Virus record (IMG/VR): IMGVR_UViG_3300022602_000027
Source of the DNA: a virus
Lineage: Duplodnaviria > Caudoviricetes
Reading direction: 5' to 3' (one strand)
DNA length: 64,000 bases
Part shown: positions 1 through 64,000 of the stretch, one piece after another
How the letters are laid out: every line of letters begins with the position of its first letter
How positions within the stretch are numbered: position 1 is the first letter of the stretch
Notes under the pieces: model-generated
Told to the model about the DNA's origin: nothing
Database searches by the model: none
Seen by the model: only the letters and a program-made list of their open reading frames with translations
Program-made: the position numbers and the translations under genes

Positions 1-3000
1 GACAATACAGATATTTTCAACGATGTTATATATAATCCACCAAGCGGATATCGCAGAGAGCGTATTAAAGTTTCAGGTTATGTAACTGAAGGATGGTACG
101 GCGGATTAGATATTCCTGGATTTATATATGATGGTGCTAAAGTACAAAATTGGCAACCATGGCAAGATTATAACATGGCTGATATTATTTCCTATCAAGG
201 AAATTATTATAGCGCCAATAAATTTATAGCAGGTGCGTCAGTGTTTAACTCTGTGGAATGGTTAAGATTAAAAAATCAACCAACTGCACAGCTATTACCT
301 AACTGGACAAATACTGCTACACAATTTATAGATTTTTACGGCCTTGACATTGATAATTTTAATATTCAGCAACAGCAGTTTGCTCAACACTTAATTGGTT
401 ATCAAACACGTCAATACTTAGACAATATTATTCAAGACCCAGTTAGCGAATTTAAATTCTTCCAAGGAATGATTCGTGATAAAGGTACACAGAATGTATT
501 GAATCATTTGTTTAATGTATTGAGCAATGACGGAACAGAAAGTCTAACTTTCTATGAAGAGTGGGCTATCCGTGTTGGACAATATGGTGCGGCAAAAGCG
601 TTTGAAAATTTTGAAGTTGTTATTGATCAAAATGAATATAAAAATAATCCTCAAGGATATTATCTAACTACTAGAAAAAATAATAAAGTTAGTACTGTTA
701 TTAATCAATTAACTCCTAATGAAATTTATGTTAAACCTTTAGGGTATGATAATCAACCATTCCCTGTATTAGAAAATCCTGATCCAGTCTTGCGTAGTGC
801 AGGATATGTAAACCCTATTGATGTGACATTTAAACTAGGATATATTTCAGATATACTTAATTATGATGTATCTTTATTAGGTAATGGTCAATATGTTTGG
901 ACTGCATTTAGCGAAAACACATGGAATATCTACAGATTTACAGATTTGCAAATCCGTGTACTTAATGTAAGTTACTCAACTGACACTAAAACATTAACTT
1001 TGACTACACAAAATCTAATAGTTCTAAAAGCTGGAGATTATATTGGATTAGATCAAGTAGCAAGTATTAAAGGATTTTATAAAGTAGCAAGTGTTTCTTT
1101 AAATTCATTTACAGTAGTAACACCAACTGCAATAACAATTCCGTCTCCATTTACAAATACAAGTGAAGTAGTCGTTTATGTATTAACTACTCAACGCACT
1201 AGTTCTATGGATACATTAGACAAGTTATTGTTATCACATTTAAAACCTAAAACTTTAATATGGACAGATGATGACGGTAGCGGAAAGTGGGCAGTATGGC
1301 AATACAATTCTGTTTATGCCACACAAAATATTCCAAATGCAACACCGTCTACTAACTTTAATTTTGGTTCTAGTTTGTCAATTAACACACAAGGGTCTAT
1401 ATTAGCAGTTAGCAATAGTCAAGGCACGGTATCTATTTTTGATAAAGTGGGTCGTTCAGTTAAATGGGAAGCAAGAGGACATTTGTTAGAGCCTTTTATA
1501 TCAAAGAACGGCATAGTAAATGCTGATCAAGTTGCTACAGTAACCGCAATAAGTGCGGATGGAACATGGTTAGTAACTGGTAGTCCTAATGCTGGCTATG
1601 CAAGAACAAATTATAAAGGCGTTTACAATTCTAGCTCAACATACGCTATTAATAGTGTTGTGGCTGTACAAAATTCTACAAATAATTATTCTTACTATCA
1701 AGCATACCGAGCAGTTCCTATTAACACTCCAACAACTAATACTACTTACTGGTATGCAGTACCTTATGTTGATGTAAATCAAGTACAAGGATCTGATTCA
1801 AGTTTAGCAAATCAAGGTGTAATTAGCATCTACTTAAAAGATTTAGATAACAATTATAATTTAGTTGATACTATTATAAGTCCTTTGCCAAGCGCAAATG
1901 AACAATTTGGATCTAGTCTTATTTTTGGTAACAATACCTTGTATGTTGGTGCTGTGGGTTATAATAATGGCGCAGGTCGAGTATACAAATTATCATACTC
2001 TAGTACAGTGCGTGTTGAAACACAATACAATCCTGTAGGCAGTATTAACAGTACACTAGCAGTTACATCAACTAACGGAATTCGAGTTGGAATGATTGTT
2101 AGCGGTGTTGGGTTTACTAGCGGACAAACAGTGGATGCGGTGTTAAGTGAGACTACATTAGAACTAAGTGGAACACCTGACACTGGAGTTATACCTTCAG
2201 GTATGCTTCAATTTATAACAAATAGTTGGGCATATGACTGGACAGAAAATTATGTTGGTACTGGTACAAATGCATTAGGATCTAATTTATCAATAAGTTC
2301 AGATGCTAGCACACTTGCTATTACTGCCGTTGGCACTGCTCACATTTATAAAAATACTGGTAATGGTTTAGAAGAAATACAAGTATTAACTGGAAGCGAT
2401 GCATATTTTGGAAAAGCTATTGCAATATCACCGGACGGCACATACATTGCCGCATCTGACGACACATCAGGTAATGTAAGCCAACAAGGTAATGTTACAG
2501 TTTATCAATATAGCAATGGTACATACACTTCGTCACAAACTTTAGTTAATCATCAACCTGAAACAAACGGTTTGTTTGGTAATAAGATAGCGTTTATGGA
2601 TGATACTACTATTGTCGTTTATAGTAAAAATGGCGATAGCACTATTACAACTACATTTGATAATGATACTACTACATTTGATAAGAGCTCTACTAATTTC
2701 TTAACAGTAGAAGTTAATAGTGGGCGTGTAGATATATATGACAAATATCACAATGTTTGGGTATTCAGTGAAAGTTTAGAATCAGAAAATCTTCCTAGCG
2801 ATGGTTACGGAACAGGATTTGCAGTAGGTGCTAACCAAGTAATTGTTAGCGCACCTAATGCATCTGATCAAAGTCTTGCATCAGGACAAGTTTATAGTTA
2901 TGGAAAACAGAATGACACATATTCTTGGTCAATCTATGAACAGCAAGATGTAGTACCTGATGTTAATAAAATTAGAAAAGCATTCTTGTATGATCAAACA

Positions 3001-6000
3001 TTAGGAAAACTAGTAACATATCTTGATATTGTTGATCCTCTACAAGGAAAGATTCCAGGACCTGCACAAGAAGAAATTACATATCAAACATTCTATGATC
3101 CAGCAAGTTACTCGTACAGCGACGGCACTGCTGGTGTTGTTCTAAATACAAATGAATTCTGGGCAGATATACCTGTTGGACAATTATGGTGGGATTTAAG
3201 AACTACCAAGTTCTTAGAAAATAATTTTAATGATCCATCTTATAGAAACAGTGCTTGGAATACACTAGCAGAAGGCGCAAGCGTTGATATTTACGAATGG
3301 GTTTCAACTAACTTATTGCCATCTAATTGGGATAATTTAGCAGACACTCCGTCAGGAATTGCTATCGGTATCAGCGGAACAAGTTTATATGGTAATTCAG
3401 CTTACAGCGTAACACAAGTATACGATAACATTAGTAAAACATTTAGAAATACATATTATTTCTGGGTTAAAAATAGAAAAATAGTTCCAGCATCAACTAG
3501 CGGTAGAAACATGGCCGCAAATGATGTTTCACTATTAATTGCTAATCCACGAGCACAAGGTTATACATGTTTAGCGATTACAGGAGTTGATACATTTAGT
3601 TTAGTAAATGCCGCTGGATATTTAAAAGGTACTGAAGTTATTCTTGCTATTGAATACTGGGTAATCGATAAAACAGATCAAAATGTTCACAGCCAATGGA
3701 AATTAATCAGTAATGATACACTTGTTAACCTTCCAGCTGTTATTGAACAAAAATGGTTTGATAGTTTATGCGGTATTGACGAAGGCGGTCGTTCAGTGCC
3801 AGATCCAACTTTACCTATTAAATTACGTTACGGTATTGAAAATCGTCCTCGCCAGAGTATGTTTGTGAACCGTATTGAGGCATTAAAAGAATTTATTGAA
3901 AGTGTTAATACAACATTAAGCACATATCAAACTACAGAATTGAAAGATATTAGTTCTTTAGAATCTTATGATCCTATCCCTAATCCAATATATGGATTAT
4001 ATGATAAGATTGTTGATACTTATGAAGAATTAGGATTTGCAAGTATTGGTTATTTCTCAGTACCGGTACTAACACCAATTATTACTAATGGTAGCATTAC
4101 TGGAATTACGGTAATTAATTCAGGCAAAGGATATGTTTATGCTCCTTACGTTACTATTATTGGATCAGGTGAAGGTGCAGTAGTACGTACAACAATCAAT
4201 GCGTTAGGTGAAATTACAGGTGCAACTATTATCAATGGCGGTACTGGATATAATAGCGGTACACAATGCTCAGTTCGTAGTTACTCTGTGCTAGTAAACA
4301 GTGACAGTACTTCATCTGACACATGGAGCATTTATTCTTATAATACCATTAGTAAACAATATTCTAAAGTATTAACACAAGGTTACGATGTTAGAAAATA
4401 TTGGTCTTATATGGACTGGTATGAAACAGGATTCAGTCAGTTTAGTGCTCCTGATATTACTGTTAACAATTTTGTTGATTTGAATACTACACAAGATATA
4501 TTCTTTAATCAAGCACGAAATAACACTATTGGTAATGGACAATTAGTTAAAGTATTAAATGGAAATGCAAACAAGTGGGTATTGTTGTATAGATACTCTT
4601 CAGTTGTTTCTGTAGACTGGACACAAAGCTATCGCGTAGTAGGAATTCAAGACGGAACAATTCAATTTAATACTAACTTGTATGAGTTTGCAGGAACTGA
4701 TATTGGTTACGACTCTAGCATTTTTAATACATCAAACTTTGACGTTCAAGCTAGTGCTGAATTACGAATTATACTTAACACTATAAAAAATAATATTTTA
4801 ATAAACGATCTAAAACAAAATTATTTAGATTTATTCTTAAACGGTTTAAGATATGCGCACAGCGAACAGCCGTTTATTGACTGGGCGTTCAAAACTAGTT
4901 TTGTCCGTGCTACTCATAATGTTGGACAATTATCCCAACCAGTTAACTATCCTGTTGATAATTTAAGTAATTTCCAAGATTATGTTGCAGAAGTTAAACC
5001 TTATAGAACTAAAATTAGAGAATATGTAAGTCAATATACTAGCATTGATACTAATCAATCAGCAGTAACAGACTTTGACTTACAACCTAATTATTCAAAT
5101 ACAAAAATTAAACCAGTTGAGACAACATTTATTAACAACAGTATTAGTGTTGTAGATCCAACAATACAAAATTATCCTTGGAAGTTTTGGTTAGACAATG
5201 TTGGTTTTAGCATTATTGAAATTAAAATCGTCAGTGGTGGTAGCGGCTATGCTAGTGCTCCAGTAGTAATTATTGATCAGCCAACTGGTGCAAATTCTGT
5301 TCCAGCTACGGCTAAAGCATTTATTACTAACGGAGTAGTTAATAGAATATTATTAACAAACATTGATACATACGGTCGTGCTGGTAGCGGATACCTAAGT
5401 GCGCCGAGCGTAACGCTTTATGGTGGATTAGATAAAGGCGGAGTAGCAGCCAAAGCAGTTGCAATTATTGGAAATAGCGTTGTACGTTCAACATCAACTG
5501 AGTTGCGTTTTGACCGTGTTAACCAAACTTATTACCTAGCAAACTTGCAACAAGTTGATTCATTTACTGGTACTGGTTCTAAACTACAGTATGTGTTAAC
5601 TTGGGCACCAGACATTCGTGCAGGAGAATCTAGTGTTACAGTTAACGGTATTCCTGTTTTAAGAGAATTGTATGCGTTGTCAGTAGTAAGCTCAACTGCA
5701 TCTGGATATACACAATATACAGGTAAAATTACGTTTGCCTCAGCTCCGGCAACTGGATCAACAATAGTTGTCAAATACAATAAAGCACCGTCAGTATTAA
5801 CAGCGGTCGATCGTATTCAATACTATTATAATCCAGCATCTGGACAGTTAGGAAAAGATTTAGGACAGTTAATGACTGGAGTTGATTACGGCGGTGTTGT
5901 AGTCAGCGGTTTAGGTTTTGATGTAGCCGGCGGATGGGGTTCTGCTCCGTACTTAACAGATGCATGGGATAGTAGACCTGCAACATTTAAAGATTATTCT

Positions 6001-9000
6001 GTACAAGTTACAGGTAATACTCACGTGTTTACGTTGCCATATACACCTGCTAATGGAACAGCGATCAACATTTATTTCTCAAGATTGATAACAACTTCTT
6101 ACGTATCCGACGGAGTTTCGTTGCAATATGCTTACGATTTATCTTTATTAGATGTATCCGTTAATGTTGTAACAGTTACTCAAACAACAGCAATTACCGC
6201 AACTTATGTTCCAAGTCAAATTGTTAACGGTATAACATTTATTAGTAGCGGCTATACATTAGTAGTATCGGATACTACTGGAATTGTTCCAGGAATGATT
6301 GTAAGTGGAACTGGTTTTTCTAGAAGACAAAAAGTTGTAAATGTAGTTAACTCAACAACATTAACTATTGATAACGTAGCAGATACTGCTCCGAGCGGAT
6401 TAATAACATTCTCTAACTTAGCAGGCGGATTTGTTTTAACTGTGTCTGATACTACTGGATTAGCAGTTGGCGATGTTGTGACAGCCTCAACTGCTCACGG
6501 AACAATTTTTGCATACGGTACTACTGTGACAGCAGTTAATTCTTCAACGTCTGTTACTTTAAATCAAGTACTTTATTCAACAATAACTCCAGGAACAAAT
6601 ATAAACTTTACTAAAAATTTAGTAGAACCAACAGACGTAGTTATTAATGCATCTGGAACTATTCAATTATTAGAAGCATACGCTTCTGGAAGTACAATTA
6701 ATATTATTGGACAAAAACCACCAGTAAGATTAGACGATCCTTATTATGGAATGTCCGCCACACAAAACTGGGCTACTGGCACTGTGTATGCAGTTAATGA
6801 TCTTGTTCTTTACAATAGTATTTCTTATATTTGTAAGACTGCACACACTGCCGCTTCTTCATGGAGTATAGATTTTGCTCAAGGATATTGGAAATTAATT
6901 AACACTAATGCTATTATTCCTACTCCGGTTATTGGCGTTAGTGTAATTACAAACGTAGTTGAAGGTGGCGCTGGTGGCGCAACATTGACAATTTCATCAT
7001 ATAGTGGAGTAGACGACGGGGGTTCAGCATCAACGGTTGAATCATCAATTATTGATGGAGGAATTATTGATGACTCTCCAACTAATGTAATTGAAATCCC
7101 TGCAACATTTACAGTATTACCAGGAGATGAATTTATTTTAAGAGAATCTACTAGCGACGGTTCTATTTCAACCCCTGATGCAAATTACGATACATCAATG
7201 GATGGCGGAAATTTAACTTATTCAACTGCTACAGGTATTGCCGCAGATGACATAGTTGTTGATGGAGATGGATTTGTAACCCCAACTTCAAGTCCAGCAC
7301 CGGAAGAAGTTGTTCCAGGACAAGTTGTTGATGCATTATCTATTAAAGTTTATGATAAATCACAAGCAGGTTCTGCCGCTATAAAAGTAAACTCACAGAT
7401 TACAGACGGTATTACTAATACATACAGCATTGGGCAAACTCCTAATAGTCCTCGAGCATTAATTGTAAAATTAGGTAATAATATTCAAACGTACGGAACC
7501 GACTACTCAATAGATTATACAAACGGAACAGTAACATTTACTCCGTCTGGAAATAGTATTCTTTCAACAGGACAGTTGGTAACAATTTTTAGTGTTGGAT
7601 TCAACGGTACTAATATTTTAGATTTAGATTATTTTGTTGGTGACGGTGTTACAACAGAATTTATAACTCGAGCACCATGGATTACTCCTGTTACTAGTTT
7701 AATATATGTTGACGGAATTTCAACTCCTGCAAATTTATTTAAAACTGATAGTACATACACATTTACTAATGCTATTGGAATTAGATTTATAACACCACCT
7801 GCTGTAGGAAAATTAATTAATTTTATTATTGTTAGCGGCAATCAACAAACATTTGCAACTACAAAAACTGAAAGAATTACCGCAACAGGCTCATCAACAT
7901 ATACTTTAACATATCCTATTGGAATAACTTTACCAAACGAAAGCAATATGATTGTAAGAGTTAACCAACAAATATTAAGTGCTCCTGTTAATAATTATTT
8001 TACTATCGGTAATGATCAGTTAACTTATACATTAGATCCAAGTAAGGCACTTCCGTATTCTACAACAGTTGATAATGTTTTAGTTTATGCAGAAGGTAGT
8101 ACATTAACTTTTGGATCAGATTATACTGTTGACCCAGCTGGTATTTCAGTAACAATTAACCAAAACATATACGCAGAATACGAAGGTAAATCATTAATTG
8201 TTAGTATCATTACAAATGAAGGTTACACATACAATCCAATCAGCAGTCAGATTACATTTGCGCAAGGATCTGTTCCTTCAAACGGCGATGTTGTTGAAAT
8301 AATTAGTAACTACTTGCAAGATATTTTAGATATAGAACGCACAGAAGTACAGTATTCATCTACATTTACTTTAACACCTGGAACAATTGAATTCTTCAAA
8401 TACAATGCTCTTGGTGGCGGATTAATTCAATTAGACAGACCTGTAATTAATGCCGACTATGTTTGGGTAATTAAAAATAAAACTTTATTAAGTTCTGGTA
8501 CTGATTATAAACTTAATGAAGATTTACAAAGTTTACGTTTAGCAAAACCTTTAAGAAGCTCAGATGTTTTAGAGTTAATAACTTTTGGTAGCAACATTTT
8601 ACCTTCAGCTGGTATTTCATATATGCAGTTTAAGGATATGCTAAACAGAGTAAGATATATTCGATTAAATGCAAATAAGCAAACTACACTAGTGCAAGAT
8701 TTAAAATGGAATGACACACAAATTGTAGTAAATGATGCAAGTCAACTTGATCAACCAAATGCAGCCGCAAACAGACCGGGTGTAATTGAAATACGTGGCG
8801 AGCGCATTGAATATTTTAATGTTAACGGAAATGTTTTAAGTCAATTACGTCGAGGTACATTAGGAACAGGAGTTTACAATTTAAATAAATCTGGATCATA
8901 CGTACAAGGAATTGGTGCAAGTGAATATATTCCTTACACCGATACTACAGTAACTGAAACAGTTAAATCGTCAGGACAAGGAGTTCCGCGAACAACTGGA

Positions 9001-11121
9001 ACAGTATTGTCTACAACATCAAGCGTTGCAGAACCAATTGCCAACTTTGGTATAACAACTACATCTGGACAACTATCTGTATCGACTGGACAATATTATG
9101 TAGGTCAAGTGATTACTATAAGTGGTCAACCTGTACACAGTACACTCAATGGTGTAGTTTCTTTAGGCACTAATGGACAATTTAGTTGTTTGCCAACAAC
9201 TGTTACATTAGCATCTGGACAATCTGTAATTATTAACAATTCAACGGCTAATGCTCCAATTATTGGTCTAGCAATTACAGGAACATCAGGTCAATTTAGT
9301 TGTTCTTCAAGTCCAGTGCCATTAGTAGTAGGACAGCAAGTAACTTTAATAGGCTTAGTTACTGTTTCTCGATTCTTGTCTGGAGTTACCATTAACAACA
9401 CAAGTGGATTGTTCCAATGTACATATTCAAATACATTATTACAAGTGGGACAAACTGTAACTGTTACTGGAACATTTGGCGGTGGTGGCGGAATCTTAGG
9501 GTACACAAGTGGTACAACTTATACTATTAGTGCAACTGATGGACATAGCAATTTCACCTTAATTACATCACCTACAACATTTACAGCAGTTTCTGCTACT
9601 AATATTATTGGTACAGGATCAGGCGCAGTGTTCAATGTGTATGCGGCAAATAGAGGATATAAAGTTACGATAGCATCAGCTGGTACAGGCTATGCTGTTG
9701 GCAACACTATGAAAATTTTAGGTGGCGCATTAGGTGGCACTAATGTAACTAATGATTTGCTTATTTCAGTTGCTGGAGTATCTAATGGCACTATTACAGC
9801 TATTTCTGTTAGCGGTGTTTCAAATTACGGTGATCCGTTGATCACAACCTCCGGAGTTCCAACAGGAGTTACTTGGCAACTAGTGGCAGGATCTGGAAGT
9901 ATTCAAAATTATGTTTCTCCAGAAACATATAAAATATCAGCAACTAATGGGTCATCTACATTTACATTAACAACTCTTGATAATCAACCTTTGGTTACTA
10001 CAGTTGGTACTCCTGCGGATGGTATAGTAATAGATACTGGATTAAATGTATCGTTGAATCCTGGATCAATTACTGGATATGTTGGAAATCAACAAAGATA
10101 TTACATTATTGCTACTAATGGTTCAACACAATTTACATTATCTGCAACTTACAACGGTAGCGCAGTTACAACTACATTGGGTTCAATGTATGGACAGCAA
10201 TACTCTGTTAGTGCCGCAACTATAAACAACTATTCTAATCCAAAGAATTATTATGTTGTTGCTACAAATGGAACATCTACGATGACATTGTCTGAAACGC
10301 TTGGAGGACCTCCTGTTACAACTACAATTGGTACACCAAGTGGATTAATAGCCAGTGTGCCTAACAGTATAATAACAGTAAGTGATAATAGCGGTTTAGT
10401 TGCATTACAAAAATTTGTAGTTACAGGTGCAGGTGGTGGTGGATTAACTGCTGGAACTTATTACATAGTTAATCCGTCAGTTGGTACTAATCAAATCACT
10501 TTAGCTACATCATTATCTTTAGCAGAAGCCGGTAAACCAATTGGCACACTAACTACTGCTACATTATCAAACACATCGTTTACATCGGGTGGGCAAGATA
10601 TTAGTATTGGATTTGTGCCAGCAAACGCTGATCAAATTGAAGTGTTTGTTGGAGGTTACGATAATGTATCATGGTCCCCAGACACTGCGTATAAGGTAGG
10701 AACTATTGTGTCAGTGGGCGCATATACTTATAGATGTTCAACTGCACACACAAGTTCATCATCGTTTGGTAATGATTTGTCTAACTGGTATTTCTTTGTA
10801 GAAAATATTCGATTAAGAAAATCAGCATACAGTGTGTTTAACATTAACAAAGCACCATATAGCCCTGCCGGCGATGTAAATTTTGCCGAAGACTTTATTG
10901 TCGACGGAACAACTTCGATTATAACTTTAACAAATCCGCTGTCCCTTGGCACACAAGTAACAGTAGTTAAGAGATCAGGAATAGCATGGGACGGTAACAA
11001 ATCCGGAACAACAGTTAATCAAACAGTTGCGCCATCAGTTAATATCTTAAATGATAGTTCCGCTATTGCTAACTTTATCAGAGCAGAACTTGGAATTTGG
11101 TACACGGACTACAAGAGTTAA
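1..11121 (+). CDS. Giant virion structural protein (baseplate wedge/fibre-like adhesin), 5'-truncated, at least 3706 aa
   Basis: Frame is open from base 1 (DNTDIFNDVIYNPPSGYRRERIKV...) into the 3648-aa ORF. Contains FG-GAP-like propeller repeats (FGSSLSI, FGSSLIFG, FGKAIAISPDG, YGTGFAVG), GxGY...P.V.I...G.GA fibre repeats, three CBM5/12-like W/Y...Y.V.D.V.Y...Y.C...H modules and Thr/Ser/Gly-rich beta repeats. Confidence 0.8.
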   Translation, partial: DNTDIFNDVIYNPPSGYRRERIKVSGYVTEGWYGGLDIPGFIYDGAKVQNWQPWQDYNMADIISYQGNYYSANKFIAGASVFNSVEWLRLKNQPTAQLLPNWTNTATQFIDFYGLDIDNFNIQQQQFAQHLIGYQTRQYLDNIIQDPVSEFKFFQGMIRDKGTQNVLNHLFNVLSNDGTESLTFYEEWAIRVGQYGAAKAFENFEVVIDQNEYKNNPQGYYLTTRKNNKVSTVINQLTPNEIYVKPLGYDNQPFPVLENPDPVLRSAGYVNPIDVTFKLGYISDILNYDVSLLGNGQYVWTAFSENTWNIYRFTDLQIRVLNVSYSTDTKTLTLTTQNLIVLKAGDYIGLDQVASIKGFYKVASVSLNSFTVVTPTAITIPSPFTNTSEVVVYVLTTQRTSSMDTLDKLLLSHLKPKTLIWTDDDGSGKWAVWQYNSVYATQNIPNATPSTNFNFGSSLSINTQGSILAVSNSQGTVSIFDKVGRSVKWEARGHLLEPFISKNGIVNADQVATVTAISADGTWLVTGSPNAGYARTNYKGVYNSSSTYAINSVVAVQNSTNNYSYYQAYRAVPINTPTTNTTYWYAVPYVDVNQVQGSDSSLANQGVISIYLKDLDNNYNLVDTIISPLPSANEQFGSSLIFGNNTLYVGAVGYNNGAGRVYKLSYSSTVRVETQYNPVGSINSTLAVTSTNGIRVGMIVSGVGFTSGQTVDAVLSETTLELSGTPDTGVIPSGMLQFITNSWAYDWTENYVGTGTNALGSNLSISSDASTLAITAVGTAHIYKNTGNGLEEIQVLTGSDAYFGKAIAISPDGTYIAASDDTSGNVSQQGNVTVYQYSNGTYTSSQTLVNHQPETNGLFGNKIAFMDDTTIVVYSKNGDSTITTTFDNDTTTFDKSSTNFLTVEVNSGRVDIYDKYHNVWVFSESLESENLPSDGYGTGFAVGANQVIVSAPNASDQSLASGQVYSYGKQNDTYSWSIYEQQDVVPDVNKIRKAFLYDQTLGKLVTYLDIVDPLQGKIPGPAQEEITYQTFYDPASYSYSDGTAGVVLNTNEFWADIPVGQLWWDLRTTKFLENNFNDPSYRNSAWNTLAEGASVDIYEWVSTNLLPSNWDNLADTPSGIAIGISGTSLYGNSAYSVTQVYDNISKTFRNTYYFWVKNRKIVPASTSGRNMAANDVSLLIANPRAQGYTCLAITGVDTFSLVNAAGYLKGTEVILAIEYWVIDKTDQNVHSQWKLISNDTLVNLPAVIEQKWFDSLCGIDEGGRSVPDPTLPIKLRYGIENRPRQSMFVNRIEALKEFIESVNTTLSTYQTTELKDISSLESYDPIPNPIYGLYDKIVDTYEELGFASIGYFSVPVLTPIITNGSITGITVINSGKGYVYAPYVTIIGSGEGAVVRTTINALGEITGATIINGGTGYNSGTQCSVRSYSVLVNSDSTSSDTWSIYSYNTISKQYSKVLTQGYDVRKYWSYMDWYETGFSQFSAPDITVNNFVDLNTTQDIFFNQARNNTIGNGQLVKVLNGNANKWVLLYRYSSVVSVDWTQSYRVVGIQDGTIQFNTNLYEFAGTDIGYDSSIFNTSNFDVQASAELRIILNTIKNNILINDLKQNYLDLFLNGLRYAHSEQPFIDWAFKTSFVRATHNVGQLSQPVNYPVDNLSNFQDYVAEVKPYRTKIREYVSQYTSIDTNQSAVTDFDLQPNYSNTKIKPVETTFINNSISVVDPTIQNYPWKFWLDNVGFSIIEIKIVSGGSGYASAPVVIIDQPTGANSVPATAKAFITNGVVNRILLTNIDTYGRAGSGYLSAPSVTLYGGLDKGGVAAKAVAIIGNSVVRSTSTELRFDRVNQTYYLANLQQVDSFTGTGSKLQYVLTWAPDIRAGESSVTVNGIPVLRELYALSVVSSTASGYTQYTGKITFASAPATGSTIVVKYNKAPSVLTAVDRIQYYYNPASGQLGKDLGQLMTGVDYGGVVVSGLGFDVAGGWGSAPYLTDAWDSRPATFKDYSVQVTGNTHVFTLPYTPANGTAINIYFSRLITTSYVSDGVSLQYAYDLSLLDVSVNVVTVTQTTAITATYVPSQIVNGITFISSGYTLVVSDTTGIVPGMIVSGTGFSRRQKVVNVVNSTTLTIDNVADTAPSGLITFSNLAGGFVLTVSDTTGLAVGDVVTASTAHGTIFAYGTTVTAVNSSTSVTLNQVLYSTITPGTNINFTKNLVEPTDVVINASGTIQLLEAYASGSTINIIGQKPPVRLDDPYYGMSATQNWATGTVYAVNDLVLYNSISYICKTAHTAASSWSIDFAQGYWKLINTNAIIPTPVIGVSVITNVVEGGAGGATLTISSYSGVDDGGSASTVESSIIDGGIIDDSPTNVIEIPATFTVLPGDEFILRESTSDGSISTPDANYDTSMDGGNLTYSTATGIAADDIVVDGDGFVTPTSSPAPEEVVPGQVVDALSIKVYDKSQAGSAAIKVNSQITDGITNTYSIGQTPNSPRALIVKLGNNIQTYGTDYSIDYTNGTVTFTPSGNSILSTGQLVTIFSVGFNGTNILDLDYFVGDGVTTEFITRAPWITPVTSLIYVDGISTPANLFKTDSTYTFTNAIGIRFITPPAVGKLINFIIVSGNQQTFATTKTERITATGSSTYTLTYPIGITLPNESNMIVRVNQQILSAPVNNYFTIGNDQLTYTLDPSKALPYSTTVDNVLVYAEGSTLTFGSDYTVDPAGISVTINQNIYAEYEGKSLIVSIITNEGYTYNPISSQITFAQGSVPSNGDVVEIISNYLQDILDIERTEVQYSSTFTLTPGTIEFFKYNALGGGLIQLDRPVINADYVWVIKNKTLLSSGTDYKLNEDLQSLRLAKPLRSSDVLELITFGSNILPSAGISYMQFKDMLNRVRYIRLNANKQTTLVQDLKWNDTQIVVNDASQLDQPNAAANRPGVIEIRGERIEYFNVNGNVLSQLRRGTLGTGVYNLNKSGSYVQGIGASEYIPYTDTTVTETVKSSGQGVPRTTGTVLSTTSSVAEPIANFGITTTSGQLSVSTGQYYVGQVITISGQPVHSTLNGVVSLGTNGQFSCLPTTVTLASGQSVIINNSTANAPIIGLAITGTSGQFSCSSSPVPLVVGQQVTLIGLVTVSRFLSGVTINNTSGLFQCTYSNTLLQVGQTVTVTGTFGGGGGILGYTSGTTYTISATDGHSNFTLITSPTTFTAVSATNIIGTGSGAVFNVYAANRGYKVTIASAGTGYAVGNTMKILGGALGGTNVTNDLLISVAGVSNGTITAISVSGVSNYGDPLITTSGVPTGVTWQLVAGSGSIQNYVSPETYKISATNGSSTFTLTTLDNQPLVTTVGTPADGIVIDTGLNVSLNPGSITGYVGNQQRYYIIATNGSTQFTLSATYNGSAVTTTLGSMYGQQYSVSAATINNYSNPKNYYVVATNGTSTMTLSETLGGPPVTTTIGTPSGLIASVPNSIITVSDNSGLVALQKFVVTGAGGGGLTAGTYYIVNPSVGTNQITLATSLSLAEAGKPIGTLTTATLSNTSFTSGGQDISIGFVPANADQIEVFVGGYDNVSWSPDTAYKVGTIVSVGAYTYRCSTAHTSSSSFGNDLSNWYFFVENIRLRKSAYSVFNINKAPYSPAGDVNFAEDFIVDGTTSIITLTNPLSLGTQVTVVKRSGIAWDGNKSGTTVNQTVAPSVNILNDSSAIANFIRAELGIWYTDYKS

Positions 11122-11131
11122 AATAGCACAT

Positions 11132-11149
11132 TATAAATATTGATAAATA
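11132..11149 (+). promoter_or_regulatory. T4-type late promoter(s): TATAAATA (11132-11139) and GATAAATA (11142-11149)
   Basis: Matches the T4 late consensus TATAAATA, 20-30 nt upstream of a structural gene. The same motif recurs before other structural genes. Confidence 0.75.
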
Positions 11150-11169
11150 TAACATAAAGAGAGATTAGT

Positions 11170-11778
11170 ATGCAGACAAAAGACGCCACAGGAATTCATA
11201 TTGAGGGACATATTAAGATATATGATCCCGTTTCTAAGGAAATTTTCATTAATAAGCGCAATGCTATCCATTATGAAAATATGAGTATAGCGTTGGCTAA
11301 TACTATGATTAACAACGGTCAAGGGTTTATTTACTCAATGGCGTTTGGAAACGGCGGAACTAGTATCGATCCAACCGGAATTATTACATATCTAACACCA
11401 AATACTACAGGTACTAATGCTAGTTTGTATAATCAAACTTATGAAAAGGTTATTGACGGAAGTTCGAGTACTAATTTAGATCCAACACGTAATTTTACCG
11501 AAGTTAGACACGTTACTGGACAAAACTACAGCGATATTTTTTGTACATGTTTATTAGATTACGGCGAGCCTAGCGGTCAAGCCGCGTACGATACAACAGT
11601 TAATGGCGAAACAACTTATGTATTTGACGAATTAGGACTACAAAGTTATAGCCCAACTGGCGAAAGTTTATTACTAACTCATGTTATTTTCCACCCTGTG
11701 TTAAAAAGTCTAAACAGATTGATACAGATTGACTATACAGTTCGTATTCAAAGCCTTACTGGCTTAGTAAATGTTTAA
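11170..11778 (+). CDS. Conserved structural protein (probable baseplate/tail component)
   Basis: 202-aa ORF with an SD, lying in the structural module behind a late promoter. No catalytic motif recognised. Confidence 0.55.
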   Translation: MQTKDATGIHIEGHIKIYDPVSKEIFINKRNAIHYENMSIALANTMINNGQGFIYSMAFGNGGTSIDPTGIITYLTPNTTGTNASLYNQTYEKVIDGSSSTNLDPTRNFTEVRHVTGQNYSDIFCTCLLDYGEPSGQAAYDTTVNGETTYVFDELGLQSYSPTGESLLLTHVIFHPVLKSLNRLIQIDYTVRIQSLTGLVNV

Positions 11779-11788
11779 GGAGCAGTAG

Positions 11789-14002
11789 ATGACATATACA
11801 GTTTCGTTCTCTGACTCAACTAATCCTGCTAAGCCACCGATTACAGTTGCAGACGCCGCACTAAACAATCAGACTAGTTTGTCGTTTGTTGGACAAAACT
11901 ATTCAGGATACGGTCCTGTTATAGCTAGTAATTTTTTACATTTATTAGAAAATTTTGCCAACAGTTCGGCACCATTAAATCCTGTACAAGGACAACTATG
12001 GTATGATACTTCATTAGGAGCAAATATTCTTAGAGTGTACAACGGTACACAATGGGTAGAGGCAGGAGCATTAAAGAAAGCAACAGCATCAAATCAGCCA
12101 AGCGTATCGGCTAGTGTTGCCGGTGACTTATGGGTTGATACTACTAACAGTCAACTATATTTGTTCTCTGGCGCAACATGGTTGCTAGTTGGTCCTACAT
12201 TTAGTGCAGGTTTGCAAACAGGTCCAATTGTTGAAACAATAATAGATACAACAAACGTTAGCCATTCAGTTATTTCAATGTATGTTTCTAGCTCTACAGA
12301 TAATTCATCTTATAGAGTATCGATAATTAGTAAAGATTCATTTGTTCCTAAAGTTAGTATATTAGGCTTTCCAACAATACAGGAAGGTGTTAATTTAAGT
12401 ACAATAGATAGCGACTTAACAACTAACCCAACAAGATTTATTGGAACAGCTACATCAGCTGATGCATTGTTAGTTGGCGGTACAACAGTTCCAGCCGCAA
12501 ATTTTTTAAGAGGTGATGTAGCTAGTACAAGTAACAGCGCATTGAACATTAGAAATGCTGGCGGTTTAAGTATTGGTACAGATTTAAGTTTTAATATTTC
12601 TCAAGGTAATACTGCATACACTATATTTTCAAAGAGTACTACAAAAAGTATTGAATTTAGTGTAAACGGAAACACATTAGTACATTTAGATCCTTCAGGC
12701 AACATTGGATTAGGTGTAGGAAATACAAGCCCTTCTAGTGCATTAAGTGTAGGAGGTGTAATTACTTCAGGTATTGCAGGACTGGCTGGCGGACTTGTTG
12801 TCACAGACGGCGGAAGTCCTAACCCGACTACAGTATTTTCAATTAATCCTGTTAGTGGAATTAGTACATCTTTAAATGCTACAAGCACAGGAAATTTAAC
12901 AGTAGGCGGTGTAGTAACTGTTGGATCTGGAACGAGTGGTGGTTCAGTAATTTTACCAGCAACATCTTCATCAGGTCCTTTATTTGATATTGGTTCTTTA
13001 ACACAACCTTTTAGAAACGTTTATGCAAATACGTTCACTGGAAGTTTTAACGGAACATTTACTGGAACAGTTTTAGGTAATGCTACAGGAACAGCAACCG
13101 CACTACAAAATGCAACCGCATTTAGTATAACAGGAGATGTGATTACTACATCAACTGTTAATTTTACAGGTAATTCGGGTCCAGCTACATTAAATGTAGT
13201 TGCTAACTCAAGTTTAATTGCAGGATCTTCAGATAATCCAAAGACACAAGCTACTTCGGCAGCGGCAACAGACCAGATGTTAGTGTTACAAACATCAGGA
13301 ACTTCGTCAAATCTAGTTCGTATGACTAGACAAACATTCCTTTCTGGAGTAGGATTATATTCTATACCAGTTGGTGTTATGATGCCATTTGCTGGACCAG
13401 TGGCCGCTGTTCCAGCAGGTTGGTTACTATGTGACGGAAGTGAAGTTAGCACCGCAGTATATAATCAACTATTCTTAGCAATTGGATACATTTATAAAGC
13501 ACAGAGCAGTTTACAAGGTGTAAACACTTTTGCTTTACCTGATATGCGTGGACGTATGCCGCTAGGTGTAACTAACATGAACAACTACGGTAACATCAAC
13601 GGCTTTACTCAAGCACTTGACGGTGGTGGACATACAGTTAACACTGGTGGACAAACAGGAACAGCAACTACAATAACTGTAAAAGCTAATCAAAATCTTA
13701 CACAAGTGTTAGGTGCAGTAGGCGGTACTGACGGAACAGTACTAGATGTTAATCAAATACCGCAACACGAACATTCATTGAATGACGGAACTGCACAATA
13801 CTATGCTCCAGGATTAAATGGCGGAGTAGCGGATCCGAGCAACAATACTGCCTCAGGTTATAGCATTAGTTCATCAGGATCAGGATACGCATTAAAACAA
13901 ACAGCAGGTATGACAGCAGGTGCAACTGGTGAAAGTGTAAACTTATTAAACCCATTCATGGCTGTTAACTACATAATATTTACTGGCGCAGGACTAAGCT
14001 AA
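11789..14002 (+). CDS. Tail fibre protein with C-terminal tail-collar domain
   Basis: IPVGVMMPFAG...PAGWLLCDGS...Y..LF.AIG...F.LPDMRGR is the tail-collar signature, followed by H.H (QHEHS) and a NPFMAVNYII end. The N-terminal GQNYSGYG..NFLHLLENFAN..P..GQLWYD domain is shared with the next two genes. Confidence 0.85.
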   Translation: MTYTVSFSDSTNPAKPPITVADAALNNQTSLSFVGQNYSGYGPVIASNFLHLLENFANSSAPLNPVQGQLWYDTSLGANILRVYNGTQWVEAGALKKATASNQPSVSASVAGDLWVDTTNSQLYLFSGATWLLVGPTFSAGLQTGPIVETIIDTTNVSHSVISMYVSSSTDNSSYRVSIISKDSFVPKVSILGFPTIQEGVNLSTIDSDLTTNPTRFIGTATSADALLVGGTTVPAANFLRGDVASTSNSALNIRNAGGLSIGTDLSFNISQGNTAYTIFSKSTTKSIEFSVNGNTLVHLDPSGNIGLGVGNTSPSSALSVGGVITSGIAGLAGGLVVTDGGSPNPTTVFSINPVSGISTSLNATSTGNLTVGGVVTVGSGTSGGSVILPATSSSGPLFDIGSLTQPFRNVYANTFTGSFNGTFTGTVLGNATGTATALQNATAFSITGDVITTSTVNFTGNSGPATLNVVANSSLIAGSSDNPKTQATSAAATDQMLVLQTSGTSSNLVRMTRQTFLSGVGLYSIPVGVMMPFAGPVAAVPAGWLLCDGSEVSTAVYNQLFLAIGYIYKAQSSLQGVNTFALPDMRGRMPLGVTNMNNYGNINGFTQALDGGGHTVNTGGQTGTATTITVKANQNLTQVLGAVGGTDGTVLDVNQIPQHEHSLNDGTAQYYAPGLNGGVADPSNNTASGYSISSSGSGYALKQTAGMTAGATGESVNLLNPFMAVNYIIFTGAGLS

Positions 14003-15321
14003 TGACATATTCAATTCTTTTAACTAACGGCAACACATTAACTACTGTAGCTAATGGTAGTATCGATCAAACCACTACAGATTTAACGCTGATTGGTCAA
14101 AATACATCGGGATACGGAGTATTCATTAATGATAACTTTGTGCATTTGTTAGAAAATTTTGCAAATACTAGTCAACCAAATCATCCTGTTAAAGGGCAGT
14201 TATGGTATGATACAAGTCAAAATTTATTGCAAGTGTACAACGGTTCGACTTTTACTCCAACCGGTAATACTATTGTATCAGGCACAGTGCCTAGCGGGCT
14301 AACTACCGGCGGATTATGGATTAATAGTACAACAAGCCAGTTATATTTTAATGATGGAACTGAAACAACTCTTGCAGGCCCTTTGTATACAAAACAACAA
14401 GGACAAAGCGGATTTGTTGTGAGTACAATATTAGATACGTTAAGTGTTAGCCATACTATTGTATCTTTATATGTTGCTAATACCTTAATGGGCATCTTTG
14501 CCAAGGAGTCTTTTACTCCTGCAACTGCAATTACTGGGTTTACAGATACTATAACTTTAACAGCAAGCCAAGTAGGAACAACTTTAACTGTTACATCTTG
14601 TTCAACTAACACACTTGCGGTGGGACAAACAATAACCGGAGTTGGAATACTTCCAAATACAGTTATCACTAGTTTAGTAGTTAACGGTGTAACAGCAAAC
14701 GGCGGAGTTGGACAATACCTAGTAAGTACTAATGCTACACTTGCATCAACATCGATGACTGCAATTTACGGTACTTTACAAATTGGATTTAATGTAAGTA
14801 CATACGGCGGTATTACTTTTAACGTTCCCGTAAGTCAAGCAAGTTATTTGTTAAGCCCAACAGACGGATCATTAAAAAATGCTAATAGTTTCTTGTCAAC
14901 TACATCAGCATCGTCGACTAGCGGAACACTTTCAATACAAAATTCAACTCCATTACGTCTTGGTACTGCAGGTTACACGACAGTAAACACTAGTTATGGT
15001 ACTTTTGAGATATTATCTAATATTGCTGGTCAAGATTTTCAAATTAGTTCATCAAATTCAAATCCAACTACACAAAGTTTGTATATAAATGGTACAACAT
15101 TATTTGTTGGAGTTGGCGGATATAGTTCATCTAACTTACCAAAGACAACATTAGATGTAAACGGAACATTTAGAATAGCGACAACTAAAACACCAGCAAG
15201 CAGTACAGCCGCTGGCTCTACTGGGCAGTTTGCTTGGGACACTAATTACCTATATATTTGCGTATCGGGCGGAACAACAGGTAATGCTACATGGAAGCGA
15301 GTAGCGTTAGGAACCTTCTAA
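14002..15321 (+). CDS. Fibre/baseplate-associated protein, paralogue 2
   Basis: Shared N-terminal GQNTSGYG..NFVHLLENFAN..P..GQLWYD domain; C-terminal PASSTAAGSTGQFAWDTNYLYIC...WKRVAL cap motif. Confidence 0.7.
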   Translation: MTYSILLTNGNTLTTVANGSIDQTTTDLTLIGQNTSGYGVFINDNFVHLLENFANTSQPNHPVKGQLWYDTSQNLLQVYNGSTFTPTGNTIVSGTVPSGLTTGGLWINSTTSQLYFNDGTETTLAGPLYTKQQGQSGFVVSTILDTLSVSHTIVSLYVANTLMGIFAKESFTPATAITGFTDTITLTASQVGTTLTVTSCSTNTLAVGQTITGVGILPNTVITSLVVNGVTANGGVGQYLVSTNATLASTSMTAIYGTLQIGFNVSTYGGITFNVPVSQASYLLSPTDGSLKNANSFLSTTSASSTSGTLSIQNSTPLRLGTAGYTTVNTSYGTFEILSNIAGQDFQISSSNSNPTTQSLYINGTTLFVGVGGYSSSNLPKTTLDVNGTFRIATTKTPASSTAAGSTGQFAWDTNYLYICVSGGTTGNATWKRVALGTF

Positions 15322-15334
15322 CAGCTCAAACTAT

Positions 15335-15342
15335 GATAAATA
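15335..15342 (+). promoter_or_regulatory. Late promoter GATAAATA
   Basis: Motif 27 nt upstream of the 15369 start, with AAGGA SD in between. Confidence 0.7.
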
Positions 15343-15368
15343 CACTGAAATAAGGACGAGCGACAACC

Positions 15369-16868
15369 ATGTCATACACAATTAACCATTATAACGGTAC
15401 ATTACTAACCACAGTTTCTGACGGAACAGTAGATACATCCACAGATTTAACTCTGATTGGTAAAAATTACGCCGGTTATGGGCAAGCACAGAACGACAAC
15501 TTTGTATGGTTGTTAGAGAATTTTGCAAATACAAGTAGCCCTCCAAACCCACTTGCAGGACAACTTTGGTATGACAGCGGCAATAAAAAATTAAAATTCT
15601 GGGACGGCACTAATTTCCGTAACACCGGAGGCGCTGAAATTGGTTCTTCAGCTCCAACAGGACTAACACAGGGTGATTTCTGGTTTAATACACAAAGTAA
15701 TCAGTTGTATGCATGGACAGGTAGCACATTTACTCTAATTGGCCCACAAGAAGTTACTGGTGCAGGCACTACACAAATGCAATCAGTTAGTGTTCTTGAC
15801 ACTAGTAATGTTAGCCATGCTATTATTCAAGGTATTGTTAACGGTCAAACAGTATTTACGATTGCAGGAAGTGATGCTCCATTCCAGTTAAATGGCACAA
15901 CTAACCCAATCGTTGGTTTTGATTACATTCAACAAGGCGTTACTTTACAATATACACAGCAAGCAAGTAATGGACAAACATCTGGAAGCCAACGTTTCTG
16001 GGGAACTGCTACTAACTCCGATAGATTAAACGGACATACTATTAGCGATTTCGTTCTAAACACAGGAACACCGCAATTTAGTTCATTAGTTAACTTTGCA
16101 GACGTTGGTTTTACAGTTGGTAGTCCAATTTCTAAACTAGCAATTTATAATTATAATCAAACAACACCAACAATTCAAAACATTAACGGTTCACAAATTT
16201 CATTTGAAACGTTAGTTTCTGGATCAACAAAAAATCCTTTAATTATTAACGGTAATGATGTTACACCGGGACAAAGTGGAACAAGTAATTTAGGAACAAG
16301 TTTGTTACAATGGGCCGCAGTTTATGCTAGTTATCACTATGGAACAGCACAACAAGCAGATGCGCTTAACGTAAATAACGTTTATGTAACAGCTAGTACA
16401 AGTGCAGTAGCTGGAACTATTGCCGCTAGAGATAGCAGTGCTAATATCTATGCTAATGTATTCAATGGTACTGCTACAGCGGCACAATACGCTGACTTAG
16501 CAGAAAAATATCTTCCTGATCCATCACGTACATACGATGTAGGTACAGTTATGGCAGTAGGTGGCCCTGCTGAAGTACGCGGAGCATCATATGGAGATAA
16601 AGCTATCGGTGTAATTAGCCAAAATCCAGCTTTTATGATGAATAAAGATTTAGTAGGCGGAGTTTATGTTGCTCTAAAAGGTCGTGTGCCAGTTAAAGTA
16701 TTTGGCGGATGCTCTAAGGGCGATATGCTAGCACCATACGGTGATGGTTTAGCCGCAAGTATTCCTGGATATTTTGGTGGCGATAATACTAGCAACATCT
16801 GTTTTGCAGTGGCTCTAGAAGATTGTGCAGACGGAAATATCACTCTTGTTGAATGCGTAATCTTATAA
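15369..16868 (+). CDS. Fibre protein, paralogue 3, with C-terminal peptidase G2-like/intramolecular chaperone domain
   Basis: Shared N-terminal domain. The C-terminal AQYADLAEKY...GTV...GG..E...GVIS.NPAF.MN...VALKGRVPVKV...KGD.L pattern is typical of autocleaving fibre chaperones. Confidence 0.7.
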   Translation: MSYTINHYNGTLLTTVSDGTVDTSTDLTLIGKNYAGYGQAQNDNFVWLLENFANTSSPPNPLAGQLWYDSGNKKLKFWDGTNFRNTGGAEIGSSAPTGLTQGDFWFNTQSNQLYAWTGSTFTLIGPQEVTGAGTTQMQSVSVLDTSNVSHAIIQGIVNGQTVFTIAGSDAPFQLNGTTNPIVGFDYIQQGVTLQYTQQASNGQTSGSQRFWGTATNSDRLNGHTISDFVLNTGTPQFSSLVNFADVGFTVGSPISKLAIYNYNQTTPTIQNINGSQISFETLVSGSTKNPLIINGNDVTPGQSGTSNLGTSLLQWAAVYASYHYGTAQQADALNVNNVYVTASTSAVAGTIAARDSSANIYANVFNGTATAAQYADLAEKYLPDPSRTYDVGTVMAVGGPAEVRGASYGDKAIGVISQNPAFMMNKDLVGGVYVALKGRVPVKVFGGCSKGDMLAPYGDGLAASIPGYFGGDNTSNICFAVALEDCADGNITLVECVIL

Positions 16869-16869
16869 A

Positions 16870-16877
16870 AATAAATA
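16870..16877 (+). promoter_or_regulatory. Late promoter-like AATAAATA
   Basis: ATAAATA core 26 nt before the 16903 start. Confidence 0.55.
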
Positions 16878-16902
16878 ACAGACAGTAAAAAGAGAGAATT
16901 AA

Positions 16903-18027
16903 ATGACAGGTATAGGAACAATCATTGCCGCTAACGATTATAATACTATTCAAGGAATAGTAAATAATCTATTAGCAAATACTTACGGACAACCAGTTCA
17001 AAGTAGTCAAGTTTCAACTACCCAAGTTATTCAAGCAAGTCAATGGCAAGCACTATTGTATGATATTACTGCTATAAATTATCATCAACTTAATACTGGT
17101 CCAAAATTTAATAGTTATGCTTTAACGATCCCTTCAAACGGTACTGGAATAAGTCAAGCAATTGGTTCAACAACCTATACTAATGCGGCTCCAGCAGTTA
17201 AAGTTAAAGATGCAGACAGAGCCGCATACCTTGCAGTAGCACAAGCTCTTGCTAATCCAGTTTCTACTACAATTGGCGGAGTAACATATCCTGGTTGTTA
17301 TTCTATTAGTTCTAACAGTTCAGAGCAAACACAAGTTGCCGCAGGCGTATTTTTAGCACCAAGTATTAGAGTTGGCGCTTCAAGTCCTTGGGGAAGTACA
17401 TCGGGCGGTACTGCTGTAATTAATCAAGGACAACAGCCAAACGAGGAAGGTACAATTTCTGAAGTAGTTACATTAACTTTCCCAAATGCCGCAGCCGCAC
17501 AATATTATTTTAATACAGGCGGATCGATTGTAATATCTGGTAATGCAACTTCAGGACAAACTGGTACAGTTAATACTAAAGATTATTCTTGGGCAGTTCT
17601 ATTGTCACAAATGGGCAATGTAATTTTTAATTACGCCGGAGTTAGTTCTTCAAACAGCAACGGATCTGGATCTAGTTATGGTTGGAGTTATTTTAACGCT
17701 AACCGAAATATTACACAACTATTGTATACTATTACTACATCTTCGCAGTTGTATGCCCCAAATGCTTATACCATCACTGGTAATTTGAATTCAGCTGGTA
17801 CAATTTTAACAATTACCATGCAACTTCAAGATCTTTCTACAGCACAAACTAAAGTTGCTTCTGGACAAAGTCCGGGTGATAGTTTAACATATTCTATAGA
17901 TACTCCAGTTACTGCTACAATATCAAATAATCTTACTATTTGGTACGCATCAGGCAATTATGTATCAATGACTACGCCAACTAATTATTTGCCAACTCCT
18001 GTCATCACTACTCCTCTAACCGCATAA
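16903..18027 (+). CDS. Virion structural protein (fibre-associated), family B paralogue 1
   Basis: S/T/G-rich. Shares I.A.DYN.I...YGQ...W.AL..D...KDADRAAYL and AAAQYYFNTGGSI with the next gene. Confidence 0.6.
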   Translation: MTGIGTIIAANDYNTIQGIVNNLLANTYGQPVQSSQVSTTQVIQASQWQALLYDITAINYHQLNTGPKFNSYALTIPSNGTGISQAIGSTTYTNAAPAVKVKDADRAAYLAVAQALANPVSTTIGGVTYPGCYSISSNSSEQTQVAAGVFLAPSIRVGASSPWGSTSGGTAVINQGQQPNEEGTISEVVTLTFPNAAAAQYYFNTGGSIVISGNATSGQTGTVNTKDYSWAVLLSQMGNVIFNYAGVSSSNSNGSGSSYGWSYFNANRNITQLLYTITTSSQLYAPNAYTITGNLNSAGTILTITMQLQDLSTAQTKVASGQSPGDSLTYSIDTPVTATISNNLTIWYASGNYVSMTTPTNYLPTPVITTPLTA

Positions 18028-18046
18028 GTAGTTTAAGGAGACAAAT

Positions 18047-19015
18047 ATGACAGCAGGTGTAAATAACCAAATTGAAATTGCTGAATATAACGCTATCTAT
18101 GCTCAAATAGCCGCAGTTCTTTCAACACAATATGGACAAACAAATTTAAACAGTAGTGCAGTGGCCGCTCCACCGCCTGCTAGTAACGCTACAAAAATTA
18201 CAGTAGCTGAATGGAATGCTTTACAAAATGATATGTTTAGAATTGCAGATCATTTAGGTATTGCTCGCCCATCTATAACCACAGCATCTTCAAGTTTAGT
18301 TATTAAAGATTCTGATAGAGCCGCATATTTGACAGCGGCCACAGCTCTTAATAATCCATCTCAATATTACGGTCTTCCAGCAGACACAGTAACTTCTGCA
18401 ACAGTAAGTAGTTTAAATTATGTGAACGTAGGTGTTGGCAAAACTGCAACTCATACAGTAACTATGACATTTTCTAGTTCCGCTTACGCAACTTATTTCT
18501 TTAATACAGGAAGCATAATTAATCTAAGTGCAAATTTAAATCAGTATCAAACTTCAGGTGGTGCTCAAAGTCCTGCAACTCTAGATAATGATTGGTTTAA
18601 TTTATTAAGCAGTTCTGGTACAATTACTTATGGACGTAGCAGTACATCAAGCAGTGGATATCAAGCAGGTGTGATTAGCCCATCTACTGGATTTATCAAC
18701 GCAACAAATACAGAAACTACTATATTCAGTAAAACCATCGGTGACGGTCTTTACACTAGTGGCACTGCTGATAGATTTTGGATTACTGTTCAATACAATG
18801 CGCCTGTATTAACTTTTAGAATGTATTATGGCAACACTTATACTAGCCGTGGTATAAACACATATCCGTCGGCAGGATATCCTCAAGCGCAATACTATGC
18901 TATCACTGGTCAAATAACTAGTACGGTAGCCGCAATTTATCCGTCTAGTTCAAACGTTTCGGCTAGTGCATTTTATCCAGCTTCGGGTATCGGTGCTAGT
19001 TTCTCAAGCAATTAA
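18047..19015 (+). CDS. Virion structural protein, family B paralogue 2
   Basis: YNAI...YGQ...WNALQND...KDSDRAAYL and ATYFFNTGSII match the previous gene. Confidence 0.6.
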   Translation: MTAGVNNQIEIAEYNAIYAQIAAVLSTQYGQTNLNSSAVAAPPPASNATKITVAEWNALQNDMFRIADHLGIARPSITTASSSLVIKDSDRAAYLTAATALNNPSQYYGLPADTVTSATVSSLNYVNVGVGKTATHTVTMTFSSSAYATYFFNTGSIINLSANLNQYQTSGGAQSPATLDNDWFNLLSSSGTITYGRSSTSSSGYQAGVISPSTGFINATNTETTIFSKTIGDGLYTSGTADRFWITVQYNAPVLTFRMYYGNTYTSRGINTYPSAGYPQAQYYAITGQITSTVAAIYPSSSNVSASAFYPASGIGASFSSN

Positions 19016-19038
19016 TCAAATTAATTTATCCTAAGCTC

Positions 19039-19067
19039 TTGACACAGCTAACTACATAGTGTAATAT
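19039..19067 (+). promoter_or_regulatory. sigma70-like promoter TTGACA-N17-TAATAT
   Basis: Perfect -35 at 19039-19044 and a 4/6 -10 at 19062-19067. A 7-bp inverted repeat (tagtgta/tacacta, 19057-19076) overlaps the -10. Precedes the glycosyltransferase operon. Confidence 0.55.
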
Positions 19068-19087
19068 TATACACTACGGAGTTTATT

Positions 19088-19438
19088 ATGGACGAAAGAA
19101 TTGAAAAAGCATTTGCTGTAGCTAATTATGCGGCCACATTGTCAAATCAACGCAGAGTGATATCGGAAGAGTATAAACAAAAATTAGTTTACTACACTAA
19201 CGGATCTACATTTAAAGTTTCCCCTGAGTTAATTGCATTTATTAAAACAGTTATAGAGTTAGGACATATTTCAGATGTTCCATTTTTAGATGCAAATGAT
19301 TTTCCAGTGGTAATTCCTAATGTACAGGAATTTTTAGATAACATAGTTTCAGTTTACTTCGAAGCTCTAAATGAGTACACAGTAAAATATTCAGAAATTA
19401 AAACAAAACGAAAAATTGCAGATATAGTTGAACTATGA
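19088..19438 (+). CDS. Hypothetical protein, first gene of the GT operon
   Basis: 116 aa with GGAG SD; ATGA overlap with the next gene. Confidence 0.7.
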   Translation: MDERIEKAFAVANYAATLSNQRRVISEEYKQKLVYYTNGSTFKVSPELIAFIKTVIELGHISDVPFLDANDFPVVIPNVQEFLDNIVSVYFEALNEYTVKYSEIKTKRKIADIVEL

Positions 19439-20283
19439 CAACAGGCGCACTTATATTTGCTCAAAATAATCATTCAGTTGATTATGTCCAGCTAGCAGTA
19501 TTTGCGGCTAGCCGTGCTAAACAATATTTAGATATTCCGGTATCTTTAGTAACAGATAATAAAAAATGGTTAGAGGAAAACTATCCCAACCATGAGTTTG
19601 ATTCAGTTATTGAAGTACAGCCATCTGGATTAGTTCAAAGCAAAATGTTCCATGATGGCTCATTATCTTCAAAATTTACCGAATGGAAAAATTGGACACG
19701 TAGCCAAGTTTACGATTTAACACCTTACGATCGCACACTAGTTTTAGATAGCGATTATGTTATTAACTCTCCATTGTTAAAAACAGCATTGGATAACGAT
19801 CACGATTTCCAAATATATCAAAGTAGTTTTGATTTAGCCTTAGATAGAGACACAACTGATTTTAAAAGAATCAATAGATATAGTGTTCCTTTTTATTGGG
19901 CTACAGTTTTTATATTCAATAAAAATGCTATAATGGATAGTTTTTTTACTCTAGTAGAATATATTAAACAAAACTGGATTTATTTTAAAACGCTCTATAA
20001 CATTACTGCATTTACATATAGAAATGATTTTGCTTTTAGTATTGCTATACACATTATGAATGGCAAAACAAATGGCGATTTTGCAACAGCACTTCCTGGA
20101 AAAATGATATACATCAGCGATAAAGATTTTTTAGTTAATGCAGTTGACAACAAAATGAATTTTCTAGTACAGAAACAAAAATTTTACGGTGAATATACTG
20201 CTGTAAAAACTACAGGATTAGACGTACACGTTATGAATAAATTTAGTCTAAGCCGATATATTACAGGAGGTTCAGGTGTCTAA
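19435..20283 (+). CDS. GT-A fold glycosyltransferase (GT8-like)
   Basis: YDLTPYDRTLVLDSDY carries the DxD motif; later YWATVFIF and FRND-like YRNDFAFSIA. Confidence 0.65.
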   Translation: MTTGALIFAQNNHSVDYVQLAVFAASRAKQYLDIPVSLVTDNKKWLEENYPNHEFDSVIEVQPSGLVQSKMFHDGSLSSKFTEWKNWTRSQVYDLTPYDRTLVLDSDYVINSPLLKTALDNDHDFQIYQSSFDLALDRDTTDFKRINRYSVPFYWATVFIFNKNAIMDSFFTLVEYIKQNWIYFKTLYNITAFTYRNDFAFSIAIHIMNGKTNGDFATALPGKMIYISDKDFLVNAVDNKMNFLVQKQKFYGEYTAVKTTGLDVHVMNKFSLSRYITGGSGV

Positions 20284-21118
20284 AGGATTTCTTTTATTTG
20301 CACAAAATACTGACAGGGTAGATTATATTACACAAGCCTATGCTCTTGCGTTAAGTATTAAATCTAGTCAGCCTACAATTAATTCAGTTTCACTAGTAAC
20401 TAATAGTGATGTACCTAAAAAATATAGAGAAGTTTTTGATCAAATCATTCCTATTCCTTGGTTTGAAGAAACAGAAAATAGTCCTCTAGCCGCAGAGCAT
20501 CGTTGGAAATTATATCACGTAACTCCGTATGACGAAACAATAGTATTAGATACAGATATGTTATTGTTAGAAGATATAAGTGAATGGTGGCATTATTGTA
20601 GAAATTATGATGTTAAATTTTGTAATCAAATTAAAAATCATAAATTAGAAACAGTTGTTGATACAATACACAGAAAAGCATTTAAGGCAAACAATTTAAC
20701 TAATCCATATTATGCATTGCATTATTTTAAAAAGAATGATGCCGCAAAATCTTTTTATAAAGTATTAGAATTTGTATGTAATAATTGGGAATGGTGTTGG
20801 ACAAAGTTTGCACCCGACTATTATCAAAATTGGTTAAGCATGGATTTAGCTACAGCTATTGCAGTTGAAATTTCAGGCGAATATAATTATGTAATTGATA
20901 ATTGTAGCCCTTTAGAATTTATACACATGAAAATTCCATTACAAGATTGGCCTGATAGTGCTACTAGATGGCAAGATACTATTCCTTGGATTTTAAACAG
21001 TCGAGGCGAGTTAATTGTATCAAATATTAAACAAACTAAATTATTTCATTATGTGGAAAAAGATTTTGTTACTAAAACTATACTTGATCAGCTAGAGGAA
21101 TTACATAATGACAAATAA
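20276..21118 (+). CDS. GT-A fold glycosyltransferase (GT8-like), paralogue
   Basis: YHVTPYDETIVLDTDM carries the DxD motif; FIHMK near the C-terminus. Confidence 0.65.
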   Translation: MSKGFLLFAQNTDRVDYITQAYALALSIKSSQPTINSVSLVTNSDVPKKYREVFDQIIPIPWFEETENSPLAAEHRWKLYHVTPYDETIVLDTDMLLLEDISEWWHYCRNYDVKFCNQIKNHKLETVVDTIHRKAFKANNLTNPYYALHYFKKNDAAKSFYKVLEFVCNNWEWCWTKFAPDYYQNWLSMDLATAIAVEISGEYNYVIDNCSPLEFIHMKIPLQDWPDSATRWQDTIPWILNSRGELIVSNIKQTKLFHYVEKDFVTKTILDQLEELHNDK

Positions 21119-21704
21119 GTATATGATTTCGCCAGAGCAGAAGTATTGGGCTCACTACAGTAAACAAACTGGAGTGATTCGTTCAGTTTCAAACGAACCT
21201 ACTGTACTTGATGAAGGTAGTCTTGAAATCAAATATGAAGATTATATACCATTTATTACTGGAGAAAAAAAGCTACACGAGCATATGATTGGGTATGCTA
21301 AAAATGTAGATGGTACCACTCATAAAACTATTATACAAATAGCAGAACAACTTTACGGATTTAGAAATAACATTTTTGAATGGATAAACAAGACTCCTAC
21401 AAAAGACACTGAACTAACAGTTACTTGGAATAAAACTGATAAAACATGGAATTTTAAATTAAGTAAAAAAGCTAAAATTAGAATTGAAAATGATGTGTTA
21501 ACTAAAACTATCTTTTTTATAATGCTTAAAGATGATTTTGATTTTTTAATTAGAAGTATAGTTATAGATGTAAAAGAACTAGTAGAAAATCAAAGTATTA
21601 CAATACCATTTGCTAGTAATGTAGAAACAAAAATTGAAAAAATATCAGTGTCTAGTCAAATAATATTTCAAAGTTACGGATTAAAAATAAATGACAAAAA
21701 TTAA
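21108..21704 (+). CDS. Hypothetical protein in the GT operon
   Basis: 198-aa ORF overlapping both neighbours. Confidence 0.65.
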   Translation: MTNKYMISPEQKYWAHYSKQTGVIRSVSNEPTVLDEGSLEIKYEDYIPFITGEKKLHEHMIGYAKNVDGTTHKTIIQIAEQLYGFRNNIFEWINKTPTKDTELTVTWNKTDKTWNFKLSKKAKIRIENDVLTKTIFFIMLKDDFDFLIRSIVIDVKELVENQSITIPFASNVETKIEKISVSSQIIFQSYGLKINDKN

Positions 21705-22587
21705 AATAATTGAACAAGACATCATCTTTCTCAGCTACGATGAACCAAATGCTGAAAAAAATTATGCAGACTTACTTACTAAAGTGCCTTGGGCAAAACG
21801 TGTTCATGGAGTTAAAGGTAGTGATGCCGCACACAAGGCCTGTGCGGCATTAAGTGATACTGAGTATTTTGTTACAGTGGATGCAGACAATATTGTAGAT
21901 CCTAAATTTTTAGAAGTTGAAATTGACTTAGATGCATTAGGACTAACAAGTGAAAATGTATTTTCATGGTGTGGTAAAATTCATGTTAATGGACTTATGT
22001 ATGGCAATGGTGGACTAAAACTGTGGACTAAAGAGTTTGTTAACAATATGCGTACACATGAAAATGCCGCAATTGATGATGCAAAAGGCCGTGTAGAATT
22101 TTGTTTCGACGACAAATATTATCAATTTAATGATAGCTATTCAGAAAGTTTTACAAATGCTACGCCTTTCCAAGCGTGGCGTGCCGGATTCCGTGAAGGT
22201 GTTAAGATGAGTTTAAATCAAGGTATGAAAACTAATGATTTAAAAAAGGTATGGTGGCAAAACTATCATAGATTATTAGTTTGGTGTACAGTAGGTGCAG
22301 ATGTTGAAAACGGTATTTGGAGTGTATTAGGTGCTAGAGAAGGCTGTTACATGACAATGTTTACTGACTGGGATTATGCAAACGTTCGCGATTTTGAATG
22401 GTTAACTACTCATTGGGAAACAACACACGAACAAGCAGAGCCAGAAAAAATAACAGAATATATAAATTTTTTAGGCAAATATTTAATGAAGCATAGTGAA
22501 TTAGAAATTGCCAATTTAGATCCAGCTGGTAGTAAGTTTTTTAAAACCGTCTACTTAAATACACCTCGAGTAATTAGAAGACGATAA
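21691..22587 (+). CDS. GT-A fold glycosyltransferase (GT2-like)
   Basis: IIFLSYDEPNA...RVHGVKGSDAAH.AC...YFVTVDAD (DxD); YGNGGLKLW; AWRAGFREG. Confidence 0.65.
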   Translation: MTKIKIIEQDIIFLSYDEPNAEKNYADLLTKVPWAKRVHGVKGSDAAHKACAALSDTEYFVTVDADNIVDPKFLEVEIDLDALGLTSENVFSWCGKIHVNGLMYGNGGLKLWTKEFVNNMRTHENAAIDDAKGRVEFCFDDKYYQFNDSYSESFTNATPFQAWRAGFREGVKMSLNQGMKTNDLKKVWWQNYHRLLVWCTVGADVENGIWSVLGAREGCYMTMFTDWDYANVRDFEWLTTHWETTHEQAEPEKITEYINFLGKYLMKHSELEIANLDPAGSKFFKTVYLNTPRVIRRR

Positions 22588-23267
22588 TGTACGATATAGT
22601 TTTTATTTCATATAATGAGCCAGATGCAGAAGAAAATTTTGCTAGCCTAAAAGAACGTTTTCCTAGAGCAAAACGTGTAGATGGTGTCAAAGGAATACAT
22701 CAAGCACACATTGCCGCGGCAAAGAAATGTTTTACTCGTATGTTCTGGGTAGTGGATGGCGATGCAGTTATATTAAATGATTTCAATTTTGATTATAAAG
22801 TTCCAGATGACGAGCTGGATGTAGTCCATGTTTGGCGTAGTATTAATCCTATTAATAATTTAAGTTATGGATACGGAGGAGTAAAATTATTGCCAAAACA
22901 AATGACTATAAACATGGATACCAATACTACTGATATGACTATGAGTATTAGCAGTAAATTTAAAGCCATGGATACAGTAAGTAACATTACAGCATTTAAT
23001 ACAGATGAGTTTAGTACTTGGCGTAGTGCTTTTAGAGAATGTTGTAAATTAGCTGTAATTAATAATGAAGAGTCTTTGGCTAGATTATATTTCTGGTGTA
23101 AGTTAAATCAACATGCGCAATTTGGCGGATATGCTTATATGGGTGCTATCCAAGGTCGTGAATATGGTGAAAAAAATGCCTCCAATAAGGAGGCACTTGC
23201 TAAGATAAATGATTTTATTTGGCTAAAAGATCGTTGGCTAGAGGGAAAACCTGAGCTATTACTTTAG
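22587..23267 (+). CDS. GT-A fold glycosyltransferase (GT2-like), paralogue
   Basis: IVFISYNEPDA...RVDGVKGIHQAH...FWVVDGD (DxD); YGYGGVKLLP; WRSAFREC. Confidence 0.65.
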   Translation: MYDIVFISYNEPDAEENFASLKERFPRAKRVDGVKGIHQAHIAAAKKCFTRMFWVVDGDAVILNDFNFDYKVPDDELDVVHVWRSINPINNLSYGYGGVKLLPKQMTINMDTNTTDMTMSISSKFKAMDTVSNITAFNTDEFSTWRSAFRECCKLAVINNEESLARLYFWCKLNQHAQFGGYAYMGAIQGREYGEKNASNKEALAKINDFIWLKDRWLEGKPELLL

Positions 23268-23904
23268 CACATTCTATAGCAACTTCTTGGTGCTCTTTCT
23301 GAGTACCATTTGCACTACGTAACTCAATAAAATGAATCCAACTGCGTAGTGTACCATTCATATATAAACGACTTACTGTAAGTCCTTCGGGCAATACAGC
23401 ACGAGCTTGTTCTTTAGCAATACCATTCTTAATAGCCCAAGAATATTCTTGCTTAACTGCCCACAGTACACGTTTCTGAGCACGTTCCCATTCAATAGCT
23501 AATAGACGTTGCTCGTTATTATTCATATCAAACTCTACACTATTTTGTCTATTGTTGGTGTCTTGAAATCTTGCTTCTCGTAGTACAAACGCATCATCAA
23601 GCTCTGCCGTTGGGTCGGCATAACGTTGGCTAAACTCTTGGAAGCTGAAACTTCTGTGTCGCAAGATTTGCCGTGCAATATCTCGTGTTGTCGTAATTTC
23701 CATGCAAGCTGAAACCATTTCGAGTGGACTCCAGTGTTGATGTCTGATGAGGTATTTGATGAGTTTTTCACTTGTTTCTGTGTTAAGTTGGTTGGAGGGA
23801 TTTGATACTCTTGCGCAATACGCAATAAGTTCTTGAGCATCGCTAATACCTAATGCTTCAAACTCTGCTGTTGGCTGACTATAACTTAGTAGTTTAACAT
23901 TCAT
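23215..23904 (-). CDS. thyX: FAD-dependent thymidylate synthase
   Basis: HWSPLE, RQILRHRSFSFQEFSQRY (ThyX RHR...S.RY motif), EQARAVLP, NGTLRSWIHF..LR, QKEH. Confidence 0.97.
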   Translation of the reverse strand: MNVKLLSYSQPTAEFEALGISDAQELIAYCARVSNPSNQLNTETSEKLIKYLIRHQHWSPLEMVSACMEITTTRDIARQILRHRSFSFQEFSQRYADPTAELDDAFVLREARFQDTNNRQNSVEFDMNNNEQRLLAIEWERAQKRVLWAVKQEYSWAIKNGIAKEQARAVLPEGLTVSRLYMNGTLRSWIHFIELRSANGTQKEHQEVAIECAKVIAQVFPLANDLLAK

Positions 23905-24225
23905 CTATAGTTTCTTTTTCTTTAAAAATTGTTGGGTTTGTTTTTCCATATCTTTGCGAATGCTTTCTGTATCTAATTTAAAGTCAACATCGTGGATGTT
24001 GTCTTCGTAATTTTTACAAATTTCCGCTAGATTTTTTTCAAAAGACTGCCAACCTTCTCGACGTGTCTTTGCTGTTATTTTTATTTCCCAAATCTTGCCA
24101 TCCTTAAAATTGACCAGAACGGTATGGAGATACCTGAGAGGTAACACATTGAGCTTTACCTCACTAAAAACTTCTGGCCATTTTTCAATAACGTCTTTGG
24201 GAAGTTTTCTTCCCGATTTCGTCAC
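23905..24225 (-). CDS. Hypothetical protein
   Basis: 106-aa ORF with GTG start, coupled to its neighbours. Confidence 0.65.
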   Translation of the reverse strand: MTKSGRKLPKDVIEKWPEVFSEVKLNVLPLRYLHTVLVNFKDGKIWEIKITAKTRREGWQSFEKNLAEICKNYEDNIHDVDFKLDTESIRKDMEKQTQQFLKKKKL

Positions 24226-24851
24226 GCTGGATCTTTAGCCTTCTTCTTTACAGTAGGAACTAACGCTTCTGCTTTACGGCGCATTTCAGCGGCTTGTTTA
24301 GCCAATGCATCTGCTTGGCTACGGAAGAATTTTGCTTGCTCTTCTGGGCTAGCACTAGCATCAGGTGCTTCTACTACTTTAGCAGTTGCTTTTGGAGTAT
24401 CAGCTTTAACAGTTGGGTCAGCTGGAATAGATTTTGGATCAGCCGCCTTGCTAGGTGTAGATGGATCCTTCATTGCCAAATCATCTACCGCAAGACCACG
24501 TTGTTCGGCAATAATTTGATTTAACTCTGAAAGTAAAATAGCTGTTGCCGGTGTTGGAGTCATTTCAATATCGCTAGTTGGTGCCTTAATTAGTCTTCCT
24601 GAAGCATGTAGGCTTGGAAGCATTGTTGCGCCATCTGGAAATTGTGTACGTGCTAGAGCTTCTGCAAACTCATAGCTGTCTTGACCACTGCCACTCTCTA
24701 CTAGATTAATAAGTGCATCGTGATAGATATCTGGTAGATTTTCTGTTGGGATAATTAGGCAATTATATGCATCGCCTGGCAATGTGCGATAAGCTACTAA
24801 ACATTTTTTATTAGTAGCTTTGACACGTGCCACGTGTTTAAGTTCAGCCAT
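24222..24851 (-). CDS. Hypothetical protein with Ala/Pro/Lys linker and C-terminal coiled coil
   Basis: 209-aa ORF with SD GGAG. Confidence 0.7.
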   Translation of the reverse strand: MAELKHVARVKATNKKCLVAYRTLPGDAYNCLIIPTENLPDIYHDALINLVESGSGQDSYEFAEALARTQFPDGATMLPSLHASGRLIKAPTSDIEMTPTPATAILLSELNQIIAEQRGLAVDDLAMKDPSTPSKAADPKSIPADPTVKADTPKATAKVVEAPDASASPEEQAKFFRSQADALAKQAAEMRRKAEALVPTVKKKAKDPA

Positions 24852-24852
24852 A

Positions 24853-25104
24853 TTAAGCTCCTGTAGCTGGCGCTGTGGCGTCTGCCGGTTGTTGACCTTG
24901 TGGTTGTTGTTTAGCTACTGCATCCAAGAATGTAGTTAACTTAGTATATGTTTGTCCAACTGCTACCATTTCATTTGGTTTAAATGCGCCACGTGAGCTA
25001 GCAATATCGATAATAACTTTAAGTGCGTTTAAGTCATTAATTGTTAGGTCAGTGCTTTGTGCGGCTGGATCTGCTTGTTGTGGGGTTTGTGTTGTATCAG
25101 TCAT
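24853..25104 (-). CDS. Small hypothetical protein
   Basis: 83 aa with AAGGAG SD; helical core DLTINDL..L..IIDIASSRGAFK. Confidence 0.7.
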   Translation of the reverse strand: MTDTTQTPQQADPAAQSTDLTINDLNALKVIIDIASSRGAFKPNEMVAVGQTYTKLTTFLDAVAKQQPQGQQPADATAPATGA

Positions 25105-25137
25105 GGTATCTCCTTAATATAATCTGTACTTACTTAA

Positions 25138-25425
25138 TTATCTTTGTTCTAAAAGTGGACAGGCAATCTTGAAAAAACTTAATTCTTTTTCACTTTCAAA
25201 ACCAATCATAGTAATATATACGATTGTGTTAGTGTGATCTAACTCAAGACTTTGTCCTATGTAGTACCTATTATTTAAGTTATGGCGGATCCAATTGTCT
25301 ATAGATTTGATAAAGTTTGGATTGTACTTATCTAATGTAGTATATTTAAAATGCGGACAGGCAAACTCAACCCTCCGCAAGTTAAAATAATTAAGAGGAT
25401 TAGGTTTACCTGTCTTTAATGCCAT
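25138..25425 (-). CDS. Hypothetical protein
   Basis: 95 aa; start overlaps the stop of the upstream gene. Confidence 0.6.
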   Translation of the reverse strand: MALKTGKPNPLNYFNLRRVEFACPHFKYTTLDKYNPNFIKSIDNWIRHNLNNRYYIGQSLELDHTNTIVYITMIGFESEKELSFFKIACPLLEQR

Positions 25426-26609
25426 TATGCGCCTACTTTTGCAAATTCGTAATAAGCATATTCTCCAAATGGTGGAACAATCTTATCGTTGCCGTGAATG
25501 ATGAATACTGTATCACAGTAGTTTTCATCACCCCAGCTACCCCAAGGATAACCGTCTGTAAACATAATGAACTTTTTGGGTTCAATGTCATTTTCCTTCA
25601 TGTATTCCCAATTGACATCAAACTCAGTTCCGCCACCACCCATTGGTTCATACTCGTCAAACTCATCCATTGTATAACCATCATAATCTTGCTCGTTATA
25701 CACTTTAGTATCAAAACACCATACTTTAATTTTAAAGTCTTGATATTCTTGCATAATGCCTTTAATCTCTGACAAGAAGTCTTTTGCTTGCTCATCACCA
25801 ATTGATCCTGACATATCAATTGCTACGCAAATATCAATTGTTTCTTTAAATTGTGTACCTGGCAATACTGCATTCATGTGCCAACCCTTACGATTAGGAC
25901 GCATAAATGTGTAATCATTTTTAATAACACTTTGGATTTGCTGACGCAAAATATCACGCCAATTCATTTTAGGTTCTGTAAGTTCCTTAATCATACGTTG
26001 TACGCTTGCAGGAGTATTACCAGCACCTGCGGCTTGTGCCGCTTGAATTGTTGCTTCGCGAATTTCGTCACGAATTTCTTTTAGTTGTTCTTTACTTAAA
26101 GTTGGGCGACCATCTTTACCTTCTTTTTCCCAATCAATATGCTCGTCGAGTAATTGACCAAGTTGATTCAATTGTTCCTCGTCCATATCGTCATAAATCT
26201 TATCATAAATTTCTTCAGCACTCATGCCGTAATATTTAGGATCATGAAAGATTTTAATATCTGGGATTTGATGATCACCGATATGGTCTCGCACTAATTG
26301 TCCGTTAACAGTATAGTCACAGGCAATGTTAAAGATTTGAGGATCGCGTCCTTCACGACGTGTCATGTGATCAAAAACATTGTGTAAGATTTCGTGTGCA
26401 ATGACAAACTCTACCTGTTTAACGGTAAGTTTTTCAAAAAACTCACGACAGAAATAAATGTTACGACCATCTGTTGCGGCAGTTGGCAACCATTTTTCTG
26501 CTTCCTGAATCTTCAAACGTGTAGCCATGTTACCAAAAAACGGATGCTTTAAAAGCAAACCTACACGAGCTACAATAATTTTGTCTATGACTGGATCTGA
26601 ATGTGACAT
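25425..26609 (-). CDS. Metallopeptidase (HExxH) plus VWA domain protein, DUF2201-like MoxR partner
   Basis: TAATDGR...IAHEILH (zincin) and AIDMSGSI (MIDAS DxSxS), GGGGTEF, FTDGY. Start moved to ATG 26609, which has an AAGGAG SD and an upstream promoter. Confidence 0.88.
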   Translation of the reverse strand: MSHSDPVIDKIIVARVGLLLKHPFFGNMATRLKIQEAEKWLPTAATDGRNIYFCREFFEKLTVKQVEFVIAHEILHNVFDHMTRREGRDPQIFNIACDYTVNGQLVRDHIGDHQIPDIKIFHDPKYYGMSAEEIYDKIYDDMDEEQLNQLGQLLDEHIDWEKEGKDGRPTLSKEQLKEIRDEIREATIQAAQAAGAGNTPASVQRMIKELTEPKMNWRDILRQQIQSVIKNDYTFMRPNRKGWHMNAVLPGTQFKETIDICVAIDMSGSIGDEQAKDFLSEIKGIMQEYQDFKIKVWCFDTKVYNEQDYDGYTMDEFDEYEPMGGGGTEFDVNWEYMKENDIEPKKFIMFTDGYPWGSWGDENYCDTVFIIHGNDKIVPPFGEYAYYEFAKVGA

Positions 26610-26634
26610 ACTTGCTCCTTTTACGTATGTATAT

Positions 26635-26663
26635 ATTATAACACCTCCCGTAGGAGGTGTCAA
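26635..26663 (-). promoter_or_regulatory. Consensus sigma70 promoter TTGACA-N17-TATAAT with a hairpin spacer
   Basis: -35 at 26663-26658 and -10 at 26640-26635; ACACCTCC-TACG-GGAGGTGT perfect 8-bp inverted repeat at 26641-26660. Confidence 0.85.
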
Positions 26664-26679
26664 TTGGTACTAAGCCAAA

Positions 26680-27771
26680 TTACTTCTCAGTTGCGGCGCT
26701 AATGTACTTACCAAACTTAGCGTGGAAGTCGTCAAAGCACTTAATTTCATCTGGATCCAACGGCAACTTGTATTGGCTAAGAGCAATTTTAGTACCCATA
26801 ATAACCAATTCTGTTTCAAAATTGTCCATGATAAATTGGAAGAAGTAGTTAACTTGATCGTTCCAGTTTTTGGCTTTCTTTTCACAAGAGTCTTTAAGCT
26901 CGTAGCACAATGACACAGTCAAAGAATACATAGCTGAAATCTCTTTTGAGTCCATCTTTTTAACCTTACCACTCAAAATATCTGATGGGTTAGGCATTTT
27001 GGACGCATGTTTACGGTGAGCCATAAACTTAATAGCAAGTCCTTCACCAACTGAACCTGACACCAAATCTGTTAGTGTTTCAGTATCAACATCGTCATCT
27101 GTAAGCAATTCGCTTACAAAAGACCAAGAGCGTGGTGTAGCAAAAGAGCGTGAGCTAGATTTTGGATCAAAATCGTATAAGTCCTTTTTACTAAATGTTA
27201 GGAAACCAATAACATCTGGGTGAACACCGTTATCAACAGCCCACTCAAAATAGTCATCCCAGTCTACTGTCATTTCCAAGTGAACAAAACGATTAGCCAA
27301 CGGGCTAGGCATACGATAGCTAACACCCTTGTCAGTTTCACGGTTACCAGCGGCAACCATTACTACGTTATCTGGCAACTCGTATGTGCCAACTTTACGA
27401 TTAAGAACTAACTGATAAGCCGCCGCTTGTACGCTAGGAGCCGCTGAATTAAGCTCGTCCATAAAAAGGATAATTTGTTTATGCTTTGATGCAAAGTCTT
27501 TGCTTGGCAATTCTGAAGGAGGTGCCCAACGCATGGTACCTTCATTGCTATCAAAATATGGAATACCTTTAATGTCAGTAGGTTCCCAAAGGCTCAAACG
27601 TACATCAATTACGTGAGCACCAAGTTCTTCACCTAGCTGTTTAATGATATCTGATTTACCAATACCTGGAGGGCCCCAGATAAAGATTGGACGCTTACTA
27701 TTAAAAGCCTTACGCAAAGACTTTTTAGCGCCTTTTGGACCCACTGTACGGGTTACTAGTTCTTTTGCCAT
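26680..27771 (-). CDS. MoxR-family AAA+ ATPase
   Basis: Walker A GPPGIGKS, Walker B ILFMDE, AAGNR, PLANRF, TPRSW. Confidence 0.92.
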   Translation of the reverse strand: MAKELVTRTVGPKGAKKSLRKAFNSKRPIFIWGPPGIGKSDIIKQLGEELGAHVIDVRLSLWEPTDIKGIPYFDSNEGTMRWAPPSELPSKDFASKHKQIILFMDELNSAAPSVQAAAYQLVLNRKVGTYELPDNVVMVAAGNRETDKGVSYRMPSPLANRFVHLEMTVDWDDYFEWAVDNGVHPDVIGFLTFSKKDLYDFDPKSSSRSFATPRSWSFVSELLTDDDVDTETLTDLVSGSVGEGLAIKFMAHRKHASKMPNPSDILSGKVKKMDSKEISAMYSLTVSLCYELKDSCEKKAKNWNDQVNYFFQFIMDNFETELVIMGTKIALSQYKLPLDPDEIKCFDDFHAKFGKYISAATEK

Positions 27772-27824
27772 TTTGTTTCCTATCTTAGTTAAAGGTGAAC
27801 TGTATTTGTTTCGTTACAGTAGTA

Positions 27825-27853
27825 ATTATACAGTCAACTTGTAGGAAAGTCAA
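27825..27853 (-). promoter_or_regulatory. sigma70 promoter TTGACT-N17-TATAAT
   Basis: -35 at 27853-27848 and -10 at 27830-27825, upstream of the MoxR gene. Confidence 0.8.
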
Positions 27854-28245
27854 TGCGAATCTAGATCTTTTTCTCGCTCATTTATGGCTTTAATTAAGCC
27901 AAATTTTCTAATGTCGTCTGAAAACAACATTAGCTCAAAACTCTTGCGTTCAGTAAACACAGTAATGCTTTGATTGGTAAGATAATATGGAGTGTCTAAA
28001 TATCTTTCCAAAAATATAATAGTTTGGGGACTGAGCTCAATTGGTTCAGTAAAGGGAATTTCGTATTCTCTTAACGACAGTTCTTGCACTAAGAACATGT
28101 ATCCTGTATCACTTAATCGAAATGATTGTTTACCAGATCTATTTGATTGCCACCAAGTACGATTGTACATTTCGAGATTTGCTTCGTCTGCACTTTTACC
28201 CCATTGTTCTAAAAAAATCTTAGTTAGGGTATTTCGAGAAATCAT
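27850..28245 (-). CDS. Hypothetical protein
   Basis: 131-aa ORF with ATGA coupling. Confidence 0.65.
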   Translation of the reverse strand: MISRNTLTKIFLEQWGKSADEANLEMYNRTWWQSNRSGKQSFRLSDTGYMFLVQELSLREYEIPFTEPIELSPQTIIFLERYLDTPYYLTNQSITVFTERKSFELMLFSDDIRKFGLIKAINEREKDLDSH

Positions 28246-28526
28246 TTTATTATTGTACCTTGTGTTAGCATAACAACTTGGAAATCCTCAGTTCCAAACT
28301 GTAAATTCAATTTCTTTGCCAAATTATGTGCGTGGCCAGGATTTGAAAAAGAAACTTTTTTATACTTAGGTCCGGGATAATTAACAATGCTATTAAACGA
28401 TTTTAAATTAAATGGTTCGTTTTTATAAAATACTGCCCAAATGGCATCAGCCTCCAAAATCTGCTCAGCCTTATAGTTCTTCTTGTTAACGTACTCTAAT
28501 AGTACCTTAGGTTTTGGTCGACTCAT
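28242..28526 (-). CDS. Conserved hypothetical protein (MSRPKPKVLLE...YPGPKYKKVSFSNPGHA)
   Basis: 94 aa from ATG 28526, downstream of a late promoter. Confidence 0.7.
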   Translation of the reverse strand: MSRPKPKVLLEYVNKKNYKAEQILEADAIWAVFYKNEPFNLKSFNSIVNYPGPKYKKVSFSNPGHAHNLAKKLNLQFGTEDFQVVMLTQGTIIK

Positions 28527-28555
28527 AATATGCATACCCCAGATATATACGCATA

Positions 28556-28563
28556 TATTTATC
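28556..28563 (-). promoter_or_regulatory. Late promoter GATAAATA
   Basis: Reverse complement tatttatc, 30 nt upstream of the 28526 start. Confidence 0.6.
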
Positions 28564-28564
28564 C

Positions 28565-28810
28565 TTACTTGTCGCTAAACCCACCGCCGTCAATTTCAAT
28601 TTGTACTTCTTCTTGACTTACATAACCTTTAAGGCTATTAAACATACTTTCATAGTCTCGATTTACTTTATCTTGTATTTCTACTAAGGCTAGGCCAAGT
28701 AAGCGAGCCTGCTGAATAGTCATTTTAACTTCTTTACTTTGACTTAATTCAGCGGCTCTTAGTATTTGTGCAAATTGTGTTAATGGTGTTAAATTAATCT
28801 GATTTTGCAT
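28565..28810 (-). CDS. Hypothetical protein
   Basis: 81 aa; ends in EIDGGGFSDK. Confidence 0.65.
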   Translation of the reverse strand: MQNQINLTPLTQFAQILRAAELSQSKEVKMTIQQARLLGLALVEIQDKVNRDYESMFNSLKGYVSQEEVQIEIDGGGFSDK

Positions 28811-29273
28811 TAGCAAGTACCTGTTTCATTTCAAGTTCACTTTTAAATGGACCTTTATATTCATTACGTTCTAATGTAATTAGTTTAGGACAAAATGATT
28901 TAACCCAACCTTTATTAAACTTGATTGTGTAATAACCTGCACAGTACAAACTTTTACTAGCATTGCTCTTAGTAAACAATGGTAATTTTTCTTGTACATT
29001 GTACATTGGATTAAAGGGTTTTGAACTTGTTGGAAATCCGTGACATTCATGGACTTCTGGTTGAGTAACTTTAACTTTGGTGCTGGTTAGGAAAAATCCT
29101 TCTCCAAACTGTTTAGTTAAGTCTTGTTTTTTGTTAAACATAACTTCGCCGTTAGTACTACTTAAGACGAATTTATTATTTTCTTTTTTGTGTAGTGTTG
29201 CAACCTTAGAGCCATCTTGCTCTACGATCCAAAACTTACCATCCACAATAGGCTTGGCATGTATCTCTGTCAT
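28794..29273 (-). CDS. Conserved hypothetical protein (159 aa)
   Basis: Start moved to ATG 29273, which has an AAGGAG SD 6 nt upstream. The 35-codon extension in the ORF track looks like a structured leader. Confidence 0.7.
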   Translation of the reverse strand: MTEIHAKPIVDGKFWIVEQDGSKVATLHKKENNKFVLSSTNGEVMFNKKQDLTKQFGEGFFLTSTKVKVTQPEVHECHGFPTSSKPFNPMYNVQEKLPLFTKSNASKSLYCAGYYTIKFNKGWVKSFCPKLITLERNEYKGPFKSELEMKQVLANAKSD

Positions 29274-29362
29274 ATTTTTCTCCTTACACCCCGTAAATTT
29301 ATTTGGGCATGTTGTTTCGTACACACAATTACTAGGCCCCGAAGGCGCACTAGTAATATACG

Positions 29363-29370
29363 TATTTATC
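29363..29370 (-). promoter_or_regulatory. Late promoter GATAAATA followed by a structured 5' leader
   Basis: tatttatc on the + strand, followed on the - strand by an 8-bp stem with a cUUCGg loop (29357-29328). Confidence 0.6.
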
Positions 29371-29374
29371 TCTG

Positions 29375-29878
29375 TCATTCTTCAACAAAATCAACTACAT
29401 TGCCATCTGCATCTGCACAGATAATACGTACAGTTTCGTCAGCTTCGTTTTTAATTTCGATAGGACCCCAGATCCACCATTCGCTATCGTCTTGACTCCA
29501 TGGATCTTCTTCACGATCTTCTAATTCATAAACACTATTTTCATCGATGAATTCTTGAAGTTCTTCTTCCTCTTCTTCAGTGAGGTCTTCAAATTCAATA
29601 TCATACCAGCACCCGCCGTCATCCATGCTAATAAGTTCAACACTTTCAATGTTGTTAACTTCGCAGTCTAGCATATTGATACTGTCTTTTTTGCCATCAC
29701 CCCCGGGAACAAAAGTAAACTCAAATTCTGGAGGATTATCATCTGAAGTTTCTACAGTCCATTCACCCCAACGGAAACCGTTAGTGACTGTGAGTCGACC
29801 TTCGCCTTCACTTCGAACCCAATGTTCGACTTCCTGGCAAGATTTTTTATAGTATGTTCTAACGGTCCATGTTGCCAT
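29375..29878 (-). CDS. Acidic hypothetical protein
   Basis: 167 aa, D/E- and W-rich. Confidence 0.7.
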   Translation of the reverse strand: MATWTVRTYYKKSCQEVEHWVRSEGEGRLTVTNGFRWGEWTVETSDDNPPEFEFTFVPGGDGKKDSINMLDCEVNNIESVELISMDDGGCWYDIEFEDLTEEEEEELQEFIDENSVYELEDREEDPWSQDDSEWWIWGPIEIKNEADETVRIICADADGNVVDFVEE

Positions 29879-29888
29879 TTTTATCCCC

Positions 29889-30083
29889 TTATTCTGCCAA
29901 AGGTAATGCTAATGCTTCTTTAATAGCATCGATTAATTCGTCTTCACTGCCAACAATAACTTTGGCACTTTTCCAATCGTCATTGTCATCACGTCCACCT
30001 ACTTCAATCATAAAGCCGTTGTCATAACGGTTGATGGTAAAGCTCTCGTTTGCTTTTACTAGTTTTTCTGAAATTGCACTCAT
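29889..30083 (-). CDS. Small hypothetical protein
   Basis: 64 aa with ATGA overlap. Confidence 0.65.
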   Translation of the reverse strand: MSAISEKLVKANESFTINRYDNGFMIEVGGRDDNDDWKSAKVIVGSEDELIDAIKEALALPLAE

Positions 30084-31072
30084 TTAAGTTCTCCTTGATA
30101 TTTTGCCTGAAATGGCTCTGCATACTGCTGAATGTTATCAGCGATCTTTTTCATATCCCAAGCATTGCAGAACTTGAGCATACGAATACCTACTTGGCTA
30201 ACGTCTTTAGGAACTGCATTAGCCTTAATCGTTTCCTTAATCTTTTCTTTAATATCGTCCGGTTGTGCTGTTAAATCACATAATTGAACATTACGTTGAT
30301 AATCTTCTAGCACACGATGTTCTAATCCGTTATGGTCAACCCATCTCTGAAGCATGAGATTGTTCCACGCAAATCCTTTGGCTTTACGATCTTCGAACGC
30401 TTCAAGTAAACCAACTTTGTTTTTTGTACCTTTAGTACGCACACCTGGATACGCTGAGAAGACATTATCACTGGTATCACCGCGCATACATTTTTCGAAC
30501 AGCATCCACTCTGGGTCTTGTGCTGGCTTCGGCTCGCCTGTCTTTTTGTCTTTAACCGGTTTACCTTTTGCATCAAAGATACCTTCATGTGTAATGTGTA
30601 AATCACCTACGCCGTTATATTGACTAACAGTAGGACTTACCAATTGTGCAAAGTCGCCATCTGTTGAAATAATAACGTGCTTTGCATCTGGATGTGCTTG
30701 TATCCAACCTGCAATCAAATCGTCAGCTTCTAAATTTTCGTGACGCATTACAGTAGCATTAGTTTTTTCTGTAATGAAATTCTTAAACTCGTCAAATGCT
30801 TCCCAGAACAATTTATCTTCGTCTTGTTCTCTTTGAGTCATAGCCGCACGAGTTTCTTGTCTATTGGCCTTATAGGGCTTGTAATAGTCTTTACGCCAGC
30901 TACGACCTTCGAGACAGAATACGATATGACTGCCACCAAAGTCTTGCCACGCTTTTTTGATACTGTTAAAAGTAATATGAAATGCCATACCGAGTTTAAT
31001 ATCGGACGACCCTTGAACTACGTGTCTAGCACGAAAAAATGTGTTAGCAGTATCAACTATAATATATGTCAT
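30080..31072 (-). CDS. 5'-3' exonuclease/flap endonuclease (T4 RNase H-like)
   Basis: IIVDTAN, FCLEGRSWRK..Y..YKANR, EADDLIA, ISTDGDFAQL, GDTSDNV acidic motifs. Confidence 0.9.
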   Translation of the reverse strand: MTYIIVDTANTFFRARHVVQGSSDIKLGMAFHITFNSIKKAWQDFGGSHIVFCLEGRSWRKDYYKPYKANRQETRAAMTQREQDEDKLFWEAFDEFKNFITEKTNATVMRHENLEADDLIAGWIQAHPDAKHVIISTDGDFAQLVSPTVSQYNGVGDLHITHEGIFDAKGKPVKDKKTGEPKPAQDPEWMLFEKCMRGDTSDNVFSAYPGVRTKGTKNKVGLLEAFEDRKAKGFAWNNLMLQRWVDHNGLEHRVLEDYQRNVQLCDLTAQPDDIKEKIKETIKANAVPKDVSQVGIRMLKFCNAWDMKKIADNIQQYAEPFQAKYQGELK

Positions 31073-31503
31073 TCTACTTCGGCTTTGCCGTTACCTAATC
31101 TGTTTACATTAACATAACCGCCAATTGTACGGCTTGGATTAGCAACACCTGCTTCTGCAAGCATGTTACCTGCTAAATCTCTAAACCAACGATCGACAAT
31201 CTCTTCATCTGGATCACCTTCAAAACCGTATCCAGCGTCCTTTAATTGTACTATAAACAAGTCGTTCCAGTCAAGTTCAAAAAAGCCATTACGAACATTA
31301 TCTTTATTAACATGCGTATCTAGAACTGCTACATATGGTTCACCACGAGCAGTTGCACGGTCTTTTGGTGTTGCTTTAGCCAATTCAGCGGCCTCTTCTG
31401 CTTCTTTAGCCGCATTCATAGCCAATTCCGCCGCGGCAAGTGCTTCTTCTTTTTGTTGCTCTAACTTATCAATGCCAAATAATCTTTTAATCAGTTTTTT
31501 CAT
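31069..31503 (-). CDS. Hypothetical protein (144 aa)
   Basis: Start moved to MKKLIKRLFG (ATG 31503); GFFELDWN and EEIVDRWF motifs. Confidence 0.7.
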   Translation of the reverse strand: MKKLIKRLFGIDKLEQQKEEALAAAELAMNAAKEAEEAAELAKATPKDRATARGEPYVAVLDTHVNKDNVRNGFFELDWNDLFIVQLKDAGYGFEGDPDEEIVDRWFRDLAGNMLAEAGVANPSRTIGGYVNVNRLGNGKAEVE

Positions 31504-31639
31504 TTTTCTTTTCCATACAGTTACAATCTCTACCTTGTCTACAATTACCGGTACAAGCACTATTGATATTCTTAGTCCATCTTAACAATAGACAAATTAT
31601 TATAATCCAACCAATTGTAAAACAAAGCGTAAAGAACAT
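31487..31639 (-). CDS. Small membrane protein with a Cys motif (not in the ORF track, 50 aa)
   Basis: MFFTLCFTIGWIIIICLLLRWTKNINSACTGNCRQGRDCNCMEKKNEKTD*; its ATG abuts the queE stop and it fills the gap exactly. Confidence 0.6.
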   Translation of the reverse strand: MFFTLCFTIGWIIIICLLLRWTKNINSACTGNCRQGRDCNCMEKKNEKTD

Positions 31640-32494
31640 TTAGGTACCCCATTCATTTTTAAATAAAGGCACTTGTAGTCTATCACTATAGCGTAAGCCT
31701 GCCTTCATAGCTAGTTCTGCTACACGACGATTGTTTAATGTATAAACACTTTCTACTCCGCCAACTGGCATCAAATATACTGCGCCAGTAAAACCAGCAA
31801 GTCGATATAAATCCATTACTTCTAATGCTTCATATGCATCGTCTTCTGTGGCTACAACAAATTTAAGATATGTATAACCAACATCTTGATATTGCAAAAG
31901 CACATCTGGTTTGATAGCATCTTCACGTTTTTCACCACTACAACTCAATTTAGCACTTACACTAAATGTTACATCTCTAGTATAATGCTCATGCCCAGTC
32001 TGCCATTGTAACAAGTAACGTTGAAAATCATCAGTTAATGCTTGAGTGCCATTAGTTTCAAATGTAATTTCTTTTAAGTTATACATGTTAGGATGATCCA
32101 ATAGATCTGGATAAGCACGTTGCCAGCCTAACAATGGCTCACCGCCTGTGATAACCAAATGCTCATCTTGCCATTGTTTGTATGGAAGGATCTCCATAAT
32201 GCGATCTGCAATAGCATCGCTTGTGAGCATTGGACTAAGTTCTTTAAAACTAGGATGCCAACTAGCATAACTATCACAACCTGTACTAACCAAAGGAAGT
32301 TCTTCATATTTGTTATATAGATGTACTACTGTAGCAATGTCTTCGGCTTCCGCACTTAGTTCGCCACGTGGCATACCAAAACCTGCACATTTAAAATTAC
32401 AACCAAATGTACGCAAGAAAACAGACGGTACACCCATGTAACGTCCTTCGCCTTGCACACTATAAAATAACTCGGCAATCTTAATTTTACTCAT
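31640..32494 (-). CDS. queE: 7-carboxy-7-deazaguanine synthase (radical SAM)
   Basis: IAELFYSVQGEGRYMGVPSVFLRTFGCNFKC...GCDS, LVITGGEPLL, TFETNGT, SAKLS, RLQ.PLF.NEWG. Confidence 0.92.
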   Translation of the reverse strand: MSKIKIAELFYSVQGEGRYMGVPSVFLRTFGCNFKCAGFGMPRGELSAEAEDIATVVHLYNKYEELPLVSTGCDSYASWHPSFKELSPMLTSDAIADRIMEILPYKQWQDEHLVITGGEPLLGWQRAYPDLLDHPNMYNLKEITFETNGTQALTDDFQRYLLQWQTGHEHYTRDVTFSVSAKLSCSGEKREDAIKPDVLLQYQDVGYTYLKFVVATEDDAYEALEVMDLYRLAGFTGAVYLMPVGGVESVYTLNNRRVAELAMKAGLRYSDRLQVPLFKNEWGT

Positions 32495-32723
32495 CTTCGT
32501 CTTTCTCTAAAAATTGACTTACTTGATCTTCTGCATTCTGCAATGAAGATGCATAAACACTAAATGTAGCAACACCTTTACTTGCCTTTACATCAAACGG
32601 AACAGTACCGTTTGGCAACCAGTTTGGTTCTACTTCTCTTTTAATTTCAAACCATTGCATTTCTGTATTTTTCATACGGTAAATTAATTCATCTGTTAAT
32701 TGTTTTGCTGTATTCATTCGCAA
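32487..32723 (-). CDS. Hypothetical protein
   Basis: About 78 aa, overlapping its neighbours. Confidence 0.55.
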   Translation of the reverse strand: MRMNTAKQLTDELIYRMKNTEMQWFEIKREVEPNWLPNGTVPFDVKASKGVATFSVYASSLQNAEDQVSQFLEKDEDE

Positions 32724-33103
32724 TCGCCTTGTTCTGCTAATTTTGATACTGCTGATTTTTCTTTGCGGTCTTTTCTAAAATTATCTACGTCTTCTATAGC
32801 ACTGAGCAATGTTTGAGCATAGTTAAATGCTTGCTGTCGACGCATAACTAGAGTAGACTCTGTATCGACGTAGCCTTTTGTTAACAACGACCAAATAGCA
32901 TGCCACCGATCCTTGTAAAACCAATTGCTTTTTACAGTTGTATAGATAGTAACACTAACTTCATGATCGTCAGCTTCTACCCATACATGATGATCGTGAT
33001 CAGAAGCACCGCACTCGCAAGTAACTCGGTAGGCTTTTGAGTCTCCCCAGTCGTTTGTTTGCATAATGCCTTCGGCTGGTACTTGTATTTTTAGATCAGT
33101 CAT
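32714..33103 (-). CDS. Hypothetical protein (C.C...H.H possible metal site)
   Basis: VTCECGASDHDHHV; 129 aa. Confidence 0.65.
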   Translation of the reverse strand: MTDLKIQVPAEGIMQTNDWGDSKAYRVTCECGASDHDHHVWVEADDHEVSVTIYTTVKSNWFYKDRWHAIWSLLTKGYVDTESTLVMRRQQAFNYAQTLLSAIEDVDNFRKDRKEKSAVSKLAEQGDCE

Positions 33104-33858
33104 TTTGAAGCATACTCCTGTTGCATTTTGATATTGTCAAAGAATTCTTTCTTTGTACCTGGATCATCTTTAAATGCACCTTTTAATACTGTAGTCTGCG
33201 TTAAACTACTCTTAGCCATAATGCCTCGATTCTCACAGCAACCATGCGTAGCTTGAATGTATACACCTAAGTCTGTAGCGCCTGTGGTTTTTTCTATTTC
33301 CCTAGCAATATCGTTACACAACTCTTCCTGGAGAGTGCCGCGACGAGCACACCACTGAGCAATACGAGTGTACTTAGACAAACCAATAAGTTTTTGTGCG
33401 GCGATGATACCAATGTAAGCGACACCAGTAACGGGCTGATGATGATGACTGCACATAGAGCGCAACTCACTACGTACCACCAACATACCTTCGTATCTGT
33501 CTTCGCCATCGTTTGGAAATGCTGTTGCGTCTGGTGCTGGGTCATATCTGCCACTCATTACTTCATTAAAATACATCTTAGCAAGGCGACGAGCTGTGCC
33601 TTTGCTATTAGGATCGTTTTCACGATCAATAAGCAAACGGTCAAGCACTAGTTCAAATGCTTCTGTTGCTTCATCAATTAGTTTATCTTTAAATTCTTCT
33701 GTAACGTATTCGCTAATATTATCGCCAGCCCAAAAGCGTTTGCCTTCTCGTTTCATTTTAAATCGAAGATGATCGCCTAGATATGCTTCTTCGTAACCGC
33801 CGTCGCCTGCCATAGCATCTAACCCTGTCTCAAATTTATATGTTTGTGATTCTGTCAT
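33100..33858 (-). CDS. folE: GTP cyclohydrolase I
   Basis: TARRLAKMY, SMCSHHHQP, IGLSKYTRIAQWCARRGTLQEEL, ATHGCCENRG. Confidence 0.96.
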   Translation of the reverse strand: MTESQTYKFETGLDAMAGDGGYEEAYLGDHLRFKMKREGKRFWAGDNISEYVTEEFKDKLIDEATEAFELVLDRLLIDRENDPNSKGTARRLAKMYFNEVMSGRYDPAPDATAFPNDGEDRYEGMLVVRSELRSMCSHHHQPVTGVAYIGIIAAQKLIGLSKYTRIAQWCARRGTLQEELCNDIAREIEKTTGATDLGVYIQATHGCCENRGIMAKSSLTQTTVLKGAFKDDPGTKKEFFDNIKMQQEYASK

Positions 33859-33875
33859 AAGTGTTCCTTTGTACT

Positions 33876-33904
33876 ATTATATAGGTTTATTTAGGCAATT
33901 GCAA
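33876..33904 (-). promoter_or_regulatory. sigma70-like promoter TTGCAA-N17-TATAAT
   Basis: -10 at 33881-33876 and -35 at 33904-33899, upstream of folE. Confidence 0.6.
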
Positions 33905-34105
33905 TATTTTTCCTGCTCGAAGTTGTCGGCAGGCTTCTTTTACTTCAATCGGATAATCAGGCGAGATTTCCGATATCGAACAATCATATCTTACAGTCAT
34001 ATGAGGATGTGTATAGTTCCAATAAATTGCAAAAATAATACCTGCAATACCTAATACTATTACACTATAAAAATCTAAATTTTGTCTGATAGAAGTATCT
34101 TGCAT
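33887..34105 (-). CDS. Small membrane protein
   Basis: One TM helix followed by YDCS...C; 72 aa. Confidence 0.5.
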   Translation of the reverse strand: MQDTSIRQNLDFYSVIVLGIAGIIFAIYWNYTHPHMTVRYDCSISEISPDYPIEVKEACRQLRAGKILQLPK

Positions 34106-34320
34106 AAGTCTGCGTCCTTTTTTGATTTAAAATAAAAATCCATTTTGTCCATAGCAGGATGGCTCGTAAAACGATCACCTGGTAAACCAAATACTTCTAT
34201 AACATTGGCACATGCTTCATTCCACCAAAACTTATTTTGGCCTTGCCACGGCAAACTAACTATATAAACAGGACCTTCTTGCCTAGCGGCAATAGTCCCT
34301 ACATTACGATGCTTTTTCAC
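34075..34320 (-). CDS. Hypothetical protein
   Basis: 81 aa with GTG start. Confidence 0.55.
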   Translation of the reverse strand: MKKHRNVGTIAARQEGPVYIVSLPWQGQNKFWWNEACANVIEVFGLPGDRFTSHPAMDKMDFYFKSKKDADLCKILLSDKI

Positions 34321-34465
34321 GTTTTTTTAATTCGTTAAGCTCATCTTTTAAGTAGTCAAGATACATAGTTAGTGCTTCACGACCTTTATCAGTTAACGAG
34401 CGTGTAATATCTTCTTGAATCATTTTAATTTTATCTTCAAGTTCTTGTATAGATAACTCTTTCAT
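34304..34465 (-). CDS. Small helical protein (53 aa, not in the ORF track)
   Basis: MKELSIQELEDKIKMIQEDITRSLTDKGREALTMYLDYLKDELNELKKREKAS*; TAATG overlap upstream. Confidence 0.65.
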   Translation of the reverse strand: MKELSIQELEDKIKMIQEDITRSLTDKGREALTMYLDYLKDELNELKKREKAS

Positions 34466-34659
34466 TATTTCTTTCCAAAACGTAAACCAGTAATGCTACC
34501 TAACAATAAGAAATAAGCAAGCCATGTTTCTAATGTATATGGAATATGTAGCACTGGAAACAGTGTATTTAAACTCCATATGCCTACAATAGGCCCAAAT
34601 ACAATAGCAATTACAATGAATGTAATACCAAAAATTAATTTAATTAATGCTGATGTCAT
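34465..34659 (-). CDS. Small membrane protein (64 aa)
   Basis: Two hydrophobic segments; ATGA overlap with the PRTase stop. Confidence 0.6.
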   Translation of the reverse strand: MTSALIKLIFGITFIVIAIVFGPIVGIWSLNTLFPVLHIPYTLETWLAYFLLLGSITGLRFGKK

Positions 34660-35150
34660 AACCAAAAATCCTCCCACGGATAAACTAACCAGCAGTCTTC
34701 CTCTGCTTTGTTTACGGTCCAAACATAATAGTCTGGATCTTTAAATTCACTTGAAAAATTGTGTGTCAATACGGCAAAGCGAACAGTGTCTCCCCAGATG
34801 CTTGACCAAGCAGGATGTCCAGGTAATGCGCTTGATTCCCAGTCTTTCTTAATCCAGTTAACAGTAGATCCTTGATCATTGATATCATCAACAACTAGTA
34901 TCTTTTTACCTTCAAAAGCATCTTCTGCCATGTTTAAATTACTAACCTTATCTCCACCGTCACGTAAACTAATATCTAAACTGTTCATTTTAATACCAGT
35001 ATATTGACTTAAGAGATTAGCAGGAACAAGCCCGCCTCTAGTAATGCCTACAATATAATCAGGTTTCCAATTGTGTGCTGACATTTGGCGAGCAATATCT
35101 AATACTGCTCCTTCAACTTGTTGCCAGGTATAATAAACTTTTTTTATCAT
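34656..35150 (-). CDS. Type I phosphoribosyltransferase (purine PRTase/Gpt-like)
   Basis: IVGITRGGLVPA, PRPP-binding loop ILVVDDINDQGST, C-terminal WLVYPWE. Confidence 0.9.
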   Translation of the reverse strand: MIKKVYYTWQQVEGAVLDIARQMSAHNWKPDYIVGITRGGLVPANLLSQYTGIKMNSLDISLRDGGDKVSNLNMAEDAFEGKKILVVDDINDQGSTVNWIKKDWESSALPGHPAWSSIWGDTVRFAVLTHNFSSEFKDPDYYVWTVNKAEEDCWLVYPWEDFWL

Positions 35151-35362
35151 AAGAATGTTGGCGTAAATTTTTTAACTTGTCCACGACTAGATGAAATGCT
35201 GTCTACCATTTTATTATAGTCAATTTCGTCTAAGGCTGTTTTGTAAATGCTCATAGCTTGTGCCATCATAATAGCGGCAACTTCCATAGATCCATAACGT
35301 TCAACCATTTCAGTGGTAAATTCTAGATAAGTATCGTACAAATCTTGTAATTCATCACTCAT
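35147..35362 (-). CDS. Hypothetical protein (71 aa)
   Basis: ATG 35362 in ATGA overlap. Confidence 0.6.
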   Translation of the reverse strand: MSDELQDLYDTYLEFTTEMVERYGSMEVAAIMMAQAMSIYKTALDEIDYNKMVDSISSSRGQVKKFTPTFL

Positions 35363-35589
35363 GCTGTTAATCCGTATGCAAGTGTTTGACATTCTTCTTT
35401 AGTCATAAAGAAATTGTATGTTTGACTTTCAACAACTTCTCCGTCTTTCAAAGACTCTTGAACCATGTCAATACTAAACAAACCTTTAGGACTTAGTACT
35501 TCGTGTTTGTTAAGAGTTAATCGAAATCCTTCGTGCTCTTTGATAACCATTGTTTTAAATGTTCCTCTAACTGATTCATGTAGTTCCAT
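35359..35589 (-). CDS. Hypothetical protein
   Basis: SD GGAG 6 nt before ATG 35589. Confidence 0.6.
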   Translation of the reverse strand: MELHESVRGTFKTMVIKEHEGFRLTLNKHEVLSPKGLFSIDMVQESLKDGEVVESQTYNFFMTKEECQTLAYGLTA

Positions 35590-35938
35590 CTTCATCTCCT
35601 TTTATTGCTTCAAATGTTCTGTATTTGCCTAAAGCGTTAATGTACGCATCGTACAATTCTTTCAGCTTTGGATGTTTAGCTTCTAGTTTAACATCTCGTT
35701 CGGGAATTTGCAATACCTTTTCGATTGTACTTAACCGTTCTTCCAAATCACGTCCATTAATAACCATATTACCTTTAACTTCTAGAGTAGGATTATCACC
35801 TTGATTGACAACCATTACTGCATCATAAGGACTAGCTACTGATGTTGCTGTAGTCCACGAAGTACCGTTTGATCCTGCTGTTAGATATGATCCTGCTGGT
35901 ATAGTTGGTAATGTTACGTTAGTTGGAAAGTAAGCCAT
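35576..35938 (-). CDS. Hypothetical protein (120 aa)
   Basis: Start moved to MAYFPTNV; contains INGRDLEERL..IEK.L. Confidence 0.55.
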   Translation of the reverse strand: MAYFPTNVTLPTIPAGSYLTAGSNGTSWTTATSVASPYDAVMVVNQGDNPTLEVKGNMVINGRDLEERLSTIEKVLQIPERDVKLEAKHPKLKELYDAYINALGKYRTFEAIKGDEDGTT

Positions 35939-36407
35939 TCTTTCTATCTGATAAGTATTTTTCAAAGTGGATCCATTTATTTTTAACAATAAATCCCCAC
36001 TCACGTTGACGTTTTCCAACAAAGAACAATGTCCATGGAGTAACGCCTTCTGCCAATTCAATACGATGGAAAGTATGTGTGTTTCCAAAACGGAAACTAC
36101 CTGGACCACGCCAGTATCTTACTTCGCATGTTTTGATTCCTTCTTCGTTAAACTGAGCAACCCACTCGTAGTAGCCGCCAGCAAGAATAATAGTAAAGTA
36201 GTTCCATGGGTGATCATGCACATCATCTGGATCCGATTTTAAGAACTTGTGTAAGAATACATTGTATGGAAATGTTACACGTTCCTTAAACAAGACATAG
36301 TAACGTTCTAAATATGGTTCGTTTTCAGTACGATCCATAATAACACGTTTACGGTCATGGCGTTCAAGCCAATTAAGGACGTGGTCTTTGATCTTCTGGA
36401 GTATCAT
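35919..36407 (-). CDS. Cupin-fold protein
   Basis: VHDHPWNYFTIILAGGYYE...FHRI (H-x-H...E...H metal set), TLFF.GKRQREWGF. Confidence 0.7.
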   Translation of the reverse strand: MILQKIKDHVLNWLERHDRKRVIMDRTENEPYLERYYVLFKERVTFPYNVFLHKFLKSDPDDVHDHPWNYFTIILAGGYYEWVAQFNEEGIKTCEVRYWRGPGSFRFGNTHTFHRIELAEGVTPWTLFFVGKRQREWGFIVKNKWIHFEKYLSDRKNGLLSN

Positions 36408-36774
36408 AGTGGTCTTTCACTAGTTTGTAAGTTGTTTTAAATTTTTCAAAGGCTATCTTTAAACCTGGATATTCTTCACACATTTTTTGTATTCGATTAA
36501 AATCTGGCATACAGTTCACAAACTCTTCCTGCATCTGCCATTCGTAACCGGTACCAGCGCCTCCGATAGTAAATCCTGAACTAGAACTACTAGTTCCGCC
36601 ACTACTAATAGTAATAGTATTAGCACTAATCCCGCCAATGCCAGCACCGGTATAGTAAAAACTTGTTCCTGTAGTGTTACCGATAGTAATATTTCCTGAA
36701 ACTGCTCCGGTGTTTAGTGTAACAGTATCATTGGATGTTATCAAGTAATCCTCTAGCTGAGAAGAAGTTGTCAT
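36373..36774 (-). CDS. Hypothetical protein with a T/S/G low-complexity N-terminus
   Basis: 133-aa ORF. Confidence 0.6.
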   Translation of the reverse strand: MTTSSQLEDYLITSNDTVTLNTGAVSGNITIGNTTGTSFYYTGAGIGGISANTITISSGGTSSSSSGFTIGGAGTGYEWQMQEEFVNCMPDFNRIQKMCEEYPGLKIAFEKFKTTYKLVKDHYDTPEDQRPRP

Positions 36775-37819
36775 GTAAGTCCTTTGCTTGTTTGCGTATG
36801 GAAGGTATTCTTGTAGAATAATTATCCATGTGTTCTATTATTTTACGGCATAAGTCTGGTCTGTAAACTGTGTATGTGTTAAAATCTTCAGTCCATTTAC
36901 TGTCGTATTTGAACATGTCGTAATACATTTCTGTGTAACTTAATCTATCTGGAACCATAGGAATAGCGTCAACTACCGCACCTTCATAGCAACTAATGCC
37001 TAAAGTTTCTTGTAAGTTAGCACTAAACACCATCTTGGCTTCGCCTAACAAGTTATGATATTCATTTTTTGTTAGTTGTTGATCCTGACACACTACAAAT
37101 TCATACTGCGGTAAGTGTGTAGCTAAGTCTCTAAAAATCTCAACTTGCTTCTCAGGTGCAATGCGATGAGGAAAAAGAATTAAATCACGCTTGGGCATAT
37201 TCTTATACATGGTTAATGTATCATTCATATACTCCATTGGCCAGCCAGTTCGAACATATTTTCCATCTTCTAGCATATCTGCTTTGTCCTCTTCTTCCCA
37301 AGGATTTTCAACCATGCCATCATTTAATAAATTATGATGGAACATATCAATATGGAAAGTAGTGGCAAAGTAATTATGATCAAATGCCGCAAAGAATGAT
37401 TTTTCTGCATGACGTACCCAAGGCTTGTTGCCAACAAGGCGCCCTAAGAAGTCTTGAGGATCATAACTACCGGCATGCCATAGTCCATGTGTGACTACTG
37501 GAATGTTTAGTAGTTCACTCATATATTTTAAGTTTATTATGCCAGGATGCCAAGCATCAGTGAAGATGAAATGATCGCCAGGCTGAACTGATCCGGAGCA
37601 AAATAGACGCCCCATTTGTTCCACTTGTCGAGACTTATAGATATTGGTGCCGCCAAAATTAAGAAAAGCACCAGGAGTAGTGGCTGAAGGAATATCCTCA
37701 GGGCCAGATATAATTTGAACATTGTGTCCTGCCTTTCGTAAGAGATTAGGTACATGGCGTTTCCATTCGCCAGTGTACCTTGTCTCAACTGCTTCTAAAT
37801 CAATTAGAAATACGGTCAT
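36728..37819 (-). CDS. GT-B fold glycosyltransferase (GT4-like)
   Basis: FPHRIAPEKQ, then E-x7-E (QETLGISCYE), VPDRLSY.EM; N-terminal FTDAWHPG and HAGSYD. Confidence 0.7.
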   Translation of the reverse strand: MTVFLIDLEAVETRYTGEWKRHVPNLLRKAGHNVQIISGPEDIPSATTPGAFLNFGGTNIYKSRQVEQMGRLFCSGSVQPGDHFIFTDAWHPGIINLKYMSELLNIPVVTHGLWHAGSYDPQDFLGRLVGNKPWVRHAEKSFFAAFDHNYFATTFHIDMFHHNLLNDGMVENPWEEEDKADMLEDGKYVRTGWPMEYMNDTLTMYKNMPKRDLILFPHRIAPEKQVEIFRDLATHLPQYEFVVCQDQQLTKNEYHNLLGEAKMVFSANLQETLGISCYEGAVVDAIPMVPDRLSYTEMYYDMFKYDSKWTEDFNTYTVYRPDLCRKIIEHMDNYSTRIPSIRKQAKDLHDNFFSARGLLDNIQ

Positions 37820-38057
37820 TGTTGTATCTCGGATTCTTACCTAGATAAGGCTTACGTTCACCAGTGAACGGTTTCTTAGGACGACGGCTCTTTTCAAAGT
37901 TGCGCCAGACCCAGCTTTCTCTGTTATAGAGATGACTCTCATCGAATGGATGTAATTCCAAACGACACCAGTTATGAAAAGCCTCAAGATCGTCAAAGAT
38001 TTTAACGATATCAGGACGGGTTGAAAAATAACTGATTTCTTTGTAGTTCTTAGCCAT
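37800..38057 (-). CDS. Hypothetical protein
   Basis: 85 aa with a basic C-terminus. Confidence 0.6.
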   Translation of the reverse strand: MAKNYKEISYFSTRPDIVKIFDDLEAFHNWCRLELHPFDESHLYNRESWVWRNFEKSRRPKKPFTGERKPYLGKNPRYNNDRISN

Positions 38058-38069
38058 TATAGCCTCTTG

Positions 38070-38459
38070 TTAGTATTTGATAAATGAACCATTTTCTCCA
38101 TCTTCGGAGACCTCAATCCAAACCTCACGGTCAGGATACTTTTGTGAAATCATGTCATATAAATCATCTGACATCATTTCGCAACTTTTATAATCTAGTT
38201 TTAGTATACTATCTTTGTATAGATTTTCCACCCAGCGTTTGAACTGGATGAATTCGACATCACGGTCGTTGTGGGTAACTGAAAGCCAAACGCGAAAATG
38301 GAATATATGACGATGAGGAGTAGCCAAAAACGATACATCATATTCATCTCCTGTTGCTAAGTTTGGATCTGTTGCGGCCGCTGGATAAGCGTGAATGCCT
38401 TCTTTCTGGAAAGTAACCCAGATCATTTTGTTTGGTCGAATGTCTTGTTTAATAATCAT
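38070..38459 (-). CDS. queD: QueD-like T-fold protein (6-carboxytetrahydropterin synthase candidate)
   Basis: GIH.Y...PHRHIFHFRV (His triad), EF..FKR, SCEMMS.DL (T-fold S.E motif), EVSEDGENG. Divergent from canonical QueD. Confidence 0.6.
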   Translation of the reverse strand: MIIKQDIRPNKMIWVTFQKEGIHAYPAAATDPNLATGDEYDVSFLATPHRHIFHFRVWLSVTHNDRDVEFIQFKRWVENLYKDSILKLDYKSCEMMSDDLYDMISQKYPDREVWIEVSEDGENGSFIKY

Positions 38460-38872
38460 ATTGTTTCCCACATATTTGGATCTAAATCTACTGCGTTGTC
38501 ATATCTTGTTAGATGGTCATTGTTTTGAATTGTAACATGTGCATGACAATTACGACATAATACATCTAAATTTTCTTCATCGCTATTATGACGATTACCG
38601 TCAATATGATGAACATCTAGTTGTTCTGGACCAATAATATGTGCTGTACACACAAATCCATATTTTGTAGTTGTATTAGAACAGCCATTGTTCATTTTCC
38701 AGTTATCAACTTCAATCTTTTGACCTCCTCTATGACATTCACAAAACATTTTCCATTTTGCGCCAACTGTAGTGTTGACTTTTTTATATGTTTTATGAAA
38801 TCCTACCCTGTTATTACAACCAGGTAATGCACATTTCGGAGCATGATTGTTTATTACTGCACGTTTCCTCAT
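38456..38872 (-). CDS. HNH endonuclease (free-standing, homing-type)
   Basis: LDVHHIDGNRHNSDEENLDVLCRNCH, plus N-terminal CxxxxC and CECH Zn ligands. Confidence 0.88.
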   Translation of the reverse strand: MRKRAVINNHAPKCALPGCNNRVGFHKTYKKVNTTVGAKWKMFCECHRGGQKIEVDNWKMNNGCSNTTTKYGFVCTAHIIGPEQLDVHHIDGNRHNSDEENLDVLCRNCHAHVTIQNNDHLTRYDNAVDLDPNMWETI

Positions 38873-39396
38873 TTTATGATCTCATCATTTGTATATTCAT
38901 CCCAATTGGTAAAATATTTCCTTTGAGTAATTGCACCAATCGGTACACACCAAACGCCGGGATTTGTGGCGTCGAAATCTTTATCATCAATCTTAATTGT
39001 AGCATTATACCCAAGTTGTCCTATATAAGGCAATTTTACACTAATTTGTGGAATAAATCTACGATGTTCGGTTAAACCGCTTTCTAATACACCTTCATGT
39101 TCACTAACATCAAAGTCTAGAGTACACCAATAACCTGCATCTAAACAACCTTGTATCATGTCTTCCCATGGGCGCCAACCTGGTATATCATTGACGCCTT
39201 TAGTGCCAAAACTTTGATTAGCACCGAAATAGATATGTGTACAATCATTATTTTTAGCAAGGCTAATAATAACTTGTTCGTCGTGTGTACCTACTACGAA
39301 CAAAGTTTTCATACCGTATGCAGGAGTGCGTTCAATTTCAGTACCGACAAAGAATGTTACATCTTCACTAGTACCTGTAGTATATTCACGTTTCAT
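38869..39396 (-). CDS. Conserved hypothetical protein linked to the TGT-like gene
   Basis: 175 aa; FFVGTEIE.TPAYG..TLFV, HIYFGANQSF, TNPGVWC. Confidence 0.7.
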   Translation of the reverse strand: MKREYTTGTSEDVTFFVGTEIERTPAYGMKTLFVVGTHDEQVIISLAKNNDCTHIYFGANQSFGTKGVNDIPGWRPWEDMIQGCLDAGYWCTLDFDVSEHEGVLESGLTEHRRFIPQISVKLPYIGQLGYNATIKIDDKDFDATNPGVWCVPIGAITQRKYFTNWDEYTNDEIIK

Positions 39397-39646
39397 TTGT
39401 AAATTTCTTTCCTTCTTCCCAATATTTGATCATACGTTGTACATCTTCCATACGTTCTTGTATAACGTGTGGGGCCTCACGTTCTAATTCTTTTAAATTA
39501 TGATAGCTAGGATAATGACGTAAACACCAACGAGCTTGTTCACGTATTTCTTTTGGAATACGTGGAGTCTTTTGAGGATTCATCAGATCCTGCAAAAACT
39601 CCTCAGTTCGCTGTATGCTTCTAAAGCGTTCGTCGGGTAATGTCAT
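39386..39646 (-). CDS. Hypothetical protein
   Basis: MTLPDER...TPRIPK.IR..AR..LRHYP; ATGA-coupled to the TGT-like gene. Confidence 0.65.
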   Translation of the reverse strand: MTLPDERFRSIQRTEEFLQDLMNPQKTPRIPKEIREQARWCLRHYPSYHNLKELEREAPHVIQERMEDVQRMIKYWEEGKKFTNET

Positions 39647-41352
39647 AGTTCAAATAACGATTCGTTGAGTACAGGTTTAACTGGTTCTTTGACTACTTTT
39701 TCAATAGTTAAATTACCTTCAAATTCAATATGCACATCTGCCATTGCACTAGCATTGGTAATTCTATCACCAGTATTGCCTCTAGTGCCAATGATACGAT
39801 CAAAATAGTCACCATAGAATTCAATTAAGTCTAAAGCATCTTGTCTATTGTCTATGCTAAAAATTAAATCAACGATGTCTTTAAACTTATTTGGACCTGG
39901 ACTATAATCTCTATGGGTTTTAGTTTCAGCAGTAGTAGCATTTAGCATTGCAGGAATGACACCAGCATCGCTTTGACGATTGGCTTCTTGCACAGCATTA
40001 CAATGCATCCAAACATTATGTCCCATCATAATAGCATAAGTGAAACTATCCCAACTAGTACGTCCTTCTTTGCCTACTTTATTTAGATCGCCGGGTGCGT
40101 AGATGCAAATGTCTTTCATTAATACTTGATCCATAATTGGACTAGATTCAAATCTATCAAAAATATTGTCTTGTACTACTGCGTCTTTAAATAGCCTTGT
40201 ATCGTTAGCATACTTCTTGTCATCGGCAGATGCTTGCATACGATAGACCCATTTGTCTGCATGTGGAGTTTCTGTAGCCATATAAATTTGTCCATTAGCA
40301 GTTGCTAAGAATGGACTTGCACAGTCAAAACTAATTGTAAAGTCTGGATTGTGATATTTGCGAACAGCACGTTGAATGTCAGTTAGTAGTACAGCCCATT
40401 CTAGTTTGCTAGTACCTAAGAAGTGCATCCAATCTTGGTGCCCTTGTTCTAACAATCCATCAAATCGCAAGTGTACTAGACGCTTCAACACTAAATGAAC
40501 ATCGCACATATTCTGTCCACCCATTGCCCAACCATTAAATGGTTTGTCATATTTGTTAGGATCGCAGAAATCTTTCATTTCATTATACCAATCATCTGCA
40601 TCTGCGTGATTTTCACCTTGTAGAACGTTTAAGAACTTACAAGCACCTGTGCGATGTTTGATCCAATATTCGTTGTTGTATTTGGTTGCTGATACTGCTT
40701 CAGCATATGAGCTGATACCTGTAGCTTTAATACCTGCTGGACTGCGACATACCCATGCTGGAATATCAAGTACCATACCATAATCCATATAAGCATCCAT
40801 CCAACGCAACACTTGATCACGTTTCTTTTGTGCGGCGTCTAATTGTGCTTGATAAAGTTTAGGATGATCTACTTTGGTATATTTTTGATTACCATTCTTA
40901 TCAGTTTTAGGATGTCCTGTTGGATGAAATTGCGGAACAAGCTCAACACCTAGGGCATTTACTTCTGCCCACTTAGCGGCAACTTCTGGCCCATTAGGAT
41001 CCCGCCACTCGCCTTCCCATACGCCTTTACCAATCTGGAATCCACCTGAATCGCCTAGTACCCAACTAGTTGAGCGATCTCGATTACGGAACATGTCTTC
41101 AGACTCGTCTGGTTTACTCATGTCTAGATTAGCATGTCCAGCTGAGTAAAGACAATGATCATAATAGAACATACCTTTCTCTGGTTCGAGATAGTTAAGA
41201 CTTTCTACACTACCATTAAAACTTGCAGGTAGTCGAGCAGGATCTACGTAATTACTGTAACGCTGTCTACCAATAAAAGTAGAATAGAATCCACTAGTTG
41301 CTGGCAAAAAGTATGCGTAATCGTTTTGTGTTGCAGTTAAGTTCTTATTCAA
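39643..41352 (-). CDS. dpdA: TGT-family transglycosylase, probable DNA 7-deazaguanine inserting enzyme
   Basis: LGDSGGFQ, M.LDIP, LNVLQG, GWAMGG, MHFLG, ISFDCASP are TGT barrel motifs. Co-occurs with folE, queD and queE. TTG start. Confidence 0.75.
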   Translation of the reverse strand: MNKNLTATQNDYAYFLPATSGFYSTFIGRQRYSNYVDPARLPASFNGSVESLNYLEPEKGMFYYDHCLYSAGHANLDMSKPDESEDMFRNRDRSTSWVLGDSGGFQIGKGVWEGEWRDPNGPEVAAKWAEVNALGVELVPQFHPTGHPKTDKNGNQKYTKVDHPKLYQAQLDAAQKKRDQVLRWMDAYMDYGMVLDIPAWVCRSPAGIKATGISSYAEAVSATKYNNEYWIKHRTGACKFLNVLQGENHADADDWYNEMKDFCDPNKYDKPFNGWAMGGQNMCDVHLVLKRLVHLRFDGLLEQGHQDWMHFLGTSKLEWAVLLTDIQRAVRKYHNPDFTISFDCASPFLATANGQIYMATETPHADKWVYRMQASADDKKYANDTRLFKDAVVQDNIFDRFESSPIMDQVLMKDICIYAPGDLNKVGKEGRTSWDSFTYAIMMGHNVWMHCNAVQEANRQSDAGVIPAMLNATTAETKTHRDYSPGPNKFKDIVDLIFSIDNRQDALDLIEFYGDYFDRIIGTRGNTGDRITNASAMADVHIEFEGNLTIEKVVKEPVKPVLNESLFEL

Positions 41353-41524
41353 TTTTGCCCCATTTAATCTTTAACCAAAGTCTTTCCATAATATAGTGTA
41401 CAGCAGTTAGAATGACATGTATAAAAATAGCATCGCTTAATCCAGTCCATATGGCAGTTATTAACAATGCTATTATTCTATAGCTTAATGCTCTAACTAC
41501 TGTACGTTTATGAAGTTCAACCAT
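41345..41524 (-). CDS. DUF2061-like small membrane protein (59 aa, not in the ORF track)
   Basis: MVELHKRTVVRALSYRIIALLIT...HYIMERLWLKIKWGKIE*; TAATG overlap with the upstream gene. Confidence 0.75.
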   Translation of the reverse strand: MVELHKRTVVRALSYRIIALLITAIWTGLSDAIFIHVILTAVHYIMERLWLKIKWGKIE

Positions 41525-42255
41525 TACTTGCTTTGTGCTGGAAGTATGTATTCGTAAACTGTAGTACCACTGTCTACAATAATTGCCAACGCACCTGCAT
41601 CTGCAATCTTCATAGTAATGTCGCCTGACAACGCTAAAATAGCTTGTACTTGATTAACTGGCCATGACCATGTTTGTTTTAGTTTACCTGTAACACCGCT
41701 TTGGAACACAAATGATCCTGCGTGTGTACTTGCATCACCAAATTTAAATACCAAATTACCATTGTCTGTTGAAACTTGAAAAACTGTTTCTTCTGTATGT
41801 GCCGCCGCCTGATATTTTAAACGCTGGATAGCAGTTACAGTAGGTTCAAATTCTACATCCCATGTTGTACCTTTGAATTTAACAGTCTTTAATTTTTCTG
41901 TAATGACTTCAAGAGTCATAAAACGATAATCGTTTTCGAAATCGCCTGTTGAATTTTGAAAATGTAAACCTGTCGGAATGTCTTCGCCATTGCGTTGTTG
42001 CATAACAACATTGATGCCAGCGCCTTCTTTATATTCCGGGCATTTCAAATGCAAATCTAATTTGTTCAGTTGAGGCATACCAAATACACCATCTAATCCA
42101 TCTACTGGATTATGTGTTTTAGCATTAAGGATAACTGAACGATCTTCAGCCATTGATTCAACACTAGTTCCTTTTGAACTAGCCGTTACCTTAACCAAAG
42201 GTAAAAATCCTAAACTATGTGTGTGTGCTACTAAATCTTGTAAAAAGTCTTTCAT
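41524..42255 (-). CDS. Probable DNA polymerase sliding clamp (gp45-like)
   Basis: 243 aa from ATG 42255 (GGAG SD), with an alternating beta/alpha two-domain pattern, located near the polymerase. The assignment rests on size, pattern and context. Confidence 0.5.
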   Translation of the reverse strand: MKDFLQDLVAHTHSLGFLPLVKVTASSKGTSVESMAEDRSVILNAKTHNPVDGLDGVFGMPQLNKLDLHLKCPEYKEGAGINVVMQQRNGEDIPTGLHFQNSTGDFENDYRFMTLEVITEKLKTVKFKGTTWDVEFEPTVTAIQRLKYQAAAHTEETVFQVSTDNGNLVFKFGDASTHAGSFVFQSGVTGKLKQTWSWPVNQVQAILALSGDITMKIADAGALAIIVDSGTTVYEYILPAQSK

Positions 42256-42275
42256 ATGATTCTCCATGTTTTATT

Positions 42276-42303
42276 ATTATACAGTATTTTGTGACTATGT
42301 CAA
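42276..42303 (-). promoter_or_regulatory. sigma70 promoter TTGACA-N16-TATAAT
   Basis: -35 at 42303-42298 and -10 at 42281-42276. Confidence 0.75.
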
Positions 42304-43071
42304 TGTTTTTCTAACTCGTTTGTTATATTTTATTGCCGATTCTACTAAAGTATGCGATATTTGCAAACTATCAGCATAATGTACAAAGGCATTAGTGTCT
42401 TTGGGGAAACAAGCACCACCAAAACCACGGCTTCCGTCGGGACCTGGAACTTGCATATGGCTTGTGCCAATACGCTCGTCCAATTTGAGTAATTCGATAA
42501 CCTTATTATAATCAGCGCCATTAGCTTGACACATGTCATATAACTGATTAAAGAACGCTACTTTGACACTTAGGAAACAATTAGTGGCATATTTTACCAT
42601 AGCCGCTTCTGTCAGTGTGCAATGTTCAATCTTATTTAGGTTTTTGAGAGAAACAATGAATAATTCTCTCCAAATATTTCCAGGATTATCACCACCTAAA
42701 ATCATGTATTCCTGATTAGCAAAGTCTTCGTTAGCACTTACAGCACGTAAGAACTCTGGGCTATAGGCAATACTATGTTTGGGATAATTTACTAGTAGTC
42801 TATTTAGGTAATCTGGACGTACTGTACATTTAATTAATACAGGCATTGTTTCAGGAACTGTATCCATTACTTGATATATTTGACTTACATCGCAATCACC
42901 TATCGACGTCATAGGAGTACCGACACAGATAATAACTCCATCGGCATCTGGATAATCTTTTACTGTTTGTTCACTTATTTTTGGATCAACAATATATACT
43001 GTGTTTGTTTGATCAATGGCACTGGCAACAGCCTTGCCAACAAATCCGTAACCTGCAATTATAATTTTCAT
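42295..43071 (-). CDS. UDP-glucose/GDP-mannose 6-dehydrogenase family protein, lacking the C-terminal UDP-binding domain
   Basis: MKIIIAGYGFVG (Rossmann), ICVGTP, YSPEFL, KYATNCFL..KVAFFN, GFGGACFPKD (catalytic Cys). 258 aa from ATG 43071. Confidence 0.85.
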   Translation of the reverse strand: MKIIIAGYGFVGKAVASAIDQTNTVYIVDPKISEQTVKDYPDADGVIICVGTPMTSIGDCDVSQIYQVMDTVPETMPVLIKCTVRPDYLNRLLVNYPKHSIAYSPEFLRAVSANEDFANQEYMILGGDNPGNIWRELFIVSLKNLNKIEHCTLTEAAMVKYATNCFLSVKVAFFNQLYDMCQANGADYNKVIELLKLDERIGTSHMQVPGPDGSRGFGGACFPKDTNAFVHYADSLQISHTLVESAIKYNKRVRKTLT

Positions 43072-43072
43072 A

Positions 43073-45739
43073 TTAAAACTCGAATAGGCTATTAAATGTA
43101 TTTTTCTCTTCAGTACTAGCAACGTCCCATTTTAGAACACCGATTAAGTTATCTAATTTGTTATCGATAATAGTCTGCTCCATTTCTGCATGATCAAAAG
43201 GAAGATCCTTAAACCATTGTGGTAAACGTAGTTCATCAACTGGATATGCAACACTAGTAAAGCCTAGCGGATTAGGTTTGAGTTTACATACAATAACTTT
43301 GGCGCCGTCTGTAATACTCATAGAGTATTTGTCATTGTACATACGCTTGAGGGTATTCCAATTAATACTTGCACGAACATGGCCAGGCATATTTGCTTTA
43401 CCTGCTTTGGCTTCTTTACCTTGATATTCAGTAATCTTGTTAGCACGTTTAGGCGAACCTTTTTCCCAACCCGGACGAGCTTTAAACTTGATACGGAATT
43501 CACTAATGTGATCTAGAACTTCTTGTTCAGGTTTACCCATTAGCACCATTTCAAGAACATCGCTTAAGAAATTTTGAATAAATTCAGGAGTATCACTACG
43601 CTTTAGGTCCAAGCCCATAGCTTTAATCTTACCAGGCTTGCCTTCTACGTCTGTACGTTTACCTTCTTTATCATAGTAAAGAACTGCATAACGTTTCTTA
43701 GTAATAAACAAACTCTTAGAGCCAACAATTTCACGTCCAGCTTTAATAACTTCTCCACGCGACTTAGGTACATGAAATGCATCTAGCATGAACTGTGGAA
43801 ATGTAGTGTTAACTTCATCTCCAATTGTGTCATACAGTTGTATTACTGTTTCTTTTGTCCAGGGGATGGTACCTTTTTCAATGTCCTTCTGTAGAGTGCT
43901 ATAAGCACTAAAATAACAACTATCAGTGTCACCATATATTACTGCCTTTCCTATGTGATTATAATCGCCAGTTATGATTTCATTTACTTTACTAGCCATA
44001 TGTTTAGCGATCTGGCGTCCAGTAAGAGTAGTGGACTGCCCAATACGCTTATCAAAGAACCTACAACCGCTATTAAGAATAGCACCATACAAACTATTGA
44101 GGTTAATTTTCTTAACCAACTGTCTTTTGTCCCAATATTCTTCTTCAACTTTATTCCCCGCCTTAATGGCATCCTTTAGTTTAGCCTGCATTTCTTTACG
44201 TTCGGCATACCAACGTTTGAGTAATCCAGGAATAATACCTTCTGTTTCGTGCGTAAAGATAGTACCATTGGCACTCATCATCCAAGGTTGATTGCTTTCA
44301 AATATAAGTCTGTAGACTTCTGCGGCACTAAGTACATCAGTATCTCCATTTTCCCAGTCAATGGTAATGTCTGTACCAATTTCTTGATTCATTACAGCAG
44401 TATATTCAATAGTACCAAACATACCTTCCCACGCCGCGGCAAACGACTTTCCTTTCGCCATTAAGTTTTCAATATACTCATCAGTCTTAGTTGGACGTAA
44501 CTGTCCAATAATAGTTTCTGGACCCATATTAAGTGCTCTAATTGCACTAGGATACAGTGAGTTAATATCTAAAGATCCAACCCAATCTTGTAATCCTTCT
44601 TTAGGATATGCAACATACGCACCTGCCGCCGCAGTATCTTCACGATCACTCATTTTAATACGATTAGGAACAACGAATCCTCTGCGATGTGCTTCATTAA
44701 TAATAGCTTGTTCAGTAACGGCTACAGCACCCATTGTAGTTTGTAGCAATACAGTATTTTCATGTGCTAGTGTATTTGCTAAATCGATAAACTTTAGTTT
44801 TCTATCTAGTTTTTCAAGTAGCATACAGTCATTGATGTTGTATTCAACAAATGTTTTAAAGTCATTGTTGTATAACTGATCCAATGTACCTTCGTATTGT
44901 GTTTTACGTTCACCTAATTCATATTCTGCAATAGCATCTAGTCGATAACTATGTCGTTCTTCATATGTATATTTGCGATACAACTCTAAATAGTCTAAAT
45001 GTACACGACCAATGTAGTCATATGTAACAGCATTACGACCATATTTTTCATATTCACGGCGCTTAGGTAACTGATCAAACAAACAAAAACGTCTAGTGTC
45101 TTCTTTGCCTAATGTTTTAATAACACGGTTAGTAGTATAGGGAATATCAAAGCCTTCTGAGTTCCAACCACTTACAATATCTGCATCTTTAATTAGATCT
45201 AAGAACATGTCTAATAAGTCTGCTTCATTATCAAACAAATAAGTGTTAGGAAATTCTTTAACCATTTCCTTAGCATCTTCCATACCAAGGCCCTTAGGAG
45301 GAATAGCTAGGCATACCATTGTTTGTAACCATTGTAGGTAGACAGCAATCGCAGTAATTGGCATAAATGCATCGTCTGGACTAGCATAGCCACGCTCTGG
45401 ATCGAAGTCTACCTCAATATCGAAAAATGCTACATTTAACTTAGGAGCATCTTGATTAAGATAGTTTTCACTTAGTGTTACAAAGATAGGATTAATGTCT
45501 GCTTCGTACATTGTCTTGCCACTGTTGATAGCTTGTTCTTTACGAAGTTCTTTTGTGTTTTTACAGACAATCCTTTGTACAGGATCTCCATAAATTGATT
45601 GATGTTTCCCTCTCGGGTCTTTTACATAAAATGTGTGGCGTACAGGAATATCTCTAAATTCCCTTTCGCCTTTTTGGTTGCGTTCAACGATCTTGATGAT
45701 ATCGTTGTCACGGTCAAACCATGCGTCAACGTAAGACAT
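43073..45739 (-). CDS. polB: Family B DNA polymerase (T4 gp43-like)
   Basis: Exonuclease motifs FFDIE, GWNSEGFD and YNINDC; polymerase motifs LDINSLYPS, KINLNSLYG and YGDTDS; KKRYA. No intein or intron seen. Confidence 0.97.
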   Translation of the reverse strand: MSYVDAWFDRDNDIIKIVERNQKGEREFRDIPVRHTFYVKDPRGKHQSIYGDPVQRIVCKNTKELRKEQAINSGKTMYEADINPIFVTLSENYLNQDAPKLNVAFFDIEVDFDPERGYASPDDAFMPITAIAVYLQWLQTMVCLAIPPKGLGMEDAKEMVKEFPNTYLFDNEADLLDMFLDLIKDADIVSGWNSEGFDIPYTTNRVIKTLGKEDTRRFCLFDQLPKRREYEKYGRNAVTYDYIGRVHLDYLELYRKYTYEERHSYRLDAIAEYELGERKTQYEGTLDQLYNNDFKTFVEYNINDCMLLEKLDRKLKFIDLANTLAHENTVLLQTTMGAVAVTEQAIINEAHRRGFVVPNRIKMSDREDTAAAGAYVAYPKEGLQDWVGSLDINSLYPSAIRALNMGPETIIGQLRPTKTDEYIENLMAKGKSFAAAWEGMFGTIEYTAVMNQEIGTDITIDWENGDTDVLSAAEVYRLIFESNQPWMMSANGTIFTHETEGIIPGLLKRWYAERKEMQAKLKDAIKAGNKVEEEYWDKRQLVKKINLNSLYGAILNSGCRFFDKRIGQSTTLTGRQIAKHMASKVNEIITGDYNHIGKAVIYGDTDSCYFSAYSTLQKDIEKGTIPWTKETVIQLYDTIGDEVNTTFPQFMLDAFHVPKSRGEVIKAGREIVGSKSLFITKKRYAVLYYDKEGKRTDVEGKPGKIKAMGLDLKRSDTPEFIQNFLSDVLEMVLMGKPEQEVLDHISEFRIKFKARPGWEKGSPKRANKITEYQGKEAKAGKANMPGHVRASINWNTLKRMYNDKYSMSITDGAKVIVCKLKPNPLGFTSVAYPVDELRLPQWFKDLPFDHAEMEQTIIDNKLDNLIGVLKWDVASTEEKNTFNSLFEF

Positions 45740-45754
45740 AAATTTTCTTCTCCA

Positions 45755-45808
45755 TGCAATTTAGGGCTTGCAAATACCTTTCTGCGACTTATGGCTCGCG
45801 AACCTTTC
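45755..45808 (-). promoter_or_regulatory. Tandem hairpin leader (candidate translational operator) of the DNA polymerase
   Basis: Two units at 26-nt spacing: GAAAGGT..GCGA-GCCATAAG-TCGC and GAAAGGT..TGCAA-GCCCTAAA-TTGCA, ending 1 nt before the GGAG SD. Confidence 0.6.
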
Positions 45809-45821
45809 GTTATATACTTAT

Positions 45822-46079
45822 TTAGATTTTTTTAGTAATATCTAAAATTGCTTCAATCTCAGCCCAATCTTCGTTATGTGCCGCCCAATCGCCTTTGTGT
45901 GCAATCTTAATAGCTTTATTAATAACTGATGGTTTGATTTGAAGTTCTTCTGCAACTGCCTTAACAGTTTCTTTTAAACCTTCTGTTAAGTCTTCAACTT
46001 CACGTAGTACTGTAGAACCTTCATTAATTAGTCGTTCTAGTTTTGCCTTTTCTTCTGCGCCGTAATTTCTTCCTGACAT
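45822..46079 (-). CDS. dsDNA-binding protein, T4 DsbA/GapR-like
   Basis: 85 aa, helical LINEG...LREVEDL..GLKE.VK..AEEL.IKP.VINKAIKIAHK pattern. Confidence 0.65.
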   Translation of the reverse strand: MSGRNYGAEEKAKLERLINEGSTVLREVEDLTEGLKETVKAVAEELQIKPSVINKAIKIAHKGDWAAHNEDWAEIEAILDITKKI

Positions 46080-46099
46080 GTAAGTCTCCTTTATAGCCT

Positions 46100-46129
46100 A
46101 TTATATAATAATTTATGTTTAAGTGTCAA
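46100..46129 (-). promoter_or_regulatory. sigma70 promoter TTGACA-N18-TATAAT
   Basis: -35 at 46129-46124 and -10 at 46105-46100; drives the dsbA-like/pol unit. Confidence 0.7.
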
Positions 46130-46142
46130 ATTTTAGAGGTGG

Positions 46143-46168
46143 AAATGGCAGAAATAAATCTGCCATTT
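46143..46168 (-). terminator. Intrinsic terminator-like hairpin closing the late block
   Basis: Perfect 10-bp stem aaatggcaga/tctgccattt with a 6-nt loop, 4 nt after the 853-aa gene stop. Confidence 0.7.
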
Positions 46169-46172
46169 TTAA

Positions 46173-48734
46173 TTAACGTCGAGCTATTTGCAACCAACGA
46201 GCTAGTTCTGCGTCTACTGATTCTTTTTGTACTTGTCCGTTATTTGTAACTGTTTGAGTTGTACTTACTGGTGCAGTTGGAGTGTTAACACCATTTCCGC
46301 CAATAGTAGTACCAGCTGGTACCATTGGTACAGTTAATCCTTTTGGATCTGCATTTTGTCCAGACTGTGGAGGTTCACATTTAACGGAATCAATAGCCGC
46401 TTGACCGTGAGCTAAACCTTGTTTAACAGCAACATCATTTTGATCAGCTTGTTGTAGTTGTTGCATTTCGCCTTTGATAGTTTGAATCAATTGCATTTGT
46501 TCTGCGCTACATACTACTTTAGCATTTGCATCTTGTTTATTTGCATCTTGTTTACTTGGATCGGCATTTTGTACACCGCCACCGCCACCTGCACCACCAC
46601 CACCGCCACCTGCACCACCAGCATCGCTTGCGGCATATAATCCGGCACCAACTGCTCCAGCAGTAATTAAACCAAGTGCAATGGCTTTTTTAGGATTAGC
46701 TTTAATCCAGTTAGCAATGCCTCCTGATTTAATTTCTTGTTTTTCTATATCAGTTAACGCAGTACTAGACATAGCTTTAGTTTCTGCGGCGGCAAGTTCT
46801 TCTTTGCTTGCCTTAATCATTGTATTTTGTGCGGCTGTTAAATCATTAACAGTTTGGCTAGCAGGCGTGTGTGTTCCCATGTTCTGGTTAGCACTTGCTT
46901 GATTGTTCTTTATAGTGTTTGGATTTTTTGGATCTGCTTTATGAACTGTTACATTTGGATTAGCAGCCTTGTCAGCGGCATTTACAGCTGATTTTTCTCC
47001 GCCAGCAACTGTTTTATCAGCGGCTTTTGCCGCACCACCGCCGAACATTCCGGTTAGTTTATTCCAACCTGTTTTTAGACCACCGCCAATTTGATTTCTA
47101 AATCTACTAAAGAAGTTTCCGCCTACTTCGTCAGCCGCTAATCCAGCACCTGATTTTTCAAACAAGAAATTTTCACTTAGGTATTCTTCTGCGTTGGCAA
47201 TTTCCCATCCATCTTCACTGTATAGTACATTGTTTTCGTCTAAGTATACCCAAACATCTTTTGAATTTTCAATATCATTTAAACGATTGCGTAGACTTGC
47301 AATACTTTCTGCAAGAGTCAACGGAGCACTTTCCGAAATGCCGGCAGTTGAATAAGTAGTTGCATCTGGCTTACCTGTAGCAGGTAAACTATTCTTTTGT
47401 TGCCATGCTTGTAATGCTTTTTGTGTTTCTGGACCAAACTTACCATCAGGTTTAACACCGATAGTTGATTGCAAAGCCGCTAGTTTCTGATCACCACCGG
47501 CAGCTAATACTGCTTGGTCAGATGCCGCTCTAGCCGCATCGGCAGCCATAAATCCACCAACAGCGGCACCTTGTTTCCCAACAAACTTAGCGGCACCTTT
47601 AGCGGCAGCACCTGGATTGGCTACAACTTTTGCCCCAGTAGTTGCGGCCTTTTGAGCGGCTAATGCCGCTAATTCTTTTGCTCCTAATTTTCCAGCACCG
47701 CGAACTGCCGCACCGGCAGCACCAACGCCTGGAACTAAGAACGGAGCAACCATGCCTGCAATTTCTCCACCTTTATATAAATTAGGACTACGTGCTTGTG
47801 CCGCGGCATCTGCATCATATTCTTTACTTAATTCGTCTTTATACTTTGTACCATTCCACAAGCTCTTAACACCTGCGTTAATATTATTGCCAAATCCAAA
47901 TGTAAGACCTTGTTCAGCCCCGCGAGCTGTATCACCAACATCTTGTCCAAATTGATTTAAACTATATTCTGCTACTTGTTCTTCATCTTCAAACAAATAT
48001 CCAAAACTTTCAGTTAATTCTCTTGCAAGACTTTCTTTGTTTAATTGCTTGTATGCATCAACACCGGCCGCACCTAAAGCTCCGCCTATAGCTCCTGGAA
48101 TCCCAGCAGTTAATCCACCGGCACCTGCACCACCAGCCGCCGCGATTCCAAGCTCGGGCCAATTAAAAGGTTTGCCTGTTTTAGGGTCGATTTTTTTAGG
48201 ATCCGTATCTTGTTTTGTATTAGGTGCTGGAGCAGGTGCTGGAGCAGGTGCTGGAGCAGGTGCTGGAGCAGGTGCTGGAGCAGGCTGTGCTTTTTGCAAT
48301 TGATCAATAGCCGCATATAATTTTTGCAAATGCTCTTGTTTAAATTCTTCTTTTTCAGCTCTAGTATTAGCTGTTTGGCTCATACCTTGTAAGCCTTTGT
48401 CGTATTCGTCACCACTGTAACCTGTTAGACGACCAAAGAACGATGATGTTTTTGCTTTTTGTGGTAATAGACCTTTATCAGCAAGTTGGTAGTCAACATC
48501 TTTACTAGCTGTTCCCCATTGTTTTTGACCTTGGTTATTAACAAATGCACCTGATACTGGATCATATAGTCCTGGAACTTGATATTGTGTTGCTAGTTGT
48601 CCTAGAATTTGAAAACGTTTTGCATCATCTTGCTCAGTACCTGCAATGGCCTTTTGGATGTCTGCCATTGCAGTTTCATCTAATTTATAGTTTTCTAAAA
48701 TATCTATTCTTTGAATAAGGTCTTTAATGTTCAT
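46173..48734 (-). CDS. Large probable internal virion/ejection protein with a peptidoglycan-binding domain
   Basis: LQSTIGVKPDGKFGPETQKALQAWQ (PG_binding_1), Gly/Ala zipper hydrophobic segments, multiple L/I-x-E sites and low-complexity linkers. Confidence 0.6.
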   Translation of the reverse strand: MNIKDLIQRIDILENYKLDETAMADIQKAIAGTEQDDAKRFQILGQLATQYQVPGLYDPVSGAFVNNQGQKQWGTASKDVDYQLADKGLLPQKAKTSSFFGRLTGYSGDEYDKGLQGMSQTANTRAEKEEFKQEHLQKLYAAIDQLQKAQPAPAPAPAPAPAPAPAPAPAPNTKQDTDPKKIDPKTGKPFNWPELGIAAAGGAGAGGLTAGIPGAIGGALGAAGVDAYKQLNKESLARELTESFGYLFEDEEQVAEYSLNQFGQDVGDTARGAEQGLTFGFGNNINAGVKSLWNGTKYKDELSKEYDADAAAQARSPNLYKGGEIAGMVAPFLVPGVGAAGAAVRGAGKLGAKELAALAAQKAATTGAKVVANPGAAAKGAAKFVGKQGAAVGGFMAADAARAASDQAVLAAGGDQKLAALQSTIGVKPDGKFGPETQKALQAWQQKNSLPATGKPDATTYSTAGISESAPLTLAESIASLRNRLNDIENSKDVWVYLDENNVLYSEDGWEIANAEEYLSENFLFEKSGAGLAADEVGGNFFSRFRNQIGGGLKTGWNKLTGMFGGGAAKAADKTVAGGEKSAVNAADKAANPNVTVHKADPKNPNTIKNNQASANQNMGTHTPASQTVNDLTAAQNTMIKASKEELAAAETKAMSSTALTDIEKQEIKSGGIANWIKANPKKAIALGLITAGAVGAGLYAASDAGGAGGGGGGAGGGGGVQNADPSKQDANKQDANAKVVCSAEQMQLIQTIKGEMQQLQQADQNDVAVKQGLAHGQAAIDSVKCEPPQSGQNADPKGLTVPMVPAGTTIGGNGVNTPTAPVSTTQTVTNNGQVQKESVDAELARWLQIARR
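46525..46554. repeat. 15-nt tandem repeat x2 (KQDAN)
   Basis: tttgcatcttgttta, two exact copies. Confidence 0.9.
46579..46620. repeat. 21-nt tandem repeat x2 (Gly-rich GGAGGGG)
   Basis: ccaccgccacctgcaccacca, two exact copies. Confidence 0.9.
48222..48281. repeat. 12-nt tandem repeat x5 encoding a (PA)n linker
   Basis: aggtgctggagc, five exact copies. Confidence 0.95.
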
Positions 48735-48746
48735 TTTACTTTCCTG

Positions 48747-49805
48747 TTATCTAACTGAGCATTTAGGCACAATTTTACCGTTTTTAGTTTGTACTCCAGT
48801 CTGAACTTGTCCGTCTCGACAAGGACTAGTTTTTTTCTTTGCTTTAATTGTTTTTACTTTATGTGGCTTTGCAGGCGCCATTGGCTTTGCAGGCTTTGCC
48901 ATTCCGTCTTCACTAAGTCCAGTAGGTATGTTTGCGCTTCTGCGCCCGCCCATACGTTTAATTTCAGCTAATTGTTCTATGCCGTGACGAACTTGTTCAA
49001 CGTTCATTTCTAATTCTGGGAATAAGTTAGCAAGATGTTGCCATACACGTGGATCATCGCTCTTTGCCATTTCTGCTAAATCAACTAATTGTCTGCCTGC
49101 ACGTAACATACGTGATCTAATGCTAGCTGGATTAACACCGTTATGGCTATGAATTTCGCTATCTAATGGGCTGTCTTTATTAAAATTAACAGCCATCTCT
49201 GATAATCCGTGCTCTCTGTACAAATCATGCAACTCTTCATCACTTGCAAGTTCTAAATGATTTAAATCGATACCAGTACGCTTGCTGATACGGCGCATCA
49301 TACGATAACGGCGTGTTGGATGCATAGTTGAACTTGCATCTTCTTTTTGCTGTTCTTCACCTAGTCCTAAACTTGCACGACCATCTGTATCTACTACATT
49401 GTCTTGTGGGCCCGGCCCTGTAGACATTACTTTAGATCTTGTTAAATCAGAAGTATCATAACTTTCTTTCATTAAGACACGTTCAGCAATTTGCTGACTG
49501 TACTGTCTTAATAATTGTTGTTTTGATGTACGTTCTTCGGCAACTTCTTCTTCTACTTGAGTAAAGAATTTGCGAATACCTGTTCGTTCTACATTTTGTT
49601 GTAGTACAGGTTCTTCTGCTTTTTGATAGTGTTGCATTGCCATTTGTACCGGTAATGATACTTTATGAGGATTTGAACCTTCTTGCAATAGTTGAATGCT
49701 AGCATTTTTATCTACAATAGATAAAAATTTAGCCATGTCATTAGCGCCTACTACAGGTTTAGTAGCAACACCATCCATCGCCTGTAGTATGCGCTTCATG
49801 TCCAT
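48747..49805 (-). CDS. Probable prohead core/internal protein
   Basis: MDMKRIL..MD start, several L-x-E sites, and C-terminal PCRDGQVQTGVQTKNGKIVPKC motif of the C..GY...G.K...VP.C type seen in T4-like head proteins. Confidence 0.5.
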   Translation of the reverse strand: MDMKRILQAMDGVATKPVVGANDMAKFLSIVDKNASIQLLQEGSNPHKVSLPVQMAMQHYQKAEEPVLQQNVERTGIRKFFTQVEEEVAEERTSKQQLLRQYSQQIAERVLMKESYDTSDLTRSKVMSTGPGPQDNVVDTDGRASLGLGEEQQKEDASSTMHPTRRYRMMRRISKRTGIDLNHLELASDEELHDLYREHGLSEMAVNFNKDSPLDSEIHSHNGVNPASIRSRMLRAGRQLVDLAEMAKSDDPRVWQHLANLFPELEMNVEQVRHGIEQLAEIKRMGGRRSANIPTGLSEDGMAKPAKPMAPAKPHKVKTIKAKKKTSPCRDGQVQTGVQTKNGKIVPKCSVR

Positions 49806-49811
49806 TGAGTA

Positions 49812-51314
49812 TTATCCCAATAGTTTTTGTGTCAATGCACGGATTTGATCAACTTCACGATTTTCAACTAACGCTGGAGTTTCGGCACGATTTAAACGAG
49901 CCATTTGCTCTTTCATACGTGTAAAATCTGTTGATTCGTTAACTGCTTCTTTGAATGGCTTACCTGCTTTGGCGGCGGCCTTAGCACGTGAACCCCATAC
50001 TTCGTCTTTGTTGCTTTCTACTTTACCGTCGCCGTCGTAGTCTTTGTCAGCTTTTTTAGCAACAGCTTTTTTCTCTTCGATGTAAGCAGTAGTTTCTTTG
50101 ATATTCTTCCACATAGCGGCAGCGGCAATCTTCTCACCTTTCTCACCACCACCAGCTTTCTTAGCTAGTTTGTCAAAGTTTTTACCTGGCTTGCCAATGT
50201 CTCCACCTGCTTTAGCTTTCTTAACTGTAGCAGATTTTTTCTCTTTGCTTAGTCCTGCGCTCGGCTTACCTTCTTGCATTGGTGCAGGTGCCATTGGTGC
50301 AGGTGCGGCTGATACAGTTGCTGGTGGAGGAGTAGTTGTATCACATTCGTACATTTGTCCACCTTTAATTGATGGATGGCTGTGATAGCACTCGCCCATA
50401 GCACCGTGTTGAATCTTACCACCGTGCTTCATGCACTCGGCTTTGTGGTGTTGGCATAGATCTAAATTACCTGCTTTGTGATGTTTAGCATATTCAGTTG
50501 CGTGATGATGTGCTAATTCAGCTGGGCTCATATTTTCTTTAAGATTTTTTTTACCTAGTTTTTTACTATCAATTTTTTCTAATTTATCGTGGTGAGCTTT
50601 TTTATCTGGATGCGCACCCTTCATAGATCCTTCTGGAAGTAGTTCGTCATCATTGCTTTGATTCATACGCTTAATAGCGGCATGAGTAGCTTTCATCTTA
50701 GTATGATATGCTTCTGCTTTAGCAACAACGTTTGGATGAGCACGATCTCTTACGTGTGCTTTAGCAACATGTCCACTACCGCCACATGCTGAACATGGTT
50801 CTGTCATTTCCTCATCTAAATCTTTATCTGGGGAATTGCCATGACCTTTATAGCTATCTGGGAATTGTTTTTCGTAACGAGCACCAGTTTTAGTCTTAGT
50901 TGCTTTATGACCAGTTTTAGTCTTATATGTATCGCCTTCTTCGTCACTAGCATCAAACGAATCTTTGTTTGAATGTTCTTTACTTTCTTGAGCAATTTTG
51001 GCAGCTTGAGATTTTTTAAGCTCTTTCATTTTAGCTTTAGCTTCTGATAACACGGATAATGCATGAGCTTTTTTCTCTGCGTCCATAGAACTTTCGTTCA
51101 AATATTTGCTGTAATTATTGAACTTTGTTTCATATTCTAAATAGTGATATACTGATGCAATGCTATCAGCTGCCTTAGATACCTTTGATTCTACCCAAGG
51201 CTCTAAATTTTCACTACCTTCTAGTTGTTCAAACAACTTCTTAGCGTAGCTTGCTAGTTTGTATAAGTCGGCTTTAGCCATATTTCCATCCATATTGTTA
51301 TCTAAATCTGCCAT
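49812..51314 (-). CDS. Probable prohead core/internal protein, mosaic of short modules
   Basis: N-terminal G.MAK.DL...L.PWV.SK...AAD helical hairpin, CSACGGSG, a His/Cys-rich patch, a Lys-rich patch and DKDYDGDG. Confidence 0.5.
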   Translation of the reverse strand: MADLDNNMDGNMAKADLYKLASYAKKLFEQLEGSENLEPWVESKVSKAADSIASVYHYLEYETKFNNYSKYLNESSMDAEKKAHALSVLSEAKAKMKELKKSQAAKIAQESKEHSNKDSFDASDEEGDTYKTKTGHKATKTKTGARYEKQFPDSYKGHGNSPDKDLDEEMTEPCSACGGSGHVAKAHVRDRAHPNVVAKAEAYHTKMKATHAAIKRMNQSNDDELLPEGSMKGAHPDKKAHHDKLEKIDSKKLGKKNLKENMSPAELAHHHATEYAKHHKAGNLDLCQHHKAECMKHGGKIQHGAMGECYHSHPSIKGGQMYECDTTTPPPATVSAAPAPMAPAPMQEGKPSAGLSKEKKSATVKKAKAGGDIGKPGKNFDKLAKKAGGGEKGEKIAAAAMWKNIKETTAYIEEKKAVAKKADKDYDGDGKVESNKDEVWGSRAKAAAKAGKPFKEAVNESTDFTRMKEQMARLNRAETPALVENREVDQIRALTQKLLG

Positions 51315-51340
51315 GTTAAACTCCGTGTTTATCGATATTA

Positions 51341-51348
51341 TATTTATC
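51341..51348 (-). promoter_or_regulatory. Late promoter GATAAATA
   Basis: Overlaps the upstream TAA stop; 27 nt before the 51314 start. Confidence 0.7.
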
Positions 51349-52159
51349 GTCTTTTGATGATTGCGGCTTTTTTACGAGCCTTTGGTTTGTAGTCTTCCAT
51401 CGGAGCTCCAAACAAACTTACTTTATTTTGATCCAGTGCATTAACGCTTTTTACGGGCTTATTATTAGCGTTATTAGCATAATCTGGGTTTATTACTGTG
51501 GCTACATTAGCGGAACTTGTAGCACCTACTGTAGCTGATTCTTTAACGTTCTGCTCTTTCATTAGCGCAGAATTACCTGTGCTGTTTTCAATGTCTTGTT
51601 CTTTACTACTAATAGAGTAGTCCATAACAGTTACAATTTTATCTGAGGCTTGCGCAATTTCACTTTGAACCCAGTCCGGTAAATCTTCGTCATCACCTAT
51701 TGCATTAATCAAGTGTGTTATTACTCGGTTCATAGTATGAAGTTGATTTTTAACAAAATTGCCTTCGCCTTGGGTATGATTCTTAGGATCTACATTTTTT
51801 ATTTCTGTATCTCTAACGTTGCCTTTAAACTCTTCTGCTACGCCCTCTGGTTTACCAAATGGGAATACTTCGATCCATTTGCCGCCTTCGTTTTTAACAA
51901 ATTTACCTTGATGAAACTTACTGCGTACAATATGGGCATGTTTAAGTGCTCGTGTTTGATCGGGTCTCCAGCCGTTGTATTCTGCTTCTCCCTTGTCATC
52001 AGGATAAACCCATTTTTCTTTCATGCGACCGTCAACAACTTTGTACCATCTTGATGGTGGTTCAGCGGCATCGTCTTCGTGGCCCATACGCTGGATATCA
52101 CGTTTACTCCAGCCTGTTACGTCACGGAAACCTGCTTCAATTAAATTGTGCATTTTCAT
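51344..52159 (-). CDS. Probable internal head protein
   Basis: MKMHNLIE targeting-like start; contains the same EG..VKNQL...LPDWVQS.I..ASD hairpin as the next gene. Confidence 0.55.
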   Translation of the reverse strand: MKMHNLIEAGFRDVTGWSKRDIQRMGHEDDAAEPPSRWYKVVDGRMKEKWVYPDDKGEAEYNGWRPDQTRALKHAHIVRSKFHQGKFVKNEGGKWIEVFPFGKPEGVAEEFKGNVRDTEIKNVDPKNHTQGEGNFVKNQLHTMNRVITHLINAIGDDEDLPDWVQSEIAQASDKIVTVMDYSISSKEQDIENSTGNSALMKEQNVKESATVGATSSANVATVINPDYANNANNKPVKSVNALDQNKVSLFGAPMEDYKPKARKKAAIIKRR

Positions 52160-52386
52160 TTTGTTCTTCCTCTAAAGCCTGTACCTACTGCACGTTCACC
52201 GCCCATAAATTTAGGTAAACTAAACCACAACTTAAACCATTCTTCAGTTCCGGGTTGTATATTTTGCTCACGCTCTATAATTCGTTTCTCTGTACCAGTT
52301 ATACTAATATTACTTCCGCCATAAGGTTGAAGTCCTTTAAACTCTGTAATGCCTGCCAACTTCTTAAGACGTGCTAGTTCATCCAT
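52156..52386 (-). CDS. Small conserved protein (MDELARLKKLAGITE)
   Basis: 76 aa; NIQPGTEEWFKLWF motif. Confidence 0.65.
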   Translation of the reverse strand: MDELARLKKLAGITEFKGLQPYGGSNISITGTEKRIIEREQNIQPGTEEWFKLWFSLPKFMGGERAVGTGFRGRTK

Positions 52387-52829
52387 TACTTAAGACTCGC
52401 TCTCAACATCCAGCTGTGTTTTTTATGTGCATCTTGACGATCAGCCAAGAAATTGCTTAGTCCATGATCACCATGTCCTTCTGCCATATCAAAAGTAATA
52501 CGAAATATTTCTGACATCTTTTCGCTATCTGCTAACAATTCACTTAACATTCCATGTGTATCGGGAACAGCATTTTCATCTTCAACTGCTGATAACAAAC
52601 TAAATTTTTGTAGGCTAGCAGGTGTATATACTTCTAACGCACGAATTTGTTCAGCAAATGTATCAATGCTACCGTATACTTCGTCATAAATTCTTTCAAA
52701 CAATAAATGCAGTTGATAAAATATTGGCCCTTCACAGTTCCAATGAAAATTTTGTGCCTTTAATGCAAAGGCATATTCACTGGCAAATGCAGTCTTGAGT
52801 GCTAAATGATATTTGTTTGATTCTTCCAT
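52386..52829 (-). CDS. dps: Dps/ferritin-like DNA protection protein
   Basis: LKAQNFHWN.EG..FYQLHLLFE.IY.E...IDTFAEQIRAL ferroxidase signature; HKK..WML.A end. Confidence 0.92.
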   Translation of the reverse strand: MEESNKYHLALKTAFASEYAFALKAQNFHWNCEGPIFYQLHLLFERIYDEVYGSIDTFAEQIRALEVYTPASLQKFSLLSAVEDENAVPDTHGMLSELLADSEKMSEIFRITFDMAEGHGDHGLSNFLADRQDAHKKHSWMLRASLK

Positions 52830-53383
52830 TATACACCGTACTTGTTACGAGGTTTTTGTGCAACTGGACTAGTTTGATTTACAGTTGACAACTCTACACT
52901 AGGCTTACTAGTTTTTAAGCTAGTCTTATGCCCTTGTCGTTTAATTTCTTTATCAAACCTTGCATGTTCTTCAGGAGCGAAAGGCATAAAGAATGGATGC
53001 TTACCGATATTGTCGGCAGTGGCAATATTACGATCCCCGGCTGCTAGTCCCATACCTAATCTATATACACCGTAGAAATCGCTTGGTAAATCTTCTACAC
53101 TAAATGCTCCGGGCATCGCAGCCTTTGATTCATCGGATAAATCTCCTCGAATACTACCGTATTCATTATTATCTTGATGACGACTATGCGTGTCATGCGG
53201 GGATCCATCTTTTGGAACCCCTAACTTACCTGATGTAAATGATTTAGGGTTGTATTTTTTTGTAGCTTGAGTTATTTTACCGTCCTTTTTTGTTTGCGCA
53301 AGAGTTTTACCTTGACGATCAACTTTGTCAGGGTTGCTTATGCTATCATCAGCAGATTCGATAATAAATTCTTTAGCTCTCAT
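52829..53383 (-). CDS. Probable capsid-targeted protein with a conserved unknown C-terminal domain
   Basis: MRAKEFIIE start; YRLGMGLA...SPVAQKPRNKYGV end. Confidence 0.7.
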   Translation of the reverse strand: MRAKEFIIESADDSISNPDKVDRQGKTLAQTKKDGKITQATKKYNPKSFTSGKLGVPKDGSPHDTHSRHQDNNEYGSIRGDLSDESKAAMPGAFSVEDLPSDFYGVYRLGMGLAAGDRNIATADNIGKHPFFMPFAPEEHARFDKEIKRQGHKTSLKTSKPSVELSTVNQTSPVAQKPRNKYGV

Positions 53384-53767
53384 TTAAATTCCGTATTTGT
53401 TTCGTTTCTTAGCGGCTACAGGACTTACATTGTGTACATCATCGGGTTCGTGGCTTGGAGTACGTGGACGAACTTGATGGTATTCTGTAGGTATTGCTTT
53501 ATGAACTTGCTGTATCATTTCATGTTCTTTATCAGTATATGGGTGTAAAGTCCACATAGTCCCCATCCAGCTTTCGTGATCAATATCAAGTTTTTCATTA
53601 CTACCGTCTGCCATTGCTAGTGCCATACCTGTACGCAATTGGTGATATGATGGATACCAACCACCTGGATCACGCTGACGGCTGTATCCTTGATGGACTG
53701 CTTCGTGGTCCGGATGCGTTTGCCCAGATCGTTCAGTTATGAATTCTTTAGCTCTCATTTAAATTCC
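53367..53767. repeat. 26-nt direct repeat at two gene junctions (53367-53392 and 53742-53767)
   Basis: aattctttagctctcatttaaattcc is identical in both and spans a stop codon plus the next start. Confidence 0.9.
53384..53758 (-). CDS. Probable capsid-targeted protein, stand-alone copy of the same domain
   Basis: MRAKEFITE start; LRTGMALA...SPVAAKKRNKYGI end. Confidence 0.7.
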   Translation of the reverse strand: MRAKEFITERSGQTHPDHEAVHQGYSRQRDPGGWYPSYHQLRTGMALAMADGSNEKLDIDHESWMGTMWTLHPYTDKEHEMIQQVHKAIPTEYHQVRPRTPSHEPDDVHNVSPVAAKKRNKYGI

Positions 53768-56700
53768 ATACTTGTTACGTTTAGGCTTAGCCACTGGACT
53801 ATTCTTATTAATGTTGTCTGGCTCGCGACTACGATCTGATAATACTGTTGGATTACCGATGCCTAAAGTTTTTCCGGCTGCTTTGATGATTTCTAAATCT
53901 GCATCACTATATGGTGCTAGTAAAGGATCTCCAGCAAACCAACTTGCAGTGGGCATGTCGATATTTTCATCTGCATTAGGGTGAGCACCTGCTAGTGCAA
54001 GTCCAAAACGATATTGCAGATAACTACTACCGTTTGATTTATTCATGCTAATGTCTGGATAACTAACTGCATTATTAAGCCCTGCGATTGAATTATGTGA
54101 AAGCTCTTGAACATCGCCTTGTCCAGCATAAGGCGCATCTTTAGTAGCCGCTGTAATTGTAGCTTTTTCGTTAAGTTGTTTTCTTGTAAATTCGCTTGCT
54201 CGCATTTTTCTAATCCAGTTGTTGGCTTCTTTTATATTTAGCGGTTCAACAGGTGGCTCATCTTGTGCTGGAACTTGTGCCGGTATTTGAGGTTGTGGGT
54301 TAGGATCACGCTTATCAACAACATTTACAGAAGCTCCGGGAACCATGCCCATGCCCTGCTGTGTTACTTGCATTAGATGTTTAATCCAAGAATCTGGTAA
54401 AGGTTTAGCACCAAATGATCCGCCATTAAACGCATCTCGCCAAAATTCCATAGCTGGTTCTTTATGACCATGTGCCGCCAATGCTGCCATTTTGCGTAGT
54501 TGTGTGCCACTTACACCTTGTCCACGTGGCGTAACATCTAAACTTGCGCGAACGTGTTCGTAACCAGCAAACTTGTTAACTGCTTTCATTAGAACTTGTG
54601 CAATATTCATATTAGCACGATCCTCACCCACCATAATAACAATATTGTCGTATCGCGGAGGTTTGCCTGGTAGCGGATTGATTAATTCGTGTTTAATCTT
54701 TTGTAGTAGTGTACCGCCTTCATGTGTGACTGTACTCATATGGCTAGCATATTGCGGATACAATTTATGCCATGTTTGAACTTTGATGCTAGGAGGAATA
54801 GGATCATCCTTGCCTTCTGCATTGCCAATAAACAAATATGGATCACCGCCTAATTCTTTAGCCTTGTTAACTGTATAATTCCACAGCTCTTGATGTCCTT
54901 TGTGTCCAACAAACGACCCTATAGCAACTACAGCAGTTTTATTAGTGTTTTCACGAGTCTGTTCAGCTCTTGCGGCAGCCTTGGCAGCATTTTTATTTGC
55001 AATAATTTGACGTTGCTCTTGGCTGGTAACCTTAATAGGACCTAATCTACTATTAATAACAATACCTTCGTATTCATCACCTAGTAAATTTTTACCAACA
55101 ATATTAGGATCGTTAATAATAGCCTTTTCTAATTCTAGTGCTATCGGTTGTAGTATTTCTTTAGCTTCACGTTTTAGTGCTAGTTTTCCACTAGTTAACA
55201 TTGCTTTAATTTGTTCAATGTTCTCCATTGGGGGAACAATGGCAGTAACATCTAGGGCTTTGTTTTGTGTTAATCTATTGTTAATAAACATAACACTATC
55301 TTGTTGTCCAAGTTTTGTTAATTGTTCAACTACTTTATGCCCATCGGGGATTGACTCACCTGTAGTTGCATCACTAACATGGAACGGAACAAGAGCTAAT
55401 TCAATACCTTCAGGCAATTTGTCATAGTGTATACCGACAAATTTTAATTTACCTTCTGGTGTTTCTGTAGCAAATGGAATGAATAAGACTTCACATGTTA
55501 CTTGTTTGTTTACTAAAAATTCTGGACCTAACTTACTGTCTACTAATTCTATAGCTTTCATCATTTCGTTAAACAAGTCATCAAACATTTGAGCACGACC
55601 TAGTATGTCCGGATCAGTTGTTCCTTTTTGTTGATGGTATTTTACAAATCCAGGTTCATAACGTGGCTCAGTACGGCTAGTACCCATAAAAGGTTTGCCT
55701 TCTGCATTTTTACCAAAGCGTCCACCAAAGCCGTCTACTTTAACATTAAGTGGAATATTCTTTAATTCAAACTTACCATTGTCGTGTAGCTCGTCTAGTA
55801 AATCTAATAAGTCCATTGGTTTTAAATCACGCAAGTGTGGCATACCTTTACGTAATTGTGCTTTAACTTCAGCTTCAGTTAACGGACGACTAGCATTACG
55901 AGCCGCACGTAGTTTGGCAACTTGTGCTCTTGGTTGACGTTCTTCAGGATAATCTTTTTTATACTGTTCAACCTCGTGATGCTCTTCTTCATAATCAGCC
56001 GCCATTGTTTTAGCTTTAGTTTCTAAAGATGCTTTGTCGGTTAAATTAAGATGTGCTAGTGCATAATTAATAGCAGACATTTTAACAGCACGATCGCCTT
56101 CTGGATCGTCTCTGTTTATCATTTGTGAACCTACTTCAAAACACAATTGAATAAAAGCATCCATTGTTATTTGATTTTCTTCAGGAGTTTTAAAAGTATT
56201 CATTAAATCAATAGTACCAACAAAACTTTTTTGTTTTTCGCTTTCCTGTTTATTAGGTTGACGACCAAAGAATAATTCAAACTGTTGATTTAAATCTTGT
56301 ATATAGGGTCTATCTTTAGTAGGTATTTCAATCATAATTGGAATACCGTCCTGCTCGCGTCCAGTTTCTTGATACTTTTGACTCAATCCGCCACCAGTAG
56401 TTCCATGTACAGCAAATGATATGTTACTGTCAGTGATTGGACCTTTTAATTTAGTCTTCATCTGAACATATTTTGTTGTAGGTGATCCTTTAGTTAATGA
56501 TCTATACAAGTATTTGTGGAACACACCTTTGATGCCGCTGACTACCCCAGTGCCATCCTTCTTGCCTTTTTCCTGCGCACTTAAATCGTTCCACTCTGAG
56601 TTGTGACTGAATCTATACCAAGGAGTCGGTGCATTAGTCTTTTGGTCATACTCACCAAATTCAAAATCTATTTGTACTTTGATAGGTAAATGATTTGATG

Positions 56701-57169
56701 TAATTTCAAATAATGCATTAAATTGTCCGCCGTTGTTACTAAATCCTAGTAACTTTGCAGGACCTACTTGTCTTCCATGATGTGTTGTTAAAAAGTTTTT
56801 AACTTGTGGTTCTAAATTTCTATCGCATTGTGTATCTATATCACCGACTACTGGTTTTACTCTTAAAAATTCTTCGTCTGATATATGCGGTACATTAAAA
56901 AAGTGCAGTGATGAACCTCCTAAGAATTCTCTACTCTTTAATAGTTGAGGATTCCATAGTGGTGTACTATTTTGTGCTTCAAATGCTTGATTAATTCCGT
57001 GCAGGACTTGATCTAATATTCCAATGACTTGTGTACGATTGTGTACAGCTAAGTCTATACGATCGGCACGATGTTTAATATTAGGATCGTTAACATCATC
57101 AACTTCGGCATTACCGCCTTCAACAATGATAATGTGGGGTTTGCGTACAAACAACTCTCGTAATAGCAT
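53759..57169 (-). CDS. Multidomain nucleotidyltransferase: pol-beta NTase, ligase-like adenylyltransferase, HIGH-class NTase and repeated C-terminal domain
   Basis: LGGSS...GDID...QIDF (GDID at 56845-56834); NVKVDG...EGIVI...IKVT (KVDG at 55741-55730); HKGH (54904-54893)...VGEDR...SGTQLR; YRFGLALA...SPVAKPKRNKYGI. Confidence 0.7.
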   Translation of the reverse strand: MLLRELFVRKPHIIIVEGGNAEVDDVNDPNIKHRADRIDLAVHNRTQVIGILDQVLHGINQAFEAQNSTPLWNPQLLKSREFLGGSSLHFFNVPHISDEEFLRVKPVVGDIDTQCDRNLEPQVKNFLTTHHGRQVGPAKLLGFSNNGGQFNALFEITSNHLPIKVQIDFEFGEYDQKTNAPTPWYRFSHNSEWNDLSAQEKGKKDGTGVVSGIKGVFHKYLYRSLTKGSPTTKYVQMKTKLKGPITDSNISFAVHGTTGGGLSQKYQETGREQDGIPIMIEIPTKDRPYIQDLNQQFELFFGRQPNKQESEKQKSFVGTIDLMNTFKTPEENQITMDAFIQLCFEVGSQMINRDDPEGDRAVKMSAINYALAHLNLTDKASLETKAKTMAADYEEEHHEVEQYKKDYPEERQPRAQVAKLRAARNASRPLTEAEVKAQLRKGMPHLRDLKPMDLLDLLDELHDNGKFELKNIPLNVKVDGFGGRFGKNAEGKPFMGTSRTEPRYEPGFVKYHQQKGTTDPDILGRAQMFDDLFNEMMKAIELVDSKLGPEFLVNKQVTCEVLFIPFATETPEGKLKFVGIHYDKLPEGIELALVPFHVSDATTGESIPDGHKVVEQLTKLGQQDSVMFINNRLTQNKALDVTAIVPPMENIEQIKAMLTSGKLALKREAKEILQPIALELEKAIINDPNIVGKNLLGDEYEGIVINSRLGPIKVTSQEQRQIIANKNAAKAAARAEQTRENTNKTAVVAIGSFVGHKGHQELWNYTVNKAKELGGDPYLFIGNAEGKDDPIPPSIKVQTWHKLYPQYASHMSTVTHEGGTLLQKIKHELINPLPGKPPRYDNIVIMVGEDRANMNIAQVLMKAVNKFAGYEHVRASLDVTPRGQGVSGTQLRKMAALAAHGHKEPAMEFWRDAFNGGSFGAKPLPDSWIKHLMQVTQQGMGMVPGASVNVVDKRDPNPQPQIPAQVPAQDEPPVEPLNIKEANNWIRKMRASEFTRKQLNEKATITAATKDAPYAGQGDVQELSHNSIAGLNNAVSYPDISMNKSNGSSYLQYRFGLALAGAHPNADENIDMPTASWFAGDPLLAPYSDADLEIIKAAGKTLGIGNPTVLSDRSREPDNINKNSPVAKPKRNKYGI

Positions 57170-57171
57170 GG

Positions 57172-57546
57172 TTAGTCCTTGTACTTGCCTTCAGCATGGT
57201 GTTGACTGTGATCATCGTATAATTTTTCACATACCTGCTTAAGAGTGTCTTCATCTAAGTTGTCTGGAAGTTCACGAATAGGAAATTGTTTAATATAGGA
57301 TTTATAACTGTCTTCTACGGCTGTTTTAAATATTCCAGGCTTTGGATCTTTTTTGCTATCTTTGATTTCTAAGAATTTAGCAAGTACTGGATATGTGTAA
57401 CGACGATAGCAATGATCGTCATGCTCCATGAAATGTGTTAGATCATCAACAATGTCATAGTTAATACTGCGACGTCCATCTTCTTCGTGTTGTACAAAGT
57501 CTGAATCTTTGAAGAAAGTACCTTCTAATAGTTCTCTTAAGCGCAT
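57172..57546 (-). CDS. Probable capsid-targeted small protein
   Basis: MRLRELLE start; first gene behind the late promoter. Confidence 0.6.
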   Translation of the reverse strand: MRLRELLEGTFFKDSDFVQHEEDGRRSINYDIVDDLTHFMEHDDHCYRRYTYPVLAKFLEIKDSKKDPKPGIFKTAVEDSYKSYIKQFPIRELPDNLDEDTLKQVCEKLYDDHSQHHAEGKYKD

Positions 57547-57592
57547 TTTTAAGCCCGTTATAATAATTCAGCAGAAAACTCTGCGGTTAGAG

Positions 57593-57600
57593 TATTTATC
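57593..57600 (-). promoter_or_regulatory. Late promoter GATAAATA
   Basis: Opens the 57546-46173 gene block. Confidence 0.7.
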
Positions 57601-57603
57601 GCT

Positions 57604-58200
57604 TTAGCTTTTAACTATACGCTCAACTTTGGCTATGCCCTCACCTAAATGCATACGTGTTAACAGCAGATTTTTGTCCCCTGTAAGGTAAAAATGCGTC
57701 CCACCCCAGGTTCGATTCCTTAATAGTTCACGCTTGGCGCTTTTAGTTAGTTTAAGATTTTTATTACCCTCAGCCCATTCGATAAATGCTGAATGCTCGT
57801 GAGTAGTTTTACCCAGGGTAATTCTGTAGTCAAAGTTCATCTTAGGCATGATAACTGTATCTTTTTCTAATGTAGCATTAGGTTTTGGACTTGATACGTA
57901 CTTTACCTTTAATTTATCTAATTTTACAATCTTATCTACTTGCTTTAAGTCATTTAAGTATACACTAAGCCATGGTGATTCTACTCTGACTTCAATATCT
58001 ACTAATGTATTAAGTGTATTTGCTAATTTGATAGCATAATCTATATCGTCTTTAGATTTAATGCCGTGTTGTGTACTCGTTAGGCGAGCTATTGTACTAT
58101 TAAAGTCCCCACTACGAAACCATTGAGCCCCAACTAGGGACAGCACAACTTTGTGCTGATACTGTCCCCTAAATAGCTTAGTTGTAGTCTTATACTGCAT
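57604..58200 (-). CDS. Hypothetical protein downstream of clpA
   Basis: About 198 aa from ATG 58200, overlapping the clpA stop. Confidence 0.65.
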   Translation of the reverse strand: MQYKTTTKLFRGQYQHKVVLSLVGAQWFRSGDFNSTIARLTSTQHGIKSKDDIDYAIKLANTLNTLVDIEVRVESPWLSVYLNDLKQVDKIVKLDKLKVKYVSSPKPNATLEKDTVIMPKMNFDYRITLGKTTHEHSAFIEWAEGNKNLKLTKSAKRELLRNRTWGGTHFYLTGDKNLLLTRMHLGEGIAKVERIVKS

Positions 58201-60475
58201 CAGGAATTTCAACTAACGGTTGTGTAGCATCTACAGTTAGCAATGGTAATTTAGACTCTTTAGGTTTGCTAACTAGACTAATCTTATCATCAACAACTGT
58301 GATAGTTACCCACCCGCCGTTCTTTAAATCACCAAACAACATGGCTTTAGCTAAGTCACGTTTAATTTCCTTGTCAATGACACGTTGTAATGGACGAGCA
58401 CCCATCTTAGCATCAAAGCCTTTGGTAATTAACCATTCTGTAGCTTCTTTGTTGATCTTAATACGAACGCCCTTGTCTTTAACTTGATCTTTAAGCTCAT
58501 CAACAAACTTGTTAACAATTTTAACCATAGTGTCTTTACCTAACTTGTTAAATGTAACAACACTATCTAAACGATTGCGGAACTCTGGAGTTAAGAACTT
58601 CTTCAAGTCGGCATCGCTATAGTCTTTCTCTTGTGCGCCAAAACCAATTGCATTTTTTTCTGCTGATTGTGCGCCAGCATTAGTAGTAAGAATAAGAACA
58701 ATGTTACGGCAGTCTGCTTTCTTACCATTTGATCCTGTAATAAAGCCATTATCCATCAGCTGTAATAACACAGTCATTACATCTGGATGTGCTTTTTCAA
58801 CTTCATCTAACAACAATACAGCATTAGGTGCTTCTTGAATCTGTGTAATCAACTGTCCAGCATCTTCTTCAAAGCCAACATAACCTGGAGGGCTACCAAT
58901 CAGCTTACTGATGCTGTGCTTCTCTTGATATTCACTCATATCAAAACGTAGCAACTTAACTCCTAGGTTCTTAGCAAGTGCCTTAGCAGTTTCAGTCTTA
59001 CCTGTACCTGTTGGACCCATGAATACAAATGACCCAACAGGTTTATTTTCTGATTTAAGTCCTGCTTGTGCTACTAAGATCTTATCTACAACTTCAGTAA
59101 GAGCTAAATCTTGTCCGTAAACTTGCTGTGAAAGATTTTCTTGTAGGTTAACAAGACTGCTAGATTCTGTTTCCATAATCTTTTCTTCAGGCATATTAAC
59201 TACTTTGGCTAATTCAAACTGAATTTCTTTTTCAGCAACAATACGTTCATCGGCAAGTTTAAGATTAAATCGTGAACATGCCAAGTCAATTAAATCGATT
59301 GCCTTATCTGGTAATTTCTTATCAGCTTGATACTTAACTGACAACTTAATAGCGGCATCAATCGCGTCATCACGGATCTTAACATTGTGATGTGATTCGT
59401 AATATTTCTTGATACCTTTAAGGATTTGACGTGTAACTTCGATTGTAGGCTCATCAACAGTAATGCGTTGGAATCGACGCATTAGGGCACGATCCTTTTC
59501 AAAGTGTTTACGATATTCTTCCCAGGTAGTACTTGCCACAACTTTAATGTTGCCTTTGCTTAGAGCCGGTTTCATCATGTTAGCAAGATCGTTAGCAGAG
59601 TTGCTAGCAGATCCTGCGCCAGAGATCATATGTGCCTCATCGATGAACAGCACAGTCTTACCTTTCTTAGCCAATCCTTTTAGAACCATCTTAAAGCGTT
59701 CTTCAAAGTCGCCACGATATTTAGATCCAGCAAGCATAGCTGAAATGTCTAAACTGTAGACTTTGTAATCCTTGAGGAATTCTGGGACTGCGCCCTGTAC
59801 TATGTTGTATGCTAAACCTTCGGCTATAGCCGTCTTGCCTACACCAGGATCTCCTACTAGGATCACGTTGTTCTTGTTTCGACGACCCATTGCTAGTGCA
59901 ATGTTTTCTAATTCGTCTACACGACCAATAACCGGGTCAATCTTTTTCTTAGTAACTTCGTCATTTAAGTTTACAGTAAATGCTTTTAAAGCACGATCAC
60001 CTTGCATATTACCTGCAGGTGATTCCTCTTCTTCGCCTTCTTCTACAGAATTATTAATGTAGTCGGCAAATTTGTCTTTGTCAATATTAGCTTGTTGAAT
60101 ATAGAATACAGCCCAACTACGCTTTTCTCCCATCATGGCAAGGAATACATCAGTTGGCTCAATCTTTTGACGTCCATTAAACAACACTTGAGTAAATGCA
60201 CGATTAAGTACACGTTCAACTGCTTGTGTCTTTTTAGGTTTAACTACTACATCTTGTAGAGTAATTTCTCCACATTTATTATTCAAGTAGTCTGATAGAT
60301 TTTGTTTTAATACATCTGAATTACTTCCAAATCCTTGCAATGTATTAGTAAAGTTGTCATCTGACAACATGGCAAACAACAAATGCTCGATTGTTAGATA
60401 TTCGTGATGTAATTTCTTAGCAGTTTCGATTGCTGTTTCAAATACTGCTTGTAGATTATCGCTTGGTTCAACCAT
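58190..60475 (-). CDS. clpA: ATP-dependent Clp protease ATP-binding subunit ClpA
   Basis: HEYLTIEHLL Clp-N domain, IDPVIGR, GDPGVGKT, AGSKYRGDFEER, GPTGTGKT, RFDMSEY, LLDEVEKAHP and an IGF ClpP-docking loop; no ClpB middle domain. Confidence 0.95.
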   Translation of the reverse strand: MVEPSDNLQAVFETAIETAKKLHHEYLTIEHLLFAMLSDDNFTNTLQGFGSNSDVLKQNLSDYLNNKCGEITLQDVVVKPKKTQAVERVLNRAFTQVLFNGRQKIEPTDVFLAMMGEKRSWAVFYIQQANIDKDKFADYINNSVEEGEEEESPAGNMQGDRALKAFTVNLNDEVTKKKIDPVIGRVDELENIALAMGRRNKNNVILVGDPGVGKTAIAEGLAYNIVQGAVPEFLKDYKVYSLDISAMLAGSKYRGDFEERFKMVLKGLAKKGKTVLFIDEAHMISGAGSASNSANDLANMMKPALSKGNIKVVASTTWEEYRKHFEKDRALMRRFQRITVDEPTIEVTRQILKGIKKYYESHHNVKIRDDAIDAAIKLSVKYQADKKLPDKAIDLIDLACSRFNLKLADERIVAEKEIQFELAKVVNMPEEKIMETESSSLVNLQENLSQQVYGQDLALTEVVDKILVAQAGLKSENKPVGSFVFMGPTGTGKTETAKALAKNLGVKLLRFDMSEYQEKHSISKLIGSPPGYVGFEEDAGQLITQIQEAPNAVLLLDEVEKAHPDVMTVLLQLMDNGFITGSNGKKADCRNIVLILTTNAGAQSAEKNAIGFGAQEKDYSDADLKKFLTPEFRNRLDSVVTFNKLGKDTMVKIVNKFVDELKDQVKDKGVRIKINKEATEWLITKGFDAKMGARPLQRVIDKEIKRDLAKAMLFGDLKNGGWVTITVVDDKISLVSKPKESKLPLLTVDATQPLVEIPDAV

Positions 60476-60956
60476 TTAATTTCCTTTGCTTTTTGCGTGC
60501 CATTTTTAATTTTAAATCACTTACATATTCTGTAAATGTAATACCGTCTAAATGATCCAATTCATGTTGGAAACATCTAGAGTCGATGCCTTCAAGTTCT
60601 ATTATACACTGTTTGCCAGTATTGTCAAGATACATGGCAGTAATTTTATCGCTTCGTTTAATTTTAAGCCATAAGTTTGGAAAACTTAAACACCCCTCGT
60701 CGGCATCAATGTTTGCATTATCACCTACAAGAATAGTAGGATTGAAGAAACCCATTTCTCGTCCATCTTTGAGTTTCATAACAAATACTCTGCGTAGTAA
60801 TCCAACTTGATTAGCGGCAAGACCAATACCGTTATTTGCTTTCATAATCTCAAGCATTTCTCTTTCGATTACTGCGGCATTGACATGATTTTCAAAATCC
60901 CAATTCTCAGCTTTTTGCTTTAATATTGGATCAGGTTCTTTGACTAATTCTAGCAT
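60468..60956 (-). CDS. def: Peptide deformylase
   Basis: [17 protein letters not shown] and [10 protein letters not shown] motifs. Confidence 0.96.
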
Positions 60957-61797
60957 CAATATCTTTCAGTTGTTGAATGATTGAAGGATCAACTACAGTA
61001 GTTGGTTTAATTTTAATTACTGATACGAATCTGCCTTTAAATCCAGTGTTCACATTTGGAAATCCTGTACCACTACTAGCAAACTCAGTACCATGTTCAA
61101 TACCCGGGCGGACTTCTAAATCTAATTGAACTCCATCTAAGTTTTTAACTTTCTTTCTAGTTCCAATCATAGCTTCAATTGGACTAATTTCTACATTGTG
61201 ATATAAGTCATCTCCTCGGCGTTCATAATTAGGATCAGGCTGAACTAAAATAGTAACATTTAAATTACCACGTGGTGAACCTGGAAGACTATCATCACCT
61301 AATCCAGGATAACGAATAGTATCTCCGTGACTTACACCGGGCGGCACATTAATTACTACATTTTGATTTCGTCCGCTTGGTAATCTATAATTTGCTTCTA
61401 GTTGCTTTCCTTTGTATGAATCGACAAAACTAACAGAACATTGAATATTTAAATCTCGATTACGGCGCATACCTTGCGCACGATGCATTTGTCCGAATAT
61501 ATCTCCAAATGGGTTTGCACCGCCAAACCCTTGTCCAAACATATGACCAAACGGATCAAAACCGCCACCAGTGTTAAACTGGAACTGTGGTCCAGCACCA
61601 AATTGACGTTGTTGATCGTATTCGGCTTTCTTTTGTGGGTCGCTTAGATTTTCATAAGCAACACTAATATCTTTAAATTTAGCTTGGTCTCCACCTTTAT
61701 CCGGATGATGTTTATTAGCCAAGCTTCTATATGCTTTCTTTATTTCTTCAGGTGTAGCGTTTTCGTTAACACCTAGTGTTTGGTAATAATCAGTCAT
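60931..61797 (-). CDS. dnaJ: DnaJ class B/CbpA-like co-chaperone
   Basis: DYYQTLGV...HHPDKGG J-domain, G/F-rich linker and C-terminal domain; no Zn finger. Confidence 0.93.
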
Positions 61798-61803
61798 AGT
61801 CGT

Positions 61804-61857
61804 AAAAAAGCTCCAAATAATAATAGTAATTATACTATCTTACTTGGAGCTTGTCAA
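61804..61857 (-). promoter_or_regulatory. Perfect sigma70 promoter embedded in a terminator-like hairpin that covers the dnaJ SD
   Basis: TTGACA (61857-52)-N17-TATAAT (61834-29); AAGCTCCAA (61852-44) pairs with TTGGAGCTT (61816-08), followed by a T-run. Confidence 0.75.
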
Positions 61858-61870
61858 GTTTTTGAGTTGT

Positions 61871-62059
61871 TTATTTTTTCTTTTTAGCTGGTGCTACTGT
61901 ATCTGGCTTAGTATCTGCCATTTTTTCACCGTCTAATTTTTTGTGATGTTTAACTTCTTTTTTAGCTGGTGCTGGTTTCTTAGCTGTTTCTGCATGAGAC
62001 ATTTCGAAACATACTAATGACCAAACTACAATGTTTAATGCGATTAAAAACTTTTTCAT
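61871..62059 (-). CDS. Small exported basic protein, Asr-like composition
   Basis: Signal peptide ending in SHA|E, then a K/A/P/H-rich mature part. Confidence 0.55.
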   Translation of the reverse strand: MKKFLIALNIVVWSLVCFEMSHAETAKKPAPAKKEVKHHKKLDGEKMADTKPDTVAPAKKKK

Positions 62060-62070
62060 TTTATTTTTCC

Positions 62071-62700
62071 TTAAATTGCTGGTTGATCAAAAGTTGGAAT
62101 AACTTTCTTTCCACTTGCGTTTACTGCTGGTGTTGTAGGCGCTGTTGTTGCAGGTGTGCTTCCAAACCCGCCTCCGCCAAAGCCACTTGCGGCTGGTGTT
62201 GATGTTGAACCAAAACCACCGCTGGAAGCACCGAAGCCTCCTGCTGAAGGAGCGCCAAATGCTGGAGCCCCGCCTGTTGATGAACCGAATCCGCCACTTG
62301 ATGCTCCTCCAAAACCGCCAGATGAACCGCCAAATCCTCCGCCCATACCGCCTGACATTCCTGCTGGAACACCTGACATATTAGTATTGTTTGTCATTGT
62401 TTGACTTGTTGCTGTTGGATTAGCCGCTGTACCTGCTAGTTTTTCTTGTGTACGACCAAACGCACTAATACCTAATACCGCACCCATTGCAATATGGAAT
62501 AACCCTGCACCTTGTAGTGTTAGTGGATTCCATTGTGTAATGGGCATGTGCATCATTGCTTGTAATAGAGACCACAATATTGGAAATACTAGCATGTCTG
62601 CAAGACATATTAACATGTACATCCAACCCATTGCTGGACGCCAGTATTTCTGCATCCACTCAGCACCGCCACCTTTTTCTTCGTCTTTCTCTTCTGCCAT
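62071..62700 (-). CDS. Holin-like membrane protein (3TM holin family) with a long FG-rich tail
   Basis: WRPAMGW.Y...C..D...FP and GAVLG.SAFGRT.EK motifs; adjacent to the spanins and endolysin. Confidence 0.65.
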   Translation of the reverse strand: MAEEKDEEKGGGAEWMQKYWRPAMGWMYMLICLADMLVFPILWSLLQAMMHMPITQWNPLTLQGAGLFHIAMGAVLGISAFGRTQEKLAGTAANPTATSQTMTNNTNMSGVPAGMSGGMGGGFGGSSGGFGGASSGGFGSSTGGAPAFGAPSAGGFGASSGGFGSTSTPAASGFGGGGFGSTPATTAPTTPAVNASGKKVIPTFDQPAI

Positions 62701-62727
62701 AGTTCGCTCCTTTTGGCTTAATAGTAG

Positions 62728-62735
62728 TATTTATT
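62728..62735 (-). promoter_or_regulatory. Late promoter-like AATAAATA
   Basis: 28 nt upstream of the holin start, overlapping the o-spanin stop. Confidence 0.55.
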
Positions 62736-62991
62736 TCACGCTGTTGTAAATCTTCTTTTGGGTATTATACCATTCAATCCAGCTGTCGTTATTGTCTTTA
62801 CAAGCATAATACTGCCCATAATTATCTGCTACAACTGGTAATACTTCACTTAACTTAGTAGTGTCAGGTGATAGTTTTAAATCAGGGCAAGCATTTAACA
62901 TATCTGCCGGAACATCCGGAAACTTTACAGTTATTGGAACTGAGCTACACCCAGATAATAGTAACGCACCTATTAATAAGAGTCGGTTCAT
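62731..62991 (-). CDS. o-spanin (Rz1-like lipoprotein)
   Basis: Lipobox LLSGC, Pro-rich segment and paired Cys. Confidence 0.8.
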   Translation of the reverse strand: MNRLLLIGALLLSGCSSVPITVKFPDVPADMLNACPDLKLSPDTTKLSEVLPVVADNYGQYYACKDNNDSWIEWYNTQKKIYNSVK

Positions 62992-63458
62992 TTTGCAGTT
63001 TCCTTTTTTACAGGGTTCATTGCGGCATCATTTAGATCTTTAATTGCTTCTGGAGCAACTTTGCACTCTGAATCAATAATTTGTGTATCTTTTACAATGC
63101 GCTCTTTAACTGTAGTAATGTATTGTGTACGAACTTTAGCTTTTTTATTGCGCTCGTCTTGTAATTTAGCATTAGCGTCTTTACTAGCGGCTTCTGCTTT
63201 AGCTACTTTAGATTCTGCTTCAGCAACTTTAGCTCTCCAAGCCATTTCAGTATCATAGCCACCACGTAACCATACACCTAATACAAGTAGTGCAATACCT
63301 ATTGGTTTTAATATACTTGTATATTTTCCATATATAGGAATAAACTTACCAAACCATCCGGCAAGCATTCCAGTAATACCTACTGCAATGATTGCCCAAT
63401 ATACCCAGTTTAGTATTGCATCTGGTATAATGCTAAACATCCACTGAATCTGTTCCAT
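62988..63458 (-). CDS. i-spanin (Rz-like)
   Basis: N-terminal TM helices followed by a long coiled coil and C-terminal Cys; ATGA overlap with the o-spanin. Confidence 0.75.
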   Translation of the reverse strand: MEQIQWMFSIIPDAILNWVYWAIIAVGITGMLAGWFGKFIPIYGKYTSILKPIGIALLVLGVWLRGGYDTEMAWRAKVAEAESKVAKAEAASKDANAKLQDERNKKAKVRTQYITTVKERIVKDTQIIDSECKVAPEAIKDLNDAAMNPVKKETAK

Positions 63459-63460
63459 TA

Positions 63461-64000
63461 TTAGCTCGTTAAAATTTGATGTGCATTAGCTGTATGCTGT
63501 TGACGCTCTTCTAATCCAATAGTACCGCCATTAATCTTTTTAGTTAATCCAAGAACATCACCGTTATCAGCTAGGGCATTTAGATTATTACTTTCCCAGA
63601 ACCAGCAAGCTGATTGAATAGCACCTTCAAATGTTCCTAAGAATTCAGGAATTTCATCAACAGGAGTATCAATACTTTCAGCAAATTTTTGGTAGTTTGC
63701 TTTGCCAGTTAACTGAATAAGTCCACGTCCGCAGTATTTCCAACCATCGCCACTGGCTTCATCGCCATTACCCATACGTCCTGCGTATGCTCTGTTGGCA
63801 ATTTGTTCTGGATGATGTGCATATTGATTGGCAATTTCTGGTGTTGGAAAATGACTATGCCATAGTTTCATTAGTGATTCTGCTTTGTAGTTTAAATTTT
63901 CTACAAGTAGTTTGTAACCACCACTTTCAACCATAGTCTGCCCTAAAAAGCAAGCAACACGTTCTACGGTGTTAATGTCATAATCGGGTAGTACCTTGCA
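63461..64000 (-). CDS. GH19 chitinase-like endolysin, 5'-truncated by the window end
   Basis: Frame is open to base 64000 (CKVLPDYDINTVERVACFLGQTMVESGG); GRGLIQLTGKANY, SACWFW, INGG..GL.ER. Confidence 0.9.
   Translation of the reverse strand, partial: CKVLPDYDINTVERVACFLGQTMVESGGYKLLVENLNYKAESLMKLWHSHFPTPEIANQYAHHPEQIANRAYAGRMGNGDEASGDGWKYCGRGLIQLTGKANYQKFAESIDTPVDEIPEFLGTFEGAIQSACWFWESNNLNALADNGDVLGLTKKINGGTIGLEERQQHTANAHQILTS

Follow-up and report, generated by a model that had tools for sequence, protein, structure and literature searches.

The window, that is the whole stretch of 64,000 nucleotides that was analysed, comes from the genome of a giant uncultured phage; a megablast comparison of 16 kb with GenBank phages gave no match. 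On its minus strand, an open reading frame starting with an ATG at 37819 and ending with a stop at 36728 encodes a glycosyltransferase (GT) that lies among 7-deazaguanine genes (Table 1). The gene for DpdL is found upstream of the GT gene, beyond one small ORF, and a large DpdA-like protein is encoded farther upstream, whereas FolE, QueE and a phosphoribosyltransferase (PRTase) are all encoded downstream. FolE, QueE and the DpdA-like protein bear out the deazaguanine context that an earlier note on this DNA had ascribed to the region.

Table 1. Genes of the window discussed in the text, with the evidence for each assignment.
Feature	Coordinates	Strand	Evidence
GT-B (GT4-like) glycosyltransferase, 363 aa	36728..37819	-	ORF, AF2 fold, conserved donor-site residues, dN/dS
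85-aa ORF, function unassigned, between dpdL and GT	37800..38057	-	ORF list
DpdL, QueD-like T-fold paralogue, proposed 7-carboxy-7-deazaguanine decarboxylase, 133 aa	38070..38471	-	Signature, PHROG 17812
175-aa conserved protein, function unassigned, module companion	38869..39396	-	Homologues in related loci
Large divergent DpdA-like guanine transglycosylase, 569 aa, DSGGFQ motif	39643..41352	-	Motif, transitive BLAST, fold
Cupin-type protein, PHROG "cysteine dioxygenase"	35919..36407	-	PHROG 4786, E 1e-35
Type I phosphoribosyltransferase (PRTase)	34656..35150	-	Pfam Pribosyltran, E 2e-14
GTP cyclohydrolase I (FolE)	33100..33858	-	Pfam, E 8e-38
QueE-type radical SAM 7-carboxy-7-deazaguanine synthase	31640..32494	-	NCBIfam QueE models
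Short UDP-glucose/GDP-mannose dehydrogenase-family protein, 275 aa	42295..43122	-	Pfam

The ORF of the glycosyltransferase is a real gene, and strong purifying selection acts on it: dN/dS values are 0.09-0.12 against relatives with 84-93% amino acid identity and 0.04-0.16 across every computable pair. When queried alone, the protein had no Pfam (E <=0.01), PHROG or PDB sequence match, so that the earlier assignment to the GT-B class was a guess; the identity of the protein was reached solely through profile and fold comparisons, not through single-sequence annotation. The guess was nevertheless correct. Along its whole length, the AlphaFold2 model (pLDDT 94.3, pTM 0.91) matches GT-B glycosyltransferases, with Foldseek E values down to 2e-9 and 392 matches at E <=0.001, and with VIA-align Z scores up to 26 over 317 aligned residues. 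According to this model, the protein has a GT-B fold of the retaining GT4 type. The nearest solved structures in VIA-align are sucrose-phosphate synthase (SPS; 6kih, Z 26.0, 317 aa, rmsd 3.2), BshA (3mbo, Z 24.9), MshA (3c4q, Z 24.5), GlgM and OtsA, all GT4 enzymes acting on small molecules or sugar phosphates. Together with PglA, SPS, BshA, MshA and GlgM make up the best full-length structural matches (Z 22-26, rmsd about 3 Å). Tetrahydrobiopterin glucosyltransferases also match the model (Z 21).

The catalytic features common to these GT4 enzymes are present in the window protein. Within 'LQETLGISCYEG', the two glutamates of the EX7E motif, 8 residues apart, are kept among 44 diverse members of the family, E271 in at least 90% of them and E279 in all. 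The Arg/Lys pair that binds the diphosphate, R219/K224 in FPHRIAPEKQ, is also kept in at least 90% of the 44. The C-terminal region carrying the motif and the pair aligns with the same part of PDB 8xsg; 8xsg/8xsh, an Actinobacillus glucosyltransferase, is the best PDB sequence-profile match. In contrast, sequence identity to the structurally similar GT4 enzymes is only 8-15%, the genomic context is different, and the N-terminal acceptor domain has conserved residues of its own (E9, R14, Y15, W19, Q65, D88, W90, H115, D120, E139). The BUCT-ZZ01 member barely exceeds the Pfam thresholds of Glycos_transf_1 and Glyco_trans_1_4 (26.5 vs 26.4 bits; 28.3 vs 27), and PF00534 is carried by 29% of the members in one atlas cluster.

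The earlier note had likened the protein to the T4 α- and β-glucosyltransferases. T4 AGT and BGT are phage GT-B enzymes that add a sugar to a modified DNA base after replication and thereby protect the DNA against nucleases. The window protein is likewise phage-encoded and has the same general fold, but the acceptor of the T4 enzymes is 5-hydroxymethylcytosine, and neither AGT (GT72) nor BGT (GT63) appears among the 50 PDB matches listed by Foldseek and VIA-align, an absence that does not by itself exclude kinship. The comparisons favour small-molecule GT4 enzymes instead, and a special likeness to the T4 enzymes was not supported. Moreover, the family is acidic in both domains (median pI 5.7) and so gives no hint of a surface that binds DNA; together with the small-molecule character of the nearest structures, this does not point to an enzyme acting directly on DNA. 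Fused GT-DpdA or GT-DpdL forms (637 aa or longer) were looked for and none was found, which is weak evidence.

Upstream, the end of the 85-aa ORF overlaps the start of the glycosyltransferase gene by 20 nt. This small protein has no Pfam or PHROG match but has homologues in 76 of 93 loci (tblastn). The next gene is the one described earlier as a queD-like gene two genes away. Its position stands, a 133-aa ORF being separated from the glycosyltransferase gene by the 85-aa ORF, but its product is DpdL, a paralogue of QueD, and not a genuine QueD. It carries LATPHRHIF, which fits the DpdL signature LxxxHRHxF (Cui et al., 2023, PMC10516641), it is 54% identical to the ACP17 protein encoded beside the glycosyltransferase of that phage (which has LGSPHRHLF), and its histidines H53 and H55 are kept in all of 12 DpdL sequences. 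Profile matches to PTPS/QueD are weak, with nothing else useful among PDB sequences. The 175-aa protein, for which no Pfam, PHROG or PDB match was found, has a homologue between folE and dpdA in ACP17 and others in loci L105-L112.

The 569-aa protein shares DSGG[FL]Q with ACP17, BUCT and BUDD proteins, to which it is connected by transitive BLAST, and is 33% identical to the protein encoded immediately upstream of the glycosyltransferase in PA5oct-type phages. In BUDD, the homologue found at the equivalent place carries the annotation queuine tRNA-ribosyltransferase. No sequence link to TGT was obtained by Pfam, by PDB profile or by hhalign against the BUDD TGT. Its model is only moderate (pLDDT 61). 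With this model, the best Foldseek matches are TGT 1q65 (E 8.6e-4) and DpdA 7ui4 (E 9.6e-4), both with probability 1.00, and the top three in VIA-wide are of the TGT family (Z 12.2-13.0, ArcTGT first with Z 13), followed by generic TIM barrels (Z ~11). On the motif, the transitive BLAST and this moderate-quality model, the protein is considered a DpdA-like member of the TGT superfamily.

On the other side, the assignment of QueE rests on NCBIfam E values of 1e-14 to 9e-11, all under the curated cut-offs, and on a weak Pfam Radical_SAM match. QueD proper was found in the 64-kb window neither by tblastn, for which five QueD queries were used, nor by Pfam among the ORFs searched, and its gene may lie beyond the window; QueC and QueF were not found by tblastn either. 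The PRTase recurs in modules with the glycosyltransferase, with homologues in PAC2, BUCT-ZZ01, L091 and L093. In L106, the glycosyltransferase gene is directly followed by the cupin gene; in L108, a few hundred bases separate the two, again with the cupin gene second. The latter is present in only 1 of 18 GT clusters. The cupin-type protein, for which PDB sequences gave nothing useful, is a clade-specific neighbour, possibly a tailoring enzyme. The gene described earlier as a UDP-sugar dehydrogenase indeed belongs to the UDP-glucose/GDP-mannose dehydrogenase family, but its product is short: Pfam recognises the central domain (E 2e-25) and part of the N-terminal one, with no C-terminal domain reported. 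A homologue occurs inside the module in L090, and a donor-tailoring role is possible. The proposal that this protein supplies a uronic-acid donor is nonetheless weak, since the dehydrogenase is short and lies near the glycosyltransferase in only 2 of the 18 clusters, other lineages carrying GDP-mannose genes. The GT-A operon with which the gene had been contrasted could not be confirmed, the ORFs at 19435-22587 having no Pfam match (E <=0.001).

Linkage across genomes was counted on 18 GT sequence clusters with usable flanks, drawn from related loci and GenBank records. DpdL and/or a large DpdA of the DSGG type were near the glycosyltransferase in 15 of them, including PA5oct, ACP17, Phosso, BUDD, cyanophage BUCT-ZZ01 and alphaproteobacterial islands; the small DpdA3 was near it in none. 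The gene adjoins or is near that of DpdL in Phosso, ACP17, PA5oct-type phages, BUDD, BUCT-ZZ01 and the IMG/VR lineages L086-L093, with an order rearranged from lineage to lineage. The same trio or pair is held by alphaproteobacterial chromosomal islands devoid of replication genes. In Sulfitobacter, the minimal unit consists of the glycosyltransferase and the large DpdA, to which a membrane protein is added in Pelagibacterium-type loci, FolE, QueD and QueE not being nearby in either case. In unrelated phages and in bacterial islands, the association of the glycosyltransferase with 7-deazaguanine genes exceeds chance by far. Occurrence in phages lacking dpdA had been named as an argument against a role in base modification; no member of the core family (about 30% identity or more) was encountered with neither DpdL nor a large DpdA in its vicinity, so that this argument does not refute the role. 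Some lineages have further sugar-related genes: in L090 and L091, genes for a GDP-mannose 4,6-dehydratase (Gmd) and a ManC-like protein are interleaved with the pair, and L087 and BUCT-ZZ01 have second GT genes. The family is very abundant in lake and marine viromes, with thousands of close homologues and 1,097 clusters at 50% identity.

The association has its limits in both directions. The glycosyltransferase is not the partner of every large DpdA, as in Vibrio phage 2.275.O a DSGGFQ DpdA is accompanied by queC and queF but by no glycosyltransferase; the 370-aa gene following this DpdA was rejected as a family member (hhalign probability 0.08%). Neither is it required wherever DpdL occurs: phiST, MA9V-3, D479, Ahp1, RHph_I1_18 and Bakedbeans have DpdL without it, as judged by whole-genome profile searches with working positive controls. 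GT-less DpdL phages such as phiST use DpdA3 and a kinase instead. The dDG system of this Cellulophaga phage, made of FolE, QueD, QueE, DpdL and DpdA3 (Cui, Hutinet et al., NAR 2023, PMC10516641), resembles that of the window in having a QueC-less pathway with FolE, QueE, an LxxxHRHxF DpdL and a TGT-superfamily protein presumed to insert the base. It differs in that phiST has a small DpdA3 (259 aa, no DSGG motif) with a kinase-like and a MazG-like gene, where the window has the 569-aa DSGGFQ DpdA-like protein, the glycosyltransferase and the PRTase. The product in phiST is plain 2'-deoxy-7-deazaguanosine. Since phiST DNA is fully substituted with dDG without this glycosyltransferase, the chemistry of DpdL does not in itself depend on the latter.

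A precedent for sugar transfer to this type of base is found in secondary metabolism. Huimycin and dapiramicin are natural 7-deazapurine N2-glycosides. In Kutzneria albida, HuiG was assigned the transfer of GlcNAc from UDP-GlcNAc to the 2-amino group (N2) of a 7-deazapurine (PMC7439116), and the glycosyltransferases of the huimycin family are listed as PF13439, a GT-B family (preprint 10.64898/2026.04.15.718813). Compared by description, HuiG is similar in that it is encoded beside FolE, QueD and QueE homologues, and its assigned reaction shows that such chemistry exists. However, it makes a soluble metabolite from a cluster with QueC and without DpdA, whereas the window enzyme is tied to a DNA transglycosylase.

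Considering these data, we favour, with moderate confidence, a model in which the glycosyltransferase would be an active NDP-sugar-dependent enzyme, a dedicated part of the branch with large DSGG[FL]Q-type DpdA proteins, glycosylating the 7-deazaguanine of a DNA-modification system. FolE, QueD and QueE would lead to 7-carboxy-7-deazaguanine, which DpdL would convert, presumably to 7-deazaguanine. The large DpdA would then exchange guanine in DNA for this base, and the PRTase may salvage the guanine released. The glycosyltransferase would act on the free base, ahead of its insertion, or else on the base once in DNA, and in both cases the end product in DNA would be a glycosylated 7-deazaguanine. 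As a hydroxyl at C7 is absent from plain 7-deazaguanine, the acceptor atom is a guess; the most plausible point of attachment would be the exocyclic 2-amino group, as in huimycin and dapiramicin. Against this, a base glycosylated at N2 would have to be accommodated by a TGT-type pocket, which normally reads the 2-amino group. The sugar probably depends on the lineage and may derive from GDP-mannose where Gmd and ManC genes are interleaved. The fold, the conserved donor-site residues, the purifying selection and the gene linkage are shown by the present data, whereas acceptor, attachment atom, sugar, order of steps and presence of the product in DNA are inferred. The model draws on the linkage in 15 of 18 clusters, the bacterial islands and the interleaved GDP-mannose genes. 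We know of no modification chemistry for any phage bearing this glycosyltransferase. Two published observations also speak for the model. PA5oct DNA is resistant to enzymes with G in their recognition sites (PMC12191111), and dpdL and dpdA of ACP17 alone produced no dDG in E. coli, for which the authors proposed missing enzymes (PMC10516641).

Several other roles may be envisaged. The enzyme could act on a soluble compound, an intermediate or a by-product of the pathway, that is never incorporated into DNA, giving for instance a huimycin-like 7-deazapurine glycoside, a pterin glycoside or a stored or detoxified form of the base. Cyanobacterial BGluT makes a pterin glycoside, and FolE with a QueD-like enzyme is also the entry to pterin synthesis. 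The acidic character of the family, the fact that the nearest structures are all small-molecule enzymes, tetrahydrobiopterin glucosyltransferases among them, and the action of HuiG on a free base would agree with such a role. We nevertheless consider it unlikely, because the tightest and most general partner of the glycosyltransferase is a DNA transglycosylase, for which a soluble end product would have no need, and because the minimal units of Sulfitobacter and Pelagibacterium-type loci retain the large DpdA with FolE, QueD and QueE not nearby.

A somewhat less probable alternative is that the target is of another nature (DpdA itself, the clamp, a virion protein or a host envelope glycan) and that the linkage arises from co-regulation or another indirect cause. 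GT4 enzymes are very versatile, the best sequence-profile match is the Actinobacillus glucosyltransferase, phage early regions mix unrelated auxiliary genes, and distant relatives in PhiXhv-12-type phages sit beside GlmS and a BshB-like deacetylase, with no DpdL. Yet the linkage is seen in at least 15 clusters, with shuffled order, overlapping start and stop codons, and in chromosomal islands that are not phages; chance or co-regulation cannot account for the full absence of the glycosyltransferase from DpdA3-type and QueC/QueF-type systems. It may also be imagined that the protein transfers no sugar and is an accessory partner that the large DpdA needs for insertion, as the DpdB ATPase is a partner of bacterial DpdA. 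The failure of ACP17 dpdA and dpdL in E. coli, where the glycosyltransferase was missing, would fit, and so would a pairing with DpdA stricter than any with sugar-nucleotide genes; this is quite improbable, however, for a protein under strong purifying selection that keeps its donor-site glutamates and Arg/Lys pair across the family and whose gene is, in some lineages, interleaved with NDP-sugar genes. Finally, it is very hard to believe that the enzyme glucosylates hydroxymethylated pyrimidines in DNA in the manner of T4 AGT/BGT, unconnected to the deazaguanine genes: besides the GT-B fold, a cyanophage "DNA alpha-GT" at rank 29 of the BFVD viral fold list (E 6e-6) would point that way, but this match reflects generic GT-B similarity (TM 0.51), the T4 enzymes are not among the 50 PDB matches listed, a hydroxymethylase did not show up among the annotated neighbours, the thymidylate synthase is ThyX, and the linkage is to DpdA and DpdL.

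Returning to the glycosylation of 7-deazaguanine as the favoured reading, we suggest more tentatively that these phages and related bacterial islands carry a sugar-bearing 7-deazaguanine, possibly modified at N2 and thus in the minor groove, by means of a GT4-type enzyme and a distinct large DpdA. The bacterial version may be the modification arm of a restriction-like island, with a CoiA-type nuclease and HEPN neighbours. To our knowledge, the natural sugar-bearing DNA bases described so far are all pyrimidines, namely glucosyl- and arabinosyl-hmC, base J and glycosylated 5-hydroxycytosine, and we found no published description of a sugar-bearing 7-deazaguanine in DNA. A sugar on a 7-deazapurine would represent a new class of DNA hypermodification and, if confirmed, the first case of a purine bearing a sugar in natural DNA. 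It could account for the behaviour of PA5oct DNA, which looks as though its G were modified, and for the failed reconstitution with ACP17 dpdL and dpdA. Because cultured phages, among them the therapy-relevant PA5oct group, have members of the family too, the prediction is directly testable. If true, it would bear on the evasion of restriction and CRISPR, on the sensing of modified G by type IV and END-type nucleases, and on the sequencing and cloning of phage DNA.

The glycosyltransferase gene (hereafter GT) lies in a tightly spaced run of co-oriented genes, and its reading frame was confirmed as described in the earlier note (see the table). The gene is real: it has metagenome homologues (the best 120 of about 8,000 scored candidates share 83-97% identity with it), its family counts 1,097 cluster representatives at 50% identity, and its dN/dS is low (0.09-0.12, against relatives at 84-93% amino acid identity). 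The single protein found no match in Pfam, PHROG or PDB sequences. In a profile search, its donor-site region aligned to the PDB glycosyltransferase 8xsg (E 6e-4), and in a protein atlas it falls into clusters made up mainly of viral proteins, one of them bearing the name glycosyltransferase family 1.

An AlphaFold2 model derived from an alignment of 44 diverse family members (A1) reached pLDDT 94.3 and pTM 0.91. Foldseek against the PDB returned GT-B glycosyltransferases exclusively (E down to 2e-9). With VIA-align, the best full-length match was sucrose-phosphate synthase (6kih; Z 26.0, 317 residues, rmsd 3.2 Å), other full-length matches being BshA (Z 24.9), MshA (Z 24.5), GlgM, PglA, glycogen synthase and OtsA; tetrahydrobiopterin glucosyltransferase scored Z 21. 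Thus, the GT-B assignment made previously stands. The proposed likeness to T4 AGT and BGT is not supported: neither is found among the best 50 matches of Foldseek or of VIA-align, and GT is GT4-like. Its structural neighbours are of the retaining GT4/GT5 type, and most of the top ones act on small molecules or sugar phosphates. Donor-site residues of GT4 enzymes are conserved in the family: R219 and K224, within FPHRIAPEKQ, and the EX7E glutamates E271 and E279, the latter invariant in the 44 members. A separate conserved set, with many aromatic and acidic residues, marks the N-terminal acceptor domain (E9, R14, Y15, W19, Q65, D88, W90, H115, D120, E139). Family members are acidic proteins (median pI 5.7), and in the window protein (pI 5.56) both halves are acidic.

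Features of the window and of related loci (L-numbers)
Feature	Location	Strand	Remark
GT	36728-37819	-	ATG start, 363 aa
85-aa ORF	directly upstream of GT	-	its end overlaps the GT start by 20 nt
DpdL, 133 aa	38070-38471	-	motif LATPHRHIF
HNH endonuclease gene	38456-38872	-	between the 175-aa gene and dpdL
Conserved 175-aa protein	upstream of DpdL and HNH gene	-	no function assigned
Large DpdA-like protein, 569 aa	39643-41352	-	DSGGFQ and fold
Cupin (PHROG 'cysteine dioxygenase')	downstream of GT
Type I PRTase	downstream of GT
FolE	downstream of GT
QueE	downstream of GT
Clamp	far side of DpdA from GT
Short UDP-glucose/GDP-mannose dehydrogenase-family protein	far side of DpdA from GT
PolB	far side of DpdA from GT
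First cupin-flanking ORF	36373-36774	-
Second cupin-flanking ORF	~35576-35940	-	43% over 35 aa to an 86-aa ORF of PAC2
129-aa protein	32714-33103	-	between folE and queE; CECGASDHDHH
Giant ORF, >3,700 aa	1-11121	+	extends past window start
Tail-collar and tail-fibre-like genes	11789-16868		after the giant ORF
DpdL-DpdA3-kinase, L094 (phiST)	7430-9592
DpdL-DpdA3-kinase, L100 (MA9V-3)	6464-8612
DpdL-DpdA3-kinase, L099 (D479)	6989-9085
DpdL-DpdA3-kinase, L096 (Ahp1)	8004-9900
DpdL fusion, L097 (Vibrio phage Bakedbeans)	6212-7363		383 aa
DpdL fusion, L100 (Chryseobacterium phage MA9V-3)	6464-7345		293 aa
Distant GT relative and neighbours, L103 (Xanthomonas phage PhiXhv-12)	4669-7903
DpdA, 178-aa membrane protein, GT (L114-L119)	~8050-11050
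Island, L126 (Magnetospirillum aberrantis)	4244-17488

The queD-like gene mentioned in the earlier note is indeed present near GT, but its motif identifies it as DpdL; QueD itself, like QueC and QueF, was not found within the 64-kb window. DpdL, a paralogue of QueD and the proposed 7-carboxy-7-deazaguanine decarboxylase, is recognised by the signature LxxxHRHxF (Cui et al., PMC10516641). The neighbouring HNH gene has no homologue in any of 93 related loci (tblastn) and therefore looks like a recent homing-endonuclease insertion within the modification module.

The 569-aa protein is read as a divergent DpdA from its motif, BLAST links and a moderate model. It has no sequence-level match to TGT. 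It shares 33% identity with the protein immediately upstream of GT in PA5oct-type phages, and BLAST via intermediates ties it to proteins of about 420 aa in ACP17, BUCT and the L091 lineage. Its model (pLDDT 61 overall; residues 110-340 form a good core) retrieved with Foldseek nearly only tRNA-guanine transglycosylases and the DNA preQ0 insertase DpdA (7ui4, E 9.6e-4); in an independent search ArcTGT, QTRT2 and TGT lead at Z 12-13, with generic TIM barrels close behind.

Elsewhere in the window, the two small ORFs flanking the cupin are built alike, Gly/Ser/Thr-rich in the N-terminal half and helical in the C-terminal half. The 129-aa protein has a counterpart in L090 (54% identity) and no QueD match by Pfam.

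In GenBank, GT homologues occur in Sinorhizobium phage Phosso, the PA5oct group, Acidovorax phage ACP17, Xanthomonas phages BUDD and X1, Burkholderia phage BCSR5 and, by profile, cyanophage BUCT-ZZ01 (hhalign 99.7%, E 3e-25). In every one, GT adjoins or sits near DpdL, the order being shuffled: DpdL-GT in Phosso, DpdA-GT-DpdL in ACP17 and PA5oct, GT-DpdA-DpdL-QueE in BUDD, DpdA-DpdL-GT in BUCT-ZZ01. DpdL is the better conserved, at 36-81% identity to the window protein versus 28-48% for GT. About 594 GT loci were confirmed in IMG/VR, and the pairing is again present in further, independent lineages there (L086-L093). After clustering of GT at 60% identity, with at least 3 kb of flank, DpdL lies no more than 5 kb away and/or a large DpdA no more than 10 kb away in 15 of 18 clusters, and the small DpdA3 type is near none of them. 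This count supports the membership of GT in the deazaguanine system, as put forward earlier. The three remaining clusters are the most divergent (22-27% identity), one of them with FolE and QueE nearby. Separately, the GT relative of PhiXhv-12, also among the most distant (27% identity) and without DpdL, comes after GlmS and a BshB/LmbE-type deacetylase; such sets in Xanthomonas/Erwinia jumbo phages look like a GlcNAc-then-deacetylate pathway.

A scan of prokaryotic assemblies yielded 41 GT loci, about eight of which come from phage contigs that were binned into MAGs. More than 20 lie on alphaproteobacterial chromosomes (Pelagibacterium, Devosia, Ochrobactrum, Methylobacterium, Magnetospirillum, Sulfitobacter, Shimia), where GT adjoins a large DpdA, often with DpdL, and no polymerase is present. 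Sulfitobacter has GT and DpdA only, the two genes overlapping. In Pelagibacterium, Devosia, Ochrobactrum and Rhizobiales, the 178-aa protein between DpdA and GT has 4-6 TM segments and a weak YhhQ/Vut_1 match (E 2e-4). Since this three-gene unit lacks DpdL and the 7-carboxy-7-deazaguanine genes, it suggests that the base is imported or drawn from host queuosine precursors. In Magnetospirillum, a CoiA-like nuclease domain protein is followed by GT, DpdL, DpdA and QueD, and an integrase and a HEPN protein are encoded close by. The M. aberrantis island, which also holds a two-component system, may be a restriction-modification-like defence island with the modification also used by phages.

DpdL is present in 28 GenBank records. 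Whole-record profile searches, with ACP17 (E 2e-113) and BUCT-ZZ01 (E 9e-36) as positive controls, found no GT in phiST, RHph_I1_18, Ahp1, Bakedbeans, D479 or MA9V-3. In phiST, MA9V-3, D479 and Ahp1, DpdA is of the small DpdA3 type, with 259-290 aa and without the DSGG motif; DpdL and DpdA3 are accompanied by an NMP-kinase-like gene, and in phiST by MazG as well. In phiST DNA, every G is replaced by plain 2'-deoxy-7-deazaguanosine (PMC10516641). The accompanying kinase and pyrophosphatase genes hint that such fully substituted genomes might be made at the nucleotide level before replication, not by exchange on DNA. In Vibrio phage 2.275.O, QueC and QueF accompany a large DSGGFQ DpdA, and both DpdL and GT are missing. 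From this phage and the DpdA3 phages, it follows that GT marks one architecture, combining a large DpdA with QueC-less or salvage base supply. In Bakedbeans and MA9V-3, DpdL is the C-terminal domain of a fusion whose N-terminal domain has no Pfam match and no BLAST similarity to other module proteins.

The conservation of the donor-site residues and the sugar-nucleotide genes found beside GT in some lineages speak for genuine sugar transfer. Accessory sugar genes vary between lineages, which suggests that the sugar differs as well. In L090 and L091, a GDP-mannose 4,6-dehydratase gene (E 6e-136) directly follows GT, and L091 has a ManC-type nucleotidyltransferase with a mannose-6-P isomerase cupin between DpdL and GT. 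Second GT1-family genes occur in L087 and BUCT-ZZ01, and an epimerase fragment in PAC2. In the window, the cupin and the short dehydrogenase-like protein are unproven, clade-specific candidates for sugar tailoring.

In the best-supported reading, for which published support is indirect, GT would glycosylate the 7-deazaguanine on which the large DpdA acts. Either order may be envisaged: DpdA would insert a pre-glycosylated base, or GT would act on the DNA. The acidic surface and the small-molecule structural neighbours make us lean towards the free base as acceptor. The strict pairing with DpdA, even in islands without biosynthetic genes, says that the product is tied to DNA. What the sugar is, which atom it joins and whether DNA or the free base accepts it are inferences. 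The PRTase might salvage the guanine that is released or channel the base towards nucleotides. The lack of a C7 hydroxyl in 7-deazaguanine is a chemical objection to its glycosylation by GT. This objection is answered by huimycin and the dapiramicins, where the sugar is on the exocyclic 2-amino group of the 7-deazapurine, its attachment in huimycin being assigned to HuiG, encoded beside FolE, QueD and QueE homologues (PMC7439116; preprint 10.64898/2026.04.15.718813).

We consider it very probable that GT functions within the deazaguanine module, and about as likely as not that the pathway ends in a glycosylated 7-deazaguanine in DNA. Glycosylation is nowhere mentioned in Cui et al. 2023 (PMC10516641), and a literature search for sugar-bearing deazaguanine in DNA, or for DpdA together with a glycosyltransferase, turned up no account of the association. 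Two known kinds of process, deazaguanine DNA modification and DNA glycosylation, would be joined here.

Follow-up and report, generated by a model that had tools for sequence, protein, structure and literature searches.

The leader of the family B DNA polymerase gene in the DNA analysed here, from an uncultured giant phage of a lake (the window, 64,000 nucleotides at its full length), carries two predicted miniature RNA pseudoknots, arranged in tandem directly against the ribosome-binding site. The element heads the translational unit of the polymerase in every locus checked, in more than 200 related viral contigs. We propose that this leader may constitute a translational operator of the polymerase mRNA, with the polymerase itself as the likeliest repressor, a reading to which our analysis would give about an even chance.

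The polymerase gene (43073..45739, minus strand) encodes a gp43-type protein of 888 aa with matches to Pfam PF00136 and PF03104 and, like all genes of the polymerase region, is located on the minus strand. Its product shares about 27% identity with T4-type gp43 over 75-92% of the protein (tblastn) and 50% with the polymerase of Sinorhizobium phage Phosso. On its 5' side lies a gene for a protein of 85 aa (45822..46079, minus strand, with the stop codon TAA at 45824-45822), and the two are separated by a spacer of 82 nt (45821-45740, minus strand). The 85-aa protein matches phrog_12534, a family of unknown function, and less strongly phrog_639, a transcriptional regulator; it is predicted to belong to a small DNA-binding/transcription-regulator (DsbA-like) family. 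A homologue of its gene is also found beside the polymerase gene of phage MIJ3, where it is annotated DsbA. About 20 nt before the 85-aa gene there is a sigma-70 promoter, TTGACA-18-TATAAT (46100..46129, minus strand), which matches the consensus at 12 of 12 positions, and a scan of 45600-46300 revealed no terminator-like site between this promoter and the polymerase gene. It is probable that the 85-aa and polymerase genes are co-transcribed and, since no terminator follows the promoter, that the element is intercistronic within an early operon. Such a perfect consensus implies strong early transcription of the 85-aa/polymerase operon by the host RNA polymerase. At the start of the window, a reading frame that stays open for more than 3,600 aa (1-11121, plus strand) extends past the window edge.

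Read as RNA, the leader is ..GAAAGGU-UC-GCGA-GCCAUAAG-UCGC-AGAAA-GGU-AUU-UGCAA-GCCCUAAA-UUGCA-U-GGAG-AAGAAAAUUU-AUG, where the 10 nt of AAGAAAAUUU (N10) separate the Shine-Dalgarno (SD) sequence GGAG (45750..45753, minus strand) from the start codon of the polymerase (45739-45737, minus strand). A first-pass annotation of this DNA had described the 82-nt spacer as two repeated hairpin units, and two such units are indeed present, at 45804-45784 and 45778-45755 on the minus strand. Reading of the sequence bears out the two 8-nt loops, the stem lengths (4 and 5 bp), the GAAAGGU flank common to both units, and the end of the second unit 1 nt ahead of GGAG. The linker between flank and stem, given there as two nucleotides, has that length in the first unit and is three nucleotides long in the second. 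What has to be abandoned is the description of the units as simple hairpins with single-stranded 8-nt loops, because the flank pairs with the beginning of the loop and each unit thereby becomes a pseudoknot.

Comparison of the homologous leaders indicates that each unit is an H-type pseudoknot of about 24 nt rather than a plain hairpin. In its general form, the unit has a helix S1 of 3-4 bp, a loop L1 of 1-3 nt, and a helix S2 of 4-5 bp; L2 is absent, and L3 comprises 4-6 nt and is rich in A. In the first pseudoknot (PK1, 45784..45804, minus strand), the 5' strand of S1 is GGU (45804-45802), followed by L1 (UC, 45801-45800), the 5' strand of S2 (GCGA, 45799-45796), the 3' strand of S1 (GCC, 45795-45793), L3 (AUAAG, 45792-45788), and the 3' strand of S2 (UCGC, 45787-45784). 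After a spacer of five nucleotides (AGAAA, 45783-45779, minus strand), the second pseudoknot (PK2, 45755..45778, minus strand) repeats this order with GGU (45778-45776), AUU (45775-45773), UGCAA (45772-45768), GCC (45767-45765), CUAAA (45764-45760), and UUGCA (45759-45755). The spacer between the two pseudoknots is mostly 4-6 nt in the parsed leaders. The SD lies outside all pairing, 0-3 nt beyond the 3' end of PK2 in 89 of the 93 parsed leaders, while the distance from the SD to the AUG varies. No conserved anti-SD segment was seen in the aligned leaders.

The two pseudoknots are not conserved to the same degree. In PK2, L1, the closing pairs, and two adenines of the loop are nearly invariant in a clade where polymerase identity falls to about 62%. 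Among the 72 distinct PK2 sequences compared, the loop follows the consensus GCC-N-N-A-A-R, with the two adenines of L3 present in 72/72 and UAA in just 36/72. PK1 is more variable, keeping its hairpin pairs while its unpaired nucleotides are poorly conserved, and it is missing from two loci that retain PK2 (L115 and L210). The poor conservation of these unpaired nucleotides would fit the recognition of shape and, equally, a purely structural role. An alternative pairing can be drawn within PK2 (45775-45759, minus strand), in which AUUUG of L1 and the start of S2 would pair with UAAAU of the end of L3 and the first base of the S2 3' strand; this helix is weak, consists entirely of A and U, excludes S2, and may be a chance occurrence in an A/U-rich sequence.

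When the leader was folded as a single sequence, its stability was found to be no better than that of shuffled sequences (z 0.39). Since the fold energy is not significant, the evidence for the structure rests on the comparison with relatives and not on thermodynamics. The covariation of the stems that had been noticed between the two units extends over 50 to 120 distinct homologous leaders. When 50 distinct leaders are aligned, every one of them pairs at all four core positions of the first hairpin and at all five of the second. Seven stem pairs vary on both sides, and these changes include all four core S2 pairs of PK1. None of 500 shuffles of this alignment attained the observed value on three of five measures, the covariation score among them, and sliding the partners by 1-3 columns lowers the pairing from 92% to 28-45%. 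In the set of 72 PK2 sequences, two positions of S2 use three to four types of pair; complementarity of S2 was the selection criterion for this set, and that of S1 was not used.

The pairing that turns the hairpins into pseudoknots also covaries. The flank GGY is complementary to the first three loop bases GCC and changes together with them. The first S1 pair of PK2 is G-C in 62 of the 72 sequences, A-U in the remaining 10, and unpaired in none. In the scan of the viral collection, AGU replaces GGU in the flank of every genuine polymerase leader with the loop GCU, and where the first loop base is A the flank U is kept, so that U-A takes the place of U.G; GGU/ACC occurs in genuine leaders. PK1 goes further, with at least seven complementary S1 sequences in use. 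The types found are GGU/GCC, GGC/GCC, AGU/GCU, AGU/ACU, GAGU/ACUC, GAGU/ACUU, AGUC/GACU, and GGG/CCC, the last of which reads by eye as GGGU/ACCC. A fourth S1 pair shows no clear covariation in PK2, and S1 is therefore taken as 3 bp there. The variant scan gave no genuine leader with a changed middle S1 pair of PK2, and this pair, being invariant, is uninformative. On the opposite strand the U.G pair of S1 would read A.C, a mismatch, and the fold thus belongs to the sense RNA. A palindromic protein operator at the DNA level, a terminator, and an origin were also considered and rejected, given that the stems change freely with the pairing kept, that U.G is strand-specific, and that there is no T-run.

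The polymerase has 456 matching relatives in IMG/VR and at least 8000 in the protein collection, which stem from uncultured phages with the longest contigs reaching 250-370 kb. The first-pass annotation had made the standing of the motif depend on its presence upstream of orthologous polymerase genes in related phages, and the examination of these leaders places it in every locus checked, in more than 200 contigs. Of the 80 closest loci, 79 have both units immediately 5' of the polymerase start codon, the element being separated from the gene in the 80th (L023). A scan with the PK2 pattern returned 80 viral contigs, all 80 of them polymerase leaders, with polymerase identities of 68-90%, and the genuine matches of the GCU variant are likewise all polymerase leaders.

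The element is also confined to this position in the viral sequences searched. A covariance model of the whole element, built from relatives (R1), was run over 100 loci (834 kb in all) and gives exactly one match in each. In the 64-kb window it scores 88 bits at the polymerase leader (E 2e-28), the next best site reaching 11.7 bits. When the unit is reduced to a GGY flank, a stem with 4 bp or more, and a loop of the form GCC..AA., the window holds two instances, both of them here, compared to a mean of 0.3 in shuffled sequences. For a complete relative of 372 kb with terminal repeats, a model of PK2 only (R2) gives one strong match; R2 does not detect PK1, and its result of one match per genome therefore covers PK2-like units only. 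The sequence-specific unit is found twice in this genome, both times in the polymerase leader. A tandem-pseudoknot search independent of sequence was uninformative for the same genome, with 18 matches vs 18-22 in shuffles.

In cellular genomes (185,579 prokaryote species, one genome each) the full element was found in none; the 65 pattern matches obtained there are about what is expected by chance, and 5 of them have a complementary stem. In line with the novelty suggested by the first-pass annotation, no known riboswitch or other family of Rfam 15 gave a relevant match (cmscan, for the leader at E up to 10 and for 19 diverse leaders at E up to 5). The literature searched holds no description of the element. 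A catalogue of 10,006 predicted viral structured RNAs has been reported (Fremin et al. 2023, PMC10690425); its text makes no mention of a polymerase leader, and the element may be among its unnamed predictions.

Outside the clade, the element is absent from the loci of outgroup polymerases of about 50-57% identity, namely those of PA5oct, Phosso, P0122-like contigs, and a sister clade (L613-L615). A query with P0122 leads mostly back to the same large clade, and its only true relatives, L238 and L288, are both without the element. In PA5oct the 85-aa gene is paired with the polymerase gene, yet the element is absent. The sister clade, with polymerases 50% identical, keeps the order of the polymerase, clamp-like, and DpdA genes and has no element. 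The polymerase leader of this sister clade is plain, A/T-rich, and unstructured.

The 85-aa gene is the immediate upstream neighbour in 71 of 80 loci and occurs in 155 of 160. Downstream, the polymerase gene is followed by a UDP-glucose dehydrogenase-like gene, a 247-aa gene, and then DpdA, a succession kept by almost all of the element-bearing loci. The product of the 247-aa gene (41524-42267, minus strand) has no Pfam match and shares 33% identity with that of a gene annotated sliding clamp in the Phosso record, and we refer to the gene as clamp-like. In the clade, this clamp-like gene follows the polymerase gene in 119 of 120 loci and DpdA does so in 112 of 120.

The association of the element with the polymerase unit is preserved when the locus is rearranged. 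Where a gene has been inserted past the 85-aa gene (5 distinct contexts), the element remains with the polymerase gene. Where co-oriented ORFs are found between the element and the polymerase gene, their stop overlaps or abuts the polymerase start, as ATGA in the short-ORF cases, and such an ending at the polymerase start implies translational coupling. The ORFs occupying this slot are diverse. In L093, L100, L101, and L117 there is a cysteine-rich ORF of 53-63 aa (C-x2-C ... C-x-C, possibly a zinc ribbon) whose stop overlaps the polymerase start (ATGA), with a weak SD in L100, L101, and L117. In L213 and L233 a leader ORF of 15-20 aa, and in L220 an ORF of 180 aa without Pfam match (L220:4093-4635), likewise end at the polymerase start.

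The only locus in which the element is cut off from the polymerase gene is L023. This locus might be taken for an exception lacking the element, but it does carry it, 780 nt upstream of the polymerase gene and beyond an inserted, reverse-oriented gene for a DUF723/treble-clef zinc-finger protein of 247 aa (L023:204-947, minus strand). This insertion is probably of the mobile endonuclease type, and the polymerase gene has a new RBS after it. As for the sequences on the 5' side of PK1, a late-promoter box resembling TATAAATA is found within the 25 nt just before it in 31 of 99 distinct contexts, and in relatives such as L034, L051, L054, and L055 about 5 nt separate the end of an extended -10 element (TGnTATAAT) from the G with which PK1 begins.

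Since the SD is never paired, folding of the RNA alone cannot hide it. In the mechanism that we propose, a protein bound to PK2, with PK1 serving as a helper second site, would block the access of the 30S subunit to the adjacent ribosome-binding site. The bound operator would thereby limit translation of the polymerase and of any ORF translationally coupled to its gene. The repressor would most likely be free polymerase that is not engaged on DNA, as for gene 43 of T4, RB69, and RB49. We consider an operator to be the best explanation of the leader because the structure is close to the SD, is unique in the genome, and always heads the translational unit of the polymerase. A number of observations speak against it. 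The identity to T4-type gp43 is just about 27%, the coupling of the element to the polymerase gene is dispensable in L023, and homology to the T4 operator is not supported, as R1 finds nothing in RB49, PA5oct, or Phosso. Some T4-related polymerases, moreover, do not autoregulate (PMC3014915).

We have also considered that the leader could be an operator through which another protein controls initiation, such as a gp32-type SSB, a RegA-like repressor, the 85-aa protein, or ribosomal protein S1. The same anatomy, with its paired stems, the constraint on PK2, and the 0-3 nt to the SD, would suit such a protein, and recognition of a pseudoknot in an mRNA is established for gp32 (PMC3014915). The 85-aa protein would be a natural candidate by virtue of the place of its gene directly upstream, but the PA5oct gene pair dispenses with the element. 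A general regulator, for its part, should have several targets, whereas both the window and the 372-kb genome have the unit nowhere but in the polymerase leader, and we find control by another protein rather unlikely. A purely cis-acting structure, which could keep RNases off the 5' end of the mRNA or off a processing product, insulate the RBS from the sequence before it, or act as a standby site or enhancer, would agree with an SD that is never involved in pairing and with the variable loops of PK1. It would also agree with the TATAAT-like -10 box (counted at a match of 5/6 or better) that lies 0-10 nt, mostly 5, before PK1 in 32 of 99 distinct contexts vs 4 of 99 in a shifted control, as transcripts from such a box would start at the pseudoknot. 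However, the window itself has no good -10 box before PK1, the near-invariant L1, closing pairs, and two adenines of PK2 represent more constraint than a stabiliser needs, and the tight spacing of 0-3 nt to the SD suggests occlusion; a role exerted only in cis is thus in our judgement unlikely.

A further alternative is that the leader is a tandem riboswitch, in which each mini-pseudoknot binds a small molecule, e.g., a dNTP or a 7-deazaguanine precursor, and tunes the operon of the polymerase, clamp-like, and DpdA genes. Tandem aptamers are known, the H-type fold with an A-rich L3 is the topology of the small pseudoknot riboswitches, and the clamp-like and DpdA genes follow the polymerase gene in nearly all loci, as described above. 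Against this stand several features of the RNA itself, in that the SD is not sequestered, no alternative pairing that could expose or hide it is seen, the absence of L2 leaves no junction loop, and PK1 has few conserved unpaired bases. Neither the leader nor the 19 diverse leaders match the preQ1 classes or any other Rfam family, the element is found neither in the 185,579 cellular genomes nor before any other gene, and the sister clade keeps the polymerase/clamp-like/DpdA order without it. We therefore regard a riboswitch as improbable. The more specific variant, a phage-only tandem aptamer that would gate this operon by the supply of modified-DNA building blocks, is in our view more doubtful still.

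If the leader is indeed an operator for the polymerase, it would extend autogenous control of this enzyme to giant phages of fresh water that are uncultured and form a very abundant clade. To our knowledge, only a few T4-type coliphages are known to have a replicative polymerase that controls its own translation, and we know of no structure of an RNA-protein complex for it. The RNA architecture is different here, in that two pseudoknots, among the smallest that occur in nature, stand in tandem. Being small, strongly constrained, and limited to a single target per genome, the element would offer a clean system for studying the recognition of RNA shape by the polymerase or another factor. Should a ligand bind instead, it would represent a riboswitch known to date from phages alone. 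In either case, it is a candidate for a new Rfam family and for a compact, portable part for translational control.

Among the known systems, the gene 43 operators are the most instructive for comparison. The gp43 protein of T4 represses its own mRNA by binding an 18-nt hairpin together with a sequence that overlaps the RBS (PMC3014915), and autogenous repression by gp43 is established for gene 43 of T4, RB69, and RB49, with a hairpin of 16-18 nt in RB69 and T4 (PMC3014915). In the T4 leader we read this hairpin as AGCCU-AAUAACUC-GGGCU, 18 nt in length. The parallel to this operator drawn in the first-pass annotation is well founded as regards the position beside the SD, the stem of 5 bp, and the loop of 8 nt (PMC3014915). 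Both are cis elements that precede a family B polymerase gene of the gp43 type in its leader, each in a T4-related phage, the PK2 hairpin (5 + 8 + 5 = 18 nt) has the size of the T4 hairpin, and both have a single target per genome. PK2 furthermore abuts the RBS, and adenines are conserved in the 3' half of its loop; the loop of the gene 43 operators contains UAAC or UAAA, and its 3' AC/AA bases matter for the binding of gp43 (PMC3014915). The differences are equally clear. In the present leader the loop bases 1-3 pair with the 5' flank, while the T4 operator is reported to show no sign of a pseudoknot (PMC3014915) and neither the T4 nor the RB49 leader has flank-to-loop complementarity. The unit is duplicated, and the SD is just outside the structure, whereas the T4 operator overlaps it. 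We do not file the element as a member of the gene 43 operators because a pseudoknot replaces the hairpin, the unit is duplicated, and no homology is detected, R1 having no match in the gene 43 region of RB49.

The pseudoknot of T4 gene 32 is also of the H type; it lies in the leader of a gene for phage replication and serves autogenous control of translation (PMC3014915). The gene 32 (SSB) pseudoknot, however, is single, larger, and far upstream, and a long unstructured A/U-rich tract that is coated cooperatively by gp32 leads from it to the RBS. Here, the gene is that of the polymerase, and two mini-pseudoknots are placed directly against the SD. The preQ1-I riboswitch (RF00522) and other small pseudoknot riboswitches resemble the units in their compact H-type fold, similar size, A-rich third loop, and position in a 5' leader. 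They differ in that the units give no match to the preQ1-I model, lack an L2 with the ligand-pairing cytosine, and leave the SD outside the second helix. The preQ1 and other Rfam riboswitches, moreover, serve several metabolic and transport genes in cellular genomes, unlike the present element, which is found in viral polymerase leaders only.

The arrangement of the two sites resembles that of the thrS operator of E. coli, in which two anticodon-like hairpins, the proximal one beside the SD, are bound by the dimeric ThrRS. By this binding ThrRS represses its own translation in competition with the 30S subunit. Both leaders thus have a tandem of two similar structured sites, the proximal of which adjoins the RBS. 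The protein and the RNA are unrelated, and the thrS sites are hairpins that mimic tRNA, unlike the pseudoknots predicted for the polymerase leader.

Follow-up and report, generated by a model that had tools for sequence, protein, structure and literature searches.

What do three consecutive phage genes, one of them for a large enzyme, have in common that all of them should end in the same peptide? The block that raises this question lies on the minus strand of the window, the 64,000-nucleotide stretch of DNA analyzed here, where genes for a 184-aa protein, a 124-aa protein and a 1136-aa enzyme are consecutive and arranged head to tail. The 110-residue module that the three proteins share is undescribed and is found here on an uncultured giant T4-related phage. 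Most genes in the window terminate with TAA. The features of the block are:

52829..53383, minus strand: RNKYG paralogue of 184 aa (leader MRAKEFIIE, insert of ~75 aa, core, tail SPVAQKPRNKYGV)
52832..52870, minus strand: C-terminal tail of the 184-aa gene, SPVAQKPRNKYGV
53357..53383, minus strand: nine-codon leader of the 184-aa gene, MRAKEFIIE
53367..53392, minus strand: 26-nt stop/start junction, copy 2, identical to copy 1
53384..53758, minus strand: stand-alone RNKYG paralogue of 124 aa (leader MRAKEFITE, core, tail SPVAAKKRNKYGI)
53387..53425, minus strand: C-terminal tail of the 124-aa gene, SPVAAKKRNKYGI
53732..53758, minus strand: nine-codon leader of the 124-aa gene, MRAKEFITE, resembling a T4 CTS, last residues I-x-E
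53742..53767, minus strand: 26-nt stop/start junction, copy 1
53759..57169, minus strand: 1136-aa enzyme
53762..53800, minus strand: C-terminal tail of the enzyme, SPVAKPKRNKYGI
53762..54205, minus strand: RNKYG module forming the enzyme C-terminus, residues 989-1136, from internal MRASEF to SPVAKPKRNKYGI
57172..57546, minus strand: upstream gene of 124 aa, no assigned function, leader-like start MRLRELLEG
57593..57600, minus strand: T4-late-promoter-like motif GATAAATA, 47 nt upstream of the first gene of the block

Triplication of the RNKYG module

The shared module can be aligned in all three proteins, corresponding to the last 148 residues of the enzyme. In BLASTP, the 124-aa protein matched the enzyme tail at E = 5e-17 and the 184-aa protein at E = 2e-9, and the 184-aa protein matched the enzyme tail at E = 9e-10. 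The three genes are paralogues, and the tandem duplication of a module of ~110 aa proposed in the initial annotation is confirmed by the alignment and these E values. The span given there for the module, 52829-54130, was correct in that the module is real; its edge at 54130 is wrong, as the enzyme module starts at the internal MRASEF (residue 989, base 54205). The copy said to carry an insert is the 184-aa protein, in which ~75 residues follow the leader.

All three proteins end in SPVA-x3-RNKYG[IV] (SPVAQKPRNKYGV, SPVAAKKRNKYGI and SPVAKPKRNKYGI). A conserved 26-nt junction had been reported as well, and 26 identical bases, GGAATTTAAATGAGAGCTAAAGAATT, are indeed common to both stop/start junctions (53767-53742 and 53392-53367). 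The claimed conservation of the C-terminal motif extends to the family, since 146 of 195 members end N[KRQ][YFHW]G[IV]. The N-terminal nine residues are conserved as strongly as the tail, a point little stressed in the first reading.

In the window the three genes share one frame and TAA is followed directly by ATG, an arrangement that would allow readthrough of the TAA-separated genes into one polyprotein. We consider this extremely improbable: each copy keeps its own Met-led leader, TAA is the usual stop codon of the window, and the frame relation is not conserved in relatives, whose gene junctions have a 1- or 4-base overlap or a 1-base spacer. The polyprotein was rejected on this last ground.

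A stand-alone copy consists of a nine-residue leader, a fast-evolving core of ~95 residues and a basic tail. Few core positions are fixed (Y38, R42, S102, E104, S112, and P113 in the numbering of the 124-aa protein). The tail carries about four net positive charges and usually places N[KR]YG[IV] at the free C-terminus. In about one quarter of the family RNKYG is swapped for other basic, aromatic-containing tails, which argues against a single strict docking peptide. The median mature pI of 9.1 compares with 9.0-9.65 for T4 internal proteins; the 124-aa copy and the fused module of the window are near neutral (pI 6.6-6.7).

A first AF2 run with 29 sequences gave a pLDDT of 65 and no fold match. 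With a deeper alignment, the model of the 124-aa protein reached a pLDDT of 87.9 and a pTM of 0.54, with sparse secondary structure. The fold search with the AF2 model gave a best Z of 2.3 against 48,161 chains, no Foldseek match, and TM values of 0.32 or lower in the Atlas. Complex prediction with the three paralogue modules, which addressed the idea of a hetero-oligomer, scored 0.01 and was counted neither way.

Distribution and evolution of the family

The family comprises 574 clusters at 50% identity, and every sequence seen is from an uncultured phage or a metagenome. Copies usually stand in tandem arrays of 2-4 (copy number ranges from 1 to 4), and in many lineages an array of 2-4 consists of free copies, without a fused enzyme in the vicinity. 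Searches of 50,697 phage records found no match to the region (megablast) or to the 124-aa protein and a second family member (tblastn). The family profile did not match the genomes of Phosso and Atu_ph07, the nearest cultured relatives by polymerase, in which the interval from ClpB to polymerase holds tail-like genes and no leader. With 122 members, Pfam and PHROGs gave only stray single matches (E > 0.001) and no PHROGs family, PDB sequence searches gave no match, and a protein-atlas feature search returned only unnamed viral clusters. The initial annotation had not recognized the family, and we likewise found no real match to it in Pfam, PHROGs, the PDB or the structure libraries. The exact-leader DNA pattern had 10 matches in bacterial genomes; only two of them are RNKYG proteins, and these come from contigs of a single cyanobacterial MAG.

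Identity in the module is 54-69%, vs. 90% for DNA polymerase and 89% for Dps. The triplication is nevertheless kept in order among relatives, the order of fused copy and free copy is conserved, and the mean column identity of each paralogue line is 73-74%. To judge from these alignments, the genes stem from an ancient duplication followed by fast but constrained evolution, and not by free diversification. Of the diversifying cores suggested earlier, the rapid change thus stands, whereas free diversification does not, each paralogue line being conserved.

Fast evolution could also point to free copies that act as injected inhibitors of host defense like T4 IPI*, with conserved ends for delivery only and a variable core as the weapon. 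A module that is 54% identical, set against the polymerase and Dps values, would fit this idea, as would the range in copy number and the variable inserts in the third copy, and T-even internal proteins have been described as diverse defense proteins sharing only the targeting sequence (PMC3012670). However, a single homologous core, in which Y, R, S, E, S, and P are fixed, runs across the 574 clusters, the paralogue lines are well conserved, and the T-even internal proteins are mutually unrelated, unlike the RNKYG family. The searches made here also brought up no match related to defense. We regard this explanation as rather improbable.

The N-terminal leader and the fusion partners

Stand-alone copies begin M[RK][AI]xE[FI][ILV]xE; the family logo (143 stand-alone members) has E9 in 127 of them and hydrophobic residues at positions 6-7. 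In T4 record AF158101, IPII and IPIII start MKTYQEFIAE, gp24 starts MAKINELLRE and gp22 starts MLKEQLIAE. Such T4 propeptides, 10-20 residues long, are enough to direct packaging and are cleaved off by gp21 (PMC5694885, PMC3012670). The window leaders MRAKEFITE and MRAKEFIIE have the (L/I)-x-E ending of the propeptides of T4-type capsid-targeted proteins. Comparison of the family profile with IPII and IPIII by hhalign aligned the leader alone, at a probability of 8% or less, and homology of the mature protein to T4 IPI, IPII, or IPIII was absent in hhalign.

The leader also occurs apart from the module. MKLR[EQ]LFEN is the start of unrelated transferase bodies, and MILRELFY opens a small gene that a close relative has between its portal and prohead-core genes. 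The upstream 124-aa gene (MRLRELLEG) is a conserved neighbor in 24 related loci. Among the 638 ORFs of a relative with a complete 524-kb genome, 12 scored above 8 with the leader matrix, compared with 0.07% of internal Met positions; leader-bearing proteins of this genome include a GH19 lysin-like protein, an amidoligase, DUF6321 proteins and an LRV-repeat protein. Because unrelated proteins across a complete genome and a transferase N-terminus carry it, the leader, as far as sequence can tell, can move between proteins and does not belong to any one fold. Many leader-bearing proteins are without the RNKYG module, which makes the module dispensable for the proposed targeting. All synonymous codons are used in leader and tail, and selection evidently acts on the peptide at both ends. 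Conservation of the leader at the RNA level was rejected, since synonymous codons vary freely. The enzyme's own N-terminus, MLLRELFVRK, scores poorly with the leader matrix, and a short amphipathic N-terminal peptide could serve other purposes.

The enzyme starts MLLRELFV, followed by a Pol-beta-type NTase-like part (phrog_19290), a ligase-like part (phrog_12709; DUF6267 in relatives), a cytidylyltransferase/NMNAT-like part with HxGH (phrog_3041) and the RNKYG module. It is split in relatives (619 aa + 393 aa); a relative's orthologous module, likewise fused, shares 69% identity with that of the window. The module stands at the extreme C-terminus in nearly all fusions. The fusion partners are enzymes with nucleotides or phosphate esters as substrates (CTP_transf_like in at least five fusion lineages, zeta/AAA_33 kinase and HD_4 hydrolase), with an NMNAT-like transferase as the commonest. 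The hydrophobic-x-E motif is kept at the module start in fusions. The internal MRA is present in 9 of 12 close-relative fused copies, and in 7 of the 10 fusions retaining MRA, I/L-R-E stands directly before it.

That all recurrent partners handle nucleotides or phosphate esters speaks for a cytoplasmic accessory domain of nucleotide- or RNA-handling enzymes, which would bind substrate or nucleic acid (e.g., tRNA or DNA ends) or regulate the enzyme; the free paralogues would be trans subunits or competitors, and the N-terminal peptide the first helix of the fold. The hydrophobic-x-E retained at the module start and the conserved order of fused and free copies agree with such a role, and so does the basic aromatic tail, which in about a quarter of members keeps its composition and not its sequence, as for nucleic-acid binding. 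We find this explanation credible but unlikely, because the leader is also carried by unrelated proteins of the complete genome and by the transferase's own N-terminus, many arrays of 2-4 free copies have no fused enzyme close by, and the gene neighborhood appears late and structural.

Head genes, apparent late context and the proposed role

There are no head genes in the window, so that the prohead protease is shown in relatives only. Four of five large records encode Peptidase_S77 (T4 gp21), as does a close relative. One complete genome has a Pfam match to the Gp23 capsid-protein family, and the same order of portal, protease and capsid genes recurs in a close relative. In more distant relatives, arrays lie three genes or fewer from the large terminase (16 loci) and from a baseplate-like gene (31 loci). 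ATAAATA occurs 9 times vs. 32 expected and is found upstream of tail-fiber genes and of the RNKYG block; the GATAAATA motif class is also present upstream of tail genes and depleted elsewhere. The late promoter upstream of the block is putative and based on the motif. In the complete relative, 4 of 12 leader genes have the late motif against a background of 21%, which is uninformative.

The head genes of the relatives bear on another explanation, in which the RNKYG proteins are minor parts of the prohead core or scaffold: the tail would dock on shell, portal or protease, the proteins would be degraded or expelled at maturation, and the fused module would be a removable C-terminal handle for loading. 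In three distant relatives, the core gene that immediately precedes the protease gene ends N-x-[KR]-S-[PV]-V-[AE], a basic stretch and a final I/V, which resembles the layout of the RNKYG tail. Further points in its favor are the nearly invariant S102-x-E104 (S/A/G-x-E is the phiKZ-type cleavage motif; PMC5694885), the I/L-R-E before the internal MRA in fusions, and an AF2 model that is locally confident, with little secondary structure and a pTM of 0.54, as for a chain that needs a partner. However, the core protein in the lineage of the window ends NKKSTIGGRIR and not SPVA, and the genome with an SPVA-ending core protein has FKGY-tailed RNKYG copies, so the tails do not co-vary. In addition, the residue after S-x-E is often proline, and T4-type sites have L/I where the motif has S. 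We hold this explanation to be distinctly improbable. The link between the RNKYG tail and the prohead-core protein tail was rejected, as it is seen in three distant relatives only and is absent from the window's lineage.

We give a nearly even chance to the reading that the RNKYG proteins, one of them an enzyme, are late proteins that are packaged in the head and ejected with the DNA. It is suggested by the match of the leader to T4 propeptides and its recurrence on unrelated proteins, by the T4-type protease and capsid protein encoded in relatives, by the apparently late context, by selection on the peptide at both ends, and by a fast-evolving C-terminal module, basic in median pI, that joins enzymes of nucleotide or phosphate-ester chemistry, phages being known to package effector enzymes. 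The poor leader score of the enzyme, the near-neutral pI of two copies and the cultured relatives without the family are evidence against it. The analogy with T-even internal proteins drawn in the initial annotation gains support from the T4-like leader, the T4-type head genes of relatives and the late-promoter motif.

In the packaging reading, the leader would act like a T4 capsid-targeting sequence and carry the protein into the scaffolding core, where a T4-type prohead protease would cut it off after (I/L/V)-x-E. Module and basic tail would remain inside the head, where the tail would most likely anchor the protein to packaged DNA or to an acidic inner surface, so that it would exit with the DNA. 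Fusion to the module would give the same behavior to the NMNAT-like transferase, zeta-type kinase, HD hydrolase and three-part nucleotidyl-transfer enzyme, and the free paralogues may either make up bulk internal protein or act as host-directed inhibitors. Leader and module might even form a two-ended address by which giant phages arm their heads with enzymes: the N-terminal peptide would load the protein into the prohead and be cut, and the C-terminal module with its free basic tail, a natural handle that can be transferred, would bind cargo to DNA or shell and govern its ejection. We view this extension as doubtful.

If packaging is correct, widespread uncultured giant phages load a dozen or more different proteins, enzymes included, by a T4-like address peptide, and the RNKYG module is a new and very common component of head cargo. 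There would then be a rule, readable from sequence, by which the injected proteins of metagenomic phages could be predicted, candidate counter-defense or repair enzymes of the first minute, and possibly a natural tag with which foreign proteins could be loaded into large capsids. Even without packaging, there remain >570 clusters of proteins whose predicted structure has no match and whose termini are both under strong selection.

Comparison with known systems

Encapsulin cargo-loading peptides and the C-termini of P22 and herpesvirus scaffolds are short conserved peptides at the extreme C-terminus of varied proteins. The RNKYG tail is likewise a short, conserved, extreme C-terminal peptide on varied enzymes; unlike them, it varies in about a quarter of members, and there is no sequence likeness. 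SPN3US gp53/gp54 and the phiKZ head paralogues have identical N-termini and a diverged remainder and are processed by the prohead protease (PMC5694885). They share with the RNKYG proteins the constant N-termini of giant-phage paralogues, but their propeptides exceed 100 residues, they belong to another phage lineage, and no sequence relation was found.

T4 IPI, IPII, and IPIII are small proteins with mostly basic mature forms and a leader of about ten residues ending (I/L)-x-E (PMC3012670), as in the RNKYG family, and in both the bodies diverge and the leader stays. T4 internal proteins are late, and lateness of the RNKYG family is motif-based here. The bodies of the RNKYG proteins are not homologous to those of the T4 proteins. 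The RNKYG family has one conserved core and a conserved C-terminal tail, neither of which the T4 proteins have, and its module is also the C-terminal part of enzymes. Some effector enzymes are known to be packaged by phages and to enter the cell together with the injected DNA (polyvalent proteins; Iyer et al., 2017, PMC5512222). Like T4 Alt and the polyvalent proteins, the 1136-aa protein is a multi-domain enzyme, joining three nucleotidyl-transfer-type parts, with packaging predicted from the leader. Unlike in those proteins, no MuF, portal-fusion or ART domain was seen, and the proposed address is a short leader together with the RNKYG module.

A three-gene array and its protein family

Three minus-strand genes of the window lie head to tail and share a module of about 110 residues (the RNKYG module):

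53759-57169, minus strand, gene for the 1136-aa enzyme, whose C-terminal module is the fused copy
53384-53758, minus strand, stand-alone 124-aa copy
52829-53383, minus strand, 184-aa copy

The last 148 residues of the enzyme, the entire 124-aa protein and the 184-aa protein minus its 75-residue insert can be aligned (BLASTP E = 5e-17, 2e-9 and 9e-10), and all three end in SPVA-x3-RNKYG[IV], as the initial annotation had described. The two stop/start junctions are identical over 26 bases, also in agreement with it. Both free genes start with MRAKEFI[TI]E. The fused copy opens with an internal MRASEF; its start at base 54205 is the sole correction to the stretch originally assigned. Readthrough of the three genes into a single polyprotein was rejected as exceedingly improbable, because the frame relation of the trio varies among relatives.

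A word-index search with the 124-aa protein gave 43 relatives, every one metagenomic. A profile, built as proposed initially and searched against 1.84 billion cluster representatives, retrieved 574 RNKYG clusters at E ≤ 0.001, of which 365 had E ≤ 1e-10. The majority stand alone and are 113-135 aa long; where the protein is longer, the module almost always sits at its extreme C-terminus, joined to cytidylyltransferase/NMNAT-like domains (at least five lineages), a zeta-toxin/AAA_33-type kinase, an HD_4 hydrolase or, in many cases, a partner without an identified domain. IMG/VR contains at least 307 RNKYG loci. Tandem arrays of 2-4 copies were observed in 51 of 82 loci examined, which bears out the tandem duplication postulated earlier. 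Such arrays are widespread, and the gene order (fused copy, 124-aa copy, often a third copy) is unchanged in the closest relatives; the triplication is therefore old.

None of 122 members gave a real Pfam or PHROG match, and the family was absent from the 50,697 cultured-phage records searched. It had no match either in Sinorhizobium phage Phosso (50% identity) or Agrobacterium phage Atu_ph07 (45%), which are the closest cultured phages when DNA polymerases are compared. The AlphaFold2 model of the module (122 sequences; pLDDT 87.9, pTM 0.54) consists of only three short helices plus long confident coils. It had no match among 48,161 PDB representatives (best Z 2.3), in Foldseek (zero matches) or in the ESM Atlas (TM ≤ 0.32), so that the family remains as unrecognised as on first reading. 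The model suggests a small fold of a new type or else a chain shaped by its partner. We concluded that RNKYG is a genuine phage protein family, large, so far undescribed and conserved at both termini.

In the bacterial genome collection, the only RNKYG proteins were on L127 and L130, two low-coverage contigs of JANZYY010000022.1, a cyanobacterial MAG labelled Fischerella sp. These contigs are probably binned phage DNA; the copies are a possible host hint.

Conserved ends and a fast-changing core

The leader of 143 stand-alone members has the consensus M-[R/K]-[A/I]-x-E-[F/I]-[I/L/V]-x-E; position 9 is E in 127 of them. The C-terminal motif is conserved in homologues, as anticipated: 146 of 195 members end in N[KRQ][YFHW]G[IV], and in most of the remaining tails SPV precedes an aromatic residue and a lysine/arginine run. 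Every synonymous codon occurs at the conserved positions of leader and tail, so that at both ends the peptide, not the RNA, is under selection. Median charge is +4 over the last ten residues and about -1 for the core; mature proteins have a median pI of 9.1. A quarter of members carry other basic, aromatic-containing tails, and for this reason a charge-based grip on DNA or an acidic surface seems to us likelier than a strict docking peptide, although the marked preference for a free Y-G-[IV] end would still allow a specific pocket.

A second recurrent C-terminal module was also seen: low-complexity E-A/S-A-T-x-GATSS...N-P, then NAL[DN]....S[LI]FG[GA]P and a basic end. It ends the leader-like 271-aa protein of the window (51344-52159, minus strand) and occurs in P0064, P0065, P0086, P0090 and P0017 and at L017:7578-8549 and L024:6372-7310. 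In some relatives it follows the RNKYG core, replacing the usual tail.

Compared with those of a relative, proteins of the window phage had the following identities:

DNA polymerase, 90%
Dps-like neighbour, 89%
Fused RNKYG module, 69%
124-aa copy, 54%
Transferase part, 33%

Mean column identity inside each paralogue line is 73-74%. The diversifying cores proposed initially thus held for speed of change (54-69% vs. 90% for the polymerase), but the module is constrained as well as fast-evolving. The enzyme, a single chain at 53759-57169, is split at L002:6959-9999 into a 619-aa protein with DUF6267 and a 393-aa transferase plus module; the DNA polymerase of that phage is 90% identical to that of the window. 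Transferase parts only 33% identical despite such polymerases suggest module exchange in the enzyme.

A putative late motif and neighbouring genes

The heptamer ATAAATA, the T4 late-promoter core, is strongly depleted in the window (9 occurrences vs. 32 expected):

11133, 11143, 15336, 16871, plus strand, ATAAATA
28556, 29363, 51341, 57593, 62728, minus strand, ATAAATA

Most copies are just upstream of gene starts, including those of tail-fibre genes, the first gene of the block and gene 49812-51314. This placement fits a late-promoter core. In more distant relatives, the arrays are at most three genes from the large terminase, a baseplate-like gene and a spanin-like gene. The 124-aa protein at 57172-57546 (minus strand; MRLRELLEG...GKYKD), without a family match, is conserved in 24 related loci as the upstream neighbour of the enzyme.

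Head genes and comparison with T4

Head genes were observed in relatives, which encode Peptidase_S77 (the T4-type protease); one complete genome has a Gp23 capsid-protein family match. A close relative (DNA polymerase 90% identical) has the order portal, core gene, protease, scaffold-like gene, capsid-sized gene. In this relative, an 80-aa gene between portal and core genes (L120:8444-8686) starts MILRELFY, in the leader style of the enzymes; in G004 and G005 the corresponding genes begin with MKLFEMF and MKLLEMF. The prohead-core proteins encoded directly upstream of the protease in G001, G004 and G005 (L089:589-1419, L087:606-1433, L088:2011-2895) end in N-x-[KR]-S-[PV]-V-[AE]-ESR...KRR[IV], a layout like the RNKYG tail; that of the window's own lineage lacks it and ends in NKKSTIGGRIR. 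That RNKYG proteins are themselves removable prohead-core parts is decidedly unlikely. In G001, four tandem paralogues of ~310 aa (357869-361735, L109-L110) directly follow the capsid gene, starting M[ED][IF]TGG[ML]TF and ending DTTGVGTAR...YG.

The leader also starts unrelated transferase bodies (MKLR[EQ]LFEN) and 12 of 638 ORFs in a complete 524-kb relative, vs. about 0.5 expected; these include a GH19 lysin-like protein, an amidoligase, two DUF6321 proteins and an LRV-repeat protein. The leader is a movable unit. This mobility, the head genes of relatives, the placement of ATAAATA and the position of the arrays in more distant relatives are all in keeping with a targeting role. Our leading, still tentative reading is that RNKYG proteins are made late, packaged in the head and ejected, with a T4-like leader as their address: it would target the protein to the head, cleavage would follow (I/L/V)-x-E, and the protein would then be ejected. 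In fused proteins (L007-L018, P0056, P0069, P0088, P0089) the linker reads ...YANK[VI]IRE | MRA[KQ]EF, with an I-x-E site directly before the retained internal Met, so that a T4-type cut would free a module with the stand-alone N-terminus; the fusion of the window has IRK in place of IRE.

The module's own function is the weakest part of the packaging reading. Many leader-bearing proteins lack the module, so it would be dispensable for the proposed targeting. The main alternative, a rather unlikely one, is that the module is a cytoplasmic domain of nucleotide enzymes that binds nucleic acid or has a regulatory role. Injected inhibitors of host defence, an idea compatible with packaging, appear less probable still.

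In T4, IPII and IPIII start MKTYQEFIAE, gp24 MAKINELLRE and gp22 MLKEQLIAE. The internal-protein, gp24 and gp22 propeptides are removed by the prohead protease gp21, and the internal-protein leader is a capsid targeting sequence that suffices for foreign proteins to be loaded into the head (PMC3012670, PMC5694885). When the family profile was compared with IPII and IPIII, the leader alone aligned. The analogy to T-even internal proteins drawn initially thus applies to the leader and not to the bodies, and the likeness is one of shared address rather than shared family. In the most likely reading, the family would be a novel type of T4-style head cargo.
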